Assembly (NCBI RefSeq): GCF_041886205.1
Contig: NZ_CP169031.1
DNA length: 64,000 nucleotides
From: Escherichia coli
Lineage (GTDB): Bacteria; Pseudomonadota; Gammaproteobacteria; Enterobacterales; Enterobacteriaceae
Reading direction: 5' to 3' (one strand)
In this document: in pieces, positions 1 to 64,000 of the stretch
How the letters are laid out: every line of letters starts with the position of its first letter
How positions within the stretch are numbered: the first letter of the stretch is position 1
Translations under genes and position numbers: made by a program
The notes under the pieces: model-generated
Seen by the model: the letters and a program-made list of their open reading frames with translations, nothing else
Told to the model about the DNA's origin: nothing
Databases searched by the model: none

Positions 1-198
1 AAGACGATCTAACTTCCATACGACCAGGGTGTCACCTCTGGAAAGCATACGCAAAACCTTTTTTAGCCCAGGGCGTTCAGTCTGTTTGCCGCTCGCCTTA
101 TCCTCAAAAATTAGCTCACATCCTGCGCTTTCAAGGGCATTTCGTTGCAAAGCAGTGTTTTGTTCATTTGTTGATACGCGTACATAGCCGATCAGCAT
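1..198 (-). CDS. cin: Serine recombinase (DNA invertase, Cin/Gin/Hin family), N-terminal 66 aa; gene continues beyond window start
   Basis: Minus-strand ORF not in track (runs off window edge): ATG at 198..196, translation MLIGYVRVSTNEQNTALQRNALESAGCELIFEDKASGKQTERPGLKKVLRMLSRGDTLVVWKLDRL has the catalytic-Ser N-terminal motif (YVRVST) of invertases/resolvases. Confidence 0.8.
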   Translation of the reverse strand, partial: MLIGYVRVSTNEQNTALQRNALESAGCELIFEDKASGKQTERPGLKKVLRMLSRGDTLVVWKLDRL

Positions 199-261
199 GA
201 TTTTTACTCTAACCGGCTCATTTAAACCGTCTGGTCTGTTTCCTCCGGCTCTACAAAAATA

Positions 262-939
262 ATGTCCATCATTTTTAATGGACACTATCGTATGAAACAC
301 CGGACCTGGATCACTGAAGCTTTACGTCTTCACTTTGAAGAACATTTACCCCGGGTTGTGGCCGGGCGTCGCCTGGGTGTACCAAAATCAACAGTTTGTA
401 GTATGTTCGTGCGCTTTCGGAGAGCTGGCCTTTCGTGGCCTTTGCCCGCAGGCATGTCGGAGCAGGAACTTGATGCCTGCCTTTACGGACAATTTTCCAC
501 GGTACCAGTCGTACGTCCTGAAAGCACCGTTATATCCGAAGCCCCCGTGGTAAAAAAACGTCCCCGGCGGCCCAACTTCCCTTATGAGTTTAAAATCGCC
601 TTAGTGGAGCAGTCACTGCAGCCCGGAGCCTGTGTGGCGCAGATCGCCCGGGAAAACGGAATCAACGATAACCTGCTCTTCAACTGGCGCCATCAATACC
701 GGAAAGGTGGCCTGCTGCCTTCCGGAAAAAATATGCCGGCACTGCTTCCCGTGACGTTAACGCCGGAGCCGGATAATAAAATCCCGGCCCCCGCACAGGA
801 ACCAGAGCAGATAAATACACCGTCCGACAGTCTGTGTTGTGAGCTGGTTCTGCCGGCCGGAACTCTCAGGCTTAAAGGTAAACTGACGCCGGCGTTATTA
901 CAGACACTTATCCGCGAAATAAAAGGGAGCAGCCACTGA
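262..939 (+). CDS. tnpA: IS66-family accessory protein TnpA (HTH)
   Basis: 225 aa; C-terminal half (PRRPNFPYEFKIALVEQSL...IARENGINDNLLFNWRHQY) resembles IS66 OrfA HTH; stop overlaps tnpB start (ATGA at 936-942). Confidence 0.75.
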   Translation: MSIIFNGHYRMKHRTWITEALRLHFEEHLPRVVAGRRLGVPKSTVCSMFVRFRRAGLSWPLPAGMSEQELDACLYGQFSTVPVVRPESTVISEAPVVKKRPRRPNFPYEFKIALVEQSLQPGACVAQIARENGINDNLLFNWRHQYRKGGLLPSGKNMPALLPVTLTPEPDNKIPAPAQEPEQINTPSDSLCCELVLPAGTLRLKGKLTPALLQTLIREIKGSSH

Positions 940-1286
940 TGATATCTCTCCCTGCAGGTTCGCGTATCTGGCTGGTTGCAGGTATCACCGATATGCGAAA
1001 TGGCTTTAACGGCCTGGCATCAAAAGTTCAGAACGTCCTGAAGGATGACCCGTTCTCCGGACACCTGTTCATCTTCCGCGGACGCCGGGGTGACCAGATA
1101 AAAGTGTTGTGGGCTGACAGTGACGGACTGTGCCTCTTCACCAAACGCCTGGAGCGGGGCCGCTTCGTCTGGCCAGTCACCCGTGACGGCAAGGTGCACC
1201 TTACTCCGGCTCAGTTATCCATGCTTCTTGAAGGTATCAACTGGAAGCACCCGAAACGAACGGAACGCGCTGGAATCCGCATATAA
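939..1286 (+). CDS. tnpB: IS66-family TnpB (IS66 Orf2-like)
   Basis: 115 aa MISLPAGSRIWLVAGITDMRNGFNGLASKVQ...HLFIFRGRRGDQIKVLWADSDGLCLFTKRLE, a highly conserved IS66 Orf2 sequence. Confidence 0.9.
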   Translation: MISLPAGSRIWLVAGITDMRNGFNGLASKVQNVLKDDPFSGHLFIFRGRRGDQIKVLWADSDGLCLFTKRLERGRFVWPVTRDGKVHLTPAQLSMLLEGINWKHPKRTERAGIRI

Positions 1287-1305
1287 CCCGTTGTAAAGTG
1301 AGGAT

Positions 1306-2877
1306 ATGGACACCTCACTTGCTCATGAGAACGCCCGCCTGCGGGCACTGTTGCAGACGCAACAGGACACCATCCGCCAGATGGCTGAATACAACCGCCT
1401 GCTCTCACAGCGGGTGGCGGCTTATGCTTCCGAAATCAACCGGCTGAAGGCGCTGGTTGCGAAACTGCAACGTATGCAGTTCGGTAAAAGCTCAGAAAAA
1501 CTTCGTGCAAAAACCGAACGGCAGATACAGGAAGCACAGGAGCGAATCAGCGCACTTCAGGAAGAAATGGCGGAAACGCTGGGTGAGCAATATGACCCGG
1601 TACTGCCATCCGCCCTGCGCCAGTCTTCAGCCCGTAAACCGTTACCGGCCTCACTTCCCCGTGAAACCCGGGTTATCCGGCCGGAAGAGGAATGCTGTCC
1701 TGCCTGTGGTGGTGAACTCAGTTCTCTGGGATGTGATGTGTCAGAGCAACTGGAGCTTATCAGCAGCGCCTTTAAGGTTATCGAAACACAACGTCCGAAA
1801 CAGGCCTGTTGCCGGTGCGACCATATCGTGCAGGCACCAGTACCTTCAAAACCCATTGCACGCAGTTATGCCGGAGCGGGGCTTCTGGCCCATGTTGTCA
1901 CCGGGAAATATGCAGACCATCTGCCGTTATACCGCCAGTCAGAAATATACCGTCGTCAGGGAGTGGAGCTGAGCCGTGCCACACTGGGGCGCTGGACAGG
2001 TGCTGTTGCTGAACTGCTGGAGCCGCTGTATGACGTCCTGCGCCAGTATGTGCTGATGCCCGGTAAAGTCCATGCTGATGATATCCCCGTCCCGGTCCAG
2101 GAGCCGGGCAGCGGTAAAACCCGGACAGCCCGGCTGTGGGTCTACGTCCGTGATGACCGTAACGCCGGTTCACAGATGCCCCCGGCGGTCTGGTTCGCGT
2201 ACAGTCCGGACCGGAAAGGTATCCATCCACAAAATCACCTGGCCGGTTACAGCGGTGTGCTTCAGGCCGATGCTTACGGTGGTTACCGGGCGTTATACGA
2301 ATCCGGCAGAATAACGGAAGCCGCGTGTATGGCTCATGCCCGGAGAAAAATCCACGATGTGCATGCAAGAGCGTCCACCTACATCACCACGGAAGCCCTG
2401 CAGCGTATCGGTGAACTGTATGCCATCGAGGCAGAGGTCCGGGGCTGTTCAGCAGAACAGCGTCTGGCGGCAAGAAAAGCCAGAGCCGCGCCACTGATGC
2501 AGTCACTGTATGACTGGATACAGCAACAGATGAAAACACTGTCGCGTCACTCAGATACGGCAAAAGCGTTCGCATACCTGCTGAAACAGTGGGATGCACT
2601 GAACGTGTACTGCAGTAATGGCTGGGTGGAAATCGACAACAACATCGCAGAGAACGCCTTACGGGGAGTGGCCGTAGGCCGGAAAAACTGGATGTTCGCG
2701 GGTTCCGACAGCGGTGGTGAACATGCGGCGGTGTTGTACTCGCTGATCGGCACATGCCGTCTGAACAATGTGGAGCCAGAAAAGTGGCTGCGTTACGTCA
2801 TTGAACATATCCAGGACTGGCCGGCAAACCGGGTACGCGATCTGTTGCCCTGGAAAGTTGATCTGAGCTCTCAGTAA
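1306..2877 (+). CDS. tnpC: IS66-family transposase TnpC
   Basis: 523 aa with N-terminal coiled-coil, CxxC...CxxC zinc motif (CCPACGG...CCRCDH) and DDE core typical of IS66 transposases. Confidence 0.9.
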
Positions 2878-3025
2878 ATATCAATACGGTTCTGACGAGT
2901 CGCTTACTTTTACTCTAATGCGTTGTTCTTATGAGTCTGCGAATTTTAAAGAACAAAGCGTTATGCACAGAAATAACAATCTGAATAGGTTCCTGCTTGA
3001 TTTTTGTTAGATCCGGGAGGAGCTT

Positions 3026-3310
3026 ATGCAGATTTTGATTTTTTTAATGTCCATTATTAGTGGAACCTATTTATTTCTTACTGGAGTTAGGCGTGGAGCT
3101 TATAAGCCATGTTTTTTACATTGGCTTGAAGCATGGCTGCTTGCCATAAAAGGTGGTTTTGTTGGTTTTTGTCTTGCAGAAGTTCAGTGGGGAAACTCAT
3201 TTTTGGATGTGGTTGCTTTTTTGATATGTAGTTGGAATAGCCATTTTGTATTAAGAATAACCAAAATATGGGTTTTTCACTTGATTTACGAATGTATTGG
3301 CAAATTATGA
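3026..3310 (+). CDS. Hypothetical small hydrophobic (membrane) protein
   Basis: 94-aa ORF in AT-rich DNA with strong RBS (GGGAGGAG, 6-nt spacer) before ATG; predicted 2-3 hydrophobic segments. Unusual composition, so could be non-coding. Confidence 0.35.
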   Translation: MQILIFLMSIISGTYLFLTGVRRGAYKPCFLHWLEAWLLAIKGGFVGFCLAEVQWGNSFLDVVAFLICSWNSHFVLRITKIWVFHLIYECIGKL

Positions 3311-3370
3311 ACAACCAGATGAGAAGTTACTTTGCATACCATTACCTCCTGACAACGTAGGAGGGAACTT

Positions 3371-3700
3371 GTGCTTGACACACAGGAATTAGCTCCAGTT
3401 GCTATTGCGCTCCTGCTTTCAGTAATTGGTGGGATAGGCACGTTCCTGATGGATGTCCGAGACGGTCGCCAGTCTGGCAATTTGTTGGGATTGGTTACGG
3501 AGATCTTTGTTGCAGTGACAGCTGGCGCGGTGGCGTACCTATTGGGGCAACACGAGGGCTGGGAGTTATCAATTACGTACTTAATGGTAACGATAGCCAG
3601 CAATAACGGTCATGAGGTGATTTCAGGGATGAAACGAGTGAATATCGATAGCATTCTGAATGTTCTTACAAGTTTGGTGAAAAAGGGAGGCGGGAAATGA
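3371..3700 (+). CDS. lydA: Holin (P1 LydA-like)
   Basis: 109 aa, GTG start preceded by GGAGGG; hydrophobic N-terminus (VAIALLLSVIGGIGTFLMD) typical of holins; first gene of lydA-lydB-hdf-darA cluster as in P1. Confidence 0.7.
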   Translation: MLDTQELAPVAIALLLSVIGGIGTFLMDVRDGRQSGNLLGLVTEIFVAVTAGAVAYLLGQHEGWELSITYLMVTIASNNGHEVISGMKRVNIDSILNVLTSLVKKGGGK

Positions 3701-4140
3701 TTGGCTGGGGTGTATGCGTTCTTGCGTTAGCCTTAGCCGATCGCTATTTGCTAAAACGCAAGGACATCACGCATTTAGAACTTGGTGATGTGGAAATTAA
3801 ACCGGGTTTCATCCGGGTGCCGTTCAAATACCGGTCTAAATTCCCGTTTTTGCGCGGCGCAACGGTCAGATATTGGATCCGCGATGTTCAGAAGCCAACG
3901 ACAGTGATTGAAGGCGAACAACGTTGTCTGACGTCGGCTGAACAGGGCGAAAACAGTGAATGGTTGTACATACCCACTGAATATATGGGTAAAGGAGAAC
4001 GGCTGTGGCATTTCAACGTCATGGTTACGCATGGCGACTCGTTCATTAACCCGTTGTATCGGATTTTCCCTGTTACTCAGCAAATCCGCAGAAGTTACGT
4101 AATAAATCTCGCACAGGATGTGTCAGATGACGAAAAATAA
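3697..4140 (+). CDS. lydB: Antiholin-like protein (P1 LydB-like)
   Basis: 147 aa, start overlaps lydA stop (translational coupling); position matches P1 lydB. Confidence 0.6.
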   Translation: MIGWGVCVLALALADRYLLKRKDITHLELGDVEIKPGFIRVPFKYRSKFPFLRGATVRYWIRDVQKPTTVIEGEQRCLTSAEQGENSEWLYIPTEYMGKGERLWHFNVMVTHGDSFINPLYRIFPVTQQIRRSYVINLAQDVSDDEK

Positions 4141-4729
4141 GTATGCAACGGTCGATTTTGACCAGGTTAATGAAAAGGGGCTGAAATCCCTTATCGCGGC
4201 GATCAATAAAACCGGTGTTACGGTAATTGAGGTTGACTCCAGCAACCGCGCAACAACGAAAGATGGCGTTAAAGTTAAAACCGCAAAGCTGGTTCTTAAC
4301 GACGGACAAATTCTTGCCATACAGGTAAACGATACTGGCGATATATCGTCTGTGAGGCTGAATGGAAAAGCTATTCCTAACGCTCAGTCGCCGGATATCA
4401 AGACGCTTGGTACCGTCATGGGGCAAGCGGCCCGCAAAAACTCCGCAAAATTCCAGAAATCACTGATCGCCAAAGCGAAACGTGTTGCCAATCCGGTAGA
4501 CAAGAAACCGGCAGTAAAATCCAACTTTCAGCGCCTGCAAGAGGCAAAACAGCGGAATGCTCAGGTGGTTGCCGCTTATAAATCAGCGCAGAACTCGGTG
4601 TCTTTCAATCAACAGCAGATCACTGATTTGCGGGCGAAGCTGGATAAGGAGACAGGCCGACTCAATAACGAAAAGGCCCGAAATGGCGAACTCAAACGCC
4701 GTCTTAAGCAACTGAAAGCAGGAAATTAA
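4127..4729 (+). CDS. hdf: Hdf (homologue of DarA fragment), Dar antirestriction/capsid morphogenesis
   Basis: 200 aa from second ATG (track ORF starts 4118); shares motif KNSAKFQ and basic coiled-coil region with the DarA encoded immediately downstream. Confidence 0.6.
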   Translation: MTKNKYATVDFDQVNEKGLKSLIAAINKTGVTVIEVDSSNRATTKDGVKVKTAKLVLNDGQILAIQVNDTGDISSVRLNGKAIPNAQSPDIKTLGTVMGQAARKNSAKFQKSLIAKAKRVANPVDKKPAVKSNFQRLQEAKQRNAQVVAAYKSAQNSVSFNQQQITDLRAKLDKETGRLNNEKARNGELKRRLKQLKAGN

Positions 4730-4730
4730 C

Positions 4731-6650
4731 ATGGAACAGTTCAATATCAATAAAGGGGTGACGATCAAACCTGGGCTTGACGTGCTTCCCCCGCCAGTGA
4801 CTGATGATGAATATCGCGCATTAATGGCCGGTGAGGACCGCTATCTGATGACGGAATCCAACACCCTGGAGGAAATCGAGGCTACGTTCTTCTATGACAC
4901 GCCGATCCACTGGTGTGCTACGGATTTACTGGAGGCGATTAGTTCTACTCGTTTGCAGCTACACCGGACCATGCAGGCATTTGTCCGGGCATTGAACCAG
5001 AAGCTGAATGGTACCGGAATCTCTGCGGGGAGTGATAAAACGGGGGATGTGGCCCAGAACGGTGCACGCGCGATCGGCGGGGCTGAAATTGGCCGGGCAC
5101 GTAACGTTAACGGGCTGCCGGTCCTGCCAGCCATTATTCCGCTCAGTGATGGTCAGACTATCAGCATTCTGTTTCATAGCCCGACAGCGGAAAACCGGAT
5201 CACCAATAGCGATACGCTGATTGCTTTCCAGTTCTTACTGAATAAAAAAGACGTTACTCATACCGTTGCTCCGATGAGTGGACGTGATATGACGCTGGCG
5301 CAGGTCACCATGAAACTTGCCAACCTTGCAGAGAAAAACTCGGCAAAATTCCAGCGTGCGCAGAAGAAGAAAAAAGCCCTGGTTGATGAAATAACCCAAC
5401 TACAGGCTGACAGTGACCAGAAAGAGGATGCCATGAGCGACCTCGCGGATCAGGTGGCAGCGGTAGAAGGGCAGAAGGTAGATCTGGAGCAGAAAATTAA
5501 CGCTGTTGCATCGGAAGCGGATTCTCTTTATGAAGAGAATGAGCGTTTGCAGACGGAGATTGATCAGCTCAATCGAACTGGTGGGCGCGAAACCATTGCT
5601 CCTGCGGGGATGACTGGTGGACACTCTCGCGCGATGACGGATCGCCTTGCAAGTATCAAAAATCGTATGCATATGAACGGGGAAGTGACGCTCAGTAATG
5701 GTGCATCAATGAAGCAATTCATTGAGGACGGTGAAGGGTATATCCAGTTAACCGATTCGGATGGCAGCGTGTACATGATCAAGGCTAAATCCATACAGGG
5801 TGTGGACATGGCAGATGCGATCGGCAAGCTGTTTAAAGCCTATAAAGCGGGTAATGTATCGGAATACCTGGTCCAACCAGAAGAACATAAACCGGAAAAC
5901 GTCGAACCTGAACCAGCGGAGGATACCGGTAGCTCTTCGCCTGAACCAGAAATCTCTGTAGGTGCATATCGATATGCCCTGCAAATGCGTCCGGCGGCCC
6001 CTGGCGCAATACCTGAAGGTAACAAAGCAATTCTGCCGCGCCCTGATGAAGGTGACCCGTATTATGAATATGCACGCTACGGCATTGCTACTTACGATAC
6101 CCCGCTTTCTGATCAGCAAATGAGTGAGTACGACCTGAAGTTATTGCCTCGCGAGGATTCTTTCGACTTCTTGGCGAAGACACTTACTAATGGTCCGTTT
6201 GGCAAATATGCACAAAAAGCTCTGGAGCTGGCCACCAGCTCACCAGACGAGTTCCGCGTAATGCTGAAAACTCAGTTTCAAAAAACTTTCCCCAATATTG
6301 CGTTTCCGGGGGGCGCTGGCACCGAGAAAATGGTGCAGAGCATGATCAATGCATTGCAGGCCGAAGTCGGTGAGATTACTCAGCCAGAACCTGCCCCGGC
6401 ACAGCCTGATGAAACGGTTAGCGAAGCAGATGCAGAGGCTAATAAAGCCATTGAATATCTCAATAACGTGATGGATATGCAAAGCACTGACATGGCGGAG
6501 ATCCGTAACGCCCGGGGTAATGTCCGGGAAGCGATTGCAGCCCTTCAGGCTGCCGGGCGTTTTGAGGAAAACGAAGAGCTGGTTAATGGCGCTGCTCGCC
6601 ACTTGGCTGATCTGCTGGTAGCAATCCAGAAAGCGGGGGTAGCGGCATGA
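4731..6650 (+). CDS. darA: DarA, internal head protein, defence against restriction
   Basis: 639 aa (same length as I recall for P1 DarA); follows hdf, precedes ddrA/ddrB; Glu/Ala-rich coiled-coil segments. Confidence 0.75.
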   Translation: MEQFNINKGVTIKPGLDVLPPPVTDDEYRALMAGEDRYLMTESNTLEEIEATFFYDTPIHWCATDLLEAISSTRLQLHRTMQAFVRALNQKLNGTGISAGSDKTGDVAQNGARAIGGAEIGRARNVNGLPVLPAIIPLSDGQTISILFHSPTAENRITNSDTLIAFQFLLNKKDVTHTVAPMSGRDMTLAQVTMKLANLAEKNSAKFQRAQKKKKALVDEITQLQADSDQKEDAMSDLADQVAAVEGQKVDLEQKINAVASEADSLYEENERLQTEIDQLNRTGGRETIAPAGMTGGHSRAMTDRLASIKNRMHMNGEVTLSNGASMKQFIEDGEGYIQLTDSDGSVYMIKAKSIQGVDMADAIGKLFKAYKAGNVSEYLVQPEEHKPENVEPEPAEDTGSSSPEPEISVGAYRYALQMRPAAPGAIPEGNKAILPRPDEGDPYYEYARYGIATYDTPLSDQQMSEYDLKLLPREDSFDFLAKTLTNGPFGKYAQKALELATSSPDEFRVMLKTQFQKTFPNIAFPGGAGTEKMVQSMINALQAEVGEITQPEPAPAQPDETVSEADAEANKAIEYLNNVMDMQSTDMAEIRNARGNVREAIAALQAAGRFEENEELVNGAARHLADLLVAIQKAGVAA

Positions 6651-7012
6651 CACTATCAGCTATTGAGTTAATGGATCTCAGCGATAAGTTGGATGCTTTG
6701 ATGTCCAAAGCGGCTACCGCGAGTGGCATGGAGTTGCTGGATATCAGCGATGAAATTGACCAGATCATGCAACAGATGGGGTACGGTGTGTCCGGCGGCA
6801 GTAGTGGCGAGGAAAAACAACCTTCGGTACATGATGGTGTGCCAAAACTGGTTGCTGATTTCCTGGCTGATAAATTCGTCGATCAGAGCACCGATGCATT
6901 TATCGGTACCTTGCAGGATTTGAGTCAATATGTTGGCACATACATCGACCTGGACCAGGTTAAACAGCACACGGCGGCATGGATAGCCGCCAACATTAAA
7001 GAGGCAGCATAA
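6647..7012 (+). CDS. ddrA: DdrA-like protein (downstream of darA)
   Basis: 121 aa acidic protein overlapping darA stop; syntenic with P1 ddrA. Confidence 0.55.
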   Translation: MTLSAIELMDLSDKLDALMSKAATASGMELLDISDEIDQIMQQMGYGVSGGSSGEEKQPSVHDGVPKLVADFLADKFVDQSTDAFIGTLQDLSQYVGTYIDLDQVKQHTAAWIAANIKEAA

Positions 7013-7024
7013 GGCGTAACAGGG

Positions 7025-10012
7025 ATGAGCTTAAGCGATCAGGTGGTAATGGCCACCAGCATAGAAACGCTGATCGAGCTGCTAAAGAACCTGCCCGGTT
7101 ATGGGCGGGTTTCGTATGTGGTGACAGCGAAGGGAGACGAGGTAAAAACAGCGTTTGATATCGTCGATGCCTCAGCTCTTTTGGTATCCAATACTCTGGA
7201 TGGGAAAATTAATCCTGACTATCCCCAGGAACTTCAGCCGCGCGACCGGACCCGCGCATCCAGCCTTCTTCAGGTTAACCAGATATCCAAAGATTTGCGG
7301 CCTGCTCAGCTTACTGATTCCGGTTTATCCAGCCATGGTGCGCCGATAATTGGTGAGGACAATGCCGTTGAGTCAGGTAATGGACGGACCATGGGGATCA
7401 TCAAAGCCTATCAGGACGGCAATGCGGATCGGTATCGTGAGTACCTGATTGATCATGCGACCGAATTCGGCATACGACCTGAAAAGGTTGAATCAATGAC
7501 GGCTCCGGTACTGGTGCGCCGCCGGTTAACCAAGGTTGACCGCGTTCAGTTTGCCAAGGACTCAAATATTTCTGATCTTCAGGAAATGGCAGCCAGTGAA
7601 AAGGCTTTTGTTGATGCCGACAGCATAACACCGGCGATGATGGCGCTTTTTAACCCGTCAGAAAGCGGAGATCTGCTTAGCCGCAGTAATGACGCGTTTA
7701 TTCGCGGATTTATGACGCAAGTTGGTGCCACACAGGCGGCTGGCCTTGTAACTGAAGATGGGCGACCAACACGGCAACTTGTAGACCGTATACAAAACGC
7801 GATCTTTGCCAAGGCATATAAGGATGCGCGCCTGGTAAGGATGGTTGCAGAAGAACCTGATCCGGACATGCGTAATGTTCTGACGGCGCTTAATGCGGCA
7901 GCCAATGATTTTGTCCAGATGCAGGCTTTATCAGGAGAAGCGCACAAGCAGGCTGTGACAACTATTGTTGATGGCATTGAGACAGCGGATAGCCTCGATA
8001 AAAAGGCGCTGGCGGCATTGAAAGATGCGGTAGACCTGGTAAGGCAATCGAAGGAGTCAGGCCAGCATATTACCGATGTTATTGCTCAGGGGGATATGTT
8101 CAGCGAAACGGCCCCGGAAGTGAAAGCACTCGCGTTGTTCATCGTCGCGAATAACCGTAGCGCGAAGCGTATGGCCTCCGCCTTTAAGTTGATGGCTCAA
8201 CGTATCAATGATGAGTTACAGCACCAGGGCCAGGCGCTGGGGGATATGTTTGGCGGTGGTGATGTGTCGTTACAGGATATCCTTCGCCAGGTGTCTCAGG
8301 AACTGGAAAACGAAGGCATGCAAGGGATATCCGGCGGTCTTTTCGAGTCCGTTTCCGGCGGTAGTTACAATGGTGTTGCTCCATATACCAGTTTGCTATT
8401 ACATCGGGCATCCGGCATCAAAGACATTATTCATCTGATCAGGCTGCTTTCCCGTACAGATCCCCAGGATGAACAGCTTGTACAAGTGCTTGCGCATTTT
8501 GTTCGAATGCCTGTTGCCGACGTGAAAAAATGGTGCCGATTATTCGGTATCAGCAATTCGTTACTTCGCGGCTTGTTAAATCACGCATCCTCCCTTGGGC
8601 GCGATGGCTTTGACGAGATAGCGCAGGCGATAAAAAACGGAGATATGCCACCAGCTATTGACTGGTTTTCCATTCGCCCAACCAGGGTGAAAGCATTCCT
8701 TAGCGCGGCGCATTCGGCATCACCATTGGCAGAAATGGTTCAGAGGTTGTCGCTCATATTCACAGACCATACCGCGTTGGGTGATTTGACTCTGGACGAG
8801 ATGAAAGAAGCCTCCATTCAGTGGGCCGATCAACAAAATGAGGTTAACTCTGACTTCTTGCCAGCATTCAGGAAGGCCGTTAGTAAAGCTGATGATGCCC
8901 GTGGAATTCTGAGGGCATTTAAGGCATTGCAAAGTCAGGTTAATAAACATGTCGGTGATATCGATGGGGTAACGGCGGAAGGCAGGGATATCCTTAAAGA
9001 GCACGGCATAACGCCAGAGTTTATTGATGAGATCAGGACTGATATGCAGCGTGAGGTCGTATCGTCCCTGCAAATCGTAGCCAGAGCGTTGGCGGATGCT
9101 AATCCGAAGAGTGCGGCCATTGTTAACCGTGTTATTGGTGATATTGAAGCATCGGAGGGCATGGGGGCGCTGAAACTCTTCCTTTCGCGAGCGTTTAATC
9201 CTAACGGCAATATTCTCCCCGGCATTATTGGTGAGGCTAAAAAGTATGTCAGCGAAGAAGAACTTGAGCATCTTGACCAACTACTTAAGCGATTCTCATA
9301 TAACCCGCAGACACGCTGGCAAATGAATCAGCAAAGTATGGGTTCGGTCCACGAGAAAGTGTTATCTGCCATGAACAGTGCGATCGCCAACTCATCCGTA
9401 TCTGAAGAAAAAGCTCTTGAGTGGGCCGACTCTTTTATCACGGAAGAAGTGGAAGAAGCCCGCGCTGGACAGAATGGTGGGATAGACCTGCGCAAGGAAC
9501 TTGCTGATATTTATCGCCTGACCGGCGGTAAAATTTCGACCTTATCAAAGGTGGTTCACCACCAGGGAAGGGCATATGCAAATATTAATGGTGTTGTTGC
9601 TGTCAATTTGAACGATGAAAATGCAAGTGCACTGTGGCACGAGCTGGGTCATCATCTTGAGTACAGTAACCCTGGTTTGTTAGAGAAAGCCCGGTCATTC
9701 CTGAAGGCCAATGTTGAAGGGGATAAGCCATCTTTCGTTAATATCGGTGGGCGTGGCAAGCCTGAATGGTGCTTCAGATCTCGATTGAGTAATATTTATA
9801 TGGCGAAGGTATACCCGCCAGCCTCAGTAAGTAACACCGGGAAAATTCGGCAGAAATCACCGACTATTTCCAAAACGTCAGCAACGGAAGTATTCTCTAT
9901 GGCTCTTCAGTTGTATCATGACAAAGAGGCCGCTGCCGCATCACTGATGAATGGTGACGGATTGCTGGAACTGTTATTAGGTGTGGCAAAGGAGCTAAAT
10001 AATGCAGATTAA
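7025..10012 (+). CDS. ddrB: DdrB-like large virion protein (Dar system)
   Basis: 995-aa ORF after ddrA; length and position match P1 ddrB as recalled. Confidence 0.65.
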   Translation: MSLSDQVVMATSIETLIELLKNLPGYGRVSYVVTAKGDEVKTAFDIVDASALLVSNTLDGKINPDYPQELQPRDRTRASSLLQVNQISKDLRPAQLTDSGLSSHGAPIIGEDNAVESGNGRTMGIIKAYQDGNADRYREYLIDHATEFGIRPEKVESMTAPVLVRRRLTKVDRVQFAKDSNISDLQEMAASEKAFVDADSITPAMMALFNPSESGDLLSRSNDAFIRGFMTQVGATQAAGLVTEDGRPTRQLVDRIQNAIFAKAYKDARLVRMVAEEPDPDMRNVLTALNAAANDFVQMQALSGEAHKQAVTTIVDGIETADSLDKKALAALKDAVDLVRQSKESGQHITDVIAQGDMFSETAPEVKALALFIVANNRSAKRMASAFKLMAQRINDELQHQGQALGDMFGGGDVSLQDILRQVSQELENEGMQGISGGLFESVSGGSYNGVAPYTSLLLHRASGIKDIIHLIRLLSRTDPQDEQLVQVLAHFVRMPVADVKKWCRLFGISNSLLRGLLNHASSLGRDGFDEIAQAIKNGDMPPAIDWFSIRPTRVKAFLSAAHSASPLAEMVQRLSLIFTDHTALGDLTLDEMKEASIQWADQQNEVNSDFLPAFRKAVSKADDARGILRAFKALQSQVNKHVGDIDGVTAEGRDILKEHGITPEFIDEIRTDMQREVVSSLQIVARALADANPKSAAIVNRVIGDIEASEGMGALKLFLSRAFNPNGNILPGIIGEAKKYVSEEELEHLDQLLKRFSYNPQTRWQMNQQSMGSVHEKVLSAMNSAIANSSVSEEKALEWADSFITEEVEEARAGQNGGIDLRKELADIYRLTGGKISTLSKVVHHQGRAYANINGVVAVNLNDENASALWHELGHHLEYSNPGLLEKARSFLKANVEGDKPSFVNIGGRGKPEWCFRSRLSNIYMAKVYPPASVSNTGKIRQKSPTISKTSATEVFSMALQLYHDKEAAAASLMNGDGLLELLLGVAKELNNAD

Positions 10013-10313
10013 AATCGCAGCGCCATTAGGCGGAGATGCCATTATCGAATTTGATGATAATGAAGAAGTTTCCGGGCGTTTAAGCATTATCTCCGGTGAC
10101 ATTACCGAGGACATGATCGCTGAAGCCATAGCTGGGGCAAATCCCAATAGCTATATGGGATTCGTTAACACCCTTGATGCTCCCGCAAGTGATGTTCTCC
10201 GAACGCTGCATCTTTACGCTGGCTGGTTTGTTGATTGGCCAGCAGTAGATGGTGGCGATGAGGACGACGACGACGATGATTTTGGTGATCATGTAGACCA
10301 GATCGTATATTGA
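10002..10313 (+). CDS. Hypothetical acidic protein
   Basis: 103 aa, overlaps ddrB stop, C-terminal Asp/Glu run (GGDEDDDDDDFGD); followed by intrinsic terminator. Confidence 0.5.
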   Translation: MQIKIAAPLGGDAIIEFDDNEEVSGRLSIISGDITEDMIAEAIAGANPNSYMGFVNTLDAPASDVLRTLHLYAGWFVDWPAVDGGDEDDDDDDFGDHVDQIVY

Positions 10314-10317
10314 AGAA

Positions 10318-10345
10318 ATCCCGCCAATCGGCGGGATTTTTTTTA
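10318..10345 (+). terminator. Rho-independent terminator (end of dar operon)
   Basis: ATCCCGCC-AATC-GGCGGGAT stem-loop followed by T8. Confidence 0.75.
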
Positions 10346-11125
10346 ATCGCTTTCCACTTCTTCCGTGGTGTTTTCTTGCAGTTCTGTTAATGCAGCACGA
10401 CATAGGTTCCGGGCATTGGCTATAGCCACACTTTTGACTTCATCCGTCATCGTGCAGGTAATGTACTGATCGAGTTCTTCAGCGCGGATGATGCTTTTGC
10501 CAATCAGAAACTGTATTTGCCAGAGCAGATCGGCATCCATAATCAGAATTTCTGCCGGGCCTTCAGGGCCAGCCGGGAAGGAAACATAAGACTGTTTGCC
10601 CAGGCCGACAACTCGACAACTTGCTTCAAGAATTGCGCGCTTGAGGTCTGACTTTATAACGGAAACAGGTTGATTTTCACCAGTGATTACGCCGTTGACA
10701 TGGAAAGGCATGTAGCTTGAAATACGCTCCACTTTCCACACGCCAGCAAGCGATCCTTCATGCAGCACAATGGGGGTAACCGCGAGTTTCATCTCACCAT
10801 ATAACTGCTGGCAGATAGCTGGATTGCTGAATACATCTAAAGGCTCACATTCAAACAGCGGCGCAATCTGCATGAGGTCCATCATGGTCATCCCTGGGGT
10901 ACGAGCAGTAATGAATTTGCGCATACCAGTATCCATTGCGCTCCAGATTGCTACACCATGCTTTTTGCTCACTTCTTCAGTAAAGCCAAGGTGGCACATG
11001 ATGGTTTTTTCGATAGCCAGATCAGAGATAGAAACCTTTTCGCCAGGTACTCCATCATTATTGATGGTCACTTCGACACTCTGGCCATTACGCAGGCGGT
11101 ATTGAATTGCTTTAGTATTTTCCAC
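10343..11125 (-). CDS. Hypothetical protein (last gene of ssb operon)
   Basis: 260-aa ORF, 7 nt downstream of the DUF2829 gene, same strand; no recognised motif. Confidence 0.6.
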   Translation of the reverse strand: MENTKAIQYRLRNGQSVEVTINNDGVPGEKVSISDLAIEKTIMCHLGFTEEVSKKHGVAIWSAMDTGMRKFITARTPGMTMMDLMQIAPLFECEPLDVFSNPAICQQLYGEMKLAVTPIVLHEGSLAGVWKVERISSYMPFHVNGVITGENQPVSVIKSDLKRAILEASCRVVGLGKQSYVSFPAGPEGPAEILIMDADLLWQIQFLIGKSIIRAEELDQYITCTMTDEVKSVAIANARNLCRAALTELQENTTEEVESD

Positions 11126-11131
11126 GTTAAA

Positions 11132-11809
11132 TCACTCCACTACAAACCAGTCACATGCCAGTAAGTCGCCTACAGAAGGAACCCACGGAACAACTACACC
11201 TTGTGCATTTTTTAAGGCGAAATAAGCACCATACGGAACGAGGTCGCCGGGGAAATATCCCTTAATGGCTTCCATTCGTGCCGGGTACTGTCCTTCAGGA
11301 ACCAGCCAGCAGAATTGGTTTTCGCCGTTCCACCCGCGTCGAGCAACTTTCTTGCCATCCTTCAGCCACATCAGCGCGTCAGAAAAGTCGGCTGCTTCAA
11401 GGTCGATTTCTTCTTGTAGAGTAGCGATACCGCCAGCAGAAATAGTTACGTCCCTGGCTGTAATGAATGTCACCCCATTGTGACCTTCAATGCTGAGCGA
11501 TACCCCATTTTCGAAGAAGTCGTTAGTCCGACTAAAGCCTTCTTCAAATGTTTTTTCTGGTGAATAGGACAGAGATCCGTCCTCATAAGCGACCAGATAT
11601 CCGCCAATTTCTGGTCGGTGTTTTTGCAAAAATATTTTATCAACATGGACTTTTACCCCTTCTGGCTCAACGACTTCGATGTTGCAAAAAAGGACCACAT
11701 CCATTAGGGCGATAATTTCGATATCTTTGATTTTTGAGGCGCGAACTGTTTTATGGCTTTTGTATTTTGGAAGTGCCGTCAAAAGCTCTTTCGTTGTCAT
11801 GTTATTCAT
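11132..11809 (-). CDS. DUF2829 (Tad2-like) domain fusion protein
   Basis: 225 aa from ATG at 11809 (RBS GAGGAAAG; track ORF extends to 11977). C-terminal ~85 aa (ALMWLKDGKKVARRGWNGENQFCWLV...VVPWVPSVGDLLACDWFVVE) matches my recollection of the DUF2829 signature; N-terminal 140 aa unknown. Confidence 0.6.
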   Translation of the reverse strand: MNNMTTKELLTALPKYKSHKTVRASKIKDIEIIALMDVVLFCNIEVVEPEGVKVHVDKIFLQKHRPEIGGYLVAYEDGSLSYSPEKTFEEGFSRTNDFFENGVSLSIEGHNGVTFITARDVTISAGGIATLQEEIDLEAADFSDALMWLKDGKKVARRGWNGENQFCWLVPEGQYPARMEAIKGYFPGDLVPYGAYFALKNAQGVVVPWVPSVGDLLACDWFVVE

Positions 11810-12006
11810 AGTCTTTCCTCTGCTTAAAACCTGATGTATTGCGCCTTCAGGTGGGTCAGGAATGTTTTCCCACCAGCGAACGCAATATCTCGGGGTGTTC
11901 TTTTCGTGAAAAGCGTGTGCCATTGCCAACTTTGGCGTTTGTTTGCGAGTTCGTGCTTTTGTCGGCGTCTGGACCACCGCTTTTCTTTCAGTCGTTTTTT
12001 ACACAT

Positions 12007-12495
12007 TCAAAACGGAATATCGTCGTCAAAGTCCATTGGAGGTTCGTTATTGGCGTTGCTCTGAGGTTTACCGCCACCACTGTATTGCTGGTGGTTTTGA
12101 GGTTGGTTTGATTGCCCCCAGCCATTTGAGGACTGTGAATCGTCACGGCGAGCGCCGATCATTTGCATGGTGCCGCCCTGGCTGACGATAATTTCCGTCG
12201 TGTAACGTTCTACACCGGCGTCATCAGTCCACTTACGGGTTTTAAGTTTCCCTTCGATGTAGACCTGAGAACCTTTTCGTAAATACTCACTCGCAATTTC
12301 AGCAAGTTTTCCGAACAAAACGACTTTATGCCATTCTGTTTGCTCTTTCTGTTGGCCCGTTTGCTTATCGCGCCATGATTCATTCGTTGCGATGCTGAGT
12401 CTTCCGACTGCGCCGCCATTTGGTATATACCTGATCTCCGGGTCTTGCCCCAGGGTACCAATCAGGATGACTTTGTTTACACCGCGTTGTGCCAC
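12007..12495 (-). CDS. ssb: Single-stranded DNA-binding protein
   Basis: 162 aa, GTG start; OB-fold N-terminus ([18 protein letters not shown]), Gly/Gln-rich linker, acidic tail DFDDDIPF. Confidence 0.95.
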
Positions 12496-12514
12496 TTTTC
12501 TTACCTAATAAAAT

Positions 12515-12531
12515 AAATTAATTAGAGCAAT
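12515..12531 (-). promoter_or_regulatory. C1 repressor operator-like site upstream of ssb
   Basis: AAATTAATTAGAGCAAT, 16/17 match to reverse complement of P1 operator consensus ATTGCTCTAATAAATTT. Confidence 0.6.
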
Positions 12532-12664
12532 AATGTATATCTTTGAAACGTGGCTAACAAGTGATTTGCATTATCCTGTGCCTTCTAAAGGGATCGAGTC
12601 AGTCGGTATTGGCTGTGAATGAGTGTTTGTCCTGGAGCGTAAAAAATTCGCTTATGAGGTCTTT

Positions 12665-13222
12665 ATGAAGGGAAAAACAGCCGCAGGAGGCGGTGCAATT
12701 TGCGCTATCGCGGTGATGATTACCATCGTGATGGGTAATGGCAATGTGCGAACCAACCAGGCGGGGCTTGAGCTGATTGGTAACGCTGAAGGTTGCCGAC
12801 GTGATCCATACATGTGCCCGGCGGGGGTATGGACTGACGGGATCGGTAATACACACGGGGTAACGCCGGGTGTGCGAAAAACCGACCAGCAAATCGCCGC
12901 TGATTGGGAAAAGAATATCCTGATCGCTGAACGCTGTATTAATCAGCACTTCCGGGGCAAAGACATGCCCGATAATGCCTTCAGTGCAATGACAAGCGCG
13001 GCATTCAATATGGGATGCAATAGCTTACGGACCTACTACAGCAAAGCGCGAGGCATGCGAGTAGAAACGTCCATCCACAAGTGGGCGCAGAAAGGGGAAT
13101 GGGTGAATATGTGTAACCATCTCCCTGATTTCGTGAACAGTAACGGCGTGCCCCTGCGAGGTTTAAAGATTCGCCGTGAAAAAGAACGCCAGCTTTGCCT
13201 GACGGGGCTTGTCAATGAATAA
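12665..13222 (+). CDS. lyz: SAR endolysin (T4-lysozyme family, P1 Lyz-like)
   Basis: 185 aa from ATG 12665; N-terminal signal-anchor-release segment MKGKTAAGGGAICAIAVMITIVMG followed by lysozyme catalytic region (GLELIGNAEGCRRDPY...GIGNT). Confidence 0.9.
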   Translation: MKGKTAAGGGAICAIAVMITIVMGNGNVRTNQAGLELIGNAEGCRRDPYMCPAGVWTDGIGNTHGVTPGVRKTDQQIAADWEKNILIAERCINQHFRGKDMPDNAFSAMTSAAFNMGCNSLRTYYSKARGMRVETSIHKWAQKGEWVNMCNHLPDFVNSNGVPLRGLKIRREKERQLCLTGLVNE

Positions 13223-13469
13223 ACTCCGGCAGCTCCGCCGACTTTCGACAATGAAGTTATCGCTGGCGGCGATAGTTTTTGACTCGATTTTCATGGCGGT
13301 ATATGTGCTCAATGAGACGTGGCCACTGGAACCGCTATTGTATGCCGGGCTTCGGCTGTGCCTGACATTTTTGAGCATGGCTGCGAGATTGATGCAGCAG
13401 AAAGAAACCGCTTCAGATTGTCCACGCCGCGCGGTGCGCAAATATATGGCACGAAGGCGAAGGCGATAA
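13209..13469 (+). CDS. Putative lysis accessory protein (P1 LydD-like position)
   Basis: 86 aa, overlaps lyz stop, one hydrophobic segment, basic C-terminus; followed by terminator. Confidence 0.4.
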   Translation: MSMNKLRQLRRLSTMKLSLAAIVFDSIFMAVYVLNETWPLEPLLYAGLRLCLTFLSMAARLMQQKETASDCPRRAVRKYMARRRRR

Positions 13470-13483
13470 TAGTTAACGAGAAC

Positions 13484-13508
13484 CCCGGCAGCTGCCGGGG
13501 TTATTTTT
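13484..13508 (+). terminator. Rho-independent terminator
   Basis: CCCCGGCAGCTGCCGGGG palindrome followed by TTATTTTT. Confidence 0.65.
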
Positions 13509-13513
13509 GGTGG

Positions 13514-16244
<2,731 letters not shown>

Positions 16245-16310
16245 TTAATTAGAATAATTCGCATCGTGTTTGAACGGAATTTAACACTAGTCACTTGTTA
16301 AGGATTACCA

Positions 16311-19300
16311 ATGAACAAGCTATCTATGGGGGTGTTTCGCTGTTCAAGTGTCAGCGAAATATTAAAATACATTAGGGCAATAACATCTCACCGAGCGCCG
16401 ATTAAATACGGCGTGGAAAAGGTGGAAGGCAAAAGCTATGACCGACTGCGCCGGGAGGCGAATCAGAAGGCGATAGATTTGCTTAATTCGCTGGTGGACG
16501 GCGCGACACTGACAGATGAACAGCGCCAGATCCTGGCTGGGTACACCGGTGAAGGCGGCATTGGCGGGTCCGTCTCCGAATATTACACACCAAAGCCGAT
16601 CGCTGAAGGTGTCTGGGAGATCATGAAGCTCTACGGCGCGGACGTAGGTAACACTCTGGAACCATCGGCGGGAACCGGCGTTTTTAATGAGACAAAGCCG
16701 GTTGGTACGGTGATGACCGCGACTGAGATCAGCAGTGTTTCCGGTCGTATAAACCAGTTGTTACACCCGGAAGACAGCGTACAGATTTCCCCGTTCGAAC
16801 AGCTGGCTGTAAGCACGCCTAACGATTCATTCGACCATGTTGTGGGTAACGTTCCGTTCGGCGGTCGTGATAACACACGCAACATCGATAAGCCTTACGC
16901 AGAAGAAACGGACATGGGTTCTTACTTCATGCTCCGCATGCTGGACAAGATAAAGCCTGGCGGATTCATGTGTGTGATTGTGCCGCCGTCCATTGTTTCA
17001 GGTTCAAACATGAAGCGGTTACGCCTGCGCCTATCACGGAAAGCTGAATTTCTTGGCGCTCACCGCTTGCCTACCGGTACTTTTGACGCAAACGGGACCA
17101 GTACAGTCGTTGATGTGGTGCTGATGCGCAAACATCCGGCAGAGATGGCTGAGAAAATCCCCCTGGTGGATGAAGGCACTCTTGAATCGGCAAATGTGCT
17201 TTGGCCAACGTTTATTTCTGGCAAGTGGTTTGAAAAGGATGGCCGCCGGTTTGTTCATGGCACCCAGGAAAAGGGCTTCCAGGGGCGTATTGAGGTTCGT
17301 GCCGACGGTCAGATTGATAACCAGGCTCTTAAAGCGAAGCTGATTCATCGTTTCGAAAGCCGTATCGACTGGTCTTTGCTCGATATGGCTGAACCGTCAC
17401 CGACCGCAGACGTTGTTGGTGAAGGGGAAATGCGCCTGATTAATGGTGTATGGCAAAAATATGCTGGTGGTCGCTGGATTGAAGCTGATGCCGGGAAGGA
17501 ACTTAAGATCGATGCTGCCAGTTATGGCGCGGATAGCTGGGAGGCTCTTCAGCGTAACCTGACTACAACAGAAGGCCGTCTCGGCATGACATTTACCCAG
17601 ATGGCAAATGTCCGCGATAAGTACACCACATCAATCAGCGACGATATGGTGCAGCTGGTGGACTGGATTAACAGCCAGCCTGAAAAATACCGTGAACGCT
17701 TGTATCGCGGGGCGATGATTGGCCGGATGTTAATTGAATATCAGGACATGAAGGCCGCCGGGCATAGTGCTGAACAAATCGAACAGCAGCGCCTTTCTCT
17801 GGTATCCCGTTTGCAGGCAGAGATTGACCGTTTTGGTAACCCCGGTCGCGGTCCGATAGCGAAATTGTCGGGGAGCGGTGCGCGCGCCTGGTTTGCTTTC
17901 CGTGGTGCGATTAAGCTGGATGGCACTATTTCTGACGAGCTGACAGGAAAGCTGGTTACGCATGATTCCAGCGCCAGTTATGACTACACCAGCTATCAGG
18001 ACACCCTGCGTTATCTCTATAGCGATCTCACCCGCGATCCAATCCAGCTCGATGATTTCCGCCTTGCGTTTACCGGCGAACTGCCAGCCAGTGATGAAGA
18101 GTTGCTTAATTTATTGGCCAGCACCCCTGGTATTGCGGTTTCACCGTATGGCGGGATTGTTCCGTTCGCCCGCGCCACCAGCGGCGACATTAACGAGATA
18201 GTGGCTCCAAAACAGGAATTCCTCGCCACACTCCCCGACGGTCCAGTAAAGAACAACGTCCTTAATCAGCTGGCAGCTATCGAAGAGAAGCGCATCAAGA
18301 CGCCAGCAGAGAATATCCGGTTTAAGCTCAATAGCCGTTGGTTCGACCGTTCCGTCATTCTGGAATTTTTGCAGGAAAACGGCTATCCGGATCTGCGCTA
18401 TGTGCAGTCAGTGCAGCTGGAAGGCGACGAAATGGTTTCTGACACCTATCACGGTGGTGATGGTCTGTTCGTCGGGCACCGATACGGTGTCGTCCAGCGC
18501 AAGGATAAAGAAACAGGTGAGATTCGCTACGAGTGGGACCGTAAATCAGGTGAAAACGCGACCGGGTTCCCGGCACAGCTGGAAAAGTATCTCAATGGTG
18601 CGCGTATCGGTGGCAAAGATAGCGCGACGGCGAACGGCTACCGCGAGCAGATGGCACTGCTTGAGGACCAGTTCAATAAGTGGATCAAGACGCACGATCG
18701 CTACGATGAGCTGGTTGCCAAATACAACGATGTGTTCAATAGCAATATCCCGTATGAACACTCTGGCGATCCGCTTGGGTTGAAGGGATTAAGCGGTAAG
18801 CGCCAGCCATTTGATTACCAGAATAGCGAGGTGCGCCGACTGTCCGAAGATGGGCGCGGCATCCTGGGCTTCGGCACCGGGCTGGGTAAAACCACGACCG
18901 CGCTGGCGCTTGAGGCGTTCAACTATGAGAACGGTCGCTCCACCCGTACTGCGTATGTAGTGCCTAAATCAGTGCTGGAAAACTGGTATTACGAAGCAAA
19001 AGAATTCCTGAGTGAAGAGGCATTCAGTAACTACCTGTTCGTCGGTCTTGATGTGCTGATGGATGGCGATCAGATTCGCCAGGTGCAGGTGCTCGATGAG
19101 AACGGTAAACCTGTTCTTGGTACTGATGGCACTCCAGTTATGCGCGATGCTCTTAAGCTGGCAGATGAAGCCACTATCACGGCGCGGATGAACGCGATCC
19201 CGCACTCAAATTACCGTGCAGTCGTGTTTACCAAAGAACAATACGCCCGCATTCCGCTACGTGATGACACCGTAGATGAGCATGCACAGGATATGCTTTA

Positions 19301-22300
19301 TGACTTCGTTGCCGCCGGACGCGTAGCCAGCGCAATGGACTCCGACTCCCACCGCAAAGAGGCCGCGCGTCGCCGGGTATTGTCGGAGTATTCAGATACC
19401 GGCACCGAAAAAGCAGAGAAGTATCCGTACTTTGAGGATATGGGCTTCGATAGTGTGATCGCTGACGAAGGTCACAACTACCGCAATAGCTATAAAAATG
19501 GTCGCGAAGCGTCACAACTGGCCTATCTGCCCACCAGCGCGGTGGCGCAATCGGCGCGAGATATGGCAATTAAAAACGCGTACCTGATGAAAAAGAATGG
19601 TGGGCGCGGGCCGGTTCTCCTGACTGCAACGCCAGTCGTTAACACCCCGATCGATGCATACAACATGCTTTCTCATGTTCTGCCGAAGGAATACTGGCAG
19701 AACATGGGGATCTACGGTCCTGATGACTTCGTTAAATTCTTCGGCAAGACCAGGCTGGAAACGGTACAGAAAATTAGCGGTGAAGTTGAAGAAAAAATGG
19801 CGCTGGTGGGCTTTGAAAACCTTGATGCGCTGCGCGGTATATTCCATCGCTGGGTAACGCTTAAAACGGCGGAAGACGTTAAGGATACCGTGGAGATCCC
19901 GGAGCTGGACGAACACCAGCAGGATGCACCACTTACTGAAGAACAACTGGCGGCGTATGAAGAATTGCGTCAGCAGGCGGAAGCGGCGGCCAAAGCCAAC
20001 AATGGCGTAACGACCTCGGTCAATGAAGACGGCGTGATTGAGCACGAGAAAGCCCGTCCGATCTTCTCAATAATCAGGGATATGGACCGCGTATGTACTG
20101 ACATGGACCTGTACTATCGCCGGATCACCTATCGTTTCCTGCCGGAGTACGCCGATGCGGTGCAGCAGCTGGCGGACAGTTTGCCTAAACAAGCCACCAG
20201 CGAAGACGACGACAGTGATGATTCAATCACGCAGCAATCGCAATACTCCCTGATAGATAAGGGCGAGTTTATTCAGTTGCAGGTTCCGGAAGCGTTCGAG
20301 CAGGAAGTGAATAAGCGCCTGGCCAGGTTTGGCATTGACGAACAGACCGTAACTCACCCCGTTACGCCCAAATACGCGAAGCTGATTGCCACGCTGAAGG
20401 AGTTTTTCCCGGAAGGTAAGCAAATCATCTTCACCGATGAAAAAACGCAGCACCAGAAGCTCAAGCGCATTATCTGCAATGCTCTTAACCTTGAACCTTC
20501 AAAGGTGGGGATACTGAATGCTCAGACGGTTGCCGAGGCAGGTAAAACCGGTAAGAAACTGAAAGCGGTTAAACCGCCGAAAGAGTTACCGGATGAACCA
20601 ACAGATGCACAGATAGCGAAATACAACGAGCAAATGGCTCTGTATGACGCCTATATCGCGCAGCAAAATGAAATGTCGTTGGGCGGTCTGGAAAAGATTG
20701 CAGCCGACTTCCAGGAGGGCCGGACTCCGATCATCATCTGCAACAAAAAGGCAGAGGTGGGTATCAACCTGCATCGAGGAACGACTGACATCCATCATCT
20801 GACGTTGCCATGGACTCCAGCCAGTATTGCGCAACGAAACGGTCGCGGTGCCCGAGTTGGCTCCAACCGTGCAAGCGTTCGCGTTCACTACTACTGCGGC
20901 AAGGGTTCTTTCGATGAATACCGACTGAAGACGCTGAAGCGTAAAGCAGGCTGGATCTCCGATATCCTCCGTTCAGATAAGTCAGAAATGGAGAACGCCG
21001 ACGCCAACGATATGATCGAAATGCAGATGTATGCCGCTAAGGATGATGGCGAACGTCTGGCAATGATGCAGGTTCAAATGGATAAGGCGAAAGCCGCGCA
21101 ACGCGCTCGCCAGAAAGAACAGGCTACTATCGACCTTCAGAACTACATCAAGGCGCAGCACGCAGCTGGTGAGGATGTGGAGGTGCTTACCGCTGAATTA
21201 GAGCGAAGCAAAGCGGAACTTGAAAAGACCACCGCCGAGGTAGCTAAATTCAAACAGGCGGCAATGGCCAAGGCAGCGGATAACGCAGACTGGAAGGCAC
21301 GCTGGGGGAGTGTCCATCACACAGACCGTATGTTGTTAGCACAGTATCGCGCGTCGTTGAAAAGCGCCATTCAGCGCAAGGCTAATATCTCTCAAGCCAT
21401 CTCCCGCTATGAGAAATTATTGAACCGTACTCAGAAGGCCGCGACGGATATCAAACGCCTGCGCCCGCTGGTGGAGGATGCATTAAATAAAGGCATTCTG
21501 GATGTTGATCCTGACCTGGTTAACCATGCGAGTGAGTTCCTTGTTATCGGCGATCGCTCATGGCGTGTAGGCCAATACTACGATTGTGCCGGTGATATCG
21601 TTCGCATTAAGTCGCTGGACTTCGACAGCCAGCGCGCAGACGTGGAGATCATCTTCACCTTCAAAGGCACCAAATCTGGTAACTGGGATGTGAAGACGCT
21701 GGATAAACAGGTTGATGTAACTCCCGATGAAGATGCTGTTATGCAGAAAATCAGTGGTGGCGTCTCCATCGCCGGGATTAACGACATCGTTTCCTGTGAC
21801 GATTTCTACCGTTTCCAGCAGCGCGGCATGATCAAAATCACTGACTCATACGGCGTTCAGACTACAGAGTCAGGCTATAGCATTGATTTTGTTGGTACCT
21901 ATACGGACCCACTGAAGCATGCGGTTTACCCGGATCGCCGTGACGGCGCGCTGAAGTCGTCAATTGCAAAATGGGTGCTTGGTATGATGTCGGAAGGGAA
22001 TAACCGCCAGATCCGTTCGGCAGAAGCATTCCTGGTTGAACTGTTTGGCTCCAATTATGGCGATGTAATCGCGTCATACGGAGATACGCTATCCCCTGAA
22101 GCAATTCAGGAGAAAATAGCGGATGCGATCGCCAGAATGCCGGAGAAAACAAGCCAGGGGGCTACTCGTAACGGGGATTCTGAACTTGAAGTCACCAATG
22201 CCATTTTCGGTACCAATGAGTTCCGGGCGTCAGATTATGAGATCACCACAGCACAGTTTGGCACCATTGGCATTTACAGCAATAAAGACGAGATCAAGCA

Positions 22301-23078
22301 GGCAATGGACGCAGCAAGCGCGCGCATTGCAGCAGAACGGAAAGTCAATCTGAATCATGCAGTCGCCGCGCTGACTCAATCGTGGGTAACAGCAATCAGG
22401 GAGGCCGCCACCACAGGGAAAATCACACCGGCAATTGCGGATGTCGTAAACGACGGCTCTAAATTTATGGATGCCTATCAAATGGATGCGGTGCAGTTGC
22501 CATCAGCCTATGGGCAACTCAGCTATCGCATGACCTACAACCTGGTATCAATGTTTACCGACCTTGCCATCCTTGGGCTGGTGGACCTTAACGAGGTTAC
22601 GCCGGAATTGCTCAGCATGCGCAAGAATCATGTGGAGATATTGCACAGAATTAACACGGTACTTGCCGGGCGCACCGATGAAGAGAAACAGGCAGACGCT
22701 GATCGGATAAACCTGGCCCTTGGCAACATCACGGAGGAAGAAATTGCCGCCAGAAACGAGAAACAAGAAGAGTTATCATCAATACAGGGTGATGCCACCA
22801 GCATAGCTCAGTCTCTTGGTCTGAATTATCGCGTATCCACCGCCGACCTGAAGATGATGTACGCACCAAAATTCGCCGCTGGCGAGGTATTTGGGCTTCA
22901 GGAAGCCTCCGGCATGAAAGGGGTTCTTTTCCGTGCGAAAGACGCAATCAAGGCGAAATTCGGCGCTCGCTGGTTGCCAGCGAAGGCGAAGAACAGCGAC
23001 TTCCCAGGTAACTGGTGGATTATCGAGACAAAACACAACGTGGCGGACGTTCTGGCCGTCATCCAACAATACGCATAA
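16311..23078 (+). CDS. darB: DarB antirestriction protein (N6-adenine methyltransferase + SF2 helicase domains)
   Basis: 2255 aa; N-terminus has MTase motif I (LEPSAGTGVF) and motif IV (VVGNVPFGG); central DEAH-like helicase motif (VIADEGHNYRN). Length equals P1 DarB as recalled. Confidence 0.9.
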   Translation: MNKLSMGVFRCSSVSEILKYIRAITSHRAPIKYGVEKVEGKSYDRLRREANQKAIDLLNSLVDGATLTDEQRQILAGYTGEGGIGGSVSEYYTPKPIAEGVWEIMKLYGADVGNTLEPSAGTGVFNETKPVGTVMTATEISSVSGRINQLLHPEDSVQISPFEQLAVSTPNDSFDHVVGNVPFGGRDNTRNIDKPYAEETDMGSYFMLRMLDKIKPGGFMCVIVPPSIVSGSNMKRLRLRLSRKAEFLGAHRLPTGTFDANGTSTVVDVVLMRKHPAEMAEKIPLVDEGTLESANVLWPTFISGKWFEKDGRRFVHGTQEKGFQGRIEVRADGQIDNQALKAKLIHRFESRIDWSLLDMAEPSPTADVVGEGEMRLINGVWQKYAGGRWIEADAGKELKIDAASYGADSWEALQRNLTTTEGRLGMTFTQMANVRDKYTTSISDDMVQLVDWINSQPEKYRERLYRGAMIGRMLIEYQDMKAAGHSAEQIEQQRLSLVSRLQAEIDRFGNPGRGPIAKLSGSGARAWFAFRGAIKLDGTISDELTGKLVTHDSSASYDYTSYQDTLRYLYSDLTRDPIQLDDFRLAFTGELPASDEELLNLLASTPGIAVSPYGGIVPFARATSGDINEIVAPKQEFLATLPDGPVKNNVLNQLAAIEEKRIKTPAENIRFKLNSRWFDRSVILEFLQENGYPDLRYVQSVQLEGDEMVSDTYHGGDGLFVGHRYGVVQRKDKETGEIRYEWDRKSGENATGFPAQLEKYLNGARIGGKDSATANGYREQMALLEDQFNKWIKTHDRYDELVAKYNDVFNSNIPYEHSGDPLGLKGLSGKRQPFDYQNSEVRRLSEDGRGILGFGTGLGKTTTALALEAFNYENGRSTRTAYVVPKSVLENWYYEAKEFLSEEAFSNYLFVGLDVLMDGDQIRQVQVLDENGKPVLGTDGTPVMRDALKLADEATITARMNAIPHSNYRAVVFTKEQYARIPLRDDTVDEHAQDMLYDFVAAGRVASAMDSDSHRKEAARRRVLSEYSDTGTEKAEKYPYFEDMGFDSVIADEGHNYRNSYKNGREASQLAYLPTSAVAQSARDMAIKNAYLMKKNGGRGPVLLTATPVVNTPIDAYNMLSHVLPKEYWQNMGIYGPDDFVKFFGKTRLETVQKISGEVEEKMALVGFENLDALRGIFHRWVTLKTAEDVKDTVEIPELDEHQQDAPLTEEQLAAYEELRQQAEAAAKANNGVTTSVNEDGVIEHEKARPIFSIIRDMDRVCTDMDLYYRRITYRFLPEYADAVQQLADSLPKQATSEDDDSDDSITQQSQYSLIDKGEFIQLQVPEAFEQEVNKRLARFGIDEQTVTHPVTPKYAKLIATLKEFFPEGKQIIFTDEKTQHQKLKRIICNALNLEPSKVGILNAQTVAEAGKTGKKLKAVKPPKELPDEPTDAQIAKYNEQMALYDAYIAQQNEMSLGGLEKIAADFQEGRTPIIICNKKAEVGINLHRGTTDIHHLTLPWTPASIAQRNGRGARVGSNRASVRVHYYCGKGSFDEYRLKTLKRKAGWISDILRSDKSEMENADANDMIEMQMYAAKDDGERLAMMQVQMDKAKAAQRARQKEQATIDLQNYIKAQHAAGEDVEVLTAELERSKAELEKTTAEVAKFKQAAMAKAADNADWKARWGSVHHTDRMLLAQYRASLKSAIQRKANISQAISRYEKLLNRTQKAATDIKRLRPLVEDALNKGILDVDPDLVNHASEFLVIGDRSWRVGQYYDCAGDIVRIKSLDFDSQRADVEIIFTFKGTKSGNWDVKTLDKQVDVTPDEDAVMQKISGGVSIAGINDIVSCDDFYRFQQRGMIKITDSYGVQTTESGYSIDFVGTYTDPLKHAVYPDRRDGALKSSIAKWVLGMMSEGNNRQIRSAEAFLVELFGSNYGDVIASYGDTLSPEAIQEKIADAIARMPEKTSQGATRNGDSELEVTNAIFGTNEFRASDYEITTAQFGTIGIYSNKDEIKQAMDAASARIAAERKVNLNHAVAALTQSWVTAIREAATTGKITPAIADVVNDGSKFMDAYQMDAVQLPSAYGQLSYRMTYNLVSMFTDLAILGLVDLNEVTPELLSMRKNHVEILHRINTVLAGRTDEEKQADADRINLALGNITEEEIAARNEKQEELSSIQGDATSIAQSLGLNYRVSTADLKMMYAPKFAAGEVFGLQEASGMKGVLFRAKDAIKAKFGARWLPAKAKNSDFPGNWWIIETKHNVADVLAVIQQYA

Positions 23079-23111
23079 CAGGAGCGCCCGGTTCGCCGGG
23101 CGTCGCATAAT

Positions 23112-23552
23112 ATGGCCACACTATCTGATACAATAAAACCGAATAAAACATATCTTGAGGCGGTACTCCGTACAGCGTTGTTAGGAAAGACAGAAGACGA
23201 ATACGTTGATTTCTTCCTGTCAGGGCTACGCGGGCGATTACTGAAAAATCCCCGCCTGTACCGCAGCTATGGTCCATACTGGCCGGAAATTAAAAAATTA
23301 TTACTGGAGCGCGGTTATGGTAATTTCGGTCGTCTCGTTGACCGTGACGTTCGCAAAATTTACCGTTATGACCGCCCGGCGCTAACACTCATAGCCGCGA
23401 CGCTCTATAGCCAGGAGCGTTTTGATAATGGTCAGATATACTCAGCCTGGCATTTACTGCCAGTGCCTGAAGAAGTTGACGACCAGGACTATGAGTTTGA
23501 GTCTTACGATTTGGAAGTTGAAGCCTTGGCACAGGCTGGAGAGAAAACTTGA
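23112..23552 (+). CDS. ulx: Ulx-like protein
   Basis: 146-aa ORF between darB and lxc; named by synteny with P1 only. Confidence 0.45.
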   Translation: MATLSDTIKPNKTYLEAVLRTALLGKTEDEYVDFFLSGLRGRLLKNPRLYRSYGPYWPEIKKLLLERGYGNFGRLVDRDVRKIYRYDRPALTLIAATLYSQERFDNGQIYSAWHLLPVPEEVDDQDYEFESYDLEVEALAQAGEKT

Positions 23553-23797
23553 AAAAGCGATACTACACAGTAAAGCATGGGACGCTACGAGCATTACAAG
23601 AGTTTGCTGACAAGCATAACGTTGAGGTGCGCAGGGAAGGGGGAAGTAAAGCTCTGCGCATGTACCGTCCGGACGGGAAATGGCGTACAGTCGTCGATTT
23701 CAAAACAAACAGTGTTCCCCAGGGCGTCCGCGACCGGGCATTCGAAGAATGGGAGCAGATCATCATAGATAATGCATTGCTTCTCAATGCTGATTGA
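23549..23797 (+). CDS. lxc: Lxc-like small regulator
   Basis: 82-aa ORF overlapping ulx stop, followed by hairpin terminator; named by synteny with P1. Confidence 0.45.
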   Translation: MKKRYYTVKHGTLRALQEFADKHNVEVRREGGSKALRMYRPDGKWRTVVDFKTNSVPQGVRDRAFEEWEQIIIDNALLLNAD

Positions 23798-23806
23798 GTT
23801 TTGTTG

Positions 23807-23831
23807 GCCCGGTTTGCACCGGGCGTTTCAC
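23807..23831 (+). terminator. Hairpin terminator after lxc
   Basis: GCCCGGT-TTGC-ACCGGGC stem-loop followed by GTTTCAC. Confidence 0.5.
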
Positions 23832-23879
23832 AAACAATCAACTGGTTTGTAGTTCCTGCGGCGAGATGAATTATTAATA

Positions 23880-24488
23880 TTATCGTGGTGCCGATGATGC
23901 GATAGCCTGTATGATGTTATCAATATCGTTATCGTTCAGCATGAATATAGGTACACCATTAGAGTTTGCATTTTTTTCAGTGCTCATCAAACAAAGCCCC
24001 TCATACATGCCGCGAGTTTTTTTGAAATTGGCGACTGATGGAGTGGTGTAATTTCCTTTAAAGTGCATTCCGGCTGATTCATAAAAAGGAACCAAATCAG
24101 ACTGGCAAATCAAAGCGACCTCATTTGGAAATGCAAGTATTTCTGCCAGTATATTACTTCCAAGTCCATTACCACGATATTGCTCATATACATATATTTT
24201 ATGACAGTACAACGGAAAATTTCCCGATGGATGTCCGAAGATTAAGGCGTATCCGAACAAGTTTTCTTCATTAGTAAAGCCCATAATGCGCAAATGACCG
24301 GCTCGGTAACACTCTTCAAAAACGTTAATTATGTAGCTTCTCGCTGCTTTCAGCTCCTCTTCTGTCGGGAACATCATCAACCCCATAAGCGATGGAGTAT
24401 AGGCCAGATCCTGAAGAATCCCATTAGCTTCATTTTCGAAAATTAGCGGTAAGTGCGGTACAATTTCATTTGCCGAGGTATTAGACAT
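23880..24488 (-). CDS. GNAT-family N-acetyltransferase (accessory cargo)
   Basis: 202 aa; GNAT acetyl-CoA binding motif QYRGNGLGSNILAEIL and downstream PFYESAGMHF; AT-rich codon usage; 10-bp inverted repeat GAGTCCTTTG/CAAAGGACTC immediately upstream of start. Confidence 0.7.
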   Translation of the reverse strand: MSNTSANEIVPHLPLIFENEANGILQDLAYTPSLMGLMMFPTEEELKAARSYIINVFEECYRAGHLRIMGFTNEENLFGYALIFGHPSGNFPLYCHKIYVYEQYRGNGLGSNILAEILAFPNEVALICQSDLVPFYESAGMHFKGNYTTPSVANFKKTRGMYEGLCLMSTEKNANSNGVPIFMLNDNDIDNIIQAIASSAPR

Positions 24489-24686
24489 AGTATGGTGAGT
24501 CCTTTGTTTTCAAAGGACTCATGTTATCAGTGATAATCGTTTGTTGTAATAGTGTTGATAAAATAATTTTCTATTATGTAAGCAAGCTCATTTTTATGAC
24601 GGGTAATGCAAAAAAAATAGAATCAAAAAACTAAAAAATAATAATTCATGGGGTTTTACACCATCAAAAGTCCCCACTATAAATTA

Positions 24687-25328
24687 TTAGAAATAATTAT
24701 GCTTGCCTGTTAATACCCCTTTCGGCACTTTTTTTTGTTCCAGTGTCTGGGTACCCAGAATTATGTTAATAAGTGGACTTAGTAACGATGGTTCCTGGCG
24801 GGCTTCAACTTCTCCAGCCATTGCCCTGATGTAGTCGGCGCTGGCAACGTTGTTGTATTCCGTCGCAAAGCAACATAGTAATGTCAGAACATGCTCTGTC
24901 GTTATTTCGCTCCAGTTGATGTTGAAAAATTCATCGCCTTTTTTATCGTGTTCGGAATCGAAGATGCTTTGGTGGAGGATGTATTTGCCGGATTCCTTGC
25001 GCGGTAACTTGATCGCTTTCTGGCGTTCCAGCTCCTTGTAAATCTGCATTGCTTCAATCAGTACCGGCCTGCCGTTCATGAAGGGATCGCGCAACCTTAC
25101 ACGCTGGCCAACTCGACCAGTAATAAAGCTGTTTTCCTCTTCCACCAGCACGATAAAACCCTTTTCCTCTTTTTCTCGCAATTCGCGCAGCAGCTGGAGT
25201 TCCATGTCGCGGCGGCGTTCAGGGTAGCTGGTCCGCTCAGCCATTATCAGCTCGTTGTTGATCCATGCAGCAGTCATTGACGCCGGTTTGCCGACGCTCA
25301 TCGAAACAACGCATATTTTCTTATCCAT
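24687..25328 (-). CDS. Hypothetical protein (accessory cargo, partner of GNAT gene)
   Basis: 213 aa from ATG 25328 (track ORF starts at GTG 25355 inside the upstream terminator); AT-rich; no recognised motif. Confidence 0.5.
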   Translation of the reverse strand: MDKKICVVSMSVGKPASMTAAWINNELIMAERTSYPERRRDMELQLLRELREKEEKGFIVLVEEENSFITGRVGQRVRLRDPFMNGRPVLIEAMQIYKELERQKAIKLPRKESGKYILHQSIFDSEHDKKGDEFFNINWSEITTEHVLTLLCCFATEYNNVASADYIRAMAGEVEARQEPSLLSPLINIILGTQTLEQKKVPKGVLTGKHNYF

Positions 25329-25338
25329 AGCGCCCCTA

Positions 25339-25367
25339 CAAAAAAGAAAAGCCACCAGCGGCGGCTT
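25339..25367 (-). terminator. Rho-independent terminator downstream of ref
   Basis: Minus-strand AAGCCGCC-GCT-GGTGGCTT hairpin followed by TTCTTTTTT; ends ~10 nt before ATG of the 213-aa gene. Confidence 0.6.
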
Positions 25368-25516
25368 AGCAATACAACTGAAGGTAGCGCCCGGTACTCA
25401 GACTGTGCCGTCCATGGAATATTTGAAAAGGGATCCATCCGTACCGGGCGTGTGATGATTCTGACTCAAGTCACTTGTCAGTTGTCAATCATTTAAGATT
25501 AAAAATAATATATTTA

Positions 25517-26077
25517 TTAGTGCATAATGTTTGCCATTTCATAGGCGTCAGCCAGCAACTCCATCTCTGACTTGTTCAACAAGGTGAATTCTTTCTTGCC
25601 TCCTACCACGCCATCGGCATGAACAGGGACCAGCCAGGGGTATTTTTCTCTTACTTCAGCCGGTGCTGCATGCTGGTGGTGCCATCTGCAAAGGGGCAAT
25701 TGCTTTTTGTGACAACCCGGCGCGGTACGACCGGAGATATGGTGCAGAGACACCTCTTCAGATATTACTCCATGCATGTAGCAGGCAATGCAGGGGAGAG
25801 TGCCAAGAGCATTGGCGATAGTCTGTTCCTCCTCCGTCGGTGTTCGCCCCTTCAAGCCACGAGATTTTATTTTTACCGCACTTTTCCGCGTTTTGCTGGC
25901 TGGTGGGCGCTCTTTCTGTTTAGCGATACGGCGGTCGATAGAATCCCGCATTTTCTGATATTGCGATTCTCGCCAGGCGGGGTCAGCCAACTTTTCCCGT
26001 TGCCGAGCGATCGCTCGTTCTCTGGCTGCCTTCTGCCACTCGCGGCGCTGTTCAAGTTTTTGTTCGATTGTTTTCAT
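25517..26077 (-). CDS. ref: Ref, HNH-family recombination enhancement endonuclease
   Basis: 186 aa from ATG 26077 (track ORF extends upstream); basic N-terminus (MKTIEQKLEQRREWQKAARERAIARQREK) and HNH/zinc motif CIACYMHG...HHISGRTAPGCHKKQLPLCRWHH, as I recall for P1 Ref. Confidence 0.85.
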   Translation of the reverse strand: MKTIEQKLEQRREWQKAARERAIARQREKLADPAWRESQYQKMRDSIDRRIAKQKERPPASKTRKSAVKIKSRGLKGRTPTEEEQTIANALGTLPCIACYMHGVISEEVSLHHISGRTAPGCHKKQLPLCRWHHQHAAPAEVREKYPWLVPVHADGVVGGKKEFTLLNKSEMELLADAYEMANIMH

Positions 26078-26082
26078 ATGGC

Positions 26083-26108
26083 AAAAAAAAGGCGGCCTAA
26101 TGGCCGCC
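26083..26108 (-). terminator. Hairpin + U-tract immediately upstream of ref start
   Basis: Minus strand GGCGGCC-ATTA-GGCCGCC followed by TTTTTTTT, 5 nt before ref ATG. Confidence 0.55.
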
Positions 26109-26175
26109 AATGATGTCAAGGAGTGAAGTAATGGCAACGTCTTCGTAGTTGACAAAAACTGCGGCCAAATTATAA

Positions 26176-26192
26176 CAATCAATTAGAGCAAT
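26176..26192 (-). promoter_or_regulatory. C1 operator-like site upstream of ref
   Basis: CAATCAATTAGAGCAAT, 14/17 match to operator consensus (reverse orientation). Confidence 0.5.
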
Positions 26193-26324
26193 GGTAGATA
26201 TTTTGTTTCTCGCGAATCACATTTTTTCACTTCAGTACCTGTGTGCTATACTCCTTCTTGATTGATTGGATGCGGAATACAAACCCGCTCTTTTGTGCAG
26301 CCTGGCTCCTTGCCAGGCTTTTTT

Positions 26325-26639
26325 TTATTTCATCATGGAAGCTGTTAACGCTTTGGACCTTGCTGAACTGATTGAAAGGGCATTGTTTACCTTACCCAGG
26401 AGTTTGCCAAATTCCCCCATCACTCTAGTAAGCCCGCGCCGCGCTTCCTCCTCCGTTGCATTCATCACAAAATGTTCAGCACTCCGCATGCTTTTAACGG
26501 GGAACGCAACAGATATCGAGTCGATATCAGGCATCCTATCGCTCAACTTTACGGTGACAATGACAGATGGCGACAGAATATTAGTGCTTACAGACAGCAC
26601 TACATATTTTCCGTCGATGTTGAAATCCTTTCTCATATG
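26325..26639 (-). CDS. Hypothetical small protein between cre and ref
   Basis: 104 aa from internal ATG; operator-like site just upstream; coding status uncertain. Confidence 0.3.
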   Translation of the reverse strand, partial: HMRKDFNIDGKYVVLSVSTNILSPSVIVTVKLSDRMPDIDSISVAFPVKSMRSAEHFVMNATEEEARRGLTRVMGEFGKLLGKVNNALSISSARSKALTASMMK

Positions 26640-26652
26640 CCACCATAAATAC

Positions 26653-26669
26653 CAAAGAATTAGAGCAAT
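26653..26669 (-). promoter_or_regulatory. C1 operator-like site (weak)
   Basis: CAAAGAATTAGAGCAAT, 13/17 match; core ATTAGAGCAAT intact. Confidence 0.4.
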
Positions 26670-26686
26670 CATTTACGCGTTAATGG

Positions 26687-27718
26687 CTAATTGCCATCTT
26701 CCAGCAGGCGCACCATTGCCCCTGTTTCACTATCCAGGTTACGGATATAGTTCATGACAATATTTACATTGGTCCAGCCACCAGCTTGCATGATCTCCGG
26801 TATTGAAACTCCAGCGCGGGCCATATCTCGCGCTGCTCCGACACGGGCACTGTGTCCAGACCAGGCCAGGTATCTCTGACCAGAGTCATCCTTAGCGCCG
26901 TAAATCAATCGATGAGTTGCTTCAAAAATCCCTTCCAGGGCGCGAGTTGATAGCTGGCTGGTGGCAGATGGCGCGGCAACACCATTTTTTCTGACCCGGC
27001 AAAACAGGTAGTTATTCGGATCATCAGCTACACCAGAGACAGAAATCCATCGCTCGACCAGTTTAGTTACCCCCAGGCTAAGTGCCTTCTCTACACCTGC
27101 GGTGCTAACCAGCGTTTTCGTTCTGCCAATATGGATTAACATTCTCCCACCGTCAGTACGTGAGATATCTTTAACCCTGATCCTGGCAATTTCTGCTATA
27201 CGTAGCAGGGTATTATAAGCAATCCCAAGAAATGCCAGATTACGTATATCCTGGCAGCGATCGCTATTTTCCATGAGTGAACGAACCTGGTCGAAATCAG
27301 TGCGTTCGAACGCCAATGCCTGTTTTGCACGTTCACCGGCATCAACGTTTTCTTTTCGAATCCGCCGCATGACCAGTGAAACAGCATTGCTGTCACTTGG
27401 TCGTGGCAGCCCGGACCGACGATGAAGCATGTTTAGCTGGCCCAAATGTTGCTGGATAGTTTTTACTGCCAGACCGCGCGCCTGAAGATATAGAAGATAA
27501 TCGCGAACATCTTCAGGTTCTGCGGGAAACCATTTCCGGTTATTCAACTTGCACCATGCCGCCCACGACCGGCAAACGGACAGAAGCATTTTCCAGGTAT
27601 GCTCAGAAAACGCCTGGCGATCCCTGAACATGTCCATCAGGTTCTTGCGAACCTCATCACTCGTTGCATCGACCGGTAATGCAGGCAAATTTTGGTGTAC
27701 GGTCAGTAAATTGGACAT
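26687..27718 (-). CDS. cre: Cre tyrosine recombinase
   Basis: 343 aa MSNLLTVHQNLPALPVDATSDEVRKNLMDMFRDRQAFSEHTWKMLLSVCRSWAAWCKLNNRKWFPAEPEDVRDYLLYLQARGLAVKTIQQHLGQLNMLHRRSGLPRPSDSNAVSLVMRRIRKENVDAGERAKQALAFERTDFDQVRSLMENSDRCQDIRNLAFLGIAYNTLLRIAEIARIRVKDISRTDGGRMLIHIGRTKTLVSTAGVEKALSLGVTKLVERWISVSGVADDPNNYLFCRVRKNGVAAPSATSQLSTRALEGIFEATHRLIYGAKDDSGQRYLAWSGHSARVGAARDMARAGVSIPEIMQAGGWTNVNIVMNYIRNLDSETGAMVRLLEDGN: essentially the Cre sequence as I know it (last residue N here vs D in my recollection). Confidence 0.97.
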   Translation of the reverse strand: MSNLLTVHQNLPALPVDATSDEVRKNLMDMFRDRQAFSEHTWKMLLSVCRSWAAWCKLNNRKWFPAEPEDVRDYLLYLQARGLAVKTIQQHLGQLNMLHRRSGLPRPSDSNAVSLVMRRIRKENVDAGERAKQALAFERTDFDQVRSLMENSDRCQDIRNLAFLGIAYNTLLRIAEIARIRVKDISRTDGGRMLIHIGRTKTLVSTAGVEKALSLGVTKLVERWISVSGVADDPNNYLFCRVRKNGVAAPSATSQLSTRALEGIFEATHRLIYGAKDDSGQRYLAWSGHSARVGAARDMARAGVSIPEIMQAGGWTNVNIVMNYIRNLDSETGAMVRLLEDGN

Positions 27719-27725
27719 TTAACAC

Positions 27726-27947
27726 TCAGATAATGGTTTTAAGTAAAGTGTACAGGATCGGCTCTGCCTTTACCTGTTTATGGTTCTCGTCATAGAAACG
27801 CCAGCGACCGCGCGTGCGTTCTATTTTCTCTTCACCGCGCGATAATGACAGTTGGCAACTATCACGATCAAACCCTTTTGCCCGCCAGTAACCACGGTTT
27901 TTCTCAAGCTCAAGATGAGTGGACACTTTAGCAGCTGAATATCCCAT
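27726..27947 (-). CDS. cra: Cra-like small protein (cre-associated)
   Basis: 73-aa ORF between loxP and cre on the cre strand. Confidence 0.55.
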   Translation of the reverse strand: MGYSAAKVSTHLELEKNRGYWRAKGFDRDSCQLSLSRGEEKIERTRGRWRFYDENHKQVKAEPILYTLLKTII

Positions 27948-28136
27948 TTTTCACCTCTGATTGATTGGTGGTGCTAAGTGCGCTACGCGAAATCTGGAGC
28001 ACTAACACTGCCAACTTTTCACAGATTTTACGTAGCGCAACCTTGATCAAATGATCAAGTGATCACTATTTGACCTGATAAGGTATTGAACTGTATGGAT
28101 TTACAGGTAAATTGATCATGTTCAATAACCCTTAAG

Positions 28137-28170
28137 ATAACTTCGTATAATGTATGCTATACGAAGTTAT
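28137..28170 (+). other. loxP recombination site
   Basis: Exact 34-bp ATAACTTCGTATA-ATGTATGC-TATACGAAGTTAT (13-bp inverted repeats flanking 8-bp spacer). Confidence 0.98.
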
Positions 28171-28213
28171 TAGGTCTGAAGAGGAGTTTACGTCCAGCTG
28201 CGCATAAAAATCA

Positions 28214-28230
28214 ATAATTATTAGAGCAAT
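28214..28230 (-). promoter_or_regulatory. C1 operator-like site
   Basis: ATAATTATTAGAGCAAT, 15/17 match (reverse orientation). Confidence 0.6.
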
Positions 28231-28296
28231 AAATTTTGAGAGAAAAATCCCACTCCACCAGCCAAAAACTGGATTGTTTTTCATAGTTGTTTGACA

Positions 28297-28313
28297 ATTG
28301 CTCTAATAAATTA
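28297..28313 (+). promoter_or_regulatory. C1 operator overlapping putative -35 of coi/c1 promoter
   Basis: ATTGCTCTAATAAATTA, 16/17 match; TTGACA hexamer directly upstream (28291-28296). Confidence 0.7.
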
Positions 28314-28551
28314 TAGTTTTGCCGCCGTTTCGTAATACGACTTTGGATTCACTATTTAATGTGTCTTCAGCGTTGTAGAGCGGCTCAGAAGGAAATGAGC
28401 AAACAGGGAAACCTTATACAACGGCATTACAGCTATGCATTGCTCATCTTACACACAGCGCAATGTTGTTAGATTACCCCAGCATGGATCATGGGTGAAA
28501 CAGTAGGTCAGAGCTTCAGGCTCTGTGTTGTCAATACAGTGAGGCATAATT

Positions 28552-28761
28552 ATGGCTTTCATTCCACCAACCATCGACGACGTTAGACATTGCTCTAACG
28601 CTTTATCTGTAGACCCCGCCGAAACCGACGCTGCCCGCGCCATTGCTGAACACTACTCAAAGATATCCAATCAGGAGTACCGCATCACCCAAGACGACCT
28701 GGATGATCTCACTGACACAATCGAATATCTCATGGCCACTAACCAGCCAGACTCACAATAA
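28552..28761 (+). CDS. coi: Coi-like C1 inactivator
   Basis: 69-aa acidic ORF immediately upstream of c1 on the same strand, preceded by operators. Confidence 0.55.
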   Translation: MAFIPPTIDDVRHCSNALSVDPAETDAARAIAEHYSKISNQEYRITQDDLDDLTDTIEYLMATNQPDSQ

Positions 28762-28777
28762 ATGCACTAATAAATCT
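28761..28777 (+). promoter_or_regulatory. C1 operator-like site between coi and c1 (weak)
   Basis: AATGCACTAATAAATCT, 14/17 match. Confidence 0.4.
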
Positions 28778-28871
28778 ATTATTTTCGTTGGATCCTTCTA
28801 TAATGGTGGCCAACAACTCCCAGTGTAATCCGCTGTGAGTTGTTGGCCATGTCAATTCTGGAGGAGGATCA

Positions 28872-29723
28872 ATGATAAATTATGTCTACGGCGAACAACT
28901 GTACCAGGAGTTCGTCAGTTTCAGGGATCTCTTTCTAAAAAAAGCTGTTGCACGCGCCCAACACGTTGATGCCGCCAGCGACGGTCGTCCTGTTCGCCCG
29001 GTTGTCGTTCTGCCGTTCAAAGAAACGGACAGCATTCAGGCTGAAATTGATAAATGGACTTTAATGGCGCGGGAACTGGAACAGTACCCAGACCTCAATA
29101 TCCCAAAGACTATTTTATATCCAGTGCCTAACATCCTTCGCGGTGTGCGTAAGGTTACAACTTATCAGACAGAAGCTGTGAACAGCGTCAACATGACTGC
29201 TGGCCGCATTATTCATCTGATTGATAAGGACATTCGCATCCAGAAAAGCGCGGGGATCAATGAGCACAGTGCGAAATACATAGAGAACCTGGAAGCAACA
29301 AAAGAGCTAATGAAGCAGTACCCGGAGGATGAAAAATTCCGTATGCGCGTACACGGCTTTAGCGAAACAATGCTGCGCGTCCATTACATTTCCAGTAGCC
29401 CTAACTACAATGATGGTAAATCAGTTAGTTACCATGTGCCGCTATGTGGTGTGTTTATCTGCGATGAAACTCTCCGTGATGGAATCATCATCAACGGTGA
29501 ATTCGAGAAAGCAAAATTTAGCCTTTATGACTCTATAGAACCGATCATCTGCGACCGCTGGCCGCAGGCAAAAATATATCGCCTGGCAGATATTGAAAAT
29601 GTAAAAAAACAAATTGCCATCACTCGCGAAGAGAAAAAGGTCAAATCAGCCGCATCAGTTACGCGCAGCCGTAAAACTAAGAAGGGGCAGCCAGTAAACG
29701 ACAACCCCGAAAGCGCGCAATAG
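28872..29723 (+). CDS. c1: C1 repressor of lysogeny
   Basis: 283 aa MINYVYGEQLYQEFVSFRDLFLKKAVARAQ..., matching P1 C1 length and N-terminus as recalled; operators of the matching 17-bp type are scattered through the window. Confidence 0.9.
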   Translation: MINYVYGEQLYQEFVSFRDLFLKKAVARAQHVDAASDGRPVRPVVVLPFKETDSIQAEIDKWTLMARELEQYPDLNIPKTILYPVPNILRGVRKVTTYQTEAVNSVNMTAGRIIHLIDKDIRIQKSAGINEHSAKYIENLEATKELMKQYPEDEKFRMRVHGFSETMLRVHYISSSPNYNDGKSVSYHVPLCGVFICDETLRDGIIINGEFEKAKFSLYDSIEPIICDRWPQAKIYRLADIENVKKQIAITREEKKVKSAASVTRSRKTKKGQPVNDNPESAQ

Positions 29724-29747
29724 TTTCTATCCGGCATGATCAATGAG

Positions 29748-31232
29748 TTATTCATTAAGCCATGCCAGAGCTTCATCAACCTGCGCTTCGTCTTCGACGC
29801 TAAGCACTTCATCCTGGGGAACATAATCCGCCAGCATAGCGAAACAATATGTATCCCAATGGTCTGGTGAGTGCAGGTTGAGTTTTTTCTTCATATCCTC
29901 CTTACTCATCACCTTCCATTGACCTGCGGAGTTAATCCCTACAGGGATTTTCGACGCTTCCTCAATAGTTTCATTACCCTTATCCAGTCTCATACGACCA
30001 GATTTTACGGCCTCTGCGGCTTGAACGTTGGCATAAGCACGTTTATCAAAGTACAGGCTCTTATCTTCACGGCTATGCATCTTTTTACCCCAGCGTATAC
30101 GCTGTACGGTAATACCATAATACTCGTACATCAGATCCGCCGTTGCTTTACCCAGGCCATCGCCGTCTATCGCTATGGTGATATTTGGGAATCGCTCAGG
30201 ATTACATTCTGCGAAAATTTTGGCGGCAAGCTGCGTTTCTGTAACGTCTGTGTATTCCAGCATTCGATAGTTGATTACACGGCGTTTATTTCGCTGGCCG
30301 GACACCATCATGATATTGATAACGGACTTATCCCGTCCCGTACCACCAGCAACGTCCACACATGCAAGCCAGCCCCATCCTTTTGCAATCTTGACTTTCC
30401 GCCTCGTTGCACGTTCAACCTCATCACGTCCAAGAAGGAAGCCATCCTGTGATTTAGGGAATAGGCCGCGTACCTTAATCATGTACATAGGGTTATCACG
30501 CCCGCCGTACTCCGCCAGCTTCATTTTGATAAATGCTGGCGTTACCAGCGGTGATTCCTCACTGTTAAGCGTGATCGCCGTATAAACGCCATCAGGGTTA
30601 CCAGGACGCTTGGCCAGTTTATGGTGAGTATCGTAGAAATAGCCGCTTGGGCGTGTAGGCTGTGACAGTAATAAGATGCGGTTATCCTGTCCGGTAAGAG
30701 CACCGGTGATGATACCGAAAGCTCTATCACTGACACCGGAGGCTTCATCGATAATATACAGAAGATGATCTGCGTGTTCACCGGCGAGAGCTTCTTCACT
30801 TCCCAGACGAAAGCCCTTCGGTACTACAGTCCATACACCTTTACCAGTAACCTCATAGAAAGCGGTTTCTGTCAGAACAAAATAATCAGCAAGCCATGGA
30901 AAACGGCTGGTGGCAGTAGCCCAGTTTATCTTGATGTACTTGAAAATACCGGTCATTACCTGCTGAATTTTGTTCGCAACGATAATGGCGCGGGCACCGG
31001 GATACATGATTATGAACAACATGATCATGATAGAAGTCATGTCTGATTTCCCGGTACCGTGACCAGACGAAACAGATGTCTTGCTACCCTGTTCCTGCAC
31101 AGACTCAATAATCAGATCCTGCTGCCAGGTAGGTGTTTTGCCGAACAAAACATCAGCGGCCGCAATCCAGTCATAACGATATAGCGCCACCAGCTCGCGC
31201 CAACGTGGATCCGTTACGCAACTTCTGGCCAT
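29748..31232 (-). CDS. pacB: Terminase large subunit (PacB-like)
   Basis: 494-aa ORF convergent with c1 and directly downstream of pacA (overlapping start/stop); position matches P1 pacB. Confidence 0.8.
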
Positions 31233-32425
31233 TAATCATCATCCCCGTATAGCTTGCGGGTAACTTCTTCGTCTTCCTCCTCGTCTTCGTCCAGGTCTTG
31301 TTCCAGCCATGGGTCGTTTGATACACCTTCAGTATCAACATCTCCATAACCGCCTGTATCAACGATATCGGCGATTTCTTCCCTACGCTGCTCAATCCAC
31401 AATGCGGCATCGGCGCGGCGGTTGGCGGCCCGTTCTCGCGCAACTTTATCCAGATCTTCAAGAGAAGGACCACCGACGGCTGTTTGCCTTTCCTCATCAT
31501 CGGTATTGGTCTTAGGAGCACGCAGATCGGCTTTGATTTGCTCCAGCATCAGAGGCGGAACTTTCCCACCATGCGCCTCGATGAATTCAGCTGCTTCCAG
31601 CACTGACCAGTTATTTTCACGCTTTCGTTCGTATGCCAGCTTAACAATGCCAGCTTGCCCCATAGACAAAGCGTGCTTTTCCGCCTCCCGGCTTTCTTTT
31701 CGATAGTTATTCCGGATGCTGTAAATGGTGTTGATCAGGCTGCTTATCTGCGCGGAACAGCTGTTTAGCATGCTCGCGATACGGTATTCAGGCGGAGTAC
31801 CTTCATCATCGTCTTTTTGCTGATCGCGCATTTCCTGCACCAGGCGAATACACGTATCCCTGGCGTTCTCCAGCATAAGGAGATGAGAAAGAGACTTTTC
31901 AAGAAGAGTGGTTTCCAGAACATCGGCCCCGGACCGACGCAACATAGCGCGCGCGGCCTTCCGCGCTTCAACGTTATCTATCAGGTAATCGCCAGCTTCG
32001 AATTCAAAGCGTTCACCATCATCATCCAGGGTGTCGCGTTCCAGGCGATCACGTAAGGTCCGGTGGGCGCGGGTGATCACGTCATGATCATCTGAACGAT
32101 CATTTATGCGCTTATTTTGGCGCTTCGCATTCTCGACTGCGGCACTGATAACGGCATTAACTCTCTGTTTTTCCGCTATTTCAGCCGCAATATGATCACC
32201 TGCATGTTGATCATTAGAGTGATCAATGATCATGCTTTTTAGTGGCTTCCTGACTGGCTTATTTGGCTTGCGGCTGTCCGCAGTCCTGGAGTCTTCTTTG
32301 AAGGCACGGAGATAACGACGTGCGGTATTAGGGTTAAGATTAAACTCGGCGGCATACTGTGCGATGGTGTAACCACCATCTCGCGCCAGGCGAGCAAAAT
32401 TCTTCTTGTGATCGTCCCAGGTCAC
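31232..32425 (-). CDS. pacA: Terminase small subunit (PacA-like), contains pac site
   Basis: 397 aa; N-terminal HTH ([21 protein letters not shown]); acidic C-terminus; pac GATC-hexamer cluster inside the 5' part of the gene. Confidence 0.8.
32047..32231 (-). other. pac packaging site (two clusters of TGATCA/G hexamers)
   Basis: GATC-containing hexamers at 32047, 32074, 32085, 32098 and 32193, 32208, 32221, 32228, separated by ~90 bp; matches the P1 pac architecture. Confidence 0.75.
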
Positions 32426-32510
32426 TTATGCTTCCTTTCGTAAAAACTCTTTTTGACGCGAGGGTAACGAAAGTCACATGTCAAAAGGCCCGGAACGGGC
32501 AAGCAATCAA

Positions 32511-32963
32511 TCAGATACGTGCGGATGTGGCATTACCGTAATGACGGTGCTGACGGGCCACCTTATTGAAAAGTTGACGCGCCATTACCCAAGGCTGGTG
32601 CTCCCGGCGTTCCTTTTCGTCCTGCGTCATATAGAGTTCGTTCTGGAGTTTTTCATCAAACCGGCGCGGAGCGCGGCTACGGCGAAAGAATTCAGGATTC
32701 AGAGAGTGGATCTGAAATCTACGTGGGCGTGTACTGTCATCAATCAAAACAGACGAATACTTAGACACAGCGATAGCCTTTAAGCGCAGATAAACATCGC
32801 GCTTATCGACATCCAGATGCGGGTATTCCTTTTCAAGGATTGCTGCGAGTTCTTTCGCTGATAGAAGAGACTTAGTGCGGATCATGTAATCCGCAATCTC
32901 ATACGATGTTATTCGTGAGTGATTTATTTCCATGAAGTGGCGTCCCTGCCAGTTAAGTAACAT
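32511..32963 (-). CDS. lpa: Lpa-like late promoter activator
   Basis: 150-aa ORF (alternative ATG at 32933) upstream of pacA with a C1 operator-like site upstream; named by synteny. Confidence 0.5.
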   Translation of the reverse strand: MLLNWQGRHFMEINHSRITSYEIADYMIRTKSLLSAKELAAILEKEYPHLDVDKRDVYLRLKAIAVSKYSSVLIDDSTRPRRFQIHSLNPEFFRRSRAPRRFDEKLQNELYMTQDEKERREHQPWVMARQLFNKVARQHRHYGNATSARI

Positions 32964-33033
32964 CCTGTCACCGACTGATTAGCCCATGTCAACTAATCAA
33001 CGTGGAATATAATACCCTCTATTAAAGAAATAG

Positions 33034-33050
33034 CAATACATTAGAGCAAT
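33034..33050 (-). promoter_or_regulatory. C1 operator-like site upstream of lpa
   Basis: CAATACATTAGAGCAAT, 14/17 match. Confidence 0.5.
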
Positions 33051-33051
33051 T

Positions 33052-34086
33052 TTATCTAACGCTCGACGAGTGACTTGTGATAGCGCCGACTCCAAGCGCG
33101 TAATCAAAGAACAATCGTTGATGCATCGCCAGCCTACCGTGCGTCTTCTCCCAATTATCGCGGTCACGCTCAATATCACGCTGGCATGACTGGCACAGAG
33201 GAATTGCGTAAATGTCATGCGCGCATAATCGACTATGACGAACGATATAAGGCGTAATGTGAGCGCCAGCTCCACACCCACAGCATGGACGGGAAGCAAC
33301 AAAGTCCATGTACTCAGGTAATTTTAGCGATTGCAGTTTTGGTATTTTGAAATGCGCCATGCCATGGTCGGAGTCAACATCCACAGGGCATACTTTTGCA
33401 CGCATCGGCGCGGCGCGTTCTTCCATCATCTGAACATATGCTGTAGCGCGATCGTCATACGGGCGAATATCCGCCTCTTTCAGAGGTCCGCTATCCTGCG
33501 TTGCGGCTTTCATCTTATTTATTGATATACGGCAAACTTCTTCCGGCATCAGGTGCATCATGTTGCGCATGAAAGCCCACCAGCACAGTTCCTGAATACT
33601 TAAATCATGGCCATCTGAAAGCCCCATTTCCTGACGGGCGACATCCAGTATCCAGTTAACGCGATTATTATGCAGCGTTTCTTTCAGCTCATTAAAACCA
33701 CGCATCCGGTAATGGTTATCGTGATGCCAGCACAACAACACCGCGCTATTGTCTCGTTCTGCGTGGACAATATGGTTGTCACACCAGCTACGATCTGCGG
33801 CCTGGCATTGTCCCTCTTTCCTGCGCAACCACGCCACCAGCGCGTCAATTCCACCAATACGGCGAAACAGTTCATCGCTGTTAAAAAACGGCTGCAACGC
33901 CTCATTTGTTGCCATGGTTTGCTCGGTAACAACGAGGCCGTCTTCCATGTGCTCGATTAACTCACGCGGCACCGGCTCCATAATAAATTTACGGCCAGCC
34001 TCCACCAGCTTTCTGACCTCCTGATCCACTTTGAACGTGGCGAGGCCAAGCTCTTTCTGTACAAAGGGAGCAATTACGGCTTTCAC
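33052..34086 (-). CDS. pap: Cys/His-rich protein (P1 pap position)
   Basis: 344 aa with several Cys/His clusters ([21 protein letters not shown]); name by synteny only. Confidence 0.45.
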
Positions 34087-34113
34087 ATCACACCTTTCAT
34101 CACTGATTGGGCT

Positions 34114-34293
34114 TTATCTGCTGCCCGGCATTCTCTGTTTAAGCACAACCATTTCCTGACGGCATAACACAGCAATAGCGGTCCTGGCACCAATTTGCTT
34201 ACCAACCAGGTATTGCTTTACCTTGCGGCGACTCACGCCATCAAGAAGCATCTTTAACGCTTCACGGGACAATTTGTTGTATTTGCGTGCCAT
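34114..34293 (-). CDS. Small basic HTH-like protein translationally coupled to doc
   Basis: 59 aa (MARKYNKLSREALKMLLDGVSRRKVKQYLVGKQIG...); ATG 4 nt after doc stop with GGAG 7 nt upstream. Confidence 0.3.
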   Translation of the reverse strand: MARKYNKLSREALKMLLDGVSRRKVKQYLVGKQIGARTAIAVLCRQEMVVLKQRMPGSR

Positions 34294-34297
34294 TAAT

Positions 34298-34678
34298 CTA
34301 CTCCGCGGAACCATACAATCTACGTAACGTGTCGGCGACAGAAGATACAGATATCTCTCCGGTCGCAGCCCCTACGGTAAGGTCTGCCAGTTCAGGTGAA
34401 TCAAATACCTGCACCCCGTTACGGCGTAGAAATAACAGCGCACTGTTTAGCGCGGTACGCTTATTGGCATCATTGAATATATGCCCTCTCGCTGTAGCCA
34501 CCAGGTAGGTGGCGGAGACTTCGAAAAGGTCGGTGATCTCTTCGTAGGCAACTCTGGCCTGAACTCTCCCGATAATGGCCTCTGCCCTACCCGGATCTGA
34601 CATTCCCGGCAGGCCGCCGTAGCGGTTTATATTCGCATCATGAAGCGCAATAAGTTCTTCCGGTGATATATGCCTCAT
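34298..34678 (-). CDS. doc: Doc toxin (Fic-family kinase)
   Basis: 126 aa [39 protein letters not shown]...[13 protein letters not shown] (Fic-like motif); start overlaps phd stop. Confidence 0.9.
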
Positions 34679-34899
34679 TATCGGTTAACCAGTTCCTTGT
34701 TGGTGGAGTCCAGGGTGTCAAACAGGGATGCAAATTCAGCATCCAGCGCCGCTTTTTTGTAGGCTTCGAAAGTAGCCTTGCTGACAATTACTGCTGGCTC
34801 ACGGCCTCTGCGGGTGATTTCAACCTCTTCCCCGGCTTCAACATTGTTGAGCACTTCAGAAAGGTTGCCGCGCGCGGTACGGAAGTTAATGGATTGCAT
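34678..34899 (-). CDS. phd: Phd antitoxin
   Basis: 73 aa from ATG 34899: [56 protein letters not shown]... Confidence 0.9.
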
Positions 34900-34971
34900 A
34901 AACACCTCGTGTACTCATTATGTGTACACAATTATAAACTTCACAGGCATAAAGCACCAGCACTTTGCAGC

Positions 34972-35361
34972 TTAAATAACCGGACAATCATCAAATTCCC
35001 CACTTCGGGCATCATTGATGACATGAGTGATCACACCAAAAACAGCATTACTGCCCGTGTATCCATCGTCATCTACTGGTAACGCCTCTTTCTTCCCGGT
35101 GCTTAAATCCTCCAGGTGCTGGCGCGGATACTTCCTGTATCTCTTTATGCGATATTCACCCTCCATAGCGCACACAAGCAGAGAACCATCAACCGGAGTA
35201 AGCGAGGAATCAACCACCAGCAAAGCACCCTGCAATATTCCCTCACGGTGATGGCTATCAGCTGCCCGCATGAAGTAGGTTGCTGATGGATGCCTGATTA
35301 GTTGCTGATCAAGAGAAATTCGGCTTTCAACATAATCCGCCGCAGGAGAAGGAAAGCCCAT
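34972..35361 (-). CDS. humD: UmuD homologue (HumD-like)
   Basis: 129 aa; UmuD/LexA peptidase S24 C-terminal fold; LexA box 20 bp upstream. Confidence 0.8.
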   Translation of the reverse strand: MGFPSPAADYVESRISLDQQLIRHPSATYFMRAADSHHREGILQGALLVVDSSLTPVDGSLLVCAMEGEYRIKRYRKYPRQHLEDLSTGKKEALPVDDDGYTGSNAVFGVITHVINDARSGEFDDCPVI

Positions 35362-35380
35362 AGCGTTTTCACCTCAATAA

Positions 35381-35400
35381 TACTGTTAATTTATACAGTA
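35381..35400 (+). promoter_or_regulatory. LexA (SOS) box between humD and divergent ORF
   Basis: TACTGTTAATTTATACAGTA: perfect CTGT-N8-ACAG with palindromic flanks. Confidence 0.75.
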
Positions 35401-36715
35401 TACATTAAAGAGACACCTTTGGTGCAAACGCGTTACGTACATCAACCACCGCTGATGATTTTGTGCTCTTTGCTACTATTCATCACCGCGGGATCAGCGT
35501 AACCTCGTTGCCAATCAGTTAATAAGGAATTAGCTATGCCTAATCGCATTCCTCTCATCTCTTAACGATATCAACGATGCGTTATATGAATACTGTGAAA
35601 AAACGAGCATCACAGATGCACCTGATGCATTTGTCGAGCTACCGGTATATCTCCGCGACATCTATGCAATACGAACACCGCCCGTATCGGTGATTCACAT
35701 TGGCTATGTCCGCCTGTCCATCGAAGAAGATGAAGATCGTTATATCGTGCGCCACTATACATTGGACAGAAAAGAACTTCCTAATGAATGGAACATGAGT
35801 AATTTCTACAACGGTGAATATGGCTTAAAATCCGCTAATAATTTACGGTCATAATCTATACAGGCATGTATAACAACAACGAGCCTATTAGCTGTCAACA
35901 ACGTTATTTTCTCAAATAAGAAAAGGCACAAAACAAATTGTTTAAGGCCACAAATTGTGGCCTTAATGGAGGAGGGAGGCTTATTGGCTATGGCTAAAAA
36001 TCAAATTAGACACTTCATGTTGCTGTAGCTCATCTAGATCCGAGGCCACAAAACCTTTTCCGAAAAAATTCACAAGTAACTCACTAGCCGCATCATTATC
36101 ACCTATTACACGAAAGCCATACGGCAACGTCGCAAGTTGACGATGTAATCCTGCTGAGAAAGTCGAATCTAACAGCGCCCAGAATTCCCACAGCAGGATA
36201 ATACTCGCCTCTTAATACTGTATATATGTTGTTACGATATGTTTTTCTGTCTCTAAAAAAAGATGTTAATAGAATGCTAACCATTGAAGTGGATAAAAAT
36301 ATACAATTCCAACAAACGTTATCTTTAACAATTTTTTTCTTTGCGTTGACTTTCCCGGACACCTTGTCTGACCGAAGGTGCGCGAAAGCCACTTTTTCCT
36401 TCCTGAGTTATCCACAAAGTTATGCACTTGCAAGAGGGCCATTTTCTACATATTGTGGTGGCTAACAGATGAAATGAATGTAGATTAATTGAAGATAAGG
36501 AGAAAATTTGAGATGCAATCATGACGTTAATAGATATGGTCTGCATTACAGACCCCACCCGCATCAAGGAATTAGCCGTTCCCTGATGTTTTTCCGAAAA
36601 CATGTGCCGTAAGCTCACGTTAACGACTTTCATTCACCGAATCCAACTATATAGGGGTTGGGTTTCTACGTCAACGTGAGAGCACACAGCTTTACATTTG
36701 ACGAGGATTACCCTG

Positions 36716-36853
36716 ATGATTGTATTTTTTCAGTTTCTAAGTGCATTTTTAAATGCGCCTGTTCTTAGCCAAGTGCTGGCGATTGTCTTCATCGTGGTTC
36801 TGATATGGTTTTTCAAGTCAGTGATAAACAGAGGCGTGCGCTGGCTTATTTAA
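36716..36853 (+). CDS. Candidate small hydrophobic peptide (45 aa)
   Basis: MIVFFQFLSAFLNAPVLSQVLAIVFIVVLIWFFKSVINRGVRWLI; GAGGA 10 nt upstream; preceded by a 12-bp inverted repeat. Not in ORF track (<60 aa). Confidence 0.3.
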   Translation: MIVFFQFLSAFLNAPVLSQVLAIVFIVVLIWFFKSVINRGVRWLI

Positions 36854-37385
36854 TGTCGCGCTGAGATATTAATTCCCTTGCTGTTTAACCATTTTTTGTG
36901 TGTGCTGGTGAGCGTGTGAAGGCTCAATTTGTTGCCCACCAGTATTTACTATTTCTAAGCTCCACATTGTCACTTCCGCACAAACAACTTAGCGCGGAAT
37001 CAGTATTCGGCCCAAGATGTAAAAAGCCAACCTGCGTTATGGTTCGCATTTCCAAATAGTGTTCTGAACGCCCGTGCCGGGCGCGAGATGTGGATTAGCG
37101 TTCGCGCTATGCTGATATACGACTTTGGACTTTCCATATTGCTGACAGGCTTTGTCTGCGGTTTTTTGCAGGCTGTCCAGCCCATACCAGCCATCTGACT
37201 GGATGCTAACATTTTCGCCGTCATTGTATTGCACCATCGCACACCCAGACATAGCTAAAATCGCACCGACAATACCGCTTTTCCAAAAAGCTCTAATTAG
37301 GTCATTCGTTACCTAATGTCCGAACTGCTAAAGCATCTAAGTTGCTGTAGAATCACATCCAATTACATAAGCCTGAAATAAGTGG

Positions 37386-38948
37386 ATGAAAATGACAAGT
37401 ATTCAACAACGTGCAGAGCTTCATCGTCAAATCTGGCAAATTGCTAACGATGTCAGGGGTTCGGTCGATGGATGGGATTTTAAGCAATACGTTCTGGGCG
37501 CACTTTTCTACCGTTTTATCAGCGAAAATTTTTCCAGCCATATGGAAGCCGGTGATGACAGTATCTGTTATGCGAAACTGGATGACAGCGTAATTACTGA
37601 TGACATTAAAGACGATGCCATCAAAACTAAAGGCTACTTCATCTACCCCAGTCAGCTTTTCTGCAACGTAGCTGCGAAAGCAAATACCAATGACAGACTG
37701 AATGCAGATTTAAACAGCATCTTCGTTGCTATCGAAAGTTCTGCTTACGGTTATCCTTCAGAAGCTGACATCAAAGGTTTGTTTGCTGATTTCGATACCA
37801 CCAGTAACCGCTTGGGTAACACCGTTAAAGATAAAAATGCCCGCCTGGCTGCGGTTCTGAAAGGGGTTGAAGGGTTAAATCTGGGCAACTTTAACGAACA
37901 TCAGATTGACTTATTTGGCGATGCCTATGAGTTCCTGATTTCTAACTATGCGGCGAATGCCGGTAAGTCAGGCGGCGAGTTCTTTACACCGCAACACGTC
38001 TCTAAGCTGATTGCACAACTGGCTATGCACGGGCAGACCCACGTTAACAAAATCTACGACCCGGCAGCAGGTTCCGGTTCGCTGTTGTTGCAGGCTAAAA
38101 AGCAGTTTGATAACCATATCATCGAAGAAGGCTTTTTCGGTCAGGAAATCAACCATACGACCTATAACCTGGCGCGTATGAACATGTTTTTGCACAACAT
38201 CAACTACGACAAGTTTGATATCAGGCTGGGTAATACACTGACTGAGCCGCACTTCAGAGATGAAAAACCGTTTGATGCCATCGTTTCTAACCCGCCGTAT
38301 TCGGTGAAATGGATTGGCAGCGATGACCCGACGCTGATTAACGATGAACGTTTTGCCCCGGCTGGCGTTCTGGCCCCAAAATCCAAAGCTGACTTTGCGT
38401 TTGTATTACATGCGCTGAACTATCTTTCGGCCAAAGGTCGTGCTGCGATTGTCTGCTTCCCGGGTATTTTTTACCGTGGCGGCGCAGAGCAGAAAATCCG
38501 TCAGTATCTGGTTGACAATAACTATGTCGAAACCGTGATTTCACTGGCACCGAACCTGTTCTTTGGCACCACCATTGCAGTAAACATTCTGGTGCTGTCT
38601 AAACATAAAACGGATACCAAAGTTCAGTTTATTGACGCCAGCGAACTGTTCAAAAAAGAGACTAACAACAACATCCTTACCGATGCGCATATCAAACAGA
38701 TTATGCAGGTCTTTGACACCAAAGCAGATACTGACCATCTGGCGAAATCTGTGCCGTTTGAGACCGTGGCCGCCAATGGTTATAACTTGTCAGTTAGCAG
38801 CTATGTGGAAGCCAAAGATACCCGCGAAGTTGTAGATATCACTGAACTGAATGCCGAACTGAAAACCACCGTCAGCAAAATCGACCAGTTACGCCAAGAC
38901 ATTGATGTGATCGTGGCTAGAATTGAAGGCAGAGAGGTACAGGCATGA
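37386..38948 (+). CDS. hsdM: Type I restriction-modification methyltransferase subunit HsdM
   Basis: 520 aa; motif I ([12 protein letters not shown]) and N6-adenine catalytic motif NPPYS; N-terminal HsdM domain. Confidence 0.95.
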
Positions 38949-40153
38949 GCGAGCTGAGCTATCTGGAAAAACTGTTGGATGGGGTTGAGGTTGAGTGGGT
39001 AACATTGGGTTCTATGGCAGATATCGGTACTGGAAGCTCAAATCGTCAGGATGAAAGCGAAAATGGAATTTATCCATTCTATGTTCGCTCAAAGAATATC
39101 TTGAAGTCAGATACCTTTGAATTTGATGAGGTAGCAATAGTCATTCCTGGTGAAGGTGGAATTGGCGACATATTTCACTATGTTGAGGGGAAATATGCTC
39201 TACATCAAAGGGCGTATAGAATTCGTATCACAACTAATGCCGTAGACACGAAGTTTTTGTATTACTTCATGTCATCTAGCTTTAAGCAGTACATCTTGAC
39301 AAAAAGTGTGGGTGCTACCGCCATTTCGATAAGAAAACCCATGCTGGAAGGATTTAAAGTTCCCATTCCTAGCCCGGACAACCCGGAAAAGTCCCTTGCC
39401 ATCCAGTCTGAAATTGTTCGGATTCTGGATAAATTTACTGCAATTACCGCTGAGCTTACCGCTGAGCTTACTATGCGTAAAAAACAGTACAACTACTATC
39501 GCGACCAGTTGTTGAGTTTTAAAGAGGGTGAGGTTGAGTGGAAGACTTTGGGGGAAATTGGGAATTTTACATATGGATATGCAGCCAAAGCCATGGACTC
39601 AGGAGATGCCCGTTTCGTGAGAATTACTGACATAAATAAAGACGGGAAGCTATCGAAAGAAAACCCAATGTACGTTGAATTAAATGAGGAAAATGAGAAA
39701 TATACCTTAGAAAAAAATGATTTACTCATGGCAAGGACTGGTGCAACCTTTGGTAAAACAATGATTTTTGAAGAAGATTATCCAGCAGTATACGCTGGTT
39801 TTTTAATAAAGTTGAACCTAAATGAAACGATTATTAATGCCAAATATTACTGGCACTTTGCACAAAGTGATTTTTTTTGGGAACAGGCTAATAAATTAGT
39901 ATCTGGTGGTGGGCAACCACAGTTTAATGCTAATGCACTGAAACAAGTCAGAGTACCTATTCCATACCCATCTCACCCTCAAAAATCTTTAGACGAACAG
40001 GGGCGTATTGTGGATATTCTAGATAAGTTTGATGCAATCGCAGCTTCCATCACTGAAGGTCTTCCGCGTGAAATCGAGTTACGCCAAAAACAATACGAAT
40101 ACTACCGTGATTTACTGTTCAGTTTCCCAAAACCTGAAACTGTCAGTAATTAA
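38945..40153 (+). CDS. hsdS: Type I R-M specificity subunit HsdS
   Basis: 402 aa; two target-recognition domains separated by conserved central region containing TAELTAELT and conserved distal region ([16 protein letters not shown]); start overlaps hsdM stop. Confidence 0.9.
39446..39469 (+). repeat. Tandem 12-bp repeat (ACCGCTGAGCTT x2) encoding TAEL-TAEL in HsdS central conserved region
   Basis: Two perfect copies in tandem. Confidence 0.9.
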
Positions 40154-40274
40154 TTGACCATTGCTACCGACCGGGCCACCTTAACACCCGGTCTGTATAT
40201 AGACTATTTTTTACGCGCCGGAAGTCACTCTTAACGCCCTTCCGGCCCTTGCCAGGCGGCACAAAGGATGCGCT

Positions 40275-43200
40275 ATGACTCATCAGACACACACTATTGC
40301 TGAATCCAATAACTTTATCGTCCTTGATAAGTACATCAAAGCTGAGCCAACAGGCGACAGCTACCAGAGCGAATCGGACCTGGAACGTGAACTGATTCAG
40401 GACCTGCGGAATCAGGGCTATGAATTTATATCCGTAAAATCTCAGTCGGCTATGCTGTCCAATGTTCGGGAACAGCTTCAGAGCCTCAATGGTGTGGTGT
40501 TTAATGACAGCGAGTGGCGGCGTTTCACGGAGCAGTATCTGGACAACCCGAGCGATGGCATTCTGGATAAGACCCGTAAAATCCATATCGACTATATTTG
40601 CGACTTTATTTTTGATGACGAGCGACTTGAGAACATCTATTTGATAGATAAAAAGAATCTCATGCGCAATAAGGTGCAGATTATCCAGCAGTTTGAACAG
40701 ACGGGTTCTCATGCTAACCGTTATGACGTCACGCTCCTGGTTAATGGCTTACCACTGGTACAAATCGAACTGAAAAAGCGCGGCGTGGCGATTCGTGAGG
40801 CTTTCAACCAGATACATCGTTACAGTAAAGAGAGTTTTAACAGCGAAAATTCCCTGTTTAAGTATCTGCAACTGTTTATCATTTCTAACGGCACAGATAC
40901 CCGTTACTTTGCCAACACCACAAAGCGCGATAAAAACAGTTTTGATTTCACCATGAACTGGGCGAAATCAGACAACACGCTGATTAAAGACCTCAAAGAC
41001 TTTACCGCTACCTTTTTCCAGAAACATACTCTGCTGAATGTTCTGGTGAACTACAGCGTGTTTGACAGTAGTCAGACACTACTGGTGATGCGACCGTACC
41101 AGATTGCCGCCACCGAGCGCATTCTGTGGAAAATTAAGAGCTCCTTTACAGCGAAGAACTGGTCAAAACCGGAAAGCGGTGGGTATATCTGGCACACTAC
41201 CGGTTCTGGTAAAACCCTCACCAGCTTTAAAGCCGCGCGTCTGGCAACAGAGCTGGACTTTATTGATAAAGTCTTCTTCGTGGTCGACAGGAAAGACCTC
41301 GATTACCAGACCATGAAGGAATATCAGCGTTTTTCGCCAGATAGTGTTAACGGTTCGGAAAATACCGCAGGCCTGAAACGAAATCTGGATAAGGACGATA
41401 ACAAAATTATTGTCACCACTATTCAGAAACTCAATAACCTGATGAAAGCAGAAAGCGACTTGCCTGTATACAATCAGCAAGTGGTGTTTATATTTGATGA
41501 ATGCCACCGCAGCCAGTTTGGAGAAGCGCAGAAAAACCTGAAGAAGAAATTTAAACGCTATTATCAATTTGGTTTTACCGGCACCCCTATTTTCCTGGAA
41601 AACGCCTTAGGCTCAGAAACAACAGCCAGCGTATTTGGTCGTGAATTGCATTCGTATGTAATTACCGATGCGATTCGTGACGAAAAAGTGCTCAAGTTCA
41701 AGGTGGACTACAACGATGTGCGGCCACAGTTTAAGTCTTTAGAGACAGAAACTGACGAGAAAAAACTGAGTGCGGCTGAAAATCAGCAGGCGTTTCTTCA
41801 TCCCATGCGTATACAGGAAATTACGCAATATATTCTGAATAATTTCCGCCAGAAAACCCACCGCACCTTCCCTGGCTCAAAAGGTTTTAATGCTATGTTG
41901 GCAGTGAGCAGCGTGGATGCTGCAAAAGCCTATTACGCGACGTTTAAACGGTTACAAGAGGAAGCAGCTAATAAATCGGCTACCTATAAACCGCTGCGTG
42001 TTGCGACAATCTTCTCCTTTGCTGCCAATGAAGAACAAAATGCCATTGGTGAAATTTCCGATGAAACTTTTGATACCAGCGCAATGGACAGCAGTGCTAA
42101 AGAGTTTCTTGATGCTGCAATTCGTGAGTATAACAGCTATTTTAAAACTAACTTCAGCACCGACAGTAACGGTTTTCAGAACTACTATCGTGATTTAGCC
42201 CAACGGGTTAAAAATCAGGATATCGATCTGTTAATTGTCGTGGGGATGTTTTTAACCGGCTTCGACGCTCCAACATTGAACACGCTATTCGTCGATAAAA
42301 ACTTGCGTTTTCACGGCCTGATGCAGGCATTTTCCCGCACCAACCGCATTTATGACGCTACTAAAACCTTCGGTAATATCGTCACTTTCCGCGATCTGGA
42401 ACGCTCAACCATCGATGCCATAACGCTGTTTGGTGACAAAAACACCAAAAATGTAGTGTTAGAAAAGAGTTATGCAGAGTATATGGAAGGCTTTACTGAT
42501 GCCGCTACTGGTGAAGCTAAGCGCGGCTTTATGGCGGTAGTTGCAGAACTGGAACAACGGTTCCCTGACCCAGCCAGTATTGAAAGTGAAAAAGAGAAGA
42601 AAGACTTCGTTAAACTGTTTGGTGAATACCTGCGTACCGAGAACATCCTGCAAAACTATGATGAATTTGCCACGCTGAAAGCCCTGCAACAAATCGATCT
42701 TAGCGATCCTGTTGCAGTAGAAAAATTCAAAGCAGAACATTATGTGGATGATGAAAAGCTCGCTGAATTGCAAACAATTCGTCTCCCTGCTGATCGCAAG
42801 ATTCAGGATTATCGTTCTGCCTATAACGATATTCGCGACTGGCAGCGCCGTGAGAAAGAAGCTGAGAAAAAAGAGAAATCAACCACTGACTGGGATGACG
42901 TAGTTTTTGAGGTCGATTTGTTGAAGTCTCAGGAAATAAACCTGGATTATATCCTTGGACTGATTTTCGAACACAACAGACAAAATAAAGGCAAGGGCGA
43001 AATGATCGAAGAGGTCAAACGCTTAATTCGTTCAAGCCTGGGGAACCGTGCTAAAGAGGGCCTGGTGGTCGACTTTATTCAGCAAACGAACCTGGATGAC
43101 TTACCGGACAAAGCCAGCATCATTGACGCATTCTTTACGTTTGCTCAACGCGAACAGCAACGTGAAGCAGAAGCATTGATAAAAGAAGAAAATCTCAATG

Positions 43201-43391
43201 AAGAGGCGGCGAAACGCTATATTCGCACGTCTTTAAAACGCGAATACGCCACCGAAAATGGCACAGAATTAAACGAAACATTACCAAAACTTAGTCCGTT
43301 GAATCCGCAATATAAAACGAAAAAACAGGCAGTTTTCCAGAAAATCGTCTCGTTTATTGAGAAGTTTAAAGGCGTAGGCGGAAAAATATAG
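40275..43391 (+). CDS. hsdR: Type I R-M restriction endonuclease/translocase subunit HsdR
   Basis: 1038 aa; PD-(D/E)xK nuclease N-terminal region, SF2 helicase motifs (GSGKT Walker A; DECHRS motif II). Confidence 0.95.
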
Positions 43392-43408
43392 CCCAATTCG
43401 TGTTTTTC

Positions 43409-43436
43409 TTGCGGGTTCTTAATTAAACCCGCAAGA
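43409..43436. other. 10-bp inverted repeat hairpin downstream of hsdR
   Basis: CTTGCGGGTT-cttaatta-AACCCGCAAG; no clear U-tract on either strand. Confidence 0.5.
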
Positions 43437-43470
43437 GCTCGTGGGGTTCCAAATGGCTAATATACTCCCC

Positions 43471-43557
43471 TTACCCATGCGCGACGATGCCGCCAAAAGT
43501 GATAGAGAACAGCCAGAAATAGATCGCGGCCATAATGATTTTGAATGCCGTGTTCAT
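43471..43557 (-). CDS. Candidate 28-aa hydrophobic peptide
   Basis: MNTAFKIIMAAIYFWLFSITFGGIVAHG with RBS CAGGAG 8 nt upstream of ATG; operator-like site ~85 bp upstream. Not in ORF track. Confidence 0.3.
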   Translation of the reverse strand: MNTAFKIIMAAIYFWLFSITFGGIVAHG

Positions 43558-43639
43558 ATTTTCAGCTCCTGTGATTGATTGGATACATGCCGCGCCTTGC
43601 GGCATGTTTTTATTTTCACTTTCTCTGTTTTAAAAATCA

Positions 43640-43656
43640 AGATTTATTAGAGTAAT
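43640..43656 (-). promoter_or_regulatory. C1 operator-like site
   Basis: AGATTTATTAGAGTAAT, 15/17 match. Confidence 0.55.
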
Positions 43657-44162
43657 TATTGCTGATGGAGAAGCGCGTTTTCATACTCCCTGACCATTAA
43701 CGTAAGTACGCCGTGACTCCTGAAAACACGCGCCACTTCAATCTTATCTTCCAGCGCGAACGCGATTTTACTTAGACCAATTTTCTTAAGGAGATCAATC
43801 TTTGCTGGGCCGTCATTTCTATCATCGGTAGCAGGACGCATAGATAGCAAAGGCTCAGCCCCGTTTGTTACGTGCTTACGCAACCAGGCTCGTGTTTTAT
43901 CCCTGGCTATCTCACAGCGCCCGGTTACAAACCAGAGGGTGTAAATGCCGGACAACTGGCGCACCATATCAATAACTGGAGTGATGGGAGTATCGGTGTC
44001 ACAGGCGAGATTAAACTCGTTCCAGTCCTTTGTTAATGCACCTTTACCTGGTGGCGGAAGCAAATGCAGTCTGTCTTCAGTTGCCTCTGATATTGTTCCA
44101 TCAATATCGACTATGACGATATACGGACGTTCCTGGTGTGCGTGTTTATTGAAAATACTCAA
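43656..44162 (-). CDS. HAD-superfamily hydrolase/phosphatase-like protein
   Basis: 168 aa with HAD motif I IVIVDIDGTIS near N-terminus. Confidence 0.6.
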   Translation of the reverse strand: MSIFNKHAHQERPYIVIVDIDGTISEATEDRLHLLPPPGKGALTKDWNEFNLACDTDTPITPVIDMVRQLSGIYTLWFVTGRCEIARDKTRAWLRKHVTNGAEPLLSMRPATDDRNDGPAKIDLLKKIGLSKIAFALEDKIEVARVFRSHGVLTLMVREYENALLHQQ

Positions 44163-44235
44163 ATGCCCTCCTCATTGGACGAAAAAAATGCTGGTGGGAC
44201 GCACTCCACCAGCATTAAAAGTGACACTGTAACTA

Positions 44236-57567: not shown

Positions 57568-58001
57568 TACAGATAATCTTCCACACGAAGACCTAAACGA
57601 CGGCCTACTTCTTCCAGTACTTTGTGTTCTGCTGGCTCGATTTCACCGTCCGCTTCTGCAATTGTCAGCATGTTAACGAATACTTCTTCCGCTTCTTTTG
57701 GATCGTTTTTGATATCTTCAATTTCGCGAAGGATATTCATGCGACCAACACGGAAGCCAGCTTCCAGTTGCTCGGTAAAGCGGGTAATTGTTGCAGTAAT
57801 TTCGTTACCAAAATGACTAAGACGCGGATTAGAGCGGACAAGCTGATCAAGTTTCGCTGTTTCTTCTTTTTCGATTTCACCATCAGCGGCAGACACCAAC
57901 AAACAGCCACCGATGATGGCCTCCATCAGATCGCGATTCTCAACTTTTTTCAGCTCTACTTTTGCAGAAGCGACTTTCTTGCCGAACAATTTACCGAACA
58001 T
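57567..58001 (-). CDS. tciA: TerB-like tellurite-resistance-domain protein (TciA-like)
   Basis: 144 aa; two Asp/Glu metal-binding repeats (AADGEIEKEE ... EADGEIEPAE) typical of TerB domain. Confidence 0.7.
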   Translation of the reverse strand: MFGKLFGKKVASAKVELKKVENRDLMEAIIGGCLLVSAADGEIEKEETAKLDQLVRSNPRLSHFGNEITATITRFTEQLEAGFRVGRMNILREIEDIKNDPKEAEEVFVNMLTIAEADGEIEPAEHKVLEEVGRRLGLRVEDYL

Positions 58002-58928
58002 TGGTTATCCCTCAATAAAAGTGACATATTTATTAGATTGCGGTGCCGAGTGCCTCCCGGTGACGTTAACCAGTTAACAATTAACGTCGGAATGTTTAAC
58101 CATTAAGGAGGATTGTTTTAACTGTTCCGCGTGCGCTTAGCCGCATTCACCGCAACGGAAAGAGCATTCCTGGTGGACCTGTAGATTGGGATATGAACCC
58201 GTTACAGGAGAATGCTCTTACCTGTTACGTGCTCCGTTTCGTGGAGCTAACGGCGGGTGATCGGGCCGCACCAGACTGGACTTATTTCAGCGTTATGCTC
58301 ATGCCAGAGAATCAAACTGTGATGGTCGGTGCTGAACTCCGACACAGGGTTGTAGCAAGCCCCGCAAAGCGCGCACTACTGTAGTTGCGGCACATCAGCC
58401 TGTGCATTCACCACAATGTTGAGAACACTGGTTGTCACGCTGCAACGCAACATTTATTCGTAGATTGGGATATGACCCCGTTACGCCAGTGTTCTCAACG
58501 TTGTAGTGCCGGTTACGGTTCCGGCCAGGCCTCTTCCTCAACGGGGTGTTCTCCATACGGACTACCGTTTATTGGTCGTTCCTGCGGTTTATGTTGTGAA
58601 GCCAGATGCTTATCTTCTGGTTGCTTCAAAGAGCTGCACTTCATCACAACGGTAAGAGCACTCGATGCATTTAAGCCAAGCCCCATAAGGGAGAATGCCC
58701 TTACCTGTTGTGTTGTGATGACCGGTGCTGATCTCCGGCTTGCGGTTATTTCAGACTCTCACGGGCGTTTAATTGCCCCGCCGAACAGCTCTTTTCCGCA
58801 ATAGCTGCAATGTCTTTCGCGCATCAGCCTGCGCATTCATCACAACGGTAAGGGTACTTCGTAGGGATTCGAACCCTCTGCCAAGCTCGGCGATCTCCGA
58901 CGTCGCAAAATACCCTTACCTGTTGTGC

Positions 58929-59004
58929 TGGTGCCGATTAACGGACTCGAACCGCTGACATCCTGCTTACAAGGCAGGCGCTCTACCAACTGAGCTAAAC
59001 CGGC
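58929..59004 (-). tRNA. tRNA-Thr (anticodon TGT)
   Basis: 76 nt: acceptor GCCGGTT/AATCGGC, D-arm GCTCAGTTGGTAGAGC, anticodon loop CTTGTAA, T-arm AGCGGTTCGAGTCCGTT, CCA encoded. Confidence 0.9.
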
Positions 59005-59006
59005 AT

Positions 59007-59082
59007 TGGCGATGGTGGATGGATTTGAACCATCGACCCGTTGATTAACAGTCAACCGCTCTAACCGCTGAGCTACACCATC
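59007..59082 (-). tRNA. tRNA-Asn (anticodon GTT)
   Basis: 76 nt: acceptor GATGGTG/CACCATC, D-arm GCTCAGCGGTTAGAGC, anticodon loop CTGTTAA, T-arm GATGGTTCAAATCCATC, CCA encoded; 2 nt from tRNA-Thr. Confidence 0.9.
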
Positions 59083-59748
59083 ACTTGCCGGGTACGTCTC
59101 CGGCGAGGGCTTCCACCTCCGTATGCTTTTCGGCGCACCGCGCCCTGGCTGCAATTCGGTAACAGGGGATGCATAACCCTGGCTTCCAGCGTGATTAGCG
59201 CTTTCAGCATGACGGGATATACCCGTAAATTCGTGGAACTGTACCCAAAGTGCTGTTAAGCACCGCTGTTACGCTGAAAAGAAAACGCAACAGGAAAGGA
59301 CGCTGACCAACAGATGGCCCCTTCTCGTTCATCTGGTTAATCACACCAGCGCCCTTACCTGTTGTGTCTCCCCGTTCCCTAATACACAGACGGGGACACT
59401 CTGCGGTCGATTTTTTGACGGGGGACGACTCATACCCCGTGGCGTCTGGCTTCTTAGGCCGCTACCATCATCAGATCATCGTTTGCATTTACTTTAATGG
59501 TCAGTTTCTAAACCGCCGCAAAGTCGCTAACCATGACGAAAACCCTGAAAAAAAACGCCCACCCGAAGATGGGCAAACTGGAAGCTCGTAACGCACTTCG
59601 GAGTTGCCACTTAGGCGCATGGTCAACCTGGCAACTCGGTGGTTTGTCTGGGAGGACTAGGCCCAGCCATGCTTACCGCCGCGCCTGTCGCGGCTAACAG
59701 CTAAATCGCTCTATAAATCACGATTCATTGAGGCGATATTACACTAAT

Positions 59749-59765
59749 AAATTTATTAGAGCAAT
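59749..59765 (-). promoter_or_regulatory. C1 operator (perfect consensus) at dmt 3' end, upstream of tRNA/tci/ban operon
   Basis: AAATTTATTAGAGCAAT, 17/17 to reverse complement of consensus; overlaps a partial forward copy (ACACTAATAAATTT). Confidence 0.75.
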
Positions 59766-62020
59766 ATACCTAAAACGTCATGAGCTACACCTCGAGTGTC
59801 CCCCTTACAAGACACAGAACGTCTGGCAAAAAGAGGTTCCACTCTGAAGCCACTGTCATGATAAAGCTCTCTGATATTTGGCGCGCCACTGTTAGTAATG
59901 AGAACCTTTGCACCTCGACGATGAGCATCCGTCAACAGAGACACCAGGCGTTTTTGCTCTTCAAACTTAAAGTCATGACCGGAATAGTTCGTGAATCCCT
60001 CTGTATTTGGAAGCGGTTCATACGGCGGATCGCAAAAGATGACATCTCCTTCTCCGGCAGCTTCAATCACCGCTGCAAAATCACCGCATACAAACTCAGA
60101 CCGCCCTTCCGCACCGAGGAAGGCTTCCATCTCCTGTAATGGGAAATACGGAGTTTTATACTTCCCATAACCGACATTGAACTCACCGGCCTGGTTGTAA
60201 CGCGTCAATCCGTTAAAACAATGTCGGTTCAGGAACAAAAACGCCGCTGCGCGATGTAAATCATCATAGACTTGTTTGTTAAACGCATTCCGTACTGCCA
60301 GGTATCCTTCCTGTGTGTTGTAGTCCTGGAAGAAACGATGTGCCAGAGTGATAAGTGAATGCGCCTCGCGTTGCAGAGTCTTGTAAAAGTTAATCAGGTC
60401 AGCATTCACATCATTTAGCAGATTTTCCTGGTATCCGGCATTCATGAAGACAGCTCCGCCACCAACGAAAGGTTCAATCAGGCGCTTCCCTTCTGGCAAA
60501 TAGCGAAAGATTTGTTCCAGAACACCAAATTTTCCACCAGCCCATTTGAATATGGACCGTTCGAATTCTGCCGCTGGTTTAACTTTTCGCTCTTTTGTTT
60601 TACTTCCTTCTTTCTGCCGACATACGGCCTTAGTAATCCGATCGCCAATCCAGCGCATTACTGGTATTGCCATACTATTGCCGATCGCTTTGTAACGCGG
60701 TCCGTCAGCTGCAAGCATCGCGGCCTCTTCTTCGCTTAAATCTGGATAGTGATTGCGAAGATATGCCAGTTCATCTGAATTAACTTTTTTACGCTTTTCC
60801 GTCGGGATCAACGTATGCCCATCAGGAAAACCTTGCAGCCTTTCACATTCGACAGGGGTAAGACGGCGGACAGCTACTTCTGCGTTTCTTACTTCATAGC
60901 AAACAGCTGTTGGATTTTTAGCCATTAGAGATGGTGAAGTATTCTTAGTTGCAGCATGTTGTGTACCGCTCATACGCTCAGGAAAAGCCAATGTAACAAG
61001 ATGCTCATGGCTTTCTTGCTCACGTGCCCGCAATGTACCATGCCCTTCTGACCAAAAACCTGCTCCTGTGCTGCTAAAAACGGCAAGGTCAGTGGCATCT
61101 TTAAAATCTCTTGCCTTTACTGTCGATGCGGTTTCATCGTCAATATATTCCCCAAATGCTGCCATCCTGAAAGCGTTTACGGCTTTCGTCGATTTCATAC
61201 CGGGTGGAATGTCAGCGTGTAGGCATGGATTTAGGCTTTCGCCACTGATTGCAGCGCCATTTGCAATAATGGCGGAAGCGATTTCCTTCTTTTTTCGGCT
61301 CGGCGCAATATCCCGGCGCACGCCTTCGAACTCAAAAAGTACCGTTGCGGGATCGAGGTCTGTTCGAGCACTTGCGACAACAAACACGCGTCGGCGTCGT
61401 TGTGCCACTCCGAAGTATTGGGCATCAAGGATTCTCCAGGCCACCTTTCGCTGCGGTCCATAAATACAACCACACTGCGGCCACTTTGGAGCATGGCAAC
61501 CGGTTTTGCCATCCCACCGCCAGAACGCGTTACTTTTTCCTGATTCAGGTCGATCACCTGGTTCAAATGGCGCATCTTCTCCAGCCAATCCGGCAAGGAA
61601 ACATCCGAAGGCGTTATCTGCCGATGACAGGACTCCTGGGACATTTTCCCAGACGATAACTGTCGGTTTGAGGAAGGACTCAGACCGTTTGTCGTCAATT
61701 GCATTTGCAAGCTCCACATACTTCAAAGTTAGCGCGCCGCGTTCATCATCAAGCCCACCACGTAAGCCCGCGATACTGAATGCCTGACAAGGTGTTCCCC
61801 CGACGAGCACATCAGGGGATTCGATTTCCCCAGCCAGGACTTTTTTGGCAAGTTTTGTCATGTCGCCAAGGTTGGCGACATGGGGCCAGCGGTGCGCAAG
61901 AACGGCAGATGGAAAAGGCTCGATTTCAGCAAACCACGCCGGACGCATACCCAACGGTTCCCAGGCAATACTCGCGGCTTCAATTCCACTGCAAACAGAT
62001 CCATAGCACAGCTCTTTCAC
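59756..62020 (-). CDS. dmt: Bifunctional DNA methyltransferase (C5-cytosine + N6-adenine; P1 Dmt-like)
   Basis: 754 aa; N-terminal C5-MTase motifs (SVCSGIEA; [12 protein letters not shown]; ENV), C-terminal Dam-like DPPY motif ([10 protein letters not shown]). Confidence 0.85.
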
Positions 62021-62922
62021 TGCTTAGCCTCTCCACCAAGGGCATTTACCAGAGCATCAACCAGGCACGAAATTTCACTGGTTAACAGGAAGAAATCTGC
62101 GTCCAGTCGCTGCGCAACATCTTCACTATCAATATCAGAGTTCTGCTCAAGCAATTCATCCGCAAATTTGACGCTGGTAAGGCTGAAGTTATGGTCCAGT
62201 GTAAATTTAATGCGGTTCTGCCAGTCGAGTGCCAACTTAGTGACGAGCTTGCCAGCTTCCAGGTGTGTGGAAATTTCATCGCTTCCCAAATCCTGCTTTT
62301 TCACTCGGGCAATACCGCCATCCTCAAGCACTGCCTTAAGTTCTGCCGCATCCCCCATTTGAAATCCCTGTGGAGCACTACCATCACGTACCCAGTCGGT
62401 CAGCGTTAATTCAATGGGATTTTCAACACTCAGGGGAACAACAGGAAGAGAACCAAGAGACTTACGCATAAGCGCGAGCATATCCTCTGCCTGCCGCGCG
62501 CTGGCATTGATATAGATACGTTTAGTTGAACCGTCGTAGATCGCCTGGATAACAGAAAACTTTGAAAAAGCCCGTGGCAGAAGAGAATGCAGAACTTCGT
62601 CTTTCAGGGAGTCCTTCTCTGTTTTCTTCAGTTTACGCGCTTGTTCTTGCTCAAGTTTTTCAATTTTTTCTTGAATAGCTCGCTGGATAACCGGCGGGGG
62701 AAGAATTTTTGTTTCGCGCTTTGCTTCAACAAGGATAAAACCATTTCCATGCATAGCGATAACTTCGGAATTATCACCAAATGGCGATACAAAACCGAAC
62801 TTAGCCATATCCTGACTACCGCATGGCGTGAAAAGGATCATTTTCTTTTTATCTTCTAAGTCGGTCAGATCCGCCTCACGAGAAAGTTTATAAATAGTAA
62901 TGTTTTTCCAGTGCTTAAACAT
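62017..62922 (-). CDS. hrdC: RdgC-family recombination-associated protein (P1 HrdC-like)
   Basis: 301 aa from ATG 62922 (track ORF to 63036); strong similarity to E. coli RdgC as recalled ([15 protein letters not shown]...[13 protein letters not shown]...ALDWQNRI...LGGEAKQ). Confidence 0.8.
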
Positions 62923-63199
62923 GTTGTAACCCTTGAATATCAACCACAGAAAGCTCGTCTTTGTAGAAAAAGGCCAGGTTGTGGCACCCCCTCGTTTGAG
63001 CGTATGAGCTGGGACCAATTTCGTTCTTCCAGACAAATGGCTTCAAATCCGTACGGCGAAGCATAAAAACGCGATTTGTTCCGCTCTGATTCCCAATGAG
63101 GCAAAAGCCTTCTTTCACCTTGATAGCCTGCAAGTTGTCGAGTTCACCGCTGGTTACACGGCTATCGAACTCTTTGCGGCTTATTAGCTCCATCTGCAT
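62915..63199 (-). CDS. Hypothetical protein upstream of hrdC
   Basis: 94 aa from internal ATG 63199 (GGAG RBS); operator at 63271-63287 upstream; overlaps hrdC start by 8 nt. Confidence 0.35.
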
Positions 63200-63270
63200 C
63201 TGACGACTCCAAACAAATGCCCATTGAAGGGCGATGGCTGAATGGTACCGAAAATACGACATAAAAAACA

Positions 63271-63287
63271 ATATTTATTAGAGCAAT
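63271..63287 (-). promoter_or_regulatory. C1 operator-like site
   Basis: ATATTTATTAGAGCAAT, 16/17. Confidence 0.65.
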
Positions 63288-63368
63288 TTTGCAATAGTTG
63301 AACTCCATGTAGACCACAAACAACCTGAATTAAAATAACGAAAATCAGAGCAAATAATTGGTGATGAC

Positions 63369-63653
63369 GTGGCAAGTATTGCAACAAAAGACAGCATTTG
63401 TTCGGGGCACGGAGGATTCCCATCCAGGCCTCCTGTAGAGAGTGAACCACTACTTAAAGTCAACGGAGTCGAAGTGTTAGTTGATGGTAAGCAATATGCA
63501 CAGCATACCGATGGAAACAGTACGCACGGTGGGCAAGCTATATCAACCAGGGCATGGTTTACCGTCAATGGTAAAGGGATCGTATGCGTTGGTGACCCTG
63601 TTTCATGCGGATCTACCGTAGCGTCCGGAGACGGCCTGGTTCAGGTAAGTTAG
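63369..63653 (+). CDS. PAAR-like domain protein (tail spike tip)
   Basis: 94 aa, GTG start; Gly/Cys/His-rich (SICSGHGG...HTDGNSTHGGQ...CVGDPVSCGSTVASGDG) reminiscent of PAAR repeats. Confidence 0.5.
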   Translation: MASIATKDSICSGHGGFPSRPPVESEPLLKVNGVEVLVDGKQYAQHTDGNSTHGGQAISTRAWFTVNGKGIVCVGDPVSCGSTVASGDGLVQVS

Positions 63654-63661
63654 GAGATATC

Positions 63662-64000
63662 ATGCTGGAAAAAGACTACCAGTTATCCGCATATAAAAAA
63701 TTGGCCGCCGCCGGTGGGATGAAAACACCTGGTGCCATAACATCGGCACGAAACAGTGCTAACACAGCAAAACTGCTTGCAGAAGAATTGACCGGATTAA
63801 TTCTGGATACAATTGTCTATCCCGACACTATTACCAGCTATGTTTCAACGATCAGAACAACCACAACCGGCTTAACGAACATTGGAGAACTGGCAACTAA
63901 GCACGCGGACCTGTTGGCTGGTTATGCAGATCTGTCAATGCTGCTTCAACTCGATATTGGTTGGGATGTTTACTGCCGTGCTAATGAGCGAGAAGTTTCA
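63662..64000 (+). CDS. Hypothetical protein, 5' partial (runs off window end)
   Basis: ATG at 63662 with AGGAG RBS; open frame to window end (MLEKDYQLSAYKKLAAAGG...). Not in ORF track. Confidence 0.5.
   Translation, partial: MLEKDYQLSAYKKLAAAGGMKTPGAITSARNSANTAKLLAEELTGLILDTIVYPDTITSYVSTIRTTTTGLTNIGELATKHADLLAGYADLSMLLQLDIGWDVYCRANEREVS

Follow-up and report, generated by a model that had tools for sequence, protein, structure and literature searches.

The hot-lxr-humD segment is recognised as a variable region of P1-like phage-plasmids, and humD has been described as a LexA-regulated SOS gene (PMC9603915). The annotation of P1 carries a LexA protein_bind feature at NC_005856.1 87545-87564, worded as 'LexA binding site in the regulatory region of lxr and humD', and that of P7 carries one at NC_050152.1 94404-94423, worded as 'regulation of humD expression'. 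The humD operator has reportedly been annotated ever since the P1 genome paper. The gene lxr of P1 is annotated as 'LexA regulated function' and is the counterpart of upf94.2 in P7, where upf94.2 (194 aa) is directly followed by upf93.6 (118 aa) without a change of reading frame. A CRISPRi screen found lxr to be non-essential in P1 (PMC10695390).

In this study, we compared these systems with one locus in a 64-kb stretch of DNA, hereafter the window, in which a LexA box stands between humD and a set of divergent reading frames. Our analyses indicated, with a probability of about 0.93, that the locus is a deletion-fusion remnant of two genes, produced by a 623-bp deletion, next to the humD-lxr control region with its LexA operator. 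The box is already known and the divergent frame is what a two-gene deletion left behind, so nothing new is found here. The finding matters little, and its value is mainly for annotation.

The locus in its P1/P7-like setting

The window is a P1/P7-like phage-plasmid. Around the locus, the minus strand carries pacB, pacA, lpa, pdcB, pdcA, doc (34298-34678), phd (34678-34905) and humD; this stretch aligns collinearly with its P1 and P7 counterparts (97.7-98.1% identity). Upstream are the recombinase gene cre (26687-27718, minus strand), loxP (28137-28170) and a 283-aa ORF at 28872-29723 in the position of P1 c1; the latter was assigned by length and position and gave no Pfam match. Between cre and loxP (28089-28108) there is another site of LexA type, AACTGTATGGATTTACAGGT, whose core is CTGT-N8-ACAG. 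Judged by its position beside loxP, it appears to be the counterpart of the P1 LexA site at nt 46-65, which overlaps the promoter P2coi. Both LexA operators of the P1 stretches examined are present in the window, the equivalence of AACTGTATGGATTTACAGGT being one of position.

Two plasmids, pTHO-010-4 (NZ_AP022544.1) and pXH989-OQX (NZ_CP102677.1), are collinear with the window over 32809-36910. Collinearity with both stops at 36910, and that with pXH989-OQX restarts at 43472. The island in the window (36910-43472) holds a complete type I restriction-modification system, comprising hsdM (37386-38948), hsdS (38945-40153) and hsdR (40275-43391, with an EcoR124-type HsdR C-terminus), and replaces the pmgV/pmgU-side segment of the two plasmids. 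In addition, positions 36109-36116 are the empty site of the IS903 copy of P7: both P7 flanks of the element align there with an 8-bp overlap, which looks like the target-site duplication. An inverted repeat, TTAAGGCCACAAATTGTGGCCTTAA, with 11 pairs and a 3-nt loop, was observed at 35942-35966, downstream of the upf93.6 remnant described below. The scan rated it as terminator-like on the minus strand, and it probably ends transcription where two convergent units meet. No structured RNA was matched between 34000 and 37500 in an Rfam search at E<=1.

The LexA box upstream of humD

The gene humD (34972-35361, minus strand) is intact and encodes a 129-aa protein predicted to be a UmuD'-like accessory subunit of the translesion polymerase V. 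The product matched the NCBIfam HumD equivalog NF051876 over residues 1-129 of 129 with 220.2 bits (cut-off 120), was identical to P1 HumD at 128/129 positions (99%), and also matched Peptidase_S24 and the pol V subunit family.

A perfect LexA box 20 bp upstream of humD had been reported in the preliminary description of this DNA, and our analysis agreed in essence. The box TACTGTTAATTTATACAGTA occupies 35381-35400, the gap to the humD ATG is 19 nt (35362-35380), and the box stands 8 nt upstream of the humD Shine-Dalgarno sequence. No other exact match to TACTG-N10-CAGTA exists on either strand of the 64 kb, and no further site in the window was gained when one mismatch was allowed. By dinucleotide-preserving shuffles (n=100), the chance expectation for this pattern was a mean of 0.01 matches per window, with any match in 1 of the 100 shuffles. 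TACTGTTAATTTATACAGTA is also exact to CTGT-N8-ACAG, has a spacer composed entirely of A/T, and agrees with the full consensus TACTG(TA)5CAGTA at 17 of 20 positions.

The earlier assignment of the box to humD was likewise borne out, in that the orthologous 20-mer is the annotated LexA site of P1 and P7. These sites share 19/20 bases with the window, have the same TACTGT and ACAGTA arms, and are placed identically with respect to humD and the lxr start codon. The one difference falls in the spacer, outside the arms: position 35388 is A in the window and C in P1, P7, pTHO-010-4 and pXH989-OQX, and it is this A that makes the spacer of the window fully A/T. More broadly, the TACTG and CAGTA arms are invariant in the window, P1, P7, RCS47, D6 and two E. 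coli plasmids, and the spacers vary (TTAATTTATA, TTCATTTATA and TTTATTCATA). RCS47 and D6 have hot in place of lxr beside humD and nevertheless keep the box (TACTGTTTATTCATACAGTA), and in BLAST they cease to match the window about 10 bp past it, which argues that the box travels with humD. Fixed arms, a variable spacer and inheritance together with humD are what a functional humD operator would be expected to show. The box at 35381-35400 is the LexA operator of humD already annotated in P1 and P7; from the P1 annotation and the literature, we infer that it binds LexA and confers SOS induction. LexA bound there would repress humD in the undamaged cell, and humD would be released in the SOS response.

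The divergent reading frames and the 623-bp deletion

On the plus strand, divergent from humD, a Shine-Dalgarno sequence AAGGAA at 35525-35530 precedes an ATG at 35536-35538, which is the annotated start of lxr in P1 and of upf94.2 in P7. This 5' remnant (35525-35556) retains seven codons, MPNRIPL, and matches P7 and P1 base for base up to 35556. There the homology to P7 ends on the left; on the right it resumes at 35557 with position 3781 of the P7 locus. The 623 bp of P7 that are missing at the junction 35556/35557 correspond to positions 3158-3780 of that locus (NC_050152.1 93625-94247). In agreement, BLAST aligned the window to P7, SJ46 and many plasmids as two separate segments, these records having about 623 bases more. 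What follows the junction is a 3' remnant of upf93.6 (35557-35854, plus strand) that lacks a start and comprises codons 21-118 and the stop; its product (LNDINDALYEY...) is 99% identical to residues 21-118 of P7 Upf93.6. Compared with P7, the window is thus without codons 8-194 of upf94.2 and codons 1-20 of upf93.6, and the retained parts of the two genes (Shine-Dalgarno sequence, ATG and codons 1-7 of the former, codons 21-118 and stop of the latter) are 98-99% identical to their P7 equivalents.

As 623 is not divisible by three, what is left of upf93.6 stands in the +1 phase with respect to the lxr ATG, and since the ends are joined out of frame, neither the upf94.2 nor the upf93.6 protein can be made. 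The out-of-frame join creates a chimeric ORF of nine codons (35536-35565, plus strand; MPNRIPLIS followed by the stop), which reads ATG CCT AAT CGC ATT CCT CTC ATC TCT TAA, with its stop at 35563-35565. The long open frame extends over 35534-35851 for 106 codons in the +1 phase, with its stop at 35852-35854. Neither gene is complete. Of lxr/upf94.2 (PHROG 6164; complete ORF about 190 aa), the start and seven codons are left and a stop follows after nine codons; of upf93.6 (PHROG 5797; complete ORF about 113-120 aa), codons 1-20 are gone, the start included.

These results reshape several earlier statements about the divergent frames. The ATG, its good ribosome-binding site and the nine codons are there as described, with the ATG at 35536 and not at 35537, and the open frame in another phase is 106 codons long and not about 95. 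It had also been suggested that the frame is a frameshifted pseudogene, possibly the P1 lxr equivalent. It is a pseudogene, and the ATG is that of lxr; however, the long frame consists of codons 21-118 of the next gene, upf93.6, and the lesion is the 623-bp deletion relative to P7, with no homopolymer indel. Alignment with P1-like phages, which had been proposed as the way to find an indel, gave a clean 623-bp gap against P7 and no indel of 1-2 bp, so that re-sequencing would restore no gene. The two P7 endpoints share neither a direct repeat nor microhomology. Repeat-mediated deletion was rejected on this ground, and the event was classed as an illegitimate deletion. According to this reading, a single 623-bp illegitimate deletion fused codon 7 of lxr out of frame with codon 21 of upf93.6. 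Ribosomes entering at the retained lxr Shine-Dalgarno sequence and ATG would make the nonapeptide MPNRIPLIS only, and the long frame would be an untranslatable relic, its silence being deduced from its structure.

We considered whether 35534-35851 might instead be a live gene, translated from a non-canonical start, by programmed +1 frameshifting or by re-initiation from the nine-codon leader, to give an SOS-controlled, N-terminally truncated Upf93.6. The lxr Shine-Dalgarno sequence and ATG are indeed kept, the remnant in the +1 phase has no internal stop over 106 codons, and it has not yet decayed relative to intact upf93.6. Yet its recent origin from a real ORF accounts in full for the lack of stops. 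First, the long frame contains no ATG, GTG or TTG before the GTG at 35690, which has no Shine-Dalgarno sequence of its own. The non-canonical start offered by the preliminary description also does not fit a frame that is the 3' five-sixths of a known ORF, deprived of its start and first 20 conserved codons. Second, programmed +1 frameshifting of the prfB type takes place at a CUU UGA C site. The sequence here is CTC ATC TCT TAA C: UCU UAA C is not slippery, as the tRNA-Ser reading UCU cannot re-pair on CUU, and there is no internal Shine-Dalgarno sequence just upstream. Third, any product would be without the conserved N-terminal 20 residues, and PGAP called no gene over the junction in the eight other genomes that carry the deletion. 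A live gene is therefore very improbable, and the reading as a deletion remnant is retained. For annotation purposes, 35536-35854 should be regarded as the deletion remnant of lxr/upf94.2 and upf93.6, neither a gene nor a frameshift to correct.

The polarity of the event was assessed with the homologues of the two genes. Searches of Pfam, NCBIfam and PADLOC yielded nothing significant for Lxr/Upf94.2 or Upf93.6, a PDB sequence search with the proteins of the lost genes gave no match, and both PHROGs (6164 for Lxr/Upf94.2, 5797 for Upf93.6) are families of 'unknown function'. The N-terminal ~130 aa of Lxr have homologues at 50-60% identity with the invariant motifs WWD.P, CLNGG.WDR and RPD, in sources that, by their record names, include Klebsiella, Pseudomonas, Xanthomonas, Burkholderia and Bradyrhizobium, one of which is explicitly named as a plasmid. 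Homologues of Upf93.6 have 112-114 aa at about 55% identity, including the 20 N-terminal residues missing in the window, where the conserved N-terminus reads MAKIxYxRDxGNYLE. Full-length homologues of both genes thus exist elsewhere, which indicates that the long form is ancestral. The opposite course, with an ancestral short form from which the P7/SJ46 form arose by a 623-bp insertion, draws on nothing specific, except that a comparison of two states alone gives no polarity. Against it, the extra 623 bp complete two ORFs, each with independent full-length homologues, and the N-terminal domain of Lxr is conserved across Proteobacteria. It is not credible that an insertion would exactly complete two conserved genes, and we give this course next to no weight.

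Distribution of the deletion allele and comparison with known systems

An identical 80-bp junction (100% identity, 80/80) was detected in 8 of 5,426 complete E. coli genomes, namely pTHO-010-4, EC12, EC15, EC18, XH987, XH989, LR882977 and E1624. The accessions are NZ_AP022544.1 and NZ_CP102677.1, already named for the two plasmids above, NZ_CP060916/21/35, NZ_CP102674, NZ_LR882977 and NZ_JBXYCD010000004. The carriers were deposited under several separate accession series, and of the two inspected, pTHO-010-4 came from Tokyo and pXH989-OQX from Hangzhou. In PLSDB, at least seven plasmid records align to a 701-bp query without a break, in the manner of the deletion allele. Of the 87 E. coli genomes in which both flanks occur, about 79 have the intact pair, as do P7, SJ46 and three 'P1' records; among the 22 matching records of the phage collection, none covers the query in one piece and none has the short form.

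These data bear on the suspicion that the missing 623 bp are an assembly or sequencing artefact and that the true replicon has intact upf94.2 and upf93.6. The long form does prevail among related plasmids, with the ~79/87 genomes just mentioned. However, the same 80/80 junction recurs in eight complete genomes from several separate accession series, and the PLSDB records that span the query as a single piece number at least seven. Moreover, SNPs elsewhere and a different neighbouring cargo set the carrier records apart from the window, so that they are not copies of one record: over the 701 bp spanning the junction, pTHO-010-4 and pXH989-OQX differ from the window by 12 SNPs, and they are without the type I restriction-modification island from 36910. 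The presence of one junction in eight genomes points to an inherited allele and not to a sequencing error, and an artefact is extremely unlikely. The deletion is a heritable allele in a minority lineage of these plasmids.

Around the junction, the best matches of the window are intact-type plasmids at 98.9%, compared with 98.3% for deletion-type plasmids. Together with A35388, this closer match to intact-type plasmids hints at recombination between the alleles. Other truncated, frameshifted or fused versions of upf93.6 occur in public assemblies (P0004, P0012, P0013, P0014 and P0018). Among them, P0013 joins a frame antisense to humD to the Upf93.6 C-terminus, implying a different and larger deletion. 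The humD-lxr-upf93.6 stretch seems to be generally prone to decay.

The deletion alleles also offer a naturally occurring means of locating the humD promoter. In the P1 record, a sigma-70 promoter, 'predicted PhumD', is annotated inside lxr (positions 3440-3466 of the P1 locus), about 440 bp upstream of the box, and this stretch falls in the deleted segment and is absent from the window. Hence either the P1 prediction is doubtful or humD expression is altered here. If the P1 prediction is right, humD in the window would have an altered expression and would not be simply LexA-controlled. A lenient scan offered a weak candidate humD promoter on the minus strand (35397-35427), TTGCAC-19 nt-TATACT, whose -10 hexamer overlaps the LexA box; it has 8/12 consensus matches with an over-long 19-nt spacer, and its -10 hexamer is TATACT in the window versus TGTACT in P1. 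A scan with a stricter promoter tool found no sigma-70 site near the box, and the lenient scan found nothing on the plus strand for lxr. As the deletion alleles have humD and the box intact, humD might be driven by a compact promoter overlapping the box (candidate 35427-35397), in which case the P1 annotation would be wrong; a more exotic variant would have the lxr Shine-Dalgarno sequence and ATG yield an SOS-induced nonapeptide or a partly active truncated Upf93.6. We put these proposals forward tentatively and consider them rather unlikely.

In comparison with E. coli, the 129-aa HumD corresponds to the already cleaved UmuD' form, unlike E. coli UmuD, and no umuC partner adjoins it at this locus. 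The umuDC operator of E. coli belongs to the same CTGT-N8-ACAG class of LexA boxes and likewise immediately precedes a gene of the UmuD family. On the lxr side, no CTG-N10-CAG was present within 350 bp upstream of two distant Lxr homologues (8 loci; Klebsiella-type and Pseudomonas-type by source names), so that being 'LexA-regulated' is not a trait of the Lxr family. Furthermore, a naturally circulating lineage has lost lxr, which fits the CRISPRi result that P1 can do without this gene.

Follow-up and report, generated by a model that had tools for sequence, protein, structure and literature searches.

The window, i.e., the whole 64,000-nt stretch of Escherichia coli DNA analysed here, is by its best phage matches (P1 and P7) a P1-like phage-plasmid, and alignment with P1 identifies an EcoR124I-type (type IC) hsdMSR cassette at about 37296-43466 in place of the P1 genes pmgT-pmgU-pmgV. 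The list of open reading frames (ORFs) places hsdM at 37386-38948, hsdS at 38945-40153 and hsdR at 40275-43391, all on the plus strand. Three small frames lie beside the cassette: ORF45 (36716-36853, plus strand) and a truncated lipoprotein gene (37037-37297, minus strand) on the left, and ORF28 (43471-43557, minus strand) on the right. A preliminary description of the region had proposed that these frames might be type I toxins, membrane-targeting abortive-infection factors or exclusion lipoproteins delivered with the restriction-modification (R-M) island. All the features that it described, namely the three frames, an inverted repeat and an operator-like site, are present where it had placed them.

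The hsd cassette and its junctions

The type IC assignment follows from the gene order hsdM-hsdS-hsdR in the ORF list and from the match of HsdR to EcoR124I HsdR (PDB 2w00), with 1038/1038 residues aligned at 2278 bits; set against the type IC loci EcoR124I, EcoDXXI and EcoprrI, the window protein is essentially EcoR124I HsdR. In the P1 feature table, pmgV, pmgU and pmgT occupy the place held by hsd in the window, and the interval between upfM and pap, which holds pmgV-pmgU-pmgT in P1, holds hsdM-hsdS-hsdR in the window, in the opposite orientation. Eight regions of P1-like phage-plasmids are hypervariable, and the segment from pmgT to humD is among them. The arrangement of hsd between P1 flanks is already on record in the P1 GenBank annotation (NC_005856), where misc_features describe flanks that are 96-98% identical to the sequences on either side of the hsd loci of EcoDXXI and R124/3. 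At both of these loci a P1 flank with ORF28 lies downstream of hsdR, the same as in the right flank of the window. These type IC loci are found on conjugative plasmids, whereas the window cassette sits in a complete P1-like phage-plasmid. Type IC hsd loci are reportedly flanked by phage P1 DNA, as Tyndall and colleagues are said to have described in 1997 (Mol Microbiol 23:729).

Both junctions could be placed at base level. A four-way alignment of the window, the IncF plasmid pMS6192A-NDM, pFG92-1 and an hsd-less plasmid (L004) put the left junction at 37291-37299: homology with the intact lipoprotein locus stops at CTCTA (37291-37295), and homology with the IncF-borne cassette begins at AGGTCATTCGT (37299 onward). 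The right junction, at 43466-43467 in an alignment of the window, P1, pMS6192A-NDM and pTB402, lies 4 nt past the ORF28 stop codon, where P1 homology ends with ...GGGTAAGGGG, and is identical in the window and the IncF plasmids. The 3' end of hsdR, which converges with ORF28, carries a 10-bp GC-rich hairpin (CTTGCGGGTT-8 nt-AACCCGCAAG; 43408-43435) in the space separating the two genes. This hairpin belongs to the cassette, as the IncF and pTB402 copies have it downstream of hsdR and P1 does not. We also checked the cassette ends for terminal inverted repeats and target duplications and found only a weak ATTAG match, which we judged not to be meaningful. The left surroundings of the cassette differ between carriers: on the IncF plasmids and pDXX1 the left junction lies by phd-doc, whereas in the window it lies inside the lipoprotein gene, about 440 bp past ORF45. 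Accompanying the IncF copy are phd-doc on the left, not ORF45 or the lipoprotein, and on the right only a flank remnant in which ORF28 is cut by IS1.

Small hydrophobic frames on either side of the cassette

ORF45 is an ATG frame encoding 45 aa (MIVFFQFLSAFLNAPVLSQVLAIVFIVVLIWFFKSVINRGVRWLI), anchors the variable cargo region on its left side and has a Shine-Dalgarno motif (GAGGA) 8 nt upstream. The product is very hydrophobic (GRAVY 1.72; best 19-residue hydropathy 2.59), being second by best 19-residue hydropathy among the 265 small ATG ORFs (28-60 aa) in the window. Its position, start, stop and length are the same in P1 (L001, 4317-4454), P7, SJ46 (CDS J46_0085), WP_000123562.1 and two further sequences (L011/L013), and P1, P7 and SJ46 carry it yet are without hsd. 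Across a nucleotide divergence of 14-25% the frame always has 45 codons, with indels of 1-4 nt falling just outside it, and dN/dS is 0.27-0.48; in neutral simulations the observed pattern was reached in about 1.6% of runs (P ~0.016 in each of two lineages). The alleles form three independent lineages, codon-position differences are 11/8/12 and amino-acid identity is near the neutral expectation. We consider ORF45 to be a P1-backbone gene for a probable single-pass membrane peptide, with only moderate support for coding.

The exact ORF45 sequence of the window is already present in 43 public contigs, under the RefSeq name "hypothetical protein", and a profile search of 1.84 billion protein representatives matched P1-family alleles and their frameshifted variants only. 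Four natural alleles (P0003, P0004, P0066 and P0067) have frameshifted C-termini, which may reflect either relaxed constraint or selection against a toxic product and does not discriminate between them. No ORF45-like gene was found beside the lipoprotein gene in Klebsiella prophages. The original P1 annotation lists an antisense frame, upfM, instead of ORF45; in the window this antisense frame spans just 12 codons. In P1, CRISPRi and deletion surveys were confined to the annotated neighbours, and those are non-essential.

ORF45 is the sole gene on its strand among its neighbours. A promoter scan identified no plus-strand promoter for it, its upstream region contains no P1 late-promoter box (AAGTTACTT), and a pattern search of the window for C1 operators gave no site near it. 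Upstream lies a near-invariant intergenic block (36563-36682, minus strand), which contains the P1 sigma-70 promoter PupfN, divergent from ORF45, together with both arms of the inverted repeat. PupfN (-35 TTGACG at 36674-36669, -10 TATAGT at 36651-36646, minus strand; 10/12 matches in the promoter scan) is named at the homologous place in the P1 annotation, and is a strong, invariant promoter 42 nt upstream of ORF45. The block is nearly invariant in the window, P1, P7, L011 and L004, and the adjoining ORF45 differs by 14-25%. The 12-nt arms of the repeat (36614-36625 and 36669-36680) are 92% complementary and 43 nt apart; such repeats are expected about once per kb by chance (a rough estimate), yet neither arm varies among five diverged alleles. 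The minus-strand RNA from PupfN (36640->36525) is predicted to form three hairpins (z = -3.17) with three compensatory pairs, and the UpfN frame that overlaps it is not conserved. ORF45 would be a stand-alone gene transcribed away from the PupfN block. Its product would insert into the inner membrane, have its basic C-terminus (K34, R39, R42) on the cytoplasmic side and serve the phage-plasmid as a small accessory membrane protein, not as part of restriction.

On the other side of the cassette, ORF28 encodes a hydrophobic peptide of 28 aa (MNTAFKIIMAAIYFWLFSITFGGIVAHG; best 19-residue hydropathy 2.10) with AGGAG 8 nt upstream. The gene is 100% identical in P1, P7, SJ46, RCS47 and others, and is annotated as "membrane protein" in SJ46 and in a 44-aa version by PGAP (WP_029399105.1); the exact 44-aa version of the window is already present in at least 1000 public contigs. 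Since ORF28 is invariant along with its flanks in most P1-like elements, most comparisons are uninformative. In a diverged P1-like plasmid of Salmonella, the homologue at the syntenic position gave pS 0.83 vs pN 0.26 (codon-position differences 9/5/15), whereas the two other frames in the same comparison gave pS of about 0.45 vs pN of about 0.38; ORF28 is therefore protein-coding. From these comparisons we take it to be a P1-backbone gene for a very small, putative single-pass membrane peptide, just outside the swapped segment. The P1-family proteins WP_000123562.1/J46_0085 and WP_029399105.1 are the same genes at the same positions as ORF45 and ORF28, respectively, with no difference.

The operator-like site (ATTACTCTAATAAATCT; 43640-43656, minus strand) is homologous to the P1 C1 operator Op88/OpmgT. 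It abuts the pap stop codon, has two mismatches to the P1 C1-operator consensus and one to P1 Op88, lies 82 nt upstream of the ORF28 ATG and matches the annotated position of OpmgT in P1; the pattern search found 14 C1 operator-like sites in the window, with 0.34 expected. By operator position, ORF28 would thus belong to a C1-repressor-controlled operon (Op88/OpmgT), and it would be silent in the lysogen and made upon derepression. Between the operator/promoter and ORF28, the terminator scan found a 10-bp hairpin (ACATGCCGC-loop-GCGGCATGT; 43585-43607), followed by TTTTTATTTTC on the plus strand, and the Salmonella relative has a hairpin of different sequence at the equivalent place. In P1, ORF28 is the first cistron behind Op88 and its stop codon lies 9 nt before the pmgT ATG, to which it is probably translationally coupled; in the window it would be a stranded last cistron facing the cassette.

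A truncated lipoprotein gene upstream of hsdM

The minus-strand frame upstream of hsdM (37037-37297) is a truncated gene of PHROG 7757, a family of small lipoproteins (82-90 aa) of enterobacterial prophages and P1-like plasmids; its longest canonical ORF (37037-37252) encodes 71 aa. The frame is open upstream to 37312 (91 codons; upstream stop at 37315-37313) and reads VTNDLIRAFWKSGIVGAILAMSGC. Its AMSGC motif fits the PROSITE lipobox pattern, with the codon of the acylated Cys at 37243-37241, and the mature domain is kept. The preliminary description was right to call a lipoprotein at the level of the gene family. It was also right that the frame lacks an in-frame ATG for the signal peptide: no ATG, GTG or TTG occurs between the stop at 37315-37313 and the lipobox, and a complete signal peptide, with a start and a charged n-region, is accordingly missing from a frame that retains its lipobox.

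Comparison with the family locates the damage. Across 24 family members the lipobox takes the conserved form L(S/T/V)GC, and in this alignment all members with an intact N-terminus have a Met, a basic n-region and the lipobox, starting with MLHRVLWK... or MK... An intact 88-aa gene occurs in two elements (L004 and L021; MLHRVLWKSVIVGAMLAMSGC...), and the intact homologue matches PHROG 7757 over profile positions 1-74 of 74 (E 1.4e-53). The window copy has the lipobox of the family and its two additional conserved cysteines. Its mature domain shows about 95% identity to intact members and differs from the intact homologue by two residues, but the copy is without the first three codons. Specifically, the cassette junction replaced these codons (M-L-H), including the ATG, and the junction alignment has the hsdM leader upstream in place of the native region. 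The left junction falls inside the fourth codon of the gene, and it is because of this position that the start codon, the ribosome-binding site and the promoter have been lost. The lipoprotein gene itself stems from a previous, alternative cargo that this hotspot carried.

An AlphaFold2 model confidently predicts a small beta-beta-alpha-beta-beta domain (pLDDT 84). A Foldseek search of this model against the PDB returned nothing at E <= 0.001, and the best match in BFVD, an unnamed "Lipoprotein" (E 1.1e-3), was uninformative. Compared with Cor, Llp, TraT, Bor/Iss and Rz1, the family has no likeness in sequence (Pfam) or fold.

Origin and possible roles of the flanking frames

We are fairly sure that the three small frames flank, on either side, an exchange of cargo in a P1-like phage-plasmid and that they are unremarkable borders of this already known swap, i.e., two P1-backbone genes and one lipoprotein remnant. 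The preliminary description had instead seen accessory effectors (type I toxins, abortive-infection factors, an exclusion lipoprotein) brought in with the R-M island, which would work together with the cassette or stabilise it. Such co-delivery would agree with the closeness of all three frames to the cassette (within about 650 bp of its ends), with ORF28 staying joined to hsdR at its 3' end on IncF plasmids and with the strong hydrophobicity of ORF45 and ORF28. It is contradicted by the presence of ORF45 and ORF28 at the same sites in the hsd-less P1, P7 and SJ46, and it also fares badly with the IncF copy, from which ORF45 and the lipoprotein are absent, and with the lipoprotein gene, which the cassette itself truncates. 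Moreover, none of the three frames matched a toxin, defence or exclusion family in Pfam, NCBIfam, PHROGs or PADLOC, and for ORF45 and ORF28 these libraries returned no family at all. We thus find joint delivery with the cassette very hard to credit. What stands of the earlier interpretation is that ORF45 and ORF28 are genes for small hydrophobic proteins whose frames are conserved in homologous elements, and that the third frame comes from a lipoprotein family. It is quite improbable, in turn, that ORF45 and/or ORF28 are untranslated chance frames in T-rich regulatory DNA. The abundance of small ATG ORFs in the window, the near-neutral codon-position pattern of ORF45 and the invariance of ORF28 together with its flanks would all allow this reading, but the fixed length, start and stop of ORF45 in diverged lineages, the excess of synonymous change in ORF28 and the good Shine-Dalgarno spacing of both genes argue against it.

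The remaining readings give a function to individual frames. ORF45 could be the toxin of a type I toxin-antitoxin (TA)-like module of the P1 backbone, with the PupfN RNA as antitoxin, retaining the cargo hotspot by phd-doc. In favour are the small size, marked hydrophobicity and basic tail of the peptide, the lone position of its gene on that strand, and the strong promoter close by, which points the other way and produces a structured RNA in which the UpfN frame is not conserved. This layout resembles tisB/istR-1, zorO/orzO and dinQ/agrB. In contrast to these systems, however, ORF45 has no homology to known toxins (Hok/Gef, Ldr, TisB, Ibs, ShoB, Fst, ZorO and DinQ; Pfam and NCBIfam, E up to 1), and its mRNA (36590-36860) has no inhibitory, hok-like fold (z = -0.67). 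Pairing of the PupfN RNA with the ORF45 mRNA was not significant in RNAduplex (67/500 shuffles do as well), and with no toxin promoter detected in the scan there is no demonstrated transcript overlap. The search for an antisense RNA that the preliminary description had suggested found no antisense promoter over ORF45 or ORF28 in promoter and terminator scans, and Rfam, applied to the whole window at gathering thresholds and to 36200-37400 at E <= 10, gave three tRNAs and noise only. ORF45 and ORF28 therefore share with type I TA toxins their small size and hydrophobicity, and neither an RNA antitoxin nor membership of a toxin family was found; we give a toxin role for ORF45 little credence. 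For the lipoprotein remnant, translation from an ATT (37297-37295) would yield a lipoprotein, which might act in superinfection exclusion as other phage lipoproteins do, and translation from the ATG at 37252 a cytoplasmic product of 71 aa. The remnant does keep a 91-codon open frame, an intact lipobox and a mature domain that is very strongly conserved across Enterobacteriaceae prophages, and synonymous changes prevail among the differences that separate it from the intact allele (10 vs 4 non-synonymous). Six public contigs carry an annotation for exactly this 71-aa product, and 185 do so for a sister variant. Yet no Shine-Dalgarno motif precedes the ATT, A61V changes an invariant column, and sister truncated copies with the same junction carry a frameshift (L019) or changes at nearly invariant columns (D37N, A67V, P71L). 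The mosaic identity profile, furthermore, suggests that the synonymous differences were acquired by recombination from an intact allele, and without a signal peptide the two extra cysteines would face a reducing cytoplasm. A functional remnant is accordingly unlikely, and the gene is most likely an untranslated, decaying pseudogene.

A last, speculative possibility, to which we would assign only a small chance, is that ORF45, the 120-bp PupfN block and the three-hairpin RNA together make up an undescribed regulatory or TA-like module of the P1 family by phd-doc, with ORF28 as a C1-controlled membrane effector at the other edge. If so, the hotspot would have a gene for a small membrane peptide at each end, and both genes would contribute to keeping the cargo, to the timing of lysis or to exclusion.

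Taking the flanking frames as edges of the swap, what they offer is chiefly an aid to annotation: public databases already contain each of the three in exactly this form, the swap is already known, and ORF45 and ORF28 are widespread P1 microproteins. The findings support annotating ORF45, not the antisense upfM, in P1-family genomes, using the 28-aa start for the Op88-proximal peptide, and flagging the 71-aa "hypothetical protein" by hsdM as a 5'-truncated pseudogene. The "low-coding" flanks of the cassette are junction scars together with two conserved P1 microproteins, not new defence accessories, and the base-level coordinates for both type IC hsd junctions in a P1 backbone provide a concrete case of R-M exchange between phage-plasmids and conjugative plasmids.

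A type IC cassette in a P1-like phage-plasmid

The sequence of the window marks it as a P1-like phage-plasmid. Nucleotides 36400-36914 are 85-88% identical to phages P1, P7 and SJ46 in sequence searches and are also matched by hundreds of P1-type plasmids from E. coli and Salmonella; the P1 genes pdcB, doc, phd and humD lie to the left of the cassette region, with pap and pmgS to its right; and a pattern search with the P1 consensus returned 14 C1-repressor operator-like sites across the window (0.34 expected by chance). The P1 annotation places pmgV-pmgU-pmgT between upfM and pap. Here the same interval is filled, on the strand opposite to the P1 genes, by hsdM (37386-38948, + strand), hsdS (38945-40153, +) and hsdR (40275-43391, +), a system we assigned to type IC because HsdR aligns end to end with that of EcoR124I (PDB 2w00; 2278 bits).

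Such an hsd-for-pmg arrangement is already documented: misc_features in the P1 GenBank record describe the same flanks as 96-98% identical to the DNA that borders the EcoDXXI and R124/3 hsd loci on both sides. Tyndall et al. are said to have recorded the P1-flanked arrangement before. P1-like phage-plasmids have eight hypervariable regions, of which the pmgT-humD segment is one (PMC9603915), and restriction-modification (R-M) systems rank among the genes exchanged most often between phage-plasmids and plasmids (PMC10879196). The IncF NDM plasmid pMS6192A-NDM (NZ_CP054941; loci L008 and L010) carries the same type IC cassette between P1 phd-doc on the left and an IS1-truncated copy of ORF28 (see below) on the right, which shows that the cassette has passed between P1-type and conjugative replicons along with P1 flanks. 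That plasmid also has a second hsdR fragment and IS5 close to the cassette.

The segment from humD to the upf region (35362-36400) lacks P1 lxr, hot and upfO and matches other P1-like plasmids at 98%, some of which have ~620 bp of extra DNA at this site, including a ‘DNA-binding protein’ gene; at 36074-36082 (- strand) there is a late-promoter-like box, GAGTTACTT.

ORF45 and the adjacent divergent promoter

A preliminary description had proposed that small hydrophobic ORFs and a candidate lipoprotein flanking hsd were delivered with the R-M island as toxins, abortive-infection factors or exclusion lipoproteins. All of the features it described were found at the coordinates given. The 45-aa ORF left of the cassette (ORF45; 36716-36853, + strand) ranks second in hydrophobicity among the 265 small ATG ORFs of the window. 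The most hydrophobic is a 35-aa ORF (57296-57403, -), next to another very hydrophobic ORF of 54 aa (57403-57567, -); both adjoin three tRNA genes at 57220-59082.

The same 45-codon frame, with ATG and TAA unchanged, is kept in P1, P7 and SJ46 (all without hsd at this site), and a third allele group occurs in metagenomic P1-like contigs (L011, L013). It is annotated as J46_0085 in SJ46, and PGAP lists the P1 allele as WP_000123562.1. Its position is constant, with hot/upf genes on one side and variable cargo on the other, and it is the sole gene on its own strand among its neighbours. Nucleotide divergence between alleles is 14-25% and amino-acid divergence 22-42%; most of the replacements are I/V/L/F exchanges, and dN/dS is 0.27-0.48. 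When neutral evolution was simulated, about 1.6% of runs per lineage (two lineages) retained an intact frame with changes as few and as conservative as those observed, and the allele alignment contains indels of 1-4 nt directly outside the frame and none inside it. Taken together, the fixed frame, dN/dS, simulation and indel pattern give moderate, not overwhelming, support for ORF45 as a translated gene. P1 upfM (37 aa) is annotated antisense to its 5' end, and direct reading of the sequence against the P1 annotation and alignment gives the window counterpart (36633-36746, -) only 12 codons; ORF45 is therefore the better gene model here, and upfM in P1 was probably annotated in error for ORF45, which is on the opposite strand.

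The product has a single hydrophobic span (residues 15-33) followed by a basic C-terminal tail and would be a stand-alone inner-membrane peptide. A profile search of 1.84 billion representative proteins recovered P1-family alleles and frameshifted variants only, and no Pfam, NCBIfam or PADLOC family matched. A 33-aa ORF, MVLLLDAFLSAPLLSQCAATVFLLLLIWLKKME, on a Klebsiella pneumoniae IncFII plasmid (NZ_CP098386; locus L006, 603-704) has the motif AFLxAPxLSQ...VF..L.IW in common with ORF45 in a non-P1 context (tblastn E ~0.1), and similar ORFs occur on Citrobacter and Enterobacter plasmids; the similarity may reflect distant homology or a chance resemblance of hydrophobic peptides.

The 12-bp inverted repeat noted upstream of ORF45 is present (36614-36625 / 36669-36680, one mismatch). 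Both arms fall inside the 120 bp of 36563-36682, a block that hardly varies among five alleles, next to the diverged ORF45. This block holds the minus-strand promoter PupfN (TTGACG-17-TATAGT; P1 annotation and promoter scan); the right arm covers its -35 hexamer and the left arm spans about +15 to +26 of the transcript, so the repeat belongs to the divergent promoter rather than to ORF45. The PupfN RNA (36640 to 36525, ~115 nt) folds into three hairpins (z = -3.17), which RNAalifold retains with three compensatory pairs in six sequences; in two alleles, indels interrupt the UpfN/Upf91.4 frame that overlaps this RNA. It matches no Rfam family and is possibly a structured leader or an sRNA. A structured RNA diverging from ORF45 is what a type I toxin-antitoxin pair might look like, but its complementarity to the ORF45 mRNA is not significant, and we give this reading a low probability. 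Scans upstream of ORF45 found no sigma-70 promoter on the + strand, P1 late-promoter box or C1 operator nearby, and its mRNA region shows no exceptional folding (z = -0.67).

A lipoprotein frame at the left junction

Between ORF45 and hsdM, the minus-strand frame 37037-37297 reads ...LIRAFWKSGIVGAILAMSGC and has no canonical start codon. Related plasmids lacking hsd carry an intact 88-aa gene (MLHRVLWKSVIVGAMLAMSGCAMVQYNDG...) that matches PHROG 7757 (E 1.4e-53). Prophages of Klebsiella, Enterobacter, Serratia, Citrobacter and other genera encode homologues of 82-90 aa, whose signal peptides are variable yet canonical (M-K/R...L(S/T/V)GC) and whose mature domains share 64-98% identity with the query across the aligned region and contain two further conserved cysteines. 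AlphaFold2 confidently predicts a small beta-beta-alpha-beta-beta domain (pLDDT 84), for which PDB and BFVD gave no informative match. In lambdoid Klebsiella prophages (L015, 4908-6261) the lipoprotein gene is found a little way downstream of a gene for DNA polymerase III theta (hot-like), an order that echoes the P1-family neighbourhood; no ORF45-like gene was found between the two.

In a four-way alignment the left cassette junction falls at 37291-37299: the window follows the intact lipoprotein locus up to CTCTA and the IncF-borne cassette from AGGTCATTCGT onward. Lipoprotein codons 1-3 (M-L-H), the RBS and the upstream region have therefore been replaced by the hsdM leader. Every examined copy sharing this junction shows signs of relaxed constraint: A61V at an invariant column in the window, a frameshift and D37N in locus L019, A67V and P71L in L003 and L020, and signal-peptide changes only in L018. 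Compared with the intact allele, the window copy has 10 synonymous and 4 non-synonymous differences; since identity along the segment is mosaic, we explain the synonymous ones by recombination with a further intact allele. In our reading the frame is a 5'-truncated pseudogene, translation starting at the ATT at 37297-37295 being conceivable.

ORF28 and the borders of cargo replacement

ORF28 (43471-43557, - strand), to the right of the cassette, has a good RBS (AGGAG, 8 nt upstream of the ATG), and the operator-like site reported near it is the P1 C1 operator OpmgT/Op88, with one mismatch to the P1 copy. Its sequence is identical in P1, where it starts ~80 nt downstream of the annotated operator and predicted pmgT promoters and ends 9 nt ahead of the pmgT ATG, its last codons forming the pmgT RBS. 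P1 homology stops 4 nt past the ORF28 stop, at 43467, a junction common to the window, pTB402 and IncF plasmids; in the latter, the start of ORF28 has also been lost to IS1.

ORF28 and its flanks are near-invariant in most P1-like elements, which makes those comparisons uninformative on coding. The diverged Salmonella P1-like plasmid NZ_CP077703 encodes an ORF28 homologue (MHTVFKLAMAAFYIWIFTIVFTGI...) in the syntenic position, following pmgS, and there the C1 operator, a hairpin of different sequence and the Shine-Dalgarno are kept. Over 25 codons pS is 0.83 and pN 0.26, differences by codon position are 9/5/15, and the other two frames lack the pS/pN contrast. This marks ORF28 as a genuine coding gene, and it is the 28-aa start that has been conserved; PGAP's 44-aa model begins within the hairpin and has no Shine-Dalgarno. 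ORF28 would be made only upon C1 derepression, being the first cistron of what was the pmgT operon. The 10-bp hairpin between Op88 and ORF28 (43585-43607) resembles a strong intrinsic terminator on the + strand, followed by TTTTTATTTTC; the Salmonella relative (L022, 2443-2467) has its hairpin of different sequence, without a T-run, at the same place. The window hairpin is a candidate attenuator, upstream-operon end, or terminator for antisense or hsdR read-through.

Delivery with the R-M island can be rejected, given ORF45 in hsd-less P1, P7 and SJ46, ORF28 in P1, and a lipoprotein gene cut by the cassette. The suggested toxin, abortive-infection and exclusion roles are not supported: all three ORFs fall outside described toxin, defence and exclusion families in family-library scans including Pfam, NCBIfam and PADLOC. 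Each exact sequence is already in public databases, labelled as a ‘hypothetical’ or ‘membrane’ protein. The three ORFs stand at the edges of a cargo replacement and are not themselves cargo: ORF45 and ORF28 are conserved microprotein genes of the P1 family, anchoring the hotspot, and the lipoprotein is what remains of earlier cargo, cut by the incoming type IC cassette.

Follow-up and report, generated by a model that had tools for sequence, protein, structure and literature searches.

The window, a 64,000-nucleotide stretch of Escherichia coli contig NZ_CP169031.1, carries what is very probably an intact restriction-modification cassette of type IC (EcoR124 family), borne by a P1-like phage-plasmid as cargo in a variable locus and equipped with a TAEL repeat that changes rarely and does not act as a programmed switch. 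The type IC family, its mechanism and its TAEL spacer rule have belonged to standard textbook knowledge since the late 1980s, and the importance of the finding is correspondingly small: a new member is added to a known family, which is mainly a matter of bookkeeping. The prototypes of the family are EcoR124I and EcoR124II, encoded by plasmids R124 and R124/3, which recognize GAA N6 RTCG and GAA N7 RTCG, respectively. Assignment to a type I family rests on sequence, antibody cross-reaction and complementation.

The cassette consists of three intact open reading frames, all on the + strand and in the order M-S-R: hsdM (37386-38948, 520 aa), which encodes the type IC adenine methyltransferase subunit, hsdS (38945-40153, 402 aa), which encodes the specificity subunit, and hsdR (40275-43391, 1038 aa), which encodes the translocase/endonuclease subunit. 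The first two genes are coupled by a 4-nt ATGA overlap, and hsdR is set apart from hsdS by a 121-nt spacer (40154-40274). A complete EcoR124I-like system with this gene order and these lengths had been proposed in a preliminary description of the locus; its coordinates, lengths and family assignment hold, and the subunit lengths described there as close to those of EcoR124I agree with the PDB chains of 520, 404 and 1038 aa. One correction concerns the end coordinate given for the locus, 43436, which is not the end of hsdR. This position is the end of a hairpin (43408-43435) that lies just past the stop codon at 43391. Some annotation pipelines choose the second ATG of hsdM as its start, which gives a product of 518 aa.

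HsdM differs from the EcoR124 HsdM chain (7bst_D) at 23 of 519 positions (95.6% identity), retains intact DPAAGSG and NPPY motifs and matches the profiles TIGR00497 hsdM (636 bits) and PADLOC MTase_I. HsdR is closer still to its EcoR124I counterpart (2w00_A), with 17 differences in 1038 residues (98.4% identity), and contains GSGKT, DECH and the nuclease residues D...ELK; it matches TIGR00348 with 766 bits. The domain PF12008 EcoR124_C is found on the HsdR product of a public contig that is identical in DNA sequence to the window across the hsdR region. All three subunits are classified as type I by both PADLOC and NCBIfam. The locus thus combines the M-S-R order, the hsdM/hsdS coupling and the S-R spacer with an HsdM and HsdR close to the prototype and an HsdS of the expected layout, which together identify type IC. 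Judged from its sequence, the cassette is an intact and ordinary EcoR124I-family (type IC) restriction-modification system, and at such identity its subunits would be expected to complement those of EcoR124I. The family is very widespread, with matches in 1126 of 5426 genomes.

HsdS was divided into segments by alignment to EcoR124I HsdS (7bst_A). A conserved N-terminus (aa 1-22) is followed by target recognition domain (TRD) 1 (aa ~23-138, nt ~39011-39358), a central conserved region (aa ~139-205, nt ~39359-39559), TRD2 (aa ~206-343, nt ~39560-39973) and a conserved C-terminus (aa ~344-402), all on the + strand. The match to EcoR124I is limited to the N-terminal, central and C-terminal conserved regions, which are nearly identical, whereas both TRDs differ. 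Searches of the PDB with each TRD alone return only fold-level or chance matches. Because both TRDs are unrelated to those of EcoR124I and EcoR124II, the half-sites are predicted to differ from GAA and RTCG. The proposed likeness to EcoR124I therefore stands for HsdM, HsdR and the conserved regions of HsdS and fails for the TRDs: the cassette is EcoR124I-like in its predicted machinery (HsdM, HsdR and the conserved helices of HsdS being essentially those of EcoR124I), not in its predicted specificity, for which both TRDs supply different modules.

The TRDs are visibly modular. Among the 120 closest HsdS sequences, both TRDs are shared by 10, TRD2 only by 92 and TRD1 only by 15. TRD2 is thus, by these comparisons, common in the family, while TRD1 is rare and so is the combination of the two. 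TRD1 is carried by 35 of 5426 complete genomes, and among the strains of these 35 genomes no published methylome could be linked to it. Literature searches on E. coli type IC methylomes likewise yielded nothing attributable to TRD1 or TRD2. The exact HsdS protein is already present in NCBI, where it is found on 40 contigs.

By analogy with EcoR124I, an HsdM2-HsdS1 complex would methylate a bipartite asymmetric site, which in the family bears m6A on both strands, and an HsdR2-HsdM2-HsdS1 complex would translocate and cut DNA with unmethylated sites, by which a lysogen may be protected from incoming phages and plasmids. In EPEC E2348/69, a nearly identical EcoR124-like system on the chromosome has been proven to act as a barrier to transformation (PMC2518929).

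The TAEL repeat lies within the central conserved region, in the first inter-TRD coiled-coil helix. TRF reports a perfect period-12 tandem array of 2.3 copies at 39444-39471 (+ strand), the core of which (39446-39469) consists of two copies of ACCGCTGAGCTT in frame and encodes TAELTAEL (T168-L175), in agreement with the perfect tandem repeat noted previously. In the HsdS alignment its position is exactly that of the EcoR124I TAEL repeat, which also has two copies of the same TAEL-coding unit; the identity of the 12-nt DNA unit to that of EcoR124 can be read from published primers (PMC10644984). No other perfect tandem duplication of a 9-15-nt unit is present in the window, for which the analytic expectation is 0.004 such duplications, and any at all occurred in 2 of 200 Markov-1 simulated windows. 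The flanking residues differ from those of EcoR124I/II, with T rather than N after the repeat and I rather than L before it. The T was considered as a possible footprint of a past deletion and this reading was rejected, given that no 12-nt deletion from a 3x array yields ACT and that several alleles unrelated to one another have the T variant.

The rule cited in the preliminary description for the EcoR124I/II pair is as published: two versus three TAEL copies set the spacer length of the recognition site, and hybrid enzymes obey this relationship (PMC3874165). Removal of one TAEL by engineering causes different phages to be restricted (PMC10644984). If the family rule extends to the present allele, its two TAEL turns would fix the distance between the half-sites at the shorter spacing, with the methylated adenines 7 nt apart as in EcoR124I, and a third copy would lengthen the spacing by one base pair. 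To our knowledge, experimental tests of the rule have used only the TRDs of EcoR124I/II and EcoDXXI. Both EcoDXXI (TCA N7 RTTC) and EcoprrI (CCA N7 RTGC) belong to the same type IC family as this cassette and have three TAEL copies, compared with two here (PMC3874165).

A natural counterpart with three copies exists on plasmid pYLPD4a of E. coli PD4 (NZ_CP074008.1). Its HsdS (WP_257233043.1), encoded in a cassette of the same architecture, has the same two TRDs at 99% amino-acid identity and is 406 aa long with 3x TAEL versus 402 aa with 2x TAEL in the window. The two loci form a natural same-TRD 2x/3x pair and offer a second test of the spacing rule outside EcoR124I/II. pYLPD4a is an IncFIB plasmid whose neighboring genes (DUF3927, tellurite/colicin resistance) resemble those of pSLy3-type phage-plasmids. 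The DNA identity between the window and pYLPD4a is 99.5% in TRD1 and 98.4% in TRD2, compared with 94.0% in hsdM, 93.9% at the 3′ end of hsdS and 96.2% in hsdR. With 4-6% divergence in hsdM, hsdR and the 3′ end of hsdS, no direct one-step conversion between 2x and 3x is demonstrated by this pair. In a large protein collection, the TRD pair of the window is found with 2x TAEL on 74 of 74 contigs, and its nine full-length clusters are all of 402 aa. Across the family in E. coli the two states are roughly evenly split (33 with 2x and 26 with 3x among 60 matches sampled at even spacing from complete genomes), and no 1x or 4x repeat, or any other copy number, occurs in that sample.

These data bear on how the repeat changes. 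The preliminary description had called it a built-in specificity switch, and in its strongest form this reading holds that the repeat is a programmed, high-frequency phase-variation device, such that a clonal population would contain both 2x and 3x (or 1x) forms. In its favor are the perfect tandem array of 28 nt at the expected site, the natural 3x allele with the same TRDs and the fact that the change from EcoR124 to EcoR124/3 was first seen in the laboratory (PMC3874165). Yet phase-variable type I systems are recognized by a long simple-sequence tract or by several hsdS copies with a recombinase, and here neither an invertase or other recombinase nor spare hsdS copies were found near the cassette, while the array, with 2.3 copies of 12 nt, falls far short of the simple-sequence tracts that known phase-variable hsd genes contain (PMC7383803). 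The uniform 2x state of the nine clusters and 74 contigs, the lack of 1x and 4x forms in the 60-match sample and the placement of the sole 3x counterpart in a diverged backbone on another type of phage-plasmid also argue against such a switch, which is rated as highly improbable. The earlier wording thus claims too much, although a same-TRD 3x allele does exist. The invariance of the 74 contigs, together with the diverged backbone of the 3x allele, suggests a rare recombinational change over evolutionary time instead of frequent slippage, and points to the repeat as a known, rare, recombination-based route to a change in spacer length.

Within this preferred reading of rare change, copy number could be altered by unequal crossing-over, by slippage of the 12-bp repeat or by allelic recombination in the conserved central region. 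A narrower alternative, given a somewhat less than even chance, attributes the difference from pYLPD4a entirely to the last of these, namely homologous recombination between hsdS alleles whose repeat numbers differed beforehand, by which TRD1, the repeat block and TRD2 would be re-assorted with no slippage or unequal crossing-over within an allele. It would account for the mosaic identity to pYLPD4a (98.4-99.5% in the TRDs versus 93.9-96.2% elsewhere) and fits the extensive re-assortment of TRDs in the family, the abundance of both 2x and 3x donors and the presence of conserved TRD-flanking segments that are repeated within hsdS. Against it, two sequences cannot separate this process from unequal crossing-over in situ, and the documented mechanism for EcoR124 and EcoR124/3 is unequal crossing-over within the repeat (PMC3874165).

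The carrier is a P1-like phage-plasmid (Punavirus) with 93-98% DNA identity to SJ46 and P1, in contrast to the IncF conjugative plasmids that carry EcoR124I/II. Its P1-backbone genes include cre, c1, pacA/B, lpa, phd/doc, humD, pap, pmgS and the Dar genes, and over 19 kb it matches a public E. coli contig at 100% identity. A blastn comparison of the window with P1, SJ46 and pYLPD4a delimits a variable segment at 36911-43466: homology to P1 and SJ46 stops at 36910-36913 and restarts at 43467. The same locus contains pmgV-pmgU-pmgT in P1 and approximately 12 hypothetical genes in SJ46, and here the cassette takes the place of pmgT-U-V, with the upfM-side region on one flank and pap on the other. 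The type III res/mod genes of P1 are absent from the carrier, and the cassette, as had been stated, does not occupy their position. This P1-like lineage has thus exchanged the type III system of P1 for one of type IC, situated at another, variable locus, and has kept the Dar anti-restriction genes.

According to the GenBank annotation of P1 (NC_005856), which forms the basis of the P1 comparison, the DNA on both sides of the locus shows homology to that flanking the EcoDXXI hsd locus, and the flank downstream of hsdR is also related to that of the R124/3 hsd locus. On the upstream side, a cassette-associated segment shared with pYLPD4a (37037-37385, as set by homology limits) contains a conserved 71-aa ORF (37037-37252, - strand) that matches phrog_7757 (PHROG E 1e-50), has no Pfam match and is of unassigned function. 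The small hydrophobic ORFs reported earlier in the flanks are real and belong to the P1 backbone, not to the cassette. An Rfam scan of 34500-44500 at E <= 0.1 finds no RNA family, and hence the low-coding flanks give no evidence of an sRNA or type I toxin-antitoxin RNA of a known family. The cassette is not bracketed by meaningful direct or inverted repeats such as occur at transposon ends, so its mobility appears recombinational rather than transpositional.

Escherichia phages phi456 and vB_EcoM-673R5, plasmid pMCR_SCKP-LL83 and many other elements have the type IC cassette at this same point of the backbone; the TRD2 of pMCR_SCKP-LL83 matches that of the window at 97% DNA identity. The cassettes of other P1-like carriers have a different TRD1, which predicts a different first half-site, and their left junction also differs, with homology in most beginning ~90 bp upstream of hsdM. 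Type IC cassettes are common at this variable P1 locus, and the exact element is already in public assemblies. All 25 contigs examined show the same P1-like context.

The hsdM leader contains a -10-like hexamer, TAGAAT, at 37348-37353, and a consensus scan finds no strong promoter upstream of hsdM. Within the 121-nt hsdS-hsdR spacer, which is conserved among relatives apart from a 7-bp ATTGACC indel in some copies, the scan identifies a promoter-like sequence, TTAACA-18-TATTTT (40181-40210, + strand), as a candidate for a separate hsdR promoter. Since the scan performs no better than on shuffled sequences (9 promoters found versus 11.9 expected), all promoters are rated as candidates only. The hairpin just past the hsdR stop codon (+ strand) has 10 perfect base pairs (-24.8 kcal/mol, z -4.8) and no T-run. 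A second hairpin followed by a T-run at 43585-43617 (+ strand), in P1-backbone DNA, is a likely intrinsic terminator for hsdR, and the P1 annotation notes homology of this DNA to the region that follows the EcoDXXI and R124/3 hsd loci. At the right junction (~43612-43656, - strand) the carrier retains PpmgT/Op88, a repressor-controlled promoter that drives pmgT-U-V in P1; the Op88 operator has one base change relative to P1. The promoter points across an ORF for a small membrane peptide and on into hsdR at its 3′ end, antisense to the gene.

The lack of strong consensus promoters and a C1-controlled backbone promoter facing hsdR in antisense, together with the restriction alleviation by assembly control described for type IC enzymes (PMC12707154), raise the alternative that the cassette is silent or active in methylation only, with poor hsdR expression, for example, and little restriction. 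This is considered very unlikely in view of three full-length ORFs with their catalytic motifs, the maintenance of an intact copy at 99.5-100% identity in four compared contexts that represent the 25 contigs, and the wide distribution of the family. It is a long shot that, if PpmgT/Op88 is active, loss of C1 at prophage induction leads to antisense transcription across hsdR; such transcription would couple type I restriction to the lysogeny/lysis state of the phage-plasmid.

The cassette comprises three genes on the plus strand, hsdM (37386-38948, 520 aa), hsdS (38945-40153, 402 aa) and hsdR (40275-43391, 1038 aa), the first two joined by an ATGA overlap and the third preceded by a 121-nt spacer. 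These coordinates and lengths are exactly those of the preliminary description, whose identification of an EcoR124I-like type I system is also upheld by PDB matches for HsdM and HsdR and by PADLOC and NCBIfam, both of which assign all three proteins to type I subunits. HsdR aligns over its full 1038 residues with EcoR124I HsdR (PDB 2w00) with 17 differences, and HsdM differs from the EcoR124 HsdM chain 7bst_D at 23 of 519 residues. The motifs DPAAGSG and NPPY of HsdM and GSGKT, DECH and the nuclease D...ELK of HsdR are intact in these PDB-chain alignments, and the EcoR124_C domain is present in the HsdR of L006, a 95-kb E. coli contig whose DNA is that of the window over this region. Judged from its sequence, the cassette encodes an intact type IC restriction-modification system that is probably active.

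Alignment of HsdS with EcoR124I HsdS (404 aa) is confined to three stretches, namely residues 1-22, a central region (~139-205) and the ~55 residues at the C-terminal end. Its two target-recognition domains (TRDs) differ from those of EcoR124I, and neither TRD1 nor TRD2, each searched alone against the PDB, found a relative. Since HsdM and HsdR match EcoR124I and both TRDs differ, the machinery is that of EcoR124I and the specificity is another; the TRD combination is uncharacterised, in a family that is well known. Contigs whose encoded HsdS is identical are told apart by a 7-bp indel that directly follows hsdS (ATTGACC, flanked by ATTG repeats, 40154-40160; about position 10210 in contigs L004 and L007) and falls outside the candidate hsdR promoter.

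The tandem 12-bp repeat reported for HsdS is confirmed in coordinates and frame: two copies of ACCGCTGAGCTT at 39446-39469 encode TAELTAEL in frame, at HsdS residues 168-175. Tandem Repeats Finder returns a perfect period-12 array of 2.3 copies at 39444-39471; the 64 kb of the window hold no other perfect tandem duplication with a unit of 9-15 nt. The analytical expectation for duplications of such units is ~0.004, and any were present in 2 of 200 simulated windows. This rarity by chance, the position in HsdS, which is that of the EcoR124I TAEL repeat, and a DNA unit identical to the EcoR124 unit in published primers (PMC10644984) together mark the repeat as real and not a chance duplication.

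The TAEL repeat is a known determinant of spacer length in the EcoR124 family. Two units give EcoR124I, which recognizes GAA N6 RTCG with methylated adenines 7 apart, and three give EcoR124II, with N7 and adenines 8 apart; EcoDXXI and EcoprrI have three units each, and engineered hybrids obey the rule (PMC3874165). Removal of one unit from EcoR124II altered the set of phages restricted (PMC10644984).

A natural counterpart with three units is found on pYLPD4a, a plasmid of E. coli PD4; no other record in the collections of plasmids and complete genomes has both TRDs. The pYLPD4a HsdS is 99% identical and 406 aa long, so that the two alleles form a natural parallel to EcoR124I and EcoR124II; their main practical worth is as a second natural pair for testing the TAEL spacing rule. 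DNA identity between window and pYLPD4a is 99.5% and 98.4% in the TRDs, 94.0% in hsdM, 93.9% at the hsdS 3' end and 96.2% in hsdR. Given the divergence outside the TRDs, the three-unit allele is not a one-step derivative, and recombination between alleles in the conserved central region explains the pair as well as slippage within a single allele does. pYLPD4a is a plasmid of another kind (IncFIB), with DUF3927 and tellurite/colicin-resistance neighbours that match those given for pSLy3-type phage-plasmids. It also carries metG (methionyl-tRNA synthetase) and apbC (23-3314), an unusual housekeeping-type cargo for a plasmid, adjoining S24 peptidase and pol III theta genes.

Within a 5.8-billion-cluster protein collection, the exact HsdS occurs on 40 contigs. 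The two TRDs come together in nine full-length clusters, from 74 contigs, each of them 402 aa long with two TAEL units, and two units are also found in 120 of the 120 best HsdS matches. The HsdS central region is present in 1126 of 5426 complete E. coli genomes. Among 60 evenly spaced matches taken from these genomes, 33 have the query span (two units), 26 are longer by 12 nt (three units) and 1 is uninformative, with no instance of one or four units; in the family, then, two and three units are each a common and stable state. The data thus support a change between two and three units that does happen, on an evolutionary rather than a culture timescale. The earlier proposal of a built-in specificity switch goes too far; with its natural three-unit counterpart, the repeat fits rare evolutionary change and not a programmed switch. 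Re-assortment of TRDs is plain from the 120 closest HsdS proteins, 92 of which share TRD2 alone, their partner domains falling into at least 17 length classes, and 15 TRD1 alone. TRD1 is found in 35 of the 5426 genomes (17 chromosomal, 18 on plasmids).

The window is a P1-like phage-plasmid, with 93-98% backbone identity to Salmonella phage SJ46 and P1, and it is already in public databases, L006 being 100% identical across 19.2 kb. Every contig read with this HsdS has pacA, lpa, doc/phd and humD to one side and pap, pmgS and ppp to the other. Homology to the P1/SJ46 backbone ends at 36910-36913 and restarts at 43467, limits between which P1 carries pmgV-pmgU-pmgT and SJ46 about a dozen hypothetical genes; homology to pYLPD4a starts at 37037 and ends exactly at the hsdR stop codon. 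A search for transposon-like repeats around the cassette found none bracketing it. According to the GenBank annotation of P1, the DNA flanking this locus on either side is 96-98% identical to sequence upstream and downstream of EcoDXXI hsd and to that downstream of R124/3 hsdR, so a tie of type IC cassettes to this P1 locus is already on record. Phages phi456 and vB_EcoM-673R5 have the cassette at the same place, and the cassette family occurs in 1481 plasmid records.

The low-coding flanks with small hydrophobic ORFs noted earlier are real, but they belong to the backbone and are not a feature of the cassette. Relative to SJ46, a deletion (junction 35556/35557) has removed an lxr-like gene together with the 5' end of the following ORF, and hot, the pol III theta gene of P1, is absent too; these losses account for much of the low-coding stretch to the left. 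A 51-aa hydrophobic ORF there (36698-36853) is the counterpart of a small ORF annotated in SJ46. A conserved 71-aa ORF (37037-37252, minus strand; phrog_7757, E 1e-50; no match in Pfam) is divergent from hsdM and travels with the cassette; it is also in pYLPD4a, unannotated, but most other P1-like plasmids with the cassette are without it. No Rfam families were found in 34500-44500.

To the right, a perfect 10-bp hairpin lacking a T-run (43408-43435; dG -24.8 kcal/mol in 59-nt context, z -4.8) directly follows the hsdR stop codon, just past the end of pYLPD4a homology, and is absent from P1 and SJ46. The hsdR terminator is probably a hairpin with a T-run in backbone DNA (43585-43617). A small hydrophobic ORF on the minus strand (43471-43557, 28 aa with an AGGAG Shine-Dalgarno sequence; 44 aa from an ATG at 43605) has a good ribosome-binding site and is 100% conserved in P1, where it is unannotated, and SJ46 ('membrane protein'). 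Upstream of it on that strand, P1's predicted PpmgT promoters and C1 operator Op88 are kept downstream of pap (43467-43660 region), Op88 with one C-to-T change (GAGTAAT here, GAGCAAT in P1). With pmgT-U-V replaced, this predicted promoter unit now faces hsdR in antisense.

The element lacks the type III res/mod genes of P1: in 16311-27718, cre (26687-27718), ref (25517-26182) and two small ORFs are followed nearly at once by darB (16311-23078), leaving the type IC cassette as the only restriction-modification system identified in the window. It keeps hdf, darA and darB, the Dar anti-restriction genes of P1 (within 4118-10012 and 16311-23078), so that one element carries both a type I restriction system and a virion-borne defence against restriction of that type. 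A 995-aa ORF (7025-10012) is present as well. Two transposase ORFs at the start of the window (262-939, 225 aa; 1306-2877, 523 aa) suggest an IS or cargo insertion into the P1 backbone close to hdf/darA.

What the first reader, a model, noticed from the sequence alone, without database searches (positions are those of the whole stretch)
58150..59370. Family of tRNA-like hairpin repeats flanking the tRNA-Thr/Asn genes
At least four elements with 15-22 bp imperfect inverted-repeat arms (core CACAACGGTAAG(A/G)G / C(C/T)CTTACCTGTTGTG) enclose 35-55 nt loops. Two loops carry GGGAT(A/T)(T/C)GAACCC, which on the minus strand reads like a tRNA T-arm (GGGTTCGAATCCC in the fourth copy). A conserved upstream block (GCRCATCAGCCTGYGCATTCAYCACAA) precedes two copies. 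They do not fold as canonical cloverleafs and no ORF explains them. They could be tRNA-derived pseudogenes, processing substrates or small structured RNAs co-transcribed with the tRNAs from the C1-controlled promoter near 59749.
Basis: seen in the sequence. Interest (0 to 1): 0.55.

Follow-up and report, generated by a model that had tools for sequence, protein, structure and literature searches.

The report
Phage hairpin RNAs displaying tRNA mimics
Five long RNA hairpins interleaved with the tRNA genes of this P1-like phage belong to a large family, absent from Rfam, of phage RNAs in which one conserved 20-base-pair stem displays interchangeable tips, some copying the anticodon arm of the initiator tRNA or a tRNA T arm.

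Summary
There are five elements, not four, and all are best read on the minus strand, the strand of the tRNAs. Each has a 20-24 bp basal stem with a conserved sequence, 5'-YRCAAC(A)GGUAAGRGY...RCYCUUWCCGUUGYG-3', closing a variable 28-54 nt tip ("cargo").

Stem pairing is kept through compensatory changes in 18 of 20 pairs. G.U pairs outnumber A.C mismatches 172:31, which points to an RNA of that strand. The same stem carries dozens of unrelated cargos in lambdoid, P1-like and other Enterobacterales phages. There it usually lies between the Q antiterminator/terminator and the holin gene, next to STnc100/PasD-type sRNAs. No Rfam family matches, and public records annotate nothing or small ORFs; here those are P1 upl and plp.

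The elements are not tRNA pseudogenes, but tRNA parts recur as cargo. E4 has a canonical T arm. The "T-arm-like" motif of E1 and E2 is instead a copy of the initiator tRNA anticodon arm: three G:C pairs and a U-CAU-A loop.

The likely mechanism is inferred, not shown: stable hairpin RNAs cut from a tRNA/sRNA precursor, with the stem serving processing and stability and the cargo carrying the function. A role as decoys for tRNA-targeting nucleases is possible but untested.

The parts
59286..59366 (-). Hairpin E5. Its scaffold stem has the usually bulged A paired to an extra U. The cargo is about 41 nt and of unknown nature.
   Evidence: Covariance model R1: 32.6 bits, E=6e-8. Fold -42.5 kcal/mol, z -5.66. 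Orthologues with covarying stems occur in D6 and L006.
59007..59082 (-). tRNA-Asn (GUU)
   Evidence: ARAGORN; Rfam tRNA model, 74.5 bits.
58929..59004 (-). tRNA-Thr (UGU). Hairpin E4 starts 1 nt after its CCA end.
   Evidence: ARAGORN; Rfam, 72.9 bits. The junction can be read directly. Across the loci, 47 hairpins start no more than 5 nt after a tRNA-Thr.
58841..58927 (-). Hairpin E4. It has a 22-bp stem with a bulged A. Its cargo is a small hairpin plus a canonical T arm, AGGGUUCGAAUCCCU (+ strand 58863-58877), placed 1 nt from the 3' strand of the stem, as in a tRNA.
   Evidence: R1: 47.7 bits. Fold -42.3 kcal/mol, z -5.98. T arms are enriched among family cargos.
58715..58843 (-). STnc100/PasD-like element A. 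Its outer stem is GUGAUGA...UCAUCAC, with a 5' hairpin GCGCAGGCUGAUGCGC and a 3' hairpin CCGGAGAUCAGCACCGG.
   Evidence: Sequence. It is about 98% identical to lambdoid phages and prophages. It shares end motifs with the Rfam-matched copy C but has no Rfam match of its own.
58645..58712 (-). Hairpin E3. Its 29-nt cargo is UCCCUUAUGGGGCUUGGCUUAAAUGCAUC.
   Evidence: R1: 48.4 bits. Fold -34.5 kcal/mol, z -5.04. The cargo is identical (29/29) in Klebsiella phage 5 LV-2017, while the stem differs at 7 of 39 positions, partly with compensation. E3 is absent from the reference P1 genome.
58412..58505 (-). Hairpin E2. It belongs to the stem class GUUGAGAAC/GUUCUCAAC, which has no bulge. Its cargo is an initiator-tRNA anticodon-arm mimic, GGGGUCAUAUCCC (+ strand 58467-58479), plus a second hairpin.
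   Evidence: R1: 40.2 bits. Fold -49.2 kcal/mol, z -6.12. Motif analysis.
58318..58414 (-). STnc100/PasD-like element B
   Evidence: Direct repeats D2 and D9; sequence comparison of the three copies. It has no Rfam match of its own.
58151..58229 (-). Hairpin E1. Its cargo is an initiator-tRNA anticodon-arm mimic, CCUGUA-AC-GGG-UUCAUAU-CCC-AAUC-UACAGG (core at + strand 58188-58200).
   Evidence: R1: 41.3 bits. Fold -35.4 kcal/mol, z -4.87. Motif analysis.
58039..58154 (-). STnc100-like element C, the 5' leader of tciA
   Evidence: Rfam RF02076: 42 bits, below the gathering score of 47, E=4.7e-7. The homologous element is the dicB leader in the K-12 Qin prophage.
59734..59779 (-). C1-controlled ban promoters and operator (P1ban, P2ban, Op72), the presumed source of the transcript
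   Evidence: Transferred from the annotation of the reference P1 genome NC_005856, using an offset of 56822. An inverted repeat lies at 59736-59767 (I2). No other promoter-like site occurs in 57900-59900.
59556..59575 (-). Intrinsic terminator of a short RNA lying between the promoter and the array. Transcription must read through it to express the array.
   Evidence: Terminator scan.

Best explanation
The five elements are members of a family of modular, structured phage RNAs that Rfam does not contain, transcribed on the tRNA strand.

Each module has two parts. The first is a conserved 'scaffold': a 20-24 bp basal helix, usually with a bulged A after CAAC. The second is an interchangeable apical 'cargo' domain.

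In this phage the modules alternate with tRNA-Asn, tRNA-Thr and three STnc100/PasD-like elements. Together they fill the roughly 1.5-kb untranslated leader of the C1-controlled ban operon.

Inferred mechanism. The polycistronic precursor is cut by host RNases: RNase P and RNase E at the tRNAs, and probably RNase III within the roughly 22-bp stems. The closed stems then act as end-protecting, insulating cassettes that release or stabilise discrete hairpin RNAs.

The cargo is the functional, sequence-constrained part. In several members it copies a tRNA part. E1 and E2 carry the anticodon arm of initiator tRNA-fMet, and E4 carries a T arm stacked on the stem as in a tRNA.

Shown here: the structure, the strand, the modularity, the distribution and the tRNA-part content. 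Inferred: the processing enzymes, the stability of the RNAs, and what the cargos bind.
For: Structure and strand:
- Minus-strand folds are 7-10 kcal/mol more stable than plus-strand folds for every element.
- The covariance model scores 9-20 bits higher on the minus strand.
- In 25 diverse arms, 93.4% of cells are paired and 18 of 20 pairs show changes on both sides. The covariation score is 0.532 against 0.217 in shuffles (0 of 500 shuffles reach it) and at most 0.17 when partners are slid.
- In 102 distinct hairpins there are 172 G.U pairs against 31 A.C mismatches.
- tRNAs within 2 kb lie on the same strand in 522 cases against 10.

Modularity:
- There are 86 distinct hairpins in 103 lambdoid-type loci. 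They carry dozens of unrelated cargos of 22-95 nt in the same stem.
- A near-empty version also exists.
- The E3 cargo is identical (29/29) between this window and Klebsiella phage 5 LV-2017, while the stem differs at 7 of 39 positions.

tRNA parts:
- T-arm-like hairpins occur in 13 of 86 cargos against 0.19 expected. They lie flush against one or the other strand of the stem.
- GGGNYCAURNCCC occurs in 36 distinct contexts in 1.63 Mb, and 34 of these are inside hairpin tips.
- The common lambdoid-phage form of this motif, GGGCUCAUAACCC, is identical to the anticodon arm of E. coli tRNA-fMet. That tRNA sequence was verified at 100% identity in 5425 of 5426 genomes.
- The three G:C pairs, U33, CAU and A37 are invariant, while the outer stem covaries.

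Context:
- No promoter-like site lies inside the array.
- E4 begins 1 nt after the CCA end of tRNA-Thr.
- In lambdoid phages the module lies after Q and a terminator and before the holin gene, or downstream of cI.
- The stem length matches the roughly 22 bp that RNase III accommodates (PMC6212723).
Against: - No expression, end-mapping or stability data were available, so RNase III cleavage is inferred from stem length and position only.
- The strong sequence conservation of the stem base (CAAC/GUUG) is more than a plain double-stranded RNA substrate needs. It may reflect an unknown protein partner, alternative pairing with the ...UCAUCACAAC end of the neighbouring element, or homogenisation by recombination. 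The arms do act as recombination points: a deletion in D6 and an E2/E1 chimera in L034.
- CRISPRi knock-down of trnT, plp and upl does not impair P1 plaque formation (PMC10695390), so the function is accessory at best.
- The P1 copies of the anticodon-arm mimic differ from tRNA-fMet at loop positions 32 and 38, and only 3 of the 5 stem pairs are kept.
- The cargos of E3 and E5 resemble nothing known.
- Generic anticodon-arm-like hairpins are not enriched in cargos: 7 observed against 7.1 expected.
- The sequences used for the covariation count were selected partly for pairing, which inflates the percentage paired.
Confidence: 0.6

Rival explanations
1. Pure processing, insulator or stabiliser hairpins. 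Only the double-stranded stem matters, as an RNase III site and a barrier to exonucleases that separates tRNAs and sRNAs in the precursor. The tips would be neutral filler or debris.
For: The stem is 20-24 bp. Hairpins abut tRNA 3' ends and terminators. A near-empty member exists. Cargos are extremely diverse.
Against: Cargo sequence can be more conserved than the stem: E3 is 29/29 identical while the stem differs at 7 of 39 positions. The same tRNA-part motifs recur in independent cargos far above chance. The cargo sub-helix covaries.
Confidence: 0.15
2. DNA-level repeats such as MITE/REP-like palindromes or conserved 'linker' sequences. These would mark module boundaries and promote recombination between phages, with no function as RNA.
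For: The arms are recombination points (D6 deletion; chimera). The modules sit in known mosaic or moron hot spots, between Q and the lysis genes and next to cI.
Against: G.U outnumbers A.C 172:31, and the bulge lies on a fixed strand. Compensatory changes preserve pairing rather than sequence. Orientation relative to tRNAs is constant, 522 same-strand against 10. No copies lie elsewhere in the 64-kb window.
Confidence: 0.1
3. Transcription-elongation elements: nut-like or rrn-like antitermination signals, or simple shielding of a long untranslated transcript from Rho.
For: The 3' arm UGCUCUUUCC / UGCUCUUACC resembles boxA (rrn UGCUCUUUAACA and lambda nutR CGCUCUUAC, both recalled from memory). 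It is followed by a GU-rich stretch and a small 5-bp hairpin, GCGCAGGCUGAUGCGC, at boxB-like spacing. The modules lie just after pL-side regions or after tR'-type terminators. The P1 array must be read through a terminator.
Against: The boxA-like stretch is sequestered in a very stable helix. Other stem classes (GUUCUCAAC, GUCUCCUUAAU, CCGCCCAUUCU) lose the boxA match yet remain family members. Transcription complexes modified by Q should not need further antitermination signals. The idea does not explain cargo conservation.
Confidence: 0.07
4. Degraded tRNA duplicates or pseudogenes.
For: There is a canonical T arm in E4 and a CAU anticodon arm in E1 and E2. The elements adjoin real tRNA genes, and related phages carry extra tRNAs (Ser, Tyr) at neighbouring positions in the array.
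Against: Neither ARAGORN nor the Rfam tRNA model gives a match even at E<=10. The conserved feature is a 20-bp stem that no tRNA has. Most cargos have no tRNA likeness. The structure is maintained by covariation, unlike decaying pseudogenes.
Confidence: 0.05
5. Protein-coding region: the plus-strand ORFs upl (58193-58384) and plp-like (58385-58804) are real genes and the repeats are incidental.
For: Both are annotated in the P1 reference genome. The Upl translation matches PHROG families made of the same annotated ORF.
Against: The plp-like ORF has no PHROG match. Its length changes with module insertions and deletions between P1-like phages, from 125 aa in P1 to 139 aa here. D6 replaces the E1 cargo that holds the upl start codon and has a tRNA-Ser within the region. 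The upl ATG is simply the reverse complement of the conserved CAU. The constraints on sequence are those of minus-strand RNA pairing.
Confidence: 0.03

Closest known systems
Bacterial Y RNA-like RNAs (YrlA, Rfam RF02553)
   Same: The 5' and 3' ends pair into a long conserved stem with a bulged nucleotide, and this stem carries a variable module that mimics tRNA parts, including a T arm. Some cargos here place the T arm directly after the 5' strand of the stem. That is the order expected for a tRNA opened in its anticodon arm, which I recall, but did not check, to be the YrlA arrangement.
   Different: The YrlA covariance model gives no match on any hairpin. The stem sequence is unrelated. I did not search the window or the loci for an rsr (Ro) gene. 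The modules occur in arrays inside phage operon leaders. Most cargos are not tRNA-like.
RNase III processing stems of polycistronic transcripts (T7 early mRNA sites, rRNA operon stems, the phage T4 tRNA cluster)
   Same: Helices of about two turns punctuate a multi-gene RNA precursor, and the stem length fits the enzyme (PMC6212723).
   Different: Cleavage is not shown here. The tips are long, structured and conserved, and the base of the stem is conserved in sequence.
RNAs released from tRNA transcripts: the 3'ETS-leuZ sponge of E. coli, and the tRNA-linked pre-miRNA hairpins (TMERs) of murine gammaherpesvirus 68 (both recalled from memory)
   Same: A functional non-tRNA RNA lies directly after a tRNA and would be freed by tRNA end-processing. 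E4 starts 1 nt after the CCA end of tRNA-Thr.
   Different: Those are single spacers or microRNA precursors, not a scaffold-and-cargo family. Most family members do not adjoin a tRNA.
STnc100 (RF02076) and PasD prophage sRNAs
   Same: They share the loci and probably the transcript. Each hairpin is followed at once by GUGRUGAAUGC..., the start of an STnc100-like element. A 2026 preprint by Zhu, Shabalina and Storz places STnc100/PasD next to Q and the lysis genes.
   Different: The Rfam match begins after the hairpin, and the first 30 positions of the Rfam consensus are A/U-rich and unrelated to the arm. The preprint does not describe the hairpins.
Phage-encoded tRNAs proposed to counter host tRNA nucleases (van den Berg et al. 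2023, PMC10264068)
   Same: Both are tRNA-related RNAs encoded in phage tRNA clusters and expressed in lytic growth. The P1 mimic differs from the host tRNA at loop positions 32 and 38, next to the A38/C39 bond that VapC cuts.
   Different: These are isolated tRNA parts in a foreign scaffold that cannot be aminoacylated. That paper notes that phages generally avoid encoding tRNA-fMet, and none of the CAU tRNAs in these loci is of initiator type.
C4 RNA of P1/P7 and CI RNA of P4 (recalled from memory)
   Same: Small structured regulatory RNAs of the same phage group that are cut out of longer transcripts by tRNA-processing enzymes.
   Different: There is no similarity in sequence or structure model (no Rfam C4 match in the region). 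Those are single genes with known antisense targets.

Membership tests
tRNA gene or pseudogene (Rfam RF00005; ARAGORN) | Cloverleaf with a 7-bp acceptor stem, D arm, anticodon arm and T arm | tested here: not met
   ARAGORN finds only the Met(CAU), Thr and Asn tRNAs. cmscan at E<=10 gives no tRNA match on any of the five elements.
tRNA gene or pseudogene | Canonical T arm (5-bp stem, loop UUCRANY) | tested here: inconclusive
   Met by E4 only (AGGGUUCGAAUCCCU, a 4-bp stem). The loops of E1 and E2, UUCAUAU and GUCAUAU, lack A58 and fit an anticodon loop instead.
Initiator tRNA anticodon arm (mimic, not membership) | Three consecutive G:C pairs closing a 7-nt loop with U33, anticodon CAU and A37 | tested here: met
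   All of these are invariant in 9 cargo variants and in tRNA-fMet. The lambdoid form GGGCUCAUAACCC is identical to the tRNA. Not met: the full 5-bp stem (only 3 pairs are kept), and positions 32 and 38 in the P1 copies.
YrlA / bacterial Y RNA (RF02553) | Match to the family covariance model | tested here: not met
   The only YrlA hit (25.6 bits, gathering score 69) overlaps the real tRNAs. There are no hits on T-arm-bearing hairpins in 7 loci.
YrlA / bacterial Y RNA | Encoded next to rsr (Ro) and bound by it | not tested
   I did not search the window or the loci for an rsr homologue. The neighbours I did identify are Q, CI, holin, tRNAs and tciA.
STnc100 (RF02076) | Match to the family model over the hairpin | tested here: not met
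   The match at 58039-58154 starts at the last bases of the E1 stem and runs downstream, covering model positions 31-147. Model positions 1-30 are unrelated to the arm.
RNase III substrate | About 22 bp of mostly uninterrupted double-stranded RNA | tested here: met
   The stems are 20-24 bp with one bulge. The size requirement is taken from PMC6212723.
RNase III substrate | Staggered cleavage in vivo that depends on rnc | not testable with these tools
   This needs RNA end-mapping in wild-type and rnc strains.
MITE / REP-type DNA repeat | Terminal inverted repeats conserved in sequence, copies dispersed in either orientation, no constraint at RNA level | tested here: not met
   Pairing is kept by compensatory changes. 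G.U outnumbers A.C 172:31. Orientation relative to tRNAs is fixed. The window holds only the five clustered copies.
nut site (boxA-boxB) | Single-stranded boxA followed by a boxB hairpin bound by N | tested here: inconclusive
   A boxA-like string and a small downstream hairpin are present. However, the string is paired in the stem and is lost in other stem classes.
Integron attC site | Core sites RYYYAAC ... GTTRRRY with extrahelical bases, next to an integron integrase | tested here: not met
   By inspection, ACACAAC / GTTGTGT do not fit the purine/pyrimidine pattern. No integrase gene is among the ORFs listed for this part of the window.

The most novel reading that the evidence does not exclude
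The family is a phage platform for RNA decoys. A nuclease-resistant scaffold stem displays isolated tRNA parts, and other cargos, that titrate host or plasmid factors which attack or use tRNAs during infection.

Specifically, the initiator anticodon-arm mimic of E1, E2 and the lambdoid copies would bind VapC/MvpT-type PIN toxins, which cut tRNA-fMet between A38 and C39. The P1 copies are mutated at positions 32 and 38, next to that bond.

The evidence does not exclude this. The mimic keeps exactly the determinants that distinguish the initiator anticodon arm. One hairpin carrying the exact core is present, unannotated, in 2489 of 5426 complete E. coli genomes. The array is expressed from an early, repressor-controlled promoter together with phage tRNAs. 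Finally, the phage-encoded CAU tRNAs in these loci are not of initiator type, and phages are reported generally to avoid encoding tRNA-fMet (PMC10264068).
Probability: 0.15. Interest if true: 0.9.

Novelty: new variant of a known kind. Interest (0 to 1): 0.68.

Why it matters
1. A stretch of the classic phage P1 genome that has been annotated for two decades as two proteins of unknown function (Upl, Plp) appears instead to be an array of structured RNAs.

2. The same scaffold-and-cargo module is common across temperate Enterobacterales phages and prophages. It also occurs in weaker form in a virulent Ackermannviridae phage. Yet Rfam has no family for it, and the genome records I examined annotate nothing or small ORFs. 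Defining the family would correct many spurious small ORFs. It would also add a missing component to the prophage sRNA loci (STnc100, PasA-D) now being studied in pathogenic E. coli.

3. A copy of the initiator-tRNA anticodon arm, conserved in nearly half of complete E. coli genomes, gives a concrete and cheap hypothesis to test about conflicts between phages and tRNA-targeting toxins.

4. A natural, compact scaffold that tolerates cargos of 22-95 nt may be useful for expressing RNAs in bacteria.

Tried and rejected
- **Rfam.** Five scans covered the window region and 25 loci. Only tRNAs, DicF (in K-12), isrJ, an IS frameshift element and sub-threshold STnc100 appeared. Nothing matched the hairpins or their cargos. 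Weak tmRNA, YrlA and miRNA hits are side effects of hairpin or T-arm shape.
- **Generic hairpin finders.** My first two scans were too noisy or missed G.U-rich stems. I replaced them with an anchored pairing scan and a covariance model.
- **Antisense targets.** No cargo has more than 11 nt of complementarity elsewhere in the window, which is chance level.
- **General anticodon-arm mimicry.** Hairpins with a stem of at least 4 bp and a YU-NNN-RN loop are not enriched: 7 observed against 7.1 expected. Only the fMet-type arm stands out.
- **Hammerhead or other self-cleaving ribozyme.** I considered this for the CUGAUG...GAAA string after E4. By inspection there is no stem II.
- **Integron attC, retron ncRNA, CRISPR-repeat mimics.** I rejected these by inspection. 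The core motifs do not fit, and I saw no reverse transcriptase or integrase gene nearby.
- **Literature.** Searches for the arm sequences and for an initiator-tRNA mimic in prophages found nothing relevant. The P1 genome paper and Winther & Gerdes 2011 are not held in the library.
- **Taxonomic range.** Only hits confirmed by the model were used.
Full report
**What is in the window**

The region is the ban-operon leader of a P1-like phage-plasmid. It is 96.8-99.9% identical to the best-matching P1-like phages (P1, JL22, RCS47) and 100% identical to an E. coli plasmid.

On the minus strand the order of features is:
- dmt;
- the C1-controlled ban promoters and operator, transferred from the reference P1 annotation;
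- a short terminated RNA, with its terminator at 59556-59575;
- hairpin E5;
- tRNA-Asn and tRNA-Thr;
- hairpin E4;
- an STnc100-like element;
- hairpin E3;
- a spacer;
- hairpin E2;
- a second STnc100-like element;
- hairpin E1;
- a third STnc100-like element (Rfam RF02076, 42 bits, E=4.7e-7);
- tciA.

A covariance model built from the arms alone finds exactly five members in the 64 kb, all here. The next best hit has E=1.7.

**Strand and structure**

Every element folds 7-10 kcal/mol better as minus-strand RNA than as plus-strand RNA. The minus-strand z-scores are -4.9 to -6.1, and the model scores 9-20 bits higher on the minus strand.

I aligned the arms of 25 diverse members from P1-like phages, D6, a 109-kb phage-plasmid, lambdoid phages and viral contigs, with the tips replaced by GAAA. 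For the two E5-type members I also removed one U, the partner of the A that is bulged in the other members, to keep register. In this alignment 93.4% of cells pair and 18 of 20 pairs show changes on both sides. The covariation score is 0.532, against 0.217 in shuffles (0 of 500 reach it) and at most 0.17 when partners are slid.

One pair is predominantly U.G. In 102 distinct hairpins G.U pairs outnumber A.C mismatches 172 to 31. The bulged A always lies on the 5' strand. tRNAs within 2 kb share the hairpin's strand in 522 cases against 10.

One caveat applies. Members were partly selected for pairing, which inflates the percentage paired. The double changes and the strand asymmetry are not affected by this selection.

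**A scaffold with interchangeable cargo**

Two scans of viral contigs and an anchored pairing scan show the same stem, CACAAC(A)GGUAAGAGCAUUG...CAGUGCUCUUUCCGUUGUG, closing dozens of unrelated tips of 22-95 nt. There are 86 distinct hairpins in 103 loci. A near-empty version also exists.

Other stem classes keep the CAAC/GUUG base but covary elsewhere. Examples are GUUGAGAAC, AUUAAGGAG and AGAAUGGGCGG.

Cargo can be more conserved than stem. The E3 tip is identical (29/29) in Klebsiella phage 5 LV-2017, while the stem differs at 7 of 39 positions.

The arms also act as recombination points. D6 lacks the segment between the 3' arms of E4 and E3, and one contig carries an E2/E1 chimera.

**What the cargos contain**

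T-arm-like hairpins, defined as a stem of at least 4 bp with loop KUYRANY, occur in 13 of 86 distinct cargos against 0.19 expected. They lie either flush with the 3' strand of the stem, which is the tRNA topology seen in E4, or flush with the 5' strand.

On the minus strand it reads GGG-UUCAUAU-CCC and GGG-GUCAUAU-CCC. Its lambdoid relatives read GGGCUCAUAACCC, which is the anticodon arm of E. coli initiator tRNA-fMet.

GGGNYCAURNCCC occurs in 36 distinct contexts in 1.63 Mb of fetched loci, and 34 of them are in hairpin tips. From base composition alone I estimate about three chance occurrences in all that sequence. Across nine variants and the tRNA, the three G:C pairs, U33, C34-A35-U36 and A37 are invariant. 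Positions 32 and 38 vary, and the outer helix of the cargo covaries in 5 of 7 pairs.

Generic anticodon-arm-like hairpins are not enriched. The full tRNAs with a CAU anticodon encoded in these loci are of Ile2 or elongator type, none of initiator type. One hairpin with the exact initiator core is present, unannotated, in 2489 of 5426 complete E. coli genomes.

**Genomic context elsewhere**

In lambdoid contigs the nearest upstream gene on the same strand is one of three Q-antiterminator families in 41 of 103 loci, or a CI-type repressor in 13. The commonest downstream gene is a holin, in 35 of 101 loci.

In worked examples the order is Q, promoter, intrinsic terminator, hairpin (3-7 nt after the U tract), STnc100-like element, second terminator, holin. 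Of 94 distinct contexts, 24 have a U tract just upstream and 19 have a conserved mini-hairpin, CUCCACGAAACGGAG, which also precedes E1.

Model-confirmed members occur in Escherichia, Enterobacter, Citrobacter, Kluyvera, Superficieibacter, Pseudocitrobacter, Pantoea, Serratia and Rahnella. Weaker members occur upstream of the tRNA cluster of a virulent Ackermannviridae phage.

The neighbouring STnc100/PasD sRNAs are known prophage sRNAs; PasD has RIL-seq targets (bioRxiv 10.64898/2026.05.13.724894). That study does not mention the hairpins.

**What it is not**

- **Not tRNA genes or pseudogenes**.
- **Not any Rfam family**.
- **Probably not protein-coding.**
  - The plp-like ORF has no PHROG match.
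  - Its length changes with module insertions and deletions.
  - D6 lacks the upl start.
  - The upl ATG is simply the reverse complement of the conserved CAU.
- **Not DNA-only repeats**, given the strand-specific G.U bias and the covariation.
- **The resemblance to nut sites is unresolved.** The 3' arm resembles boxA and is followed by a boxB-like hairpin, but the string is sequestered in the stem and is absent from other stem classes.

**How it most likely works**

Shown here: a strand-specific, covarying RNA helix of about two turns; modular cargo under its own constraint; tRNA-part content; a fixed position in untranslated operon leaders beside tRNAs and sRNAs; and no internal promoter-like site.

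Inferred:
- The precursor made from the repressor-controlled promoter is cut at the tRNAs by RNase P and RNase E.
- It is probably also cut in the stems by RNase III, because the stems match the roughly 22 bp that enzyme accommodates (PMC6212723).
- Where a hairpin starts 1 nt after CCA, no single-stranded trailer is left for the usual RNase E cut.
- The closed stems would then shield the 5' and 3' ends of neighbouring RNAs and yield stable hairpin RNAs that present their cargo.

What the cargos bind is unknown. One candidate follows from two facts. Enteric VapC toxins cut tRNA-fMet between A38 and C39 (PMC4105405), and phage tRNAs have been proposed to counter host tRNases (PMC10264068). The anticodon-arm mimic may therefore be a decoy for such toxins. 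This is speculative; I put it at about 15%.

**Limits**

- No expression data were available.
- The region is dispensable for P1 plaque formation under CRISPRi (PMC10695390).
- The P1 genome paper and Winther & Gerdes 2011 could not be read.
- I cannot exclude that the family has been described in a paper outside the searchable library.

Noticed in passing
L053 2236-2365 (-): A tRNA-Thr body (acceptor, D and T arms intact) whose anticodon arm is replaced by an insert of about 74 nt. The Rfam tRNA model scores 44 bits over 130 nt, and a scaffold hairpin follows directly. It looks like a natural 'tRNA scaffold' carrying foreign RNA.
   Followed up: partly
window 58039-58154, ~58318-58414, ~58715-58843 (-): Three STnc100/PasD-like elements, each directly after a hairpin. 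Only the copy that forms the tciA leader approaches the Rfam threshold. The same element is the dicB leader immediately after dicF in the K-12 Qin prophage (L065 1477-1686).
   Followed up: partly
window ~59545-59650 (-): The segment annotated 'dicF-like region' in the P1 reference genome is homologous to the stretch just upstream of dicF in Qin. It is followed by a different short RNA that ends at a strong terminator (59556-59575), not by DicF itself. The array downstream can be expressed only by read-through of this terminator.
   Followed up: partly
window 58193-58195 (+): The annotated start codon of upl is the reverse complement of the CAU 'anticodon' in the E1 mimic. The upl and plp ORFs lie wholly inside the RNA array and are probably annotation artefacts.
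   Followed up: partly
window 58712-58717 and 58841-58850 (-): The stem base GUUGUG of a hairpin can pair either with its own CACAAC or with the ...UCAUCACAAC at the end of the following STnc100-like element, extending that element's outer stem to 10 bp. This could be a structural switch, or the reason the base is so conserved.
   Followed up: no
window 58233-58247 (-): A conserved mini-hairpin, CUCCACGAAACGGAG, immediately precedes E1. It also precedes 19 of 94 distinct lambdoid hairpin contexts.
   Followed up: partly
window 59100-59285 (-): About 190 nt between E5 and tRNA-Asn contain no called gene and no family member. They are conserved in P1, D6 and P7-type phages; their content was not analysed.
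   Followed up: no
L305 (Klebsiella phage Magnus) 2900-5950 (+): In this virulent Ackermannviridae phage, a stretch upstream of the tRNA cluster is annotated as a run of 30-60 aa hypothetical proteins. It contains weaker members of the hairpin family and the conserved junction between the 3' arm and GUGAAUGC. It may be another mis-annotated RNA array.
   Followed up: partly
L083, L098, L123 (hairpin cargos): Three scaffold hairpins carry a homologous cargo of about 93 nt (...CUAAAAGUAAU...) whose internal helices vary between copies. L083, L098 and L123 gave no Rfam match on these cargos. This may be a distinct structured RNA delivered by the same scaffold.
   Followed up: partly
window 57217-57292 (-): The tRNA that ARAGORN calls Met(CAU) is P1 trnI (Ile2 type, according to the P1 annotation). 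The ban leader therefore holds three CAU-loop RNAs: trnI plus the E1 and E2 mimics.
   Followed up: no
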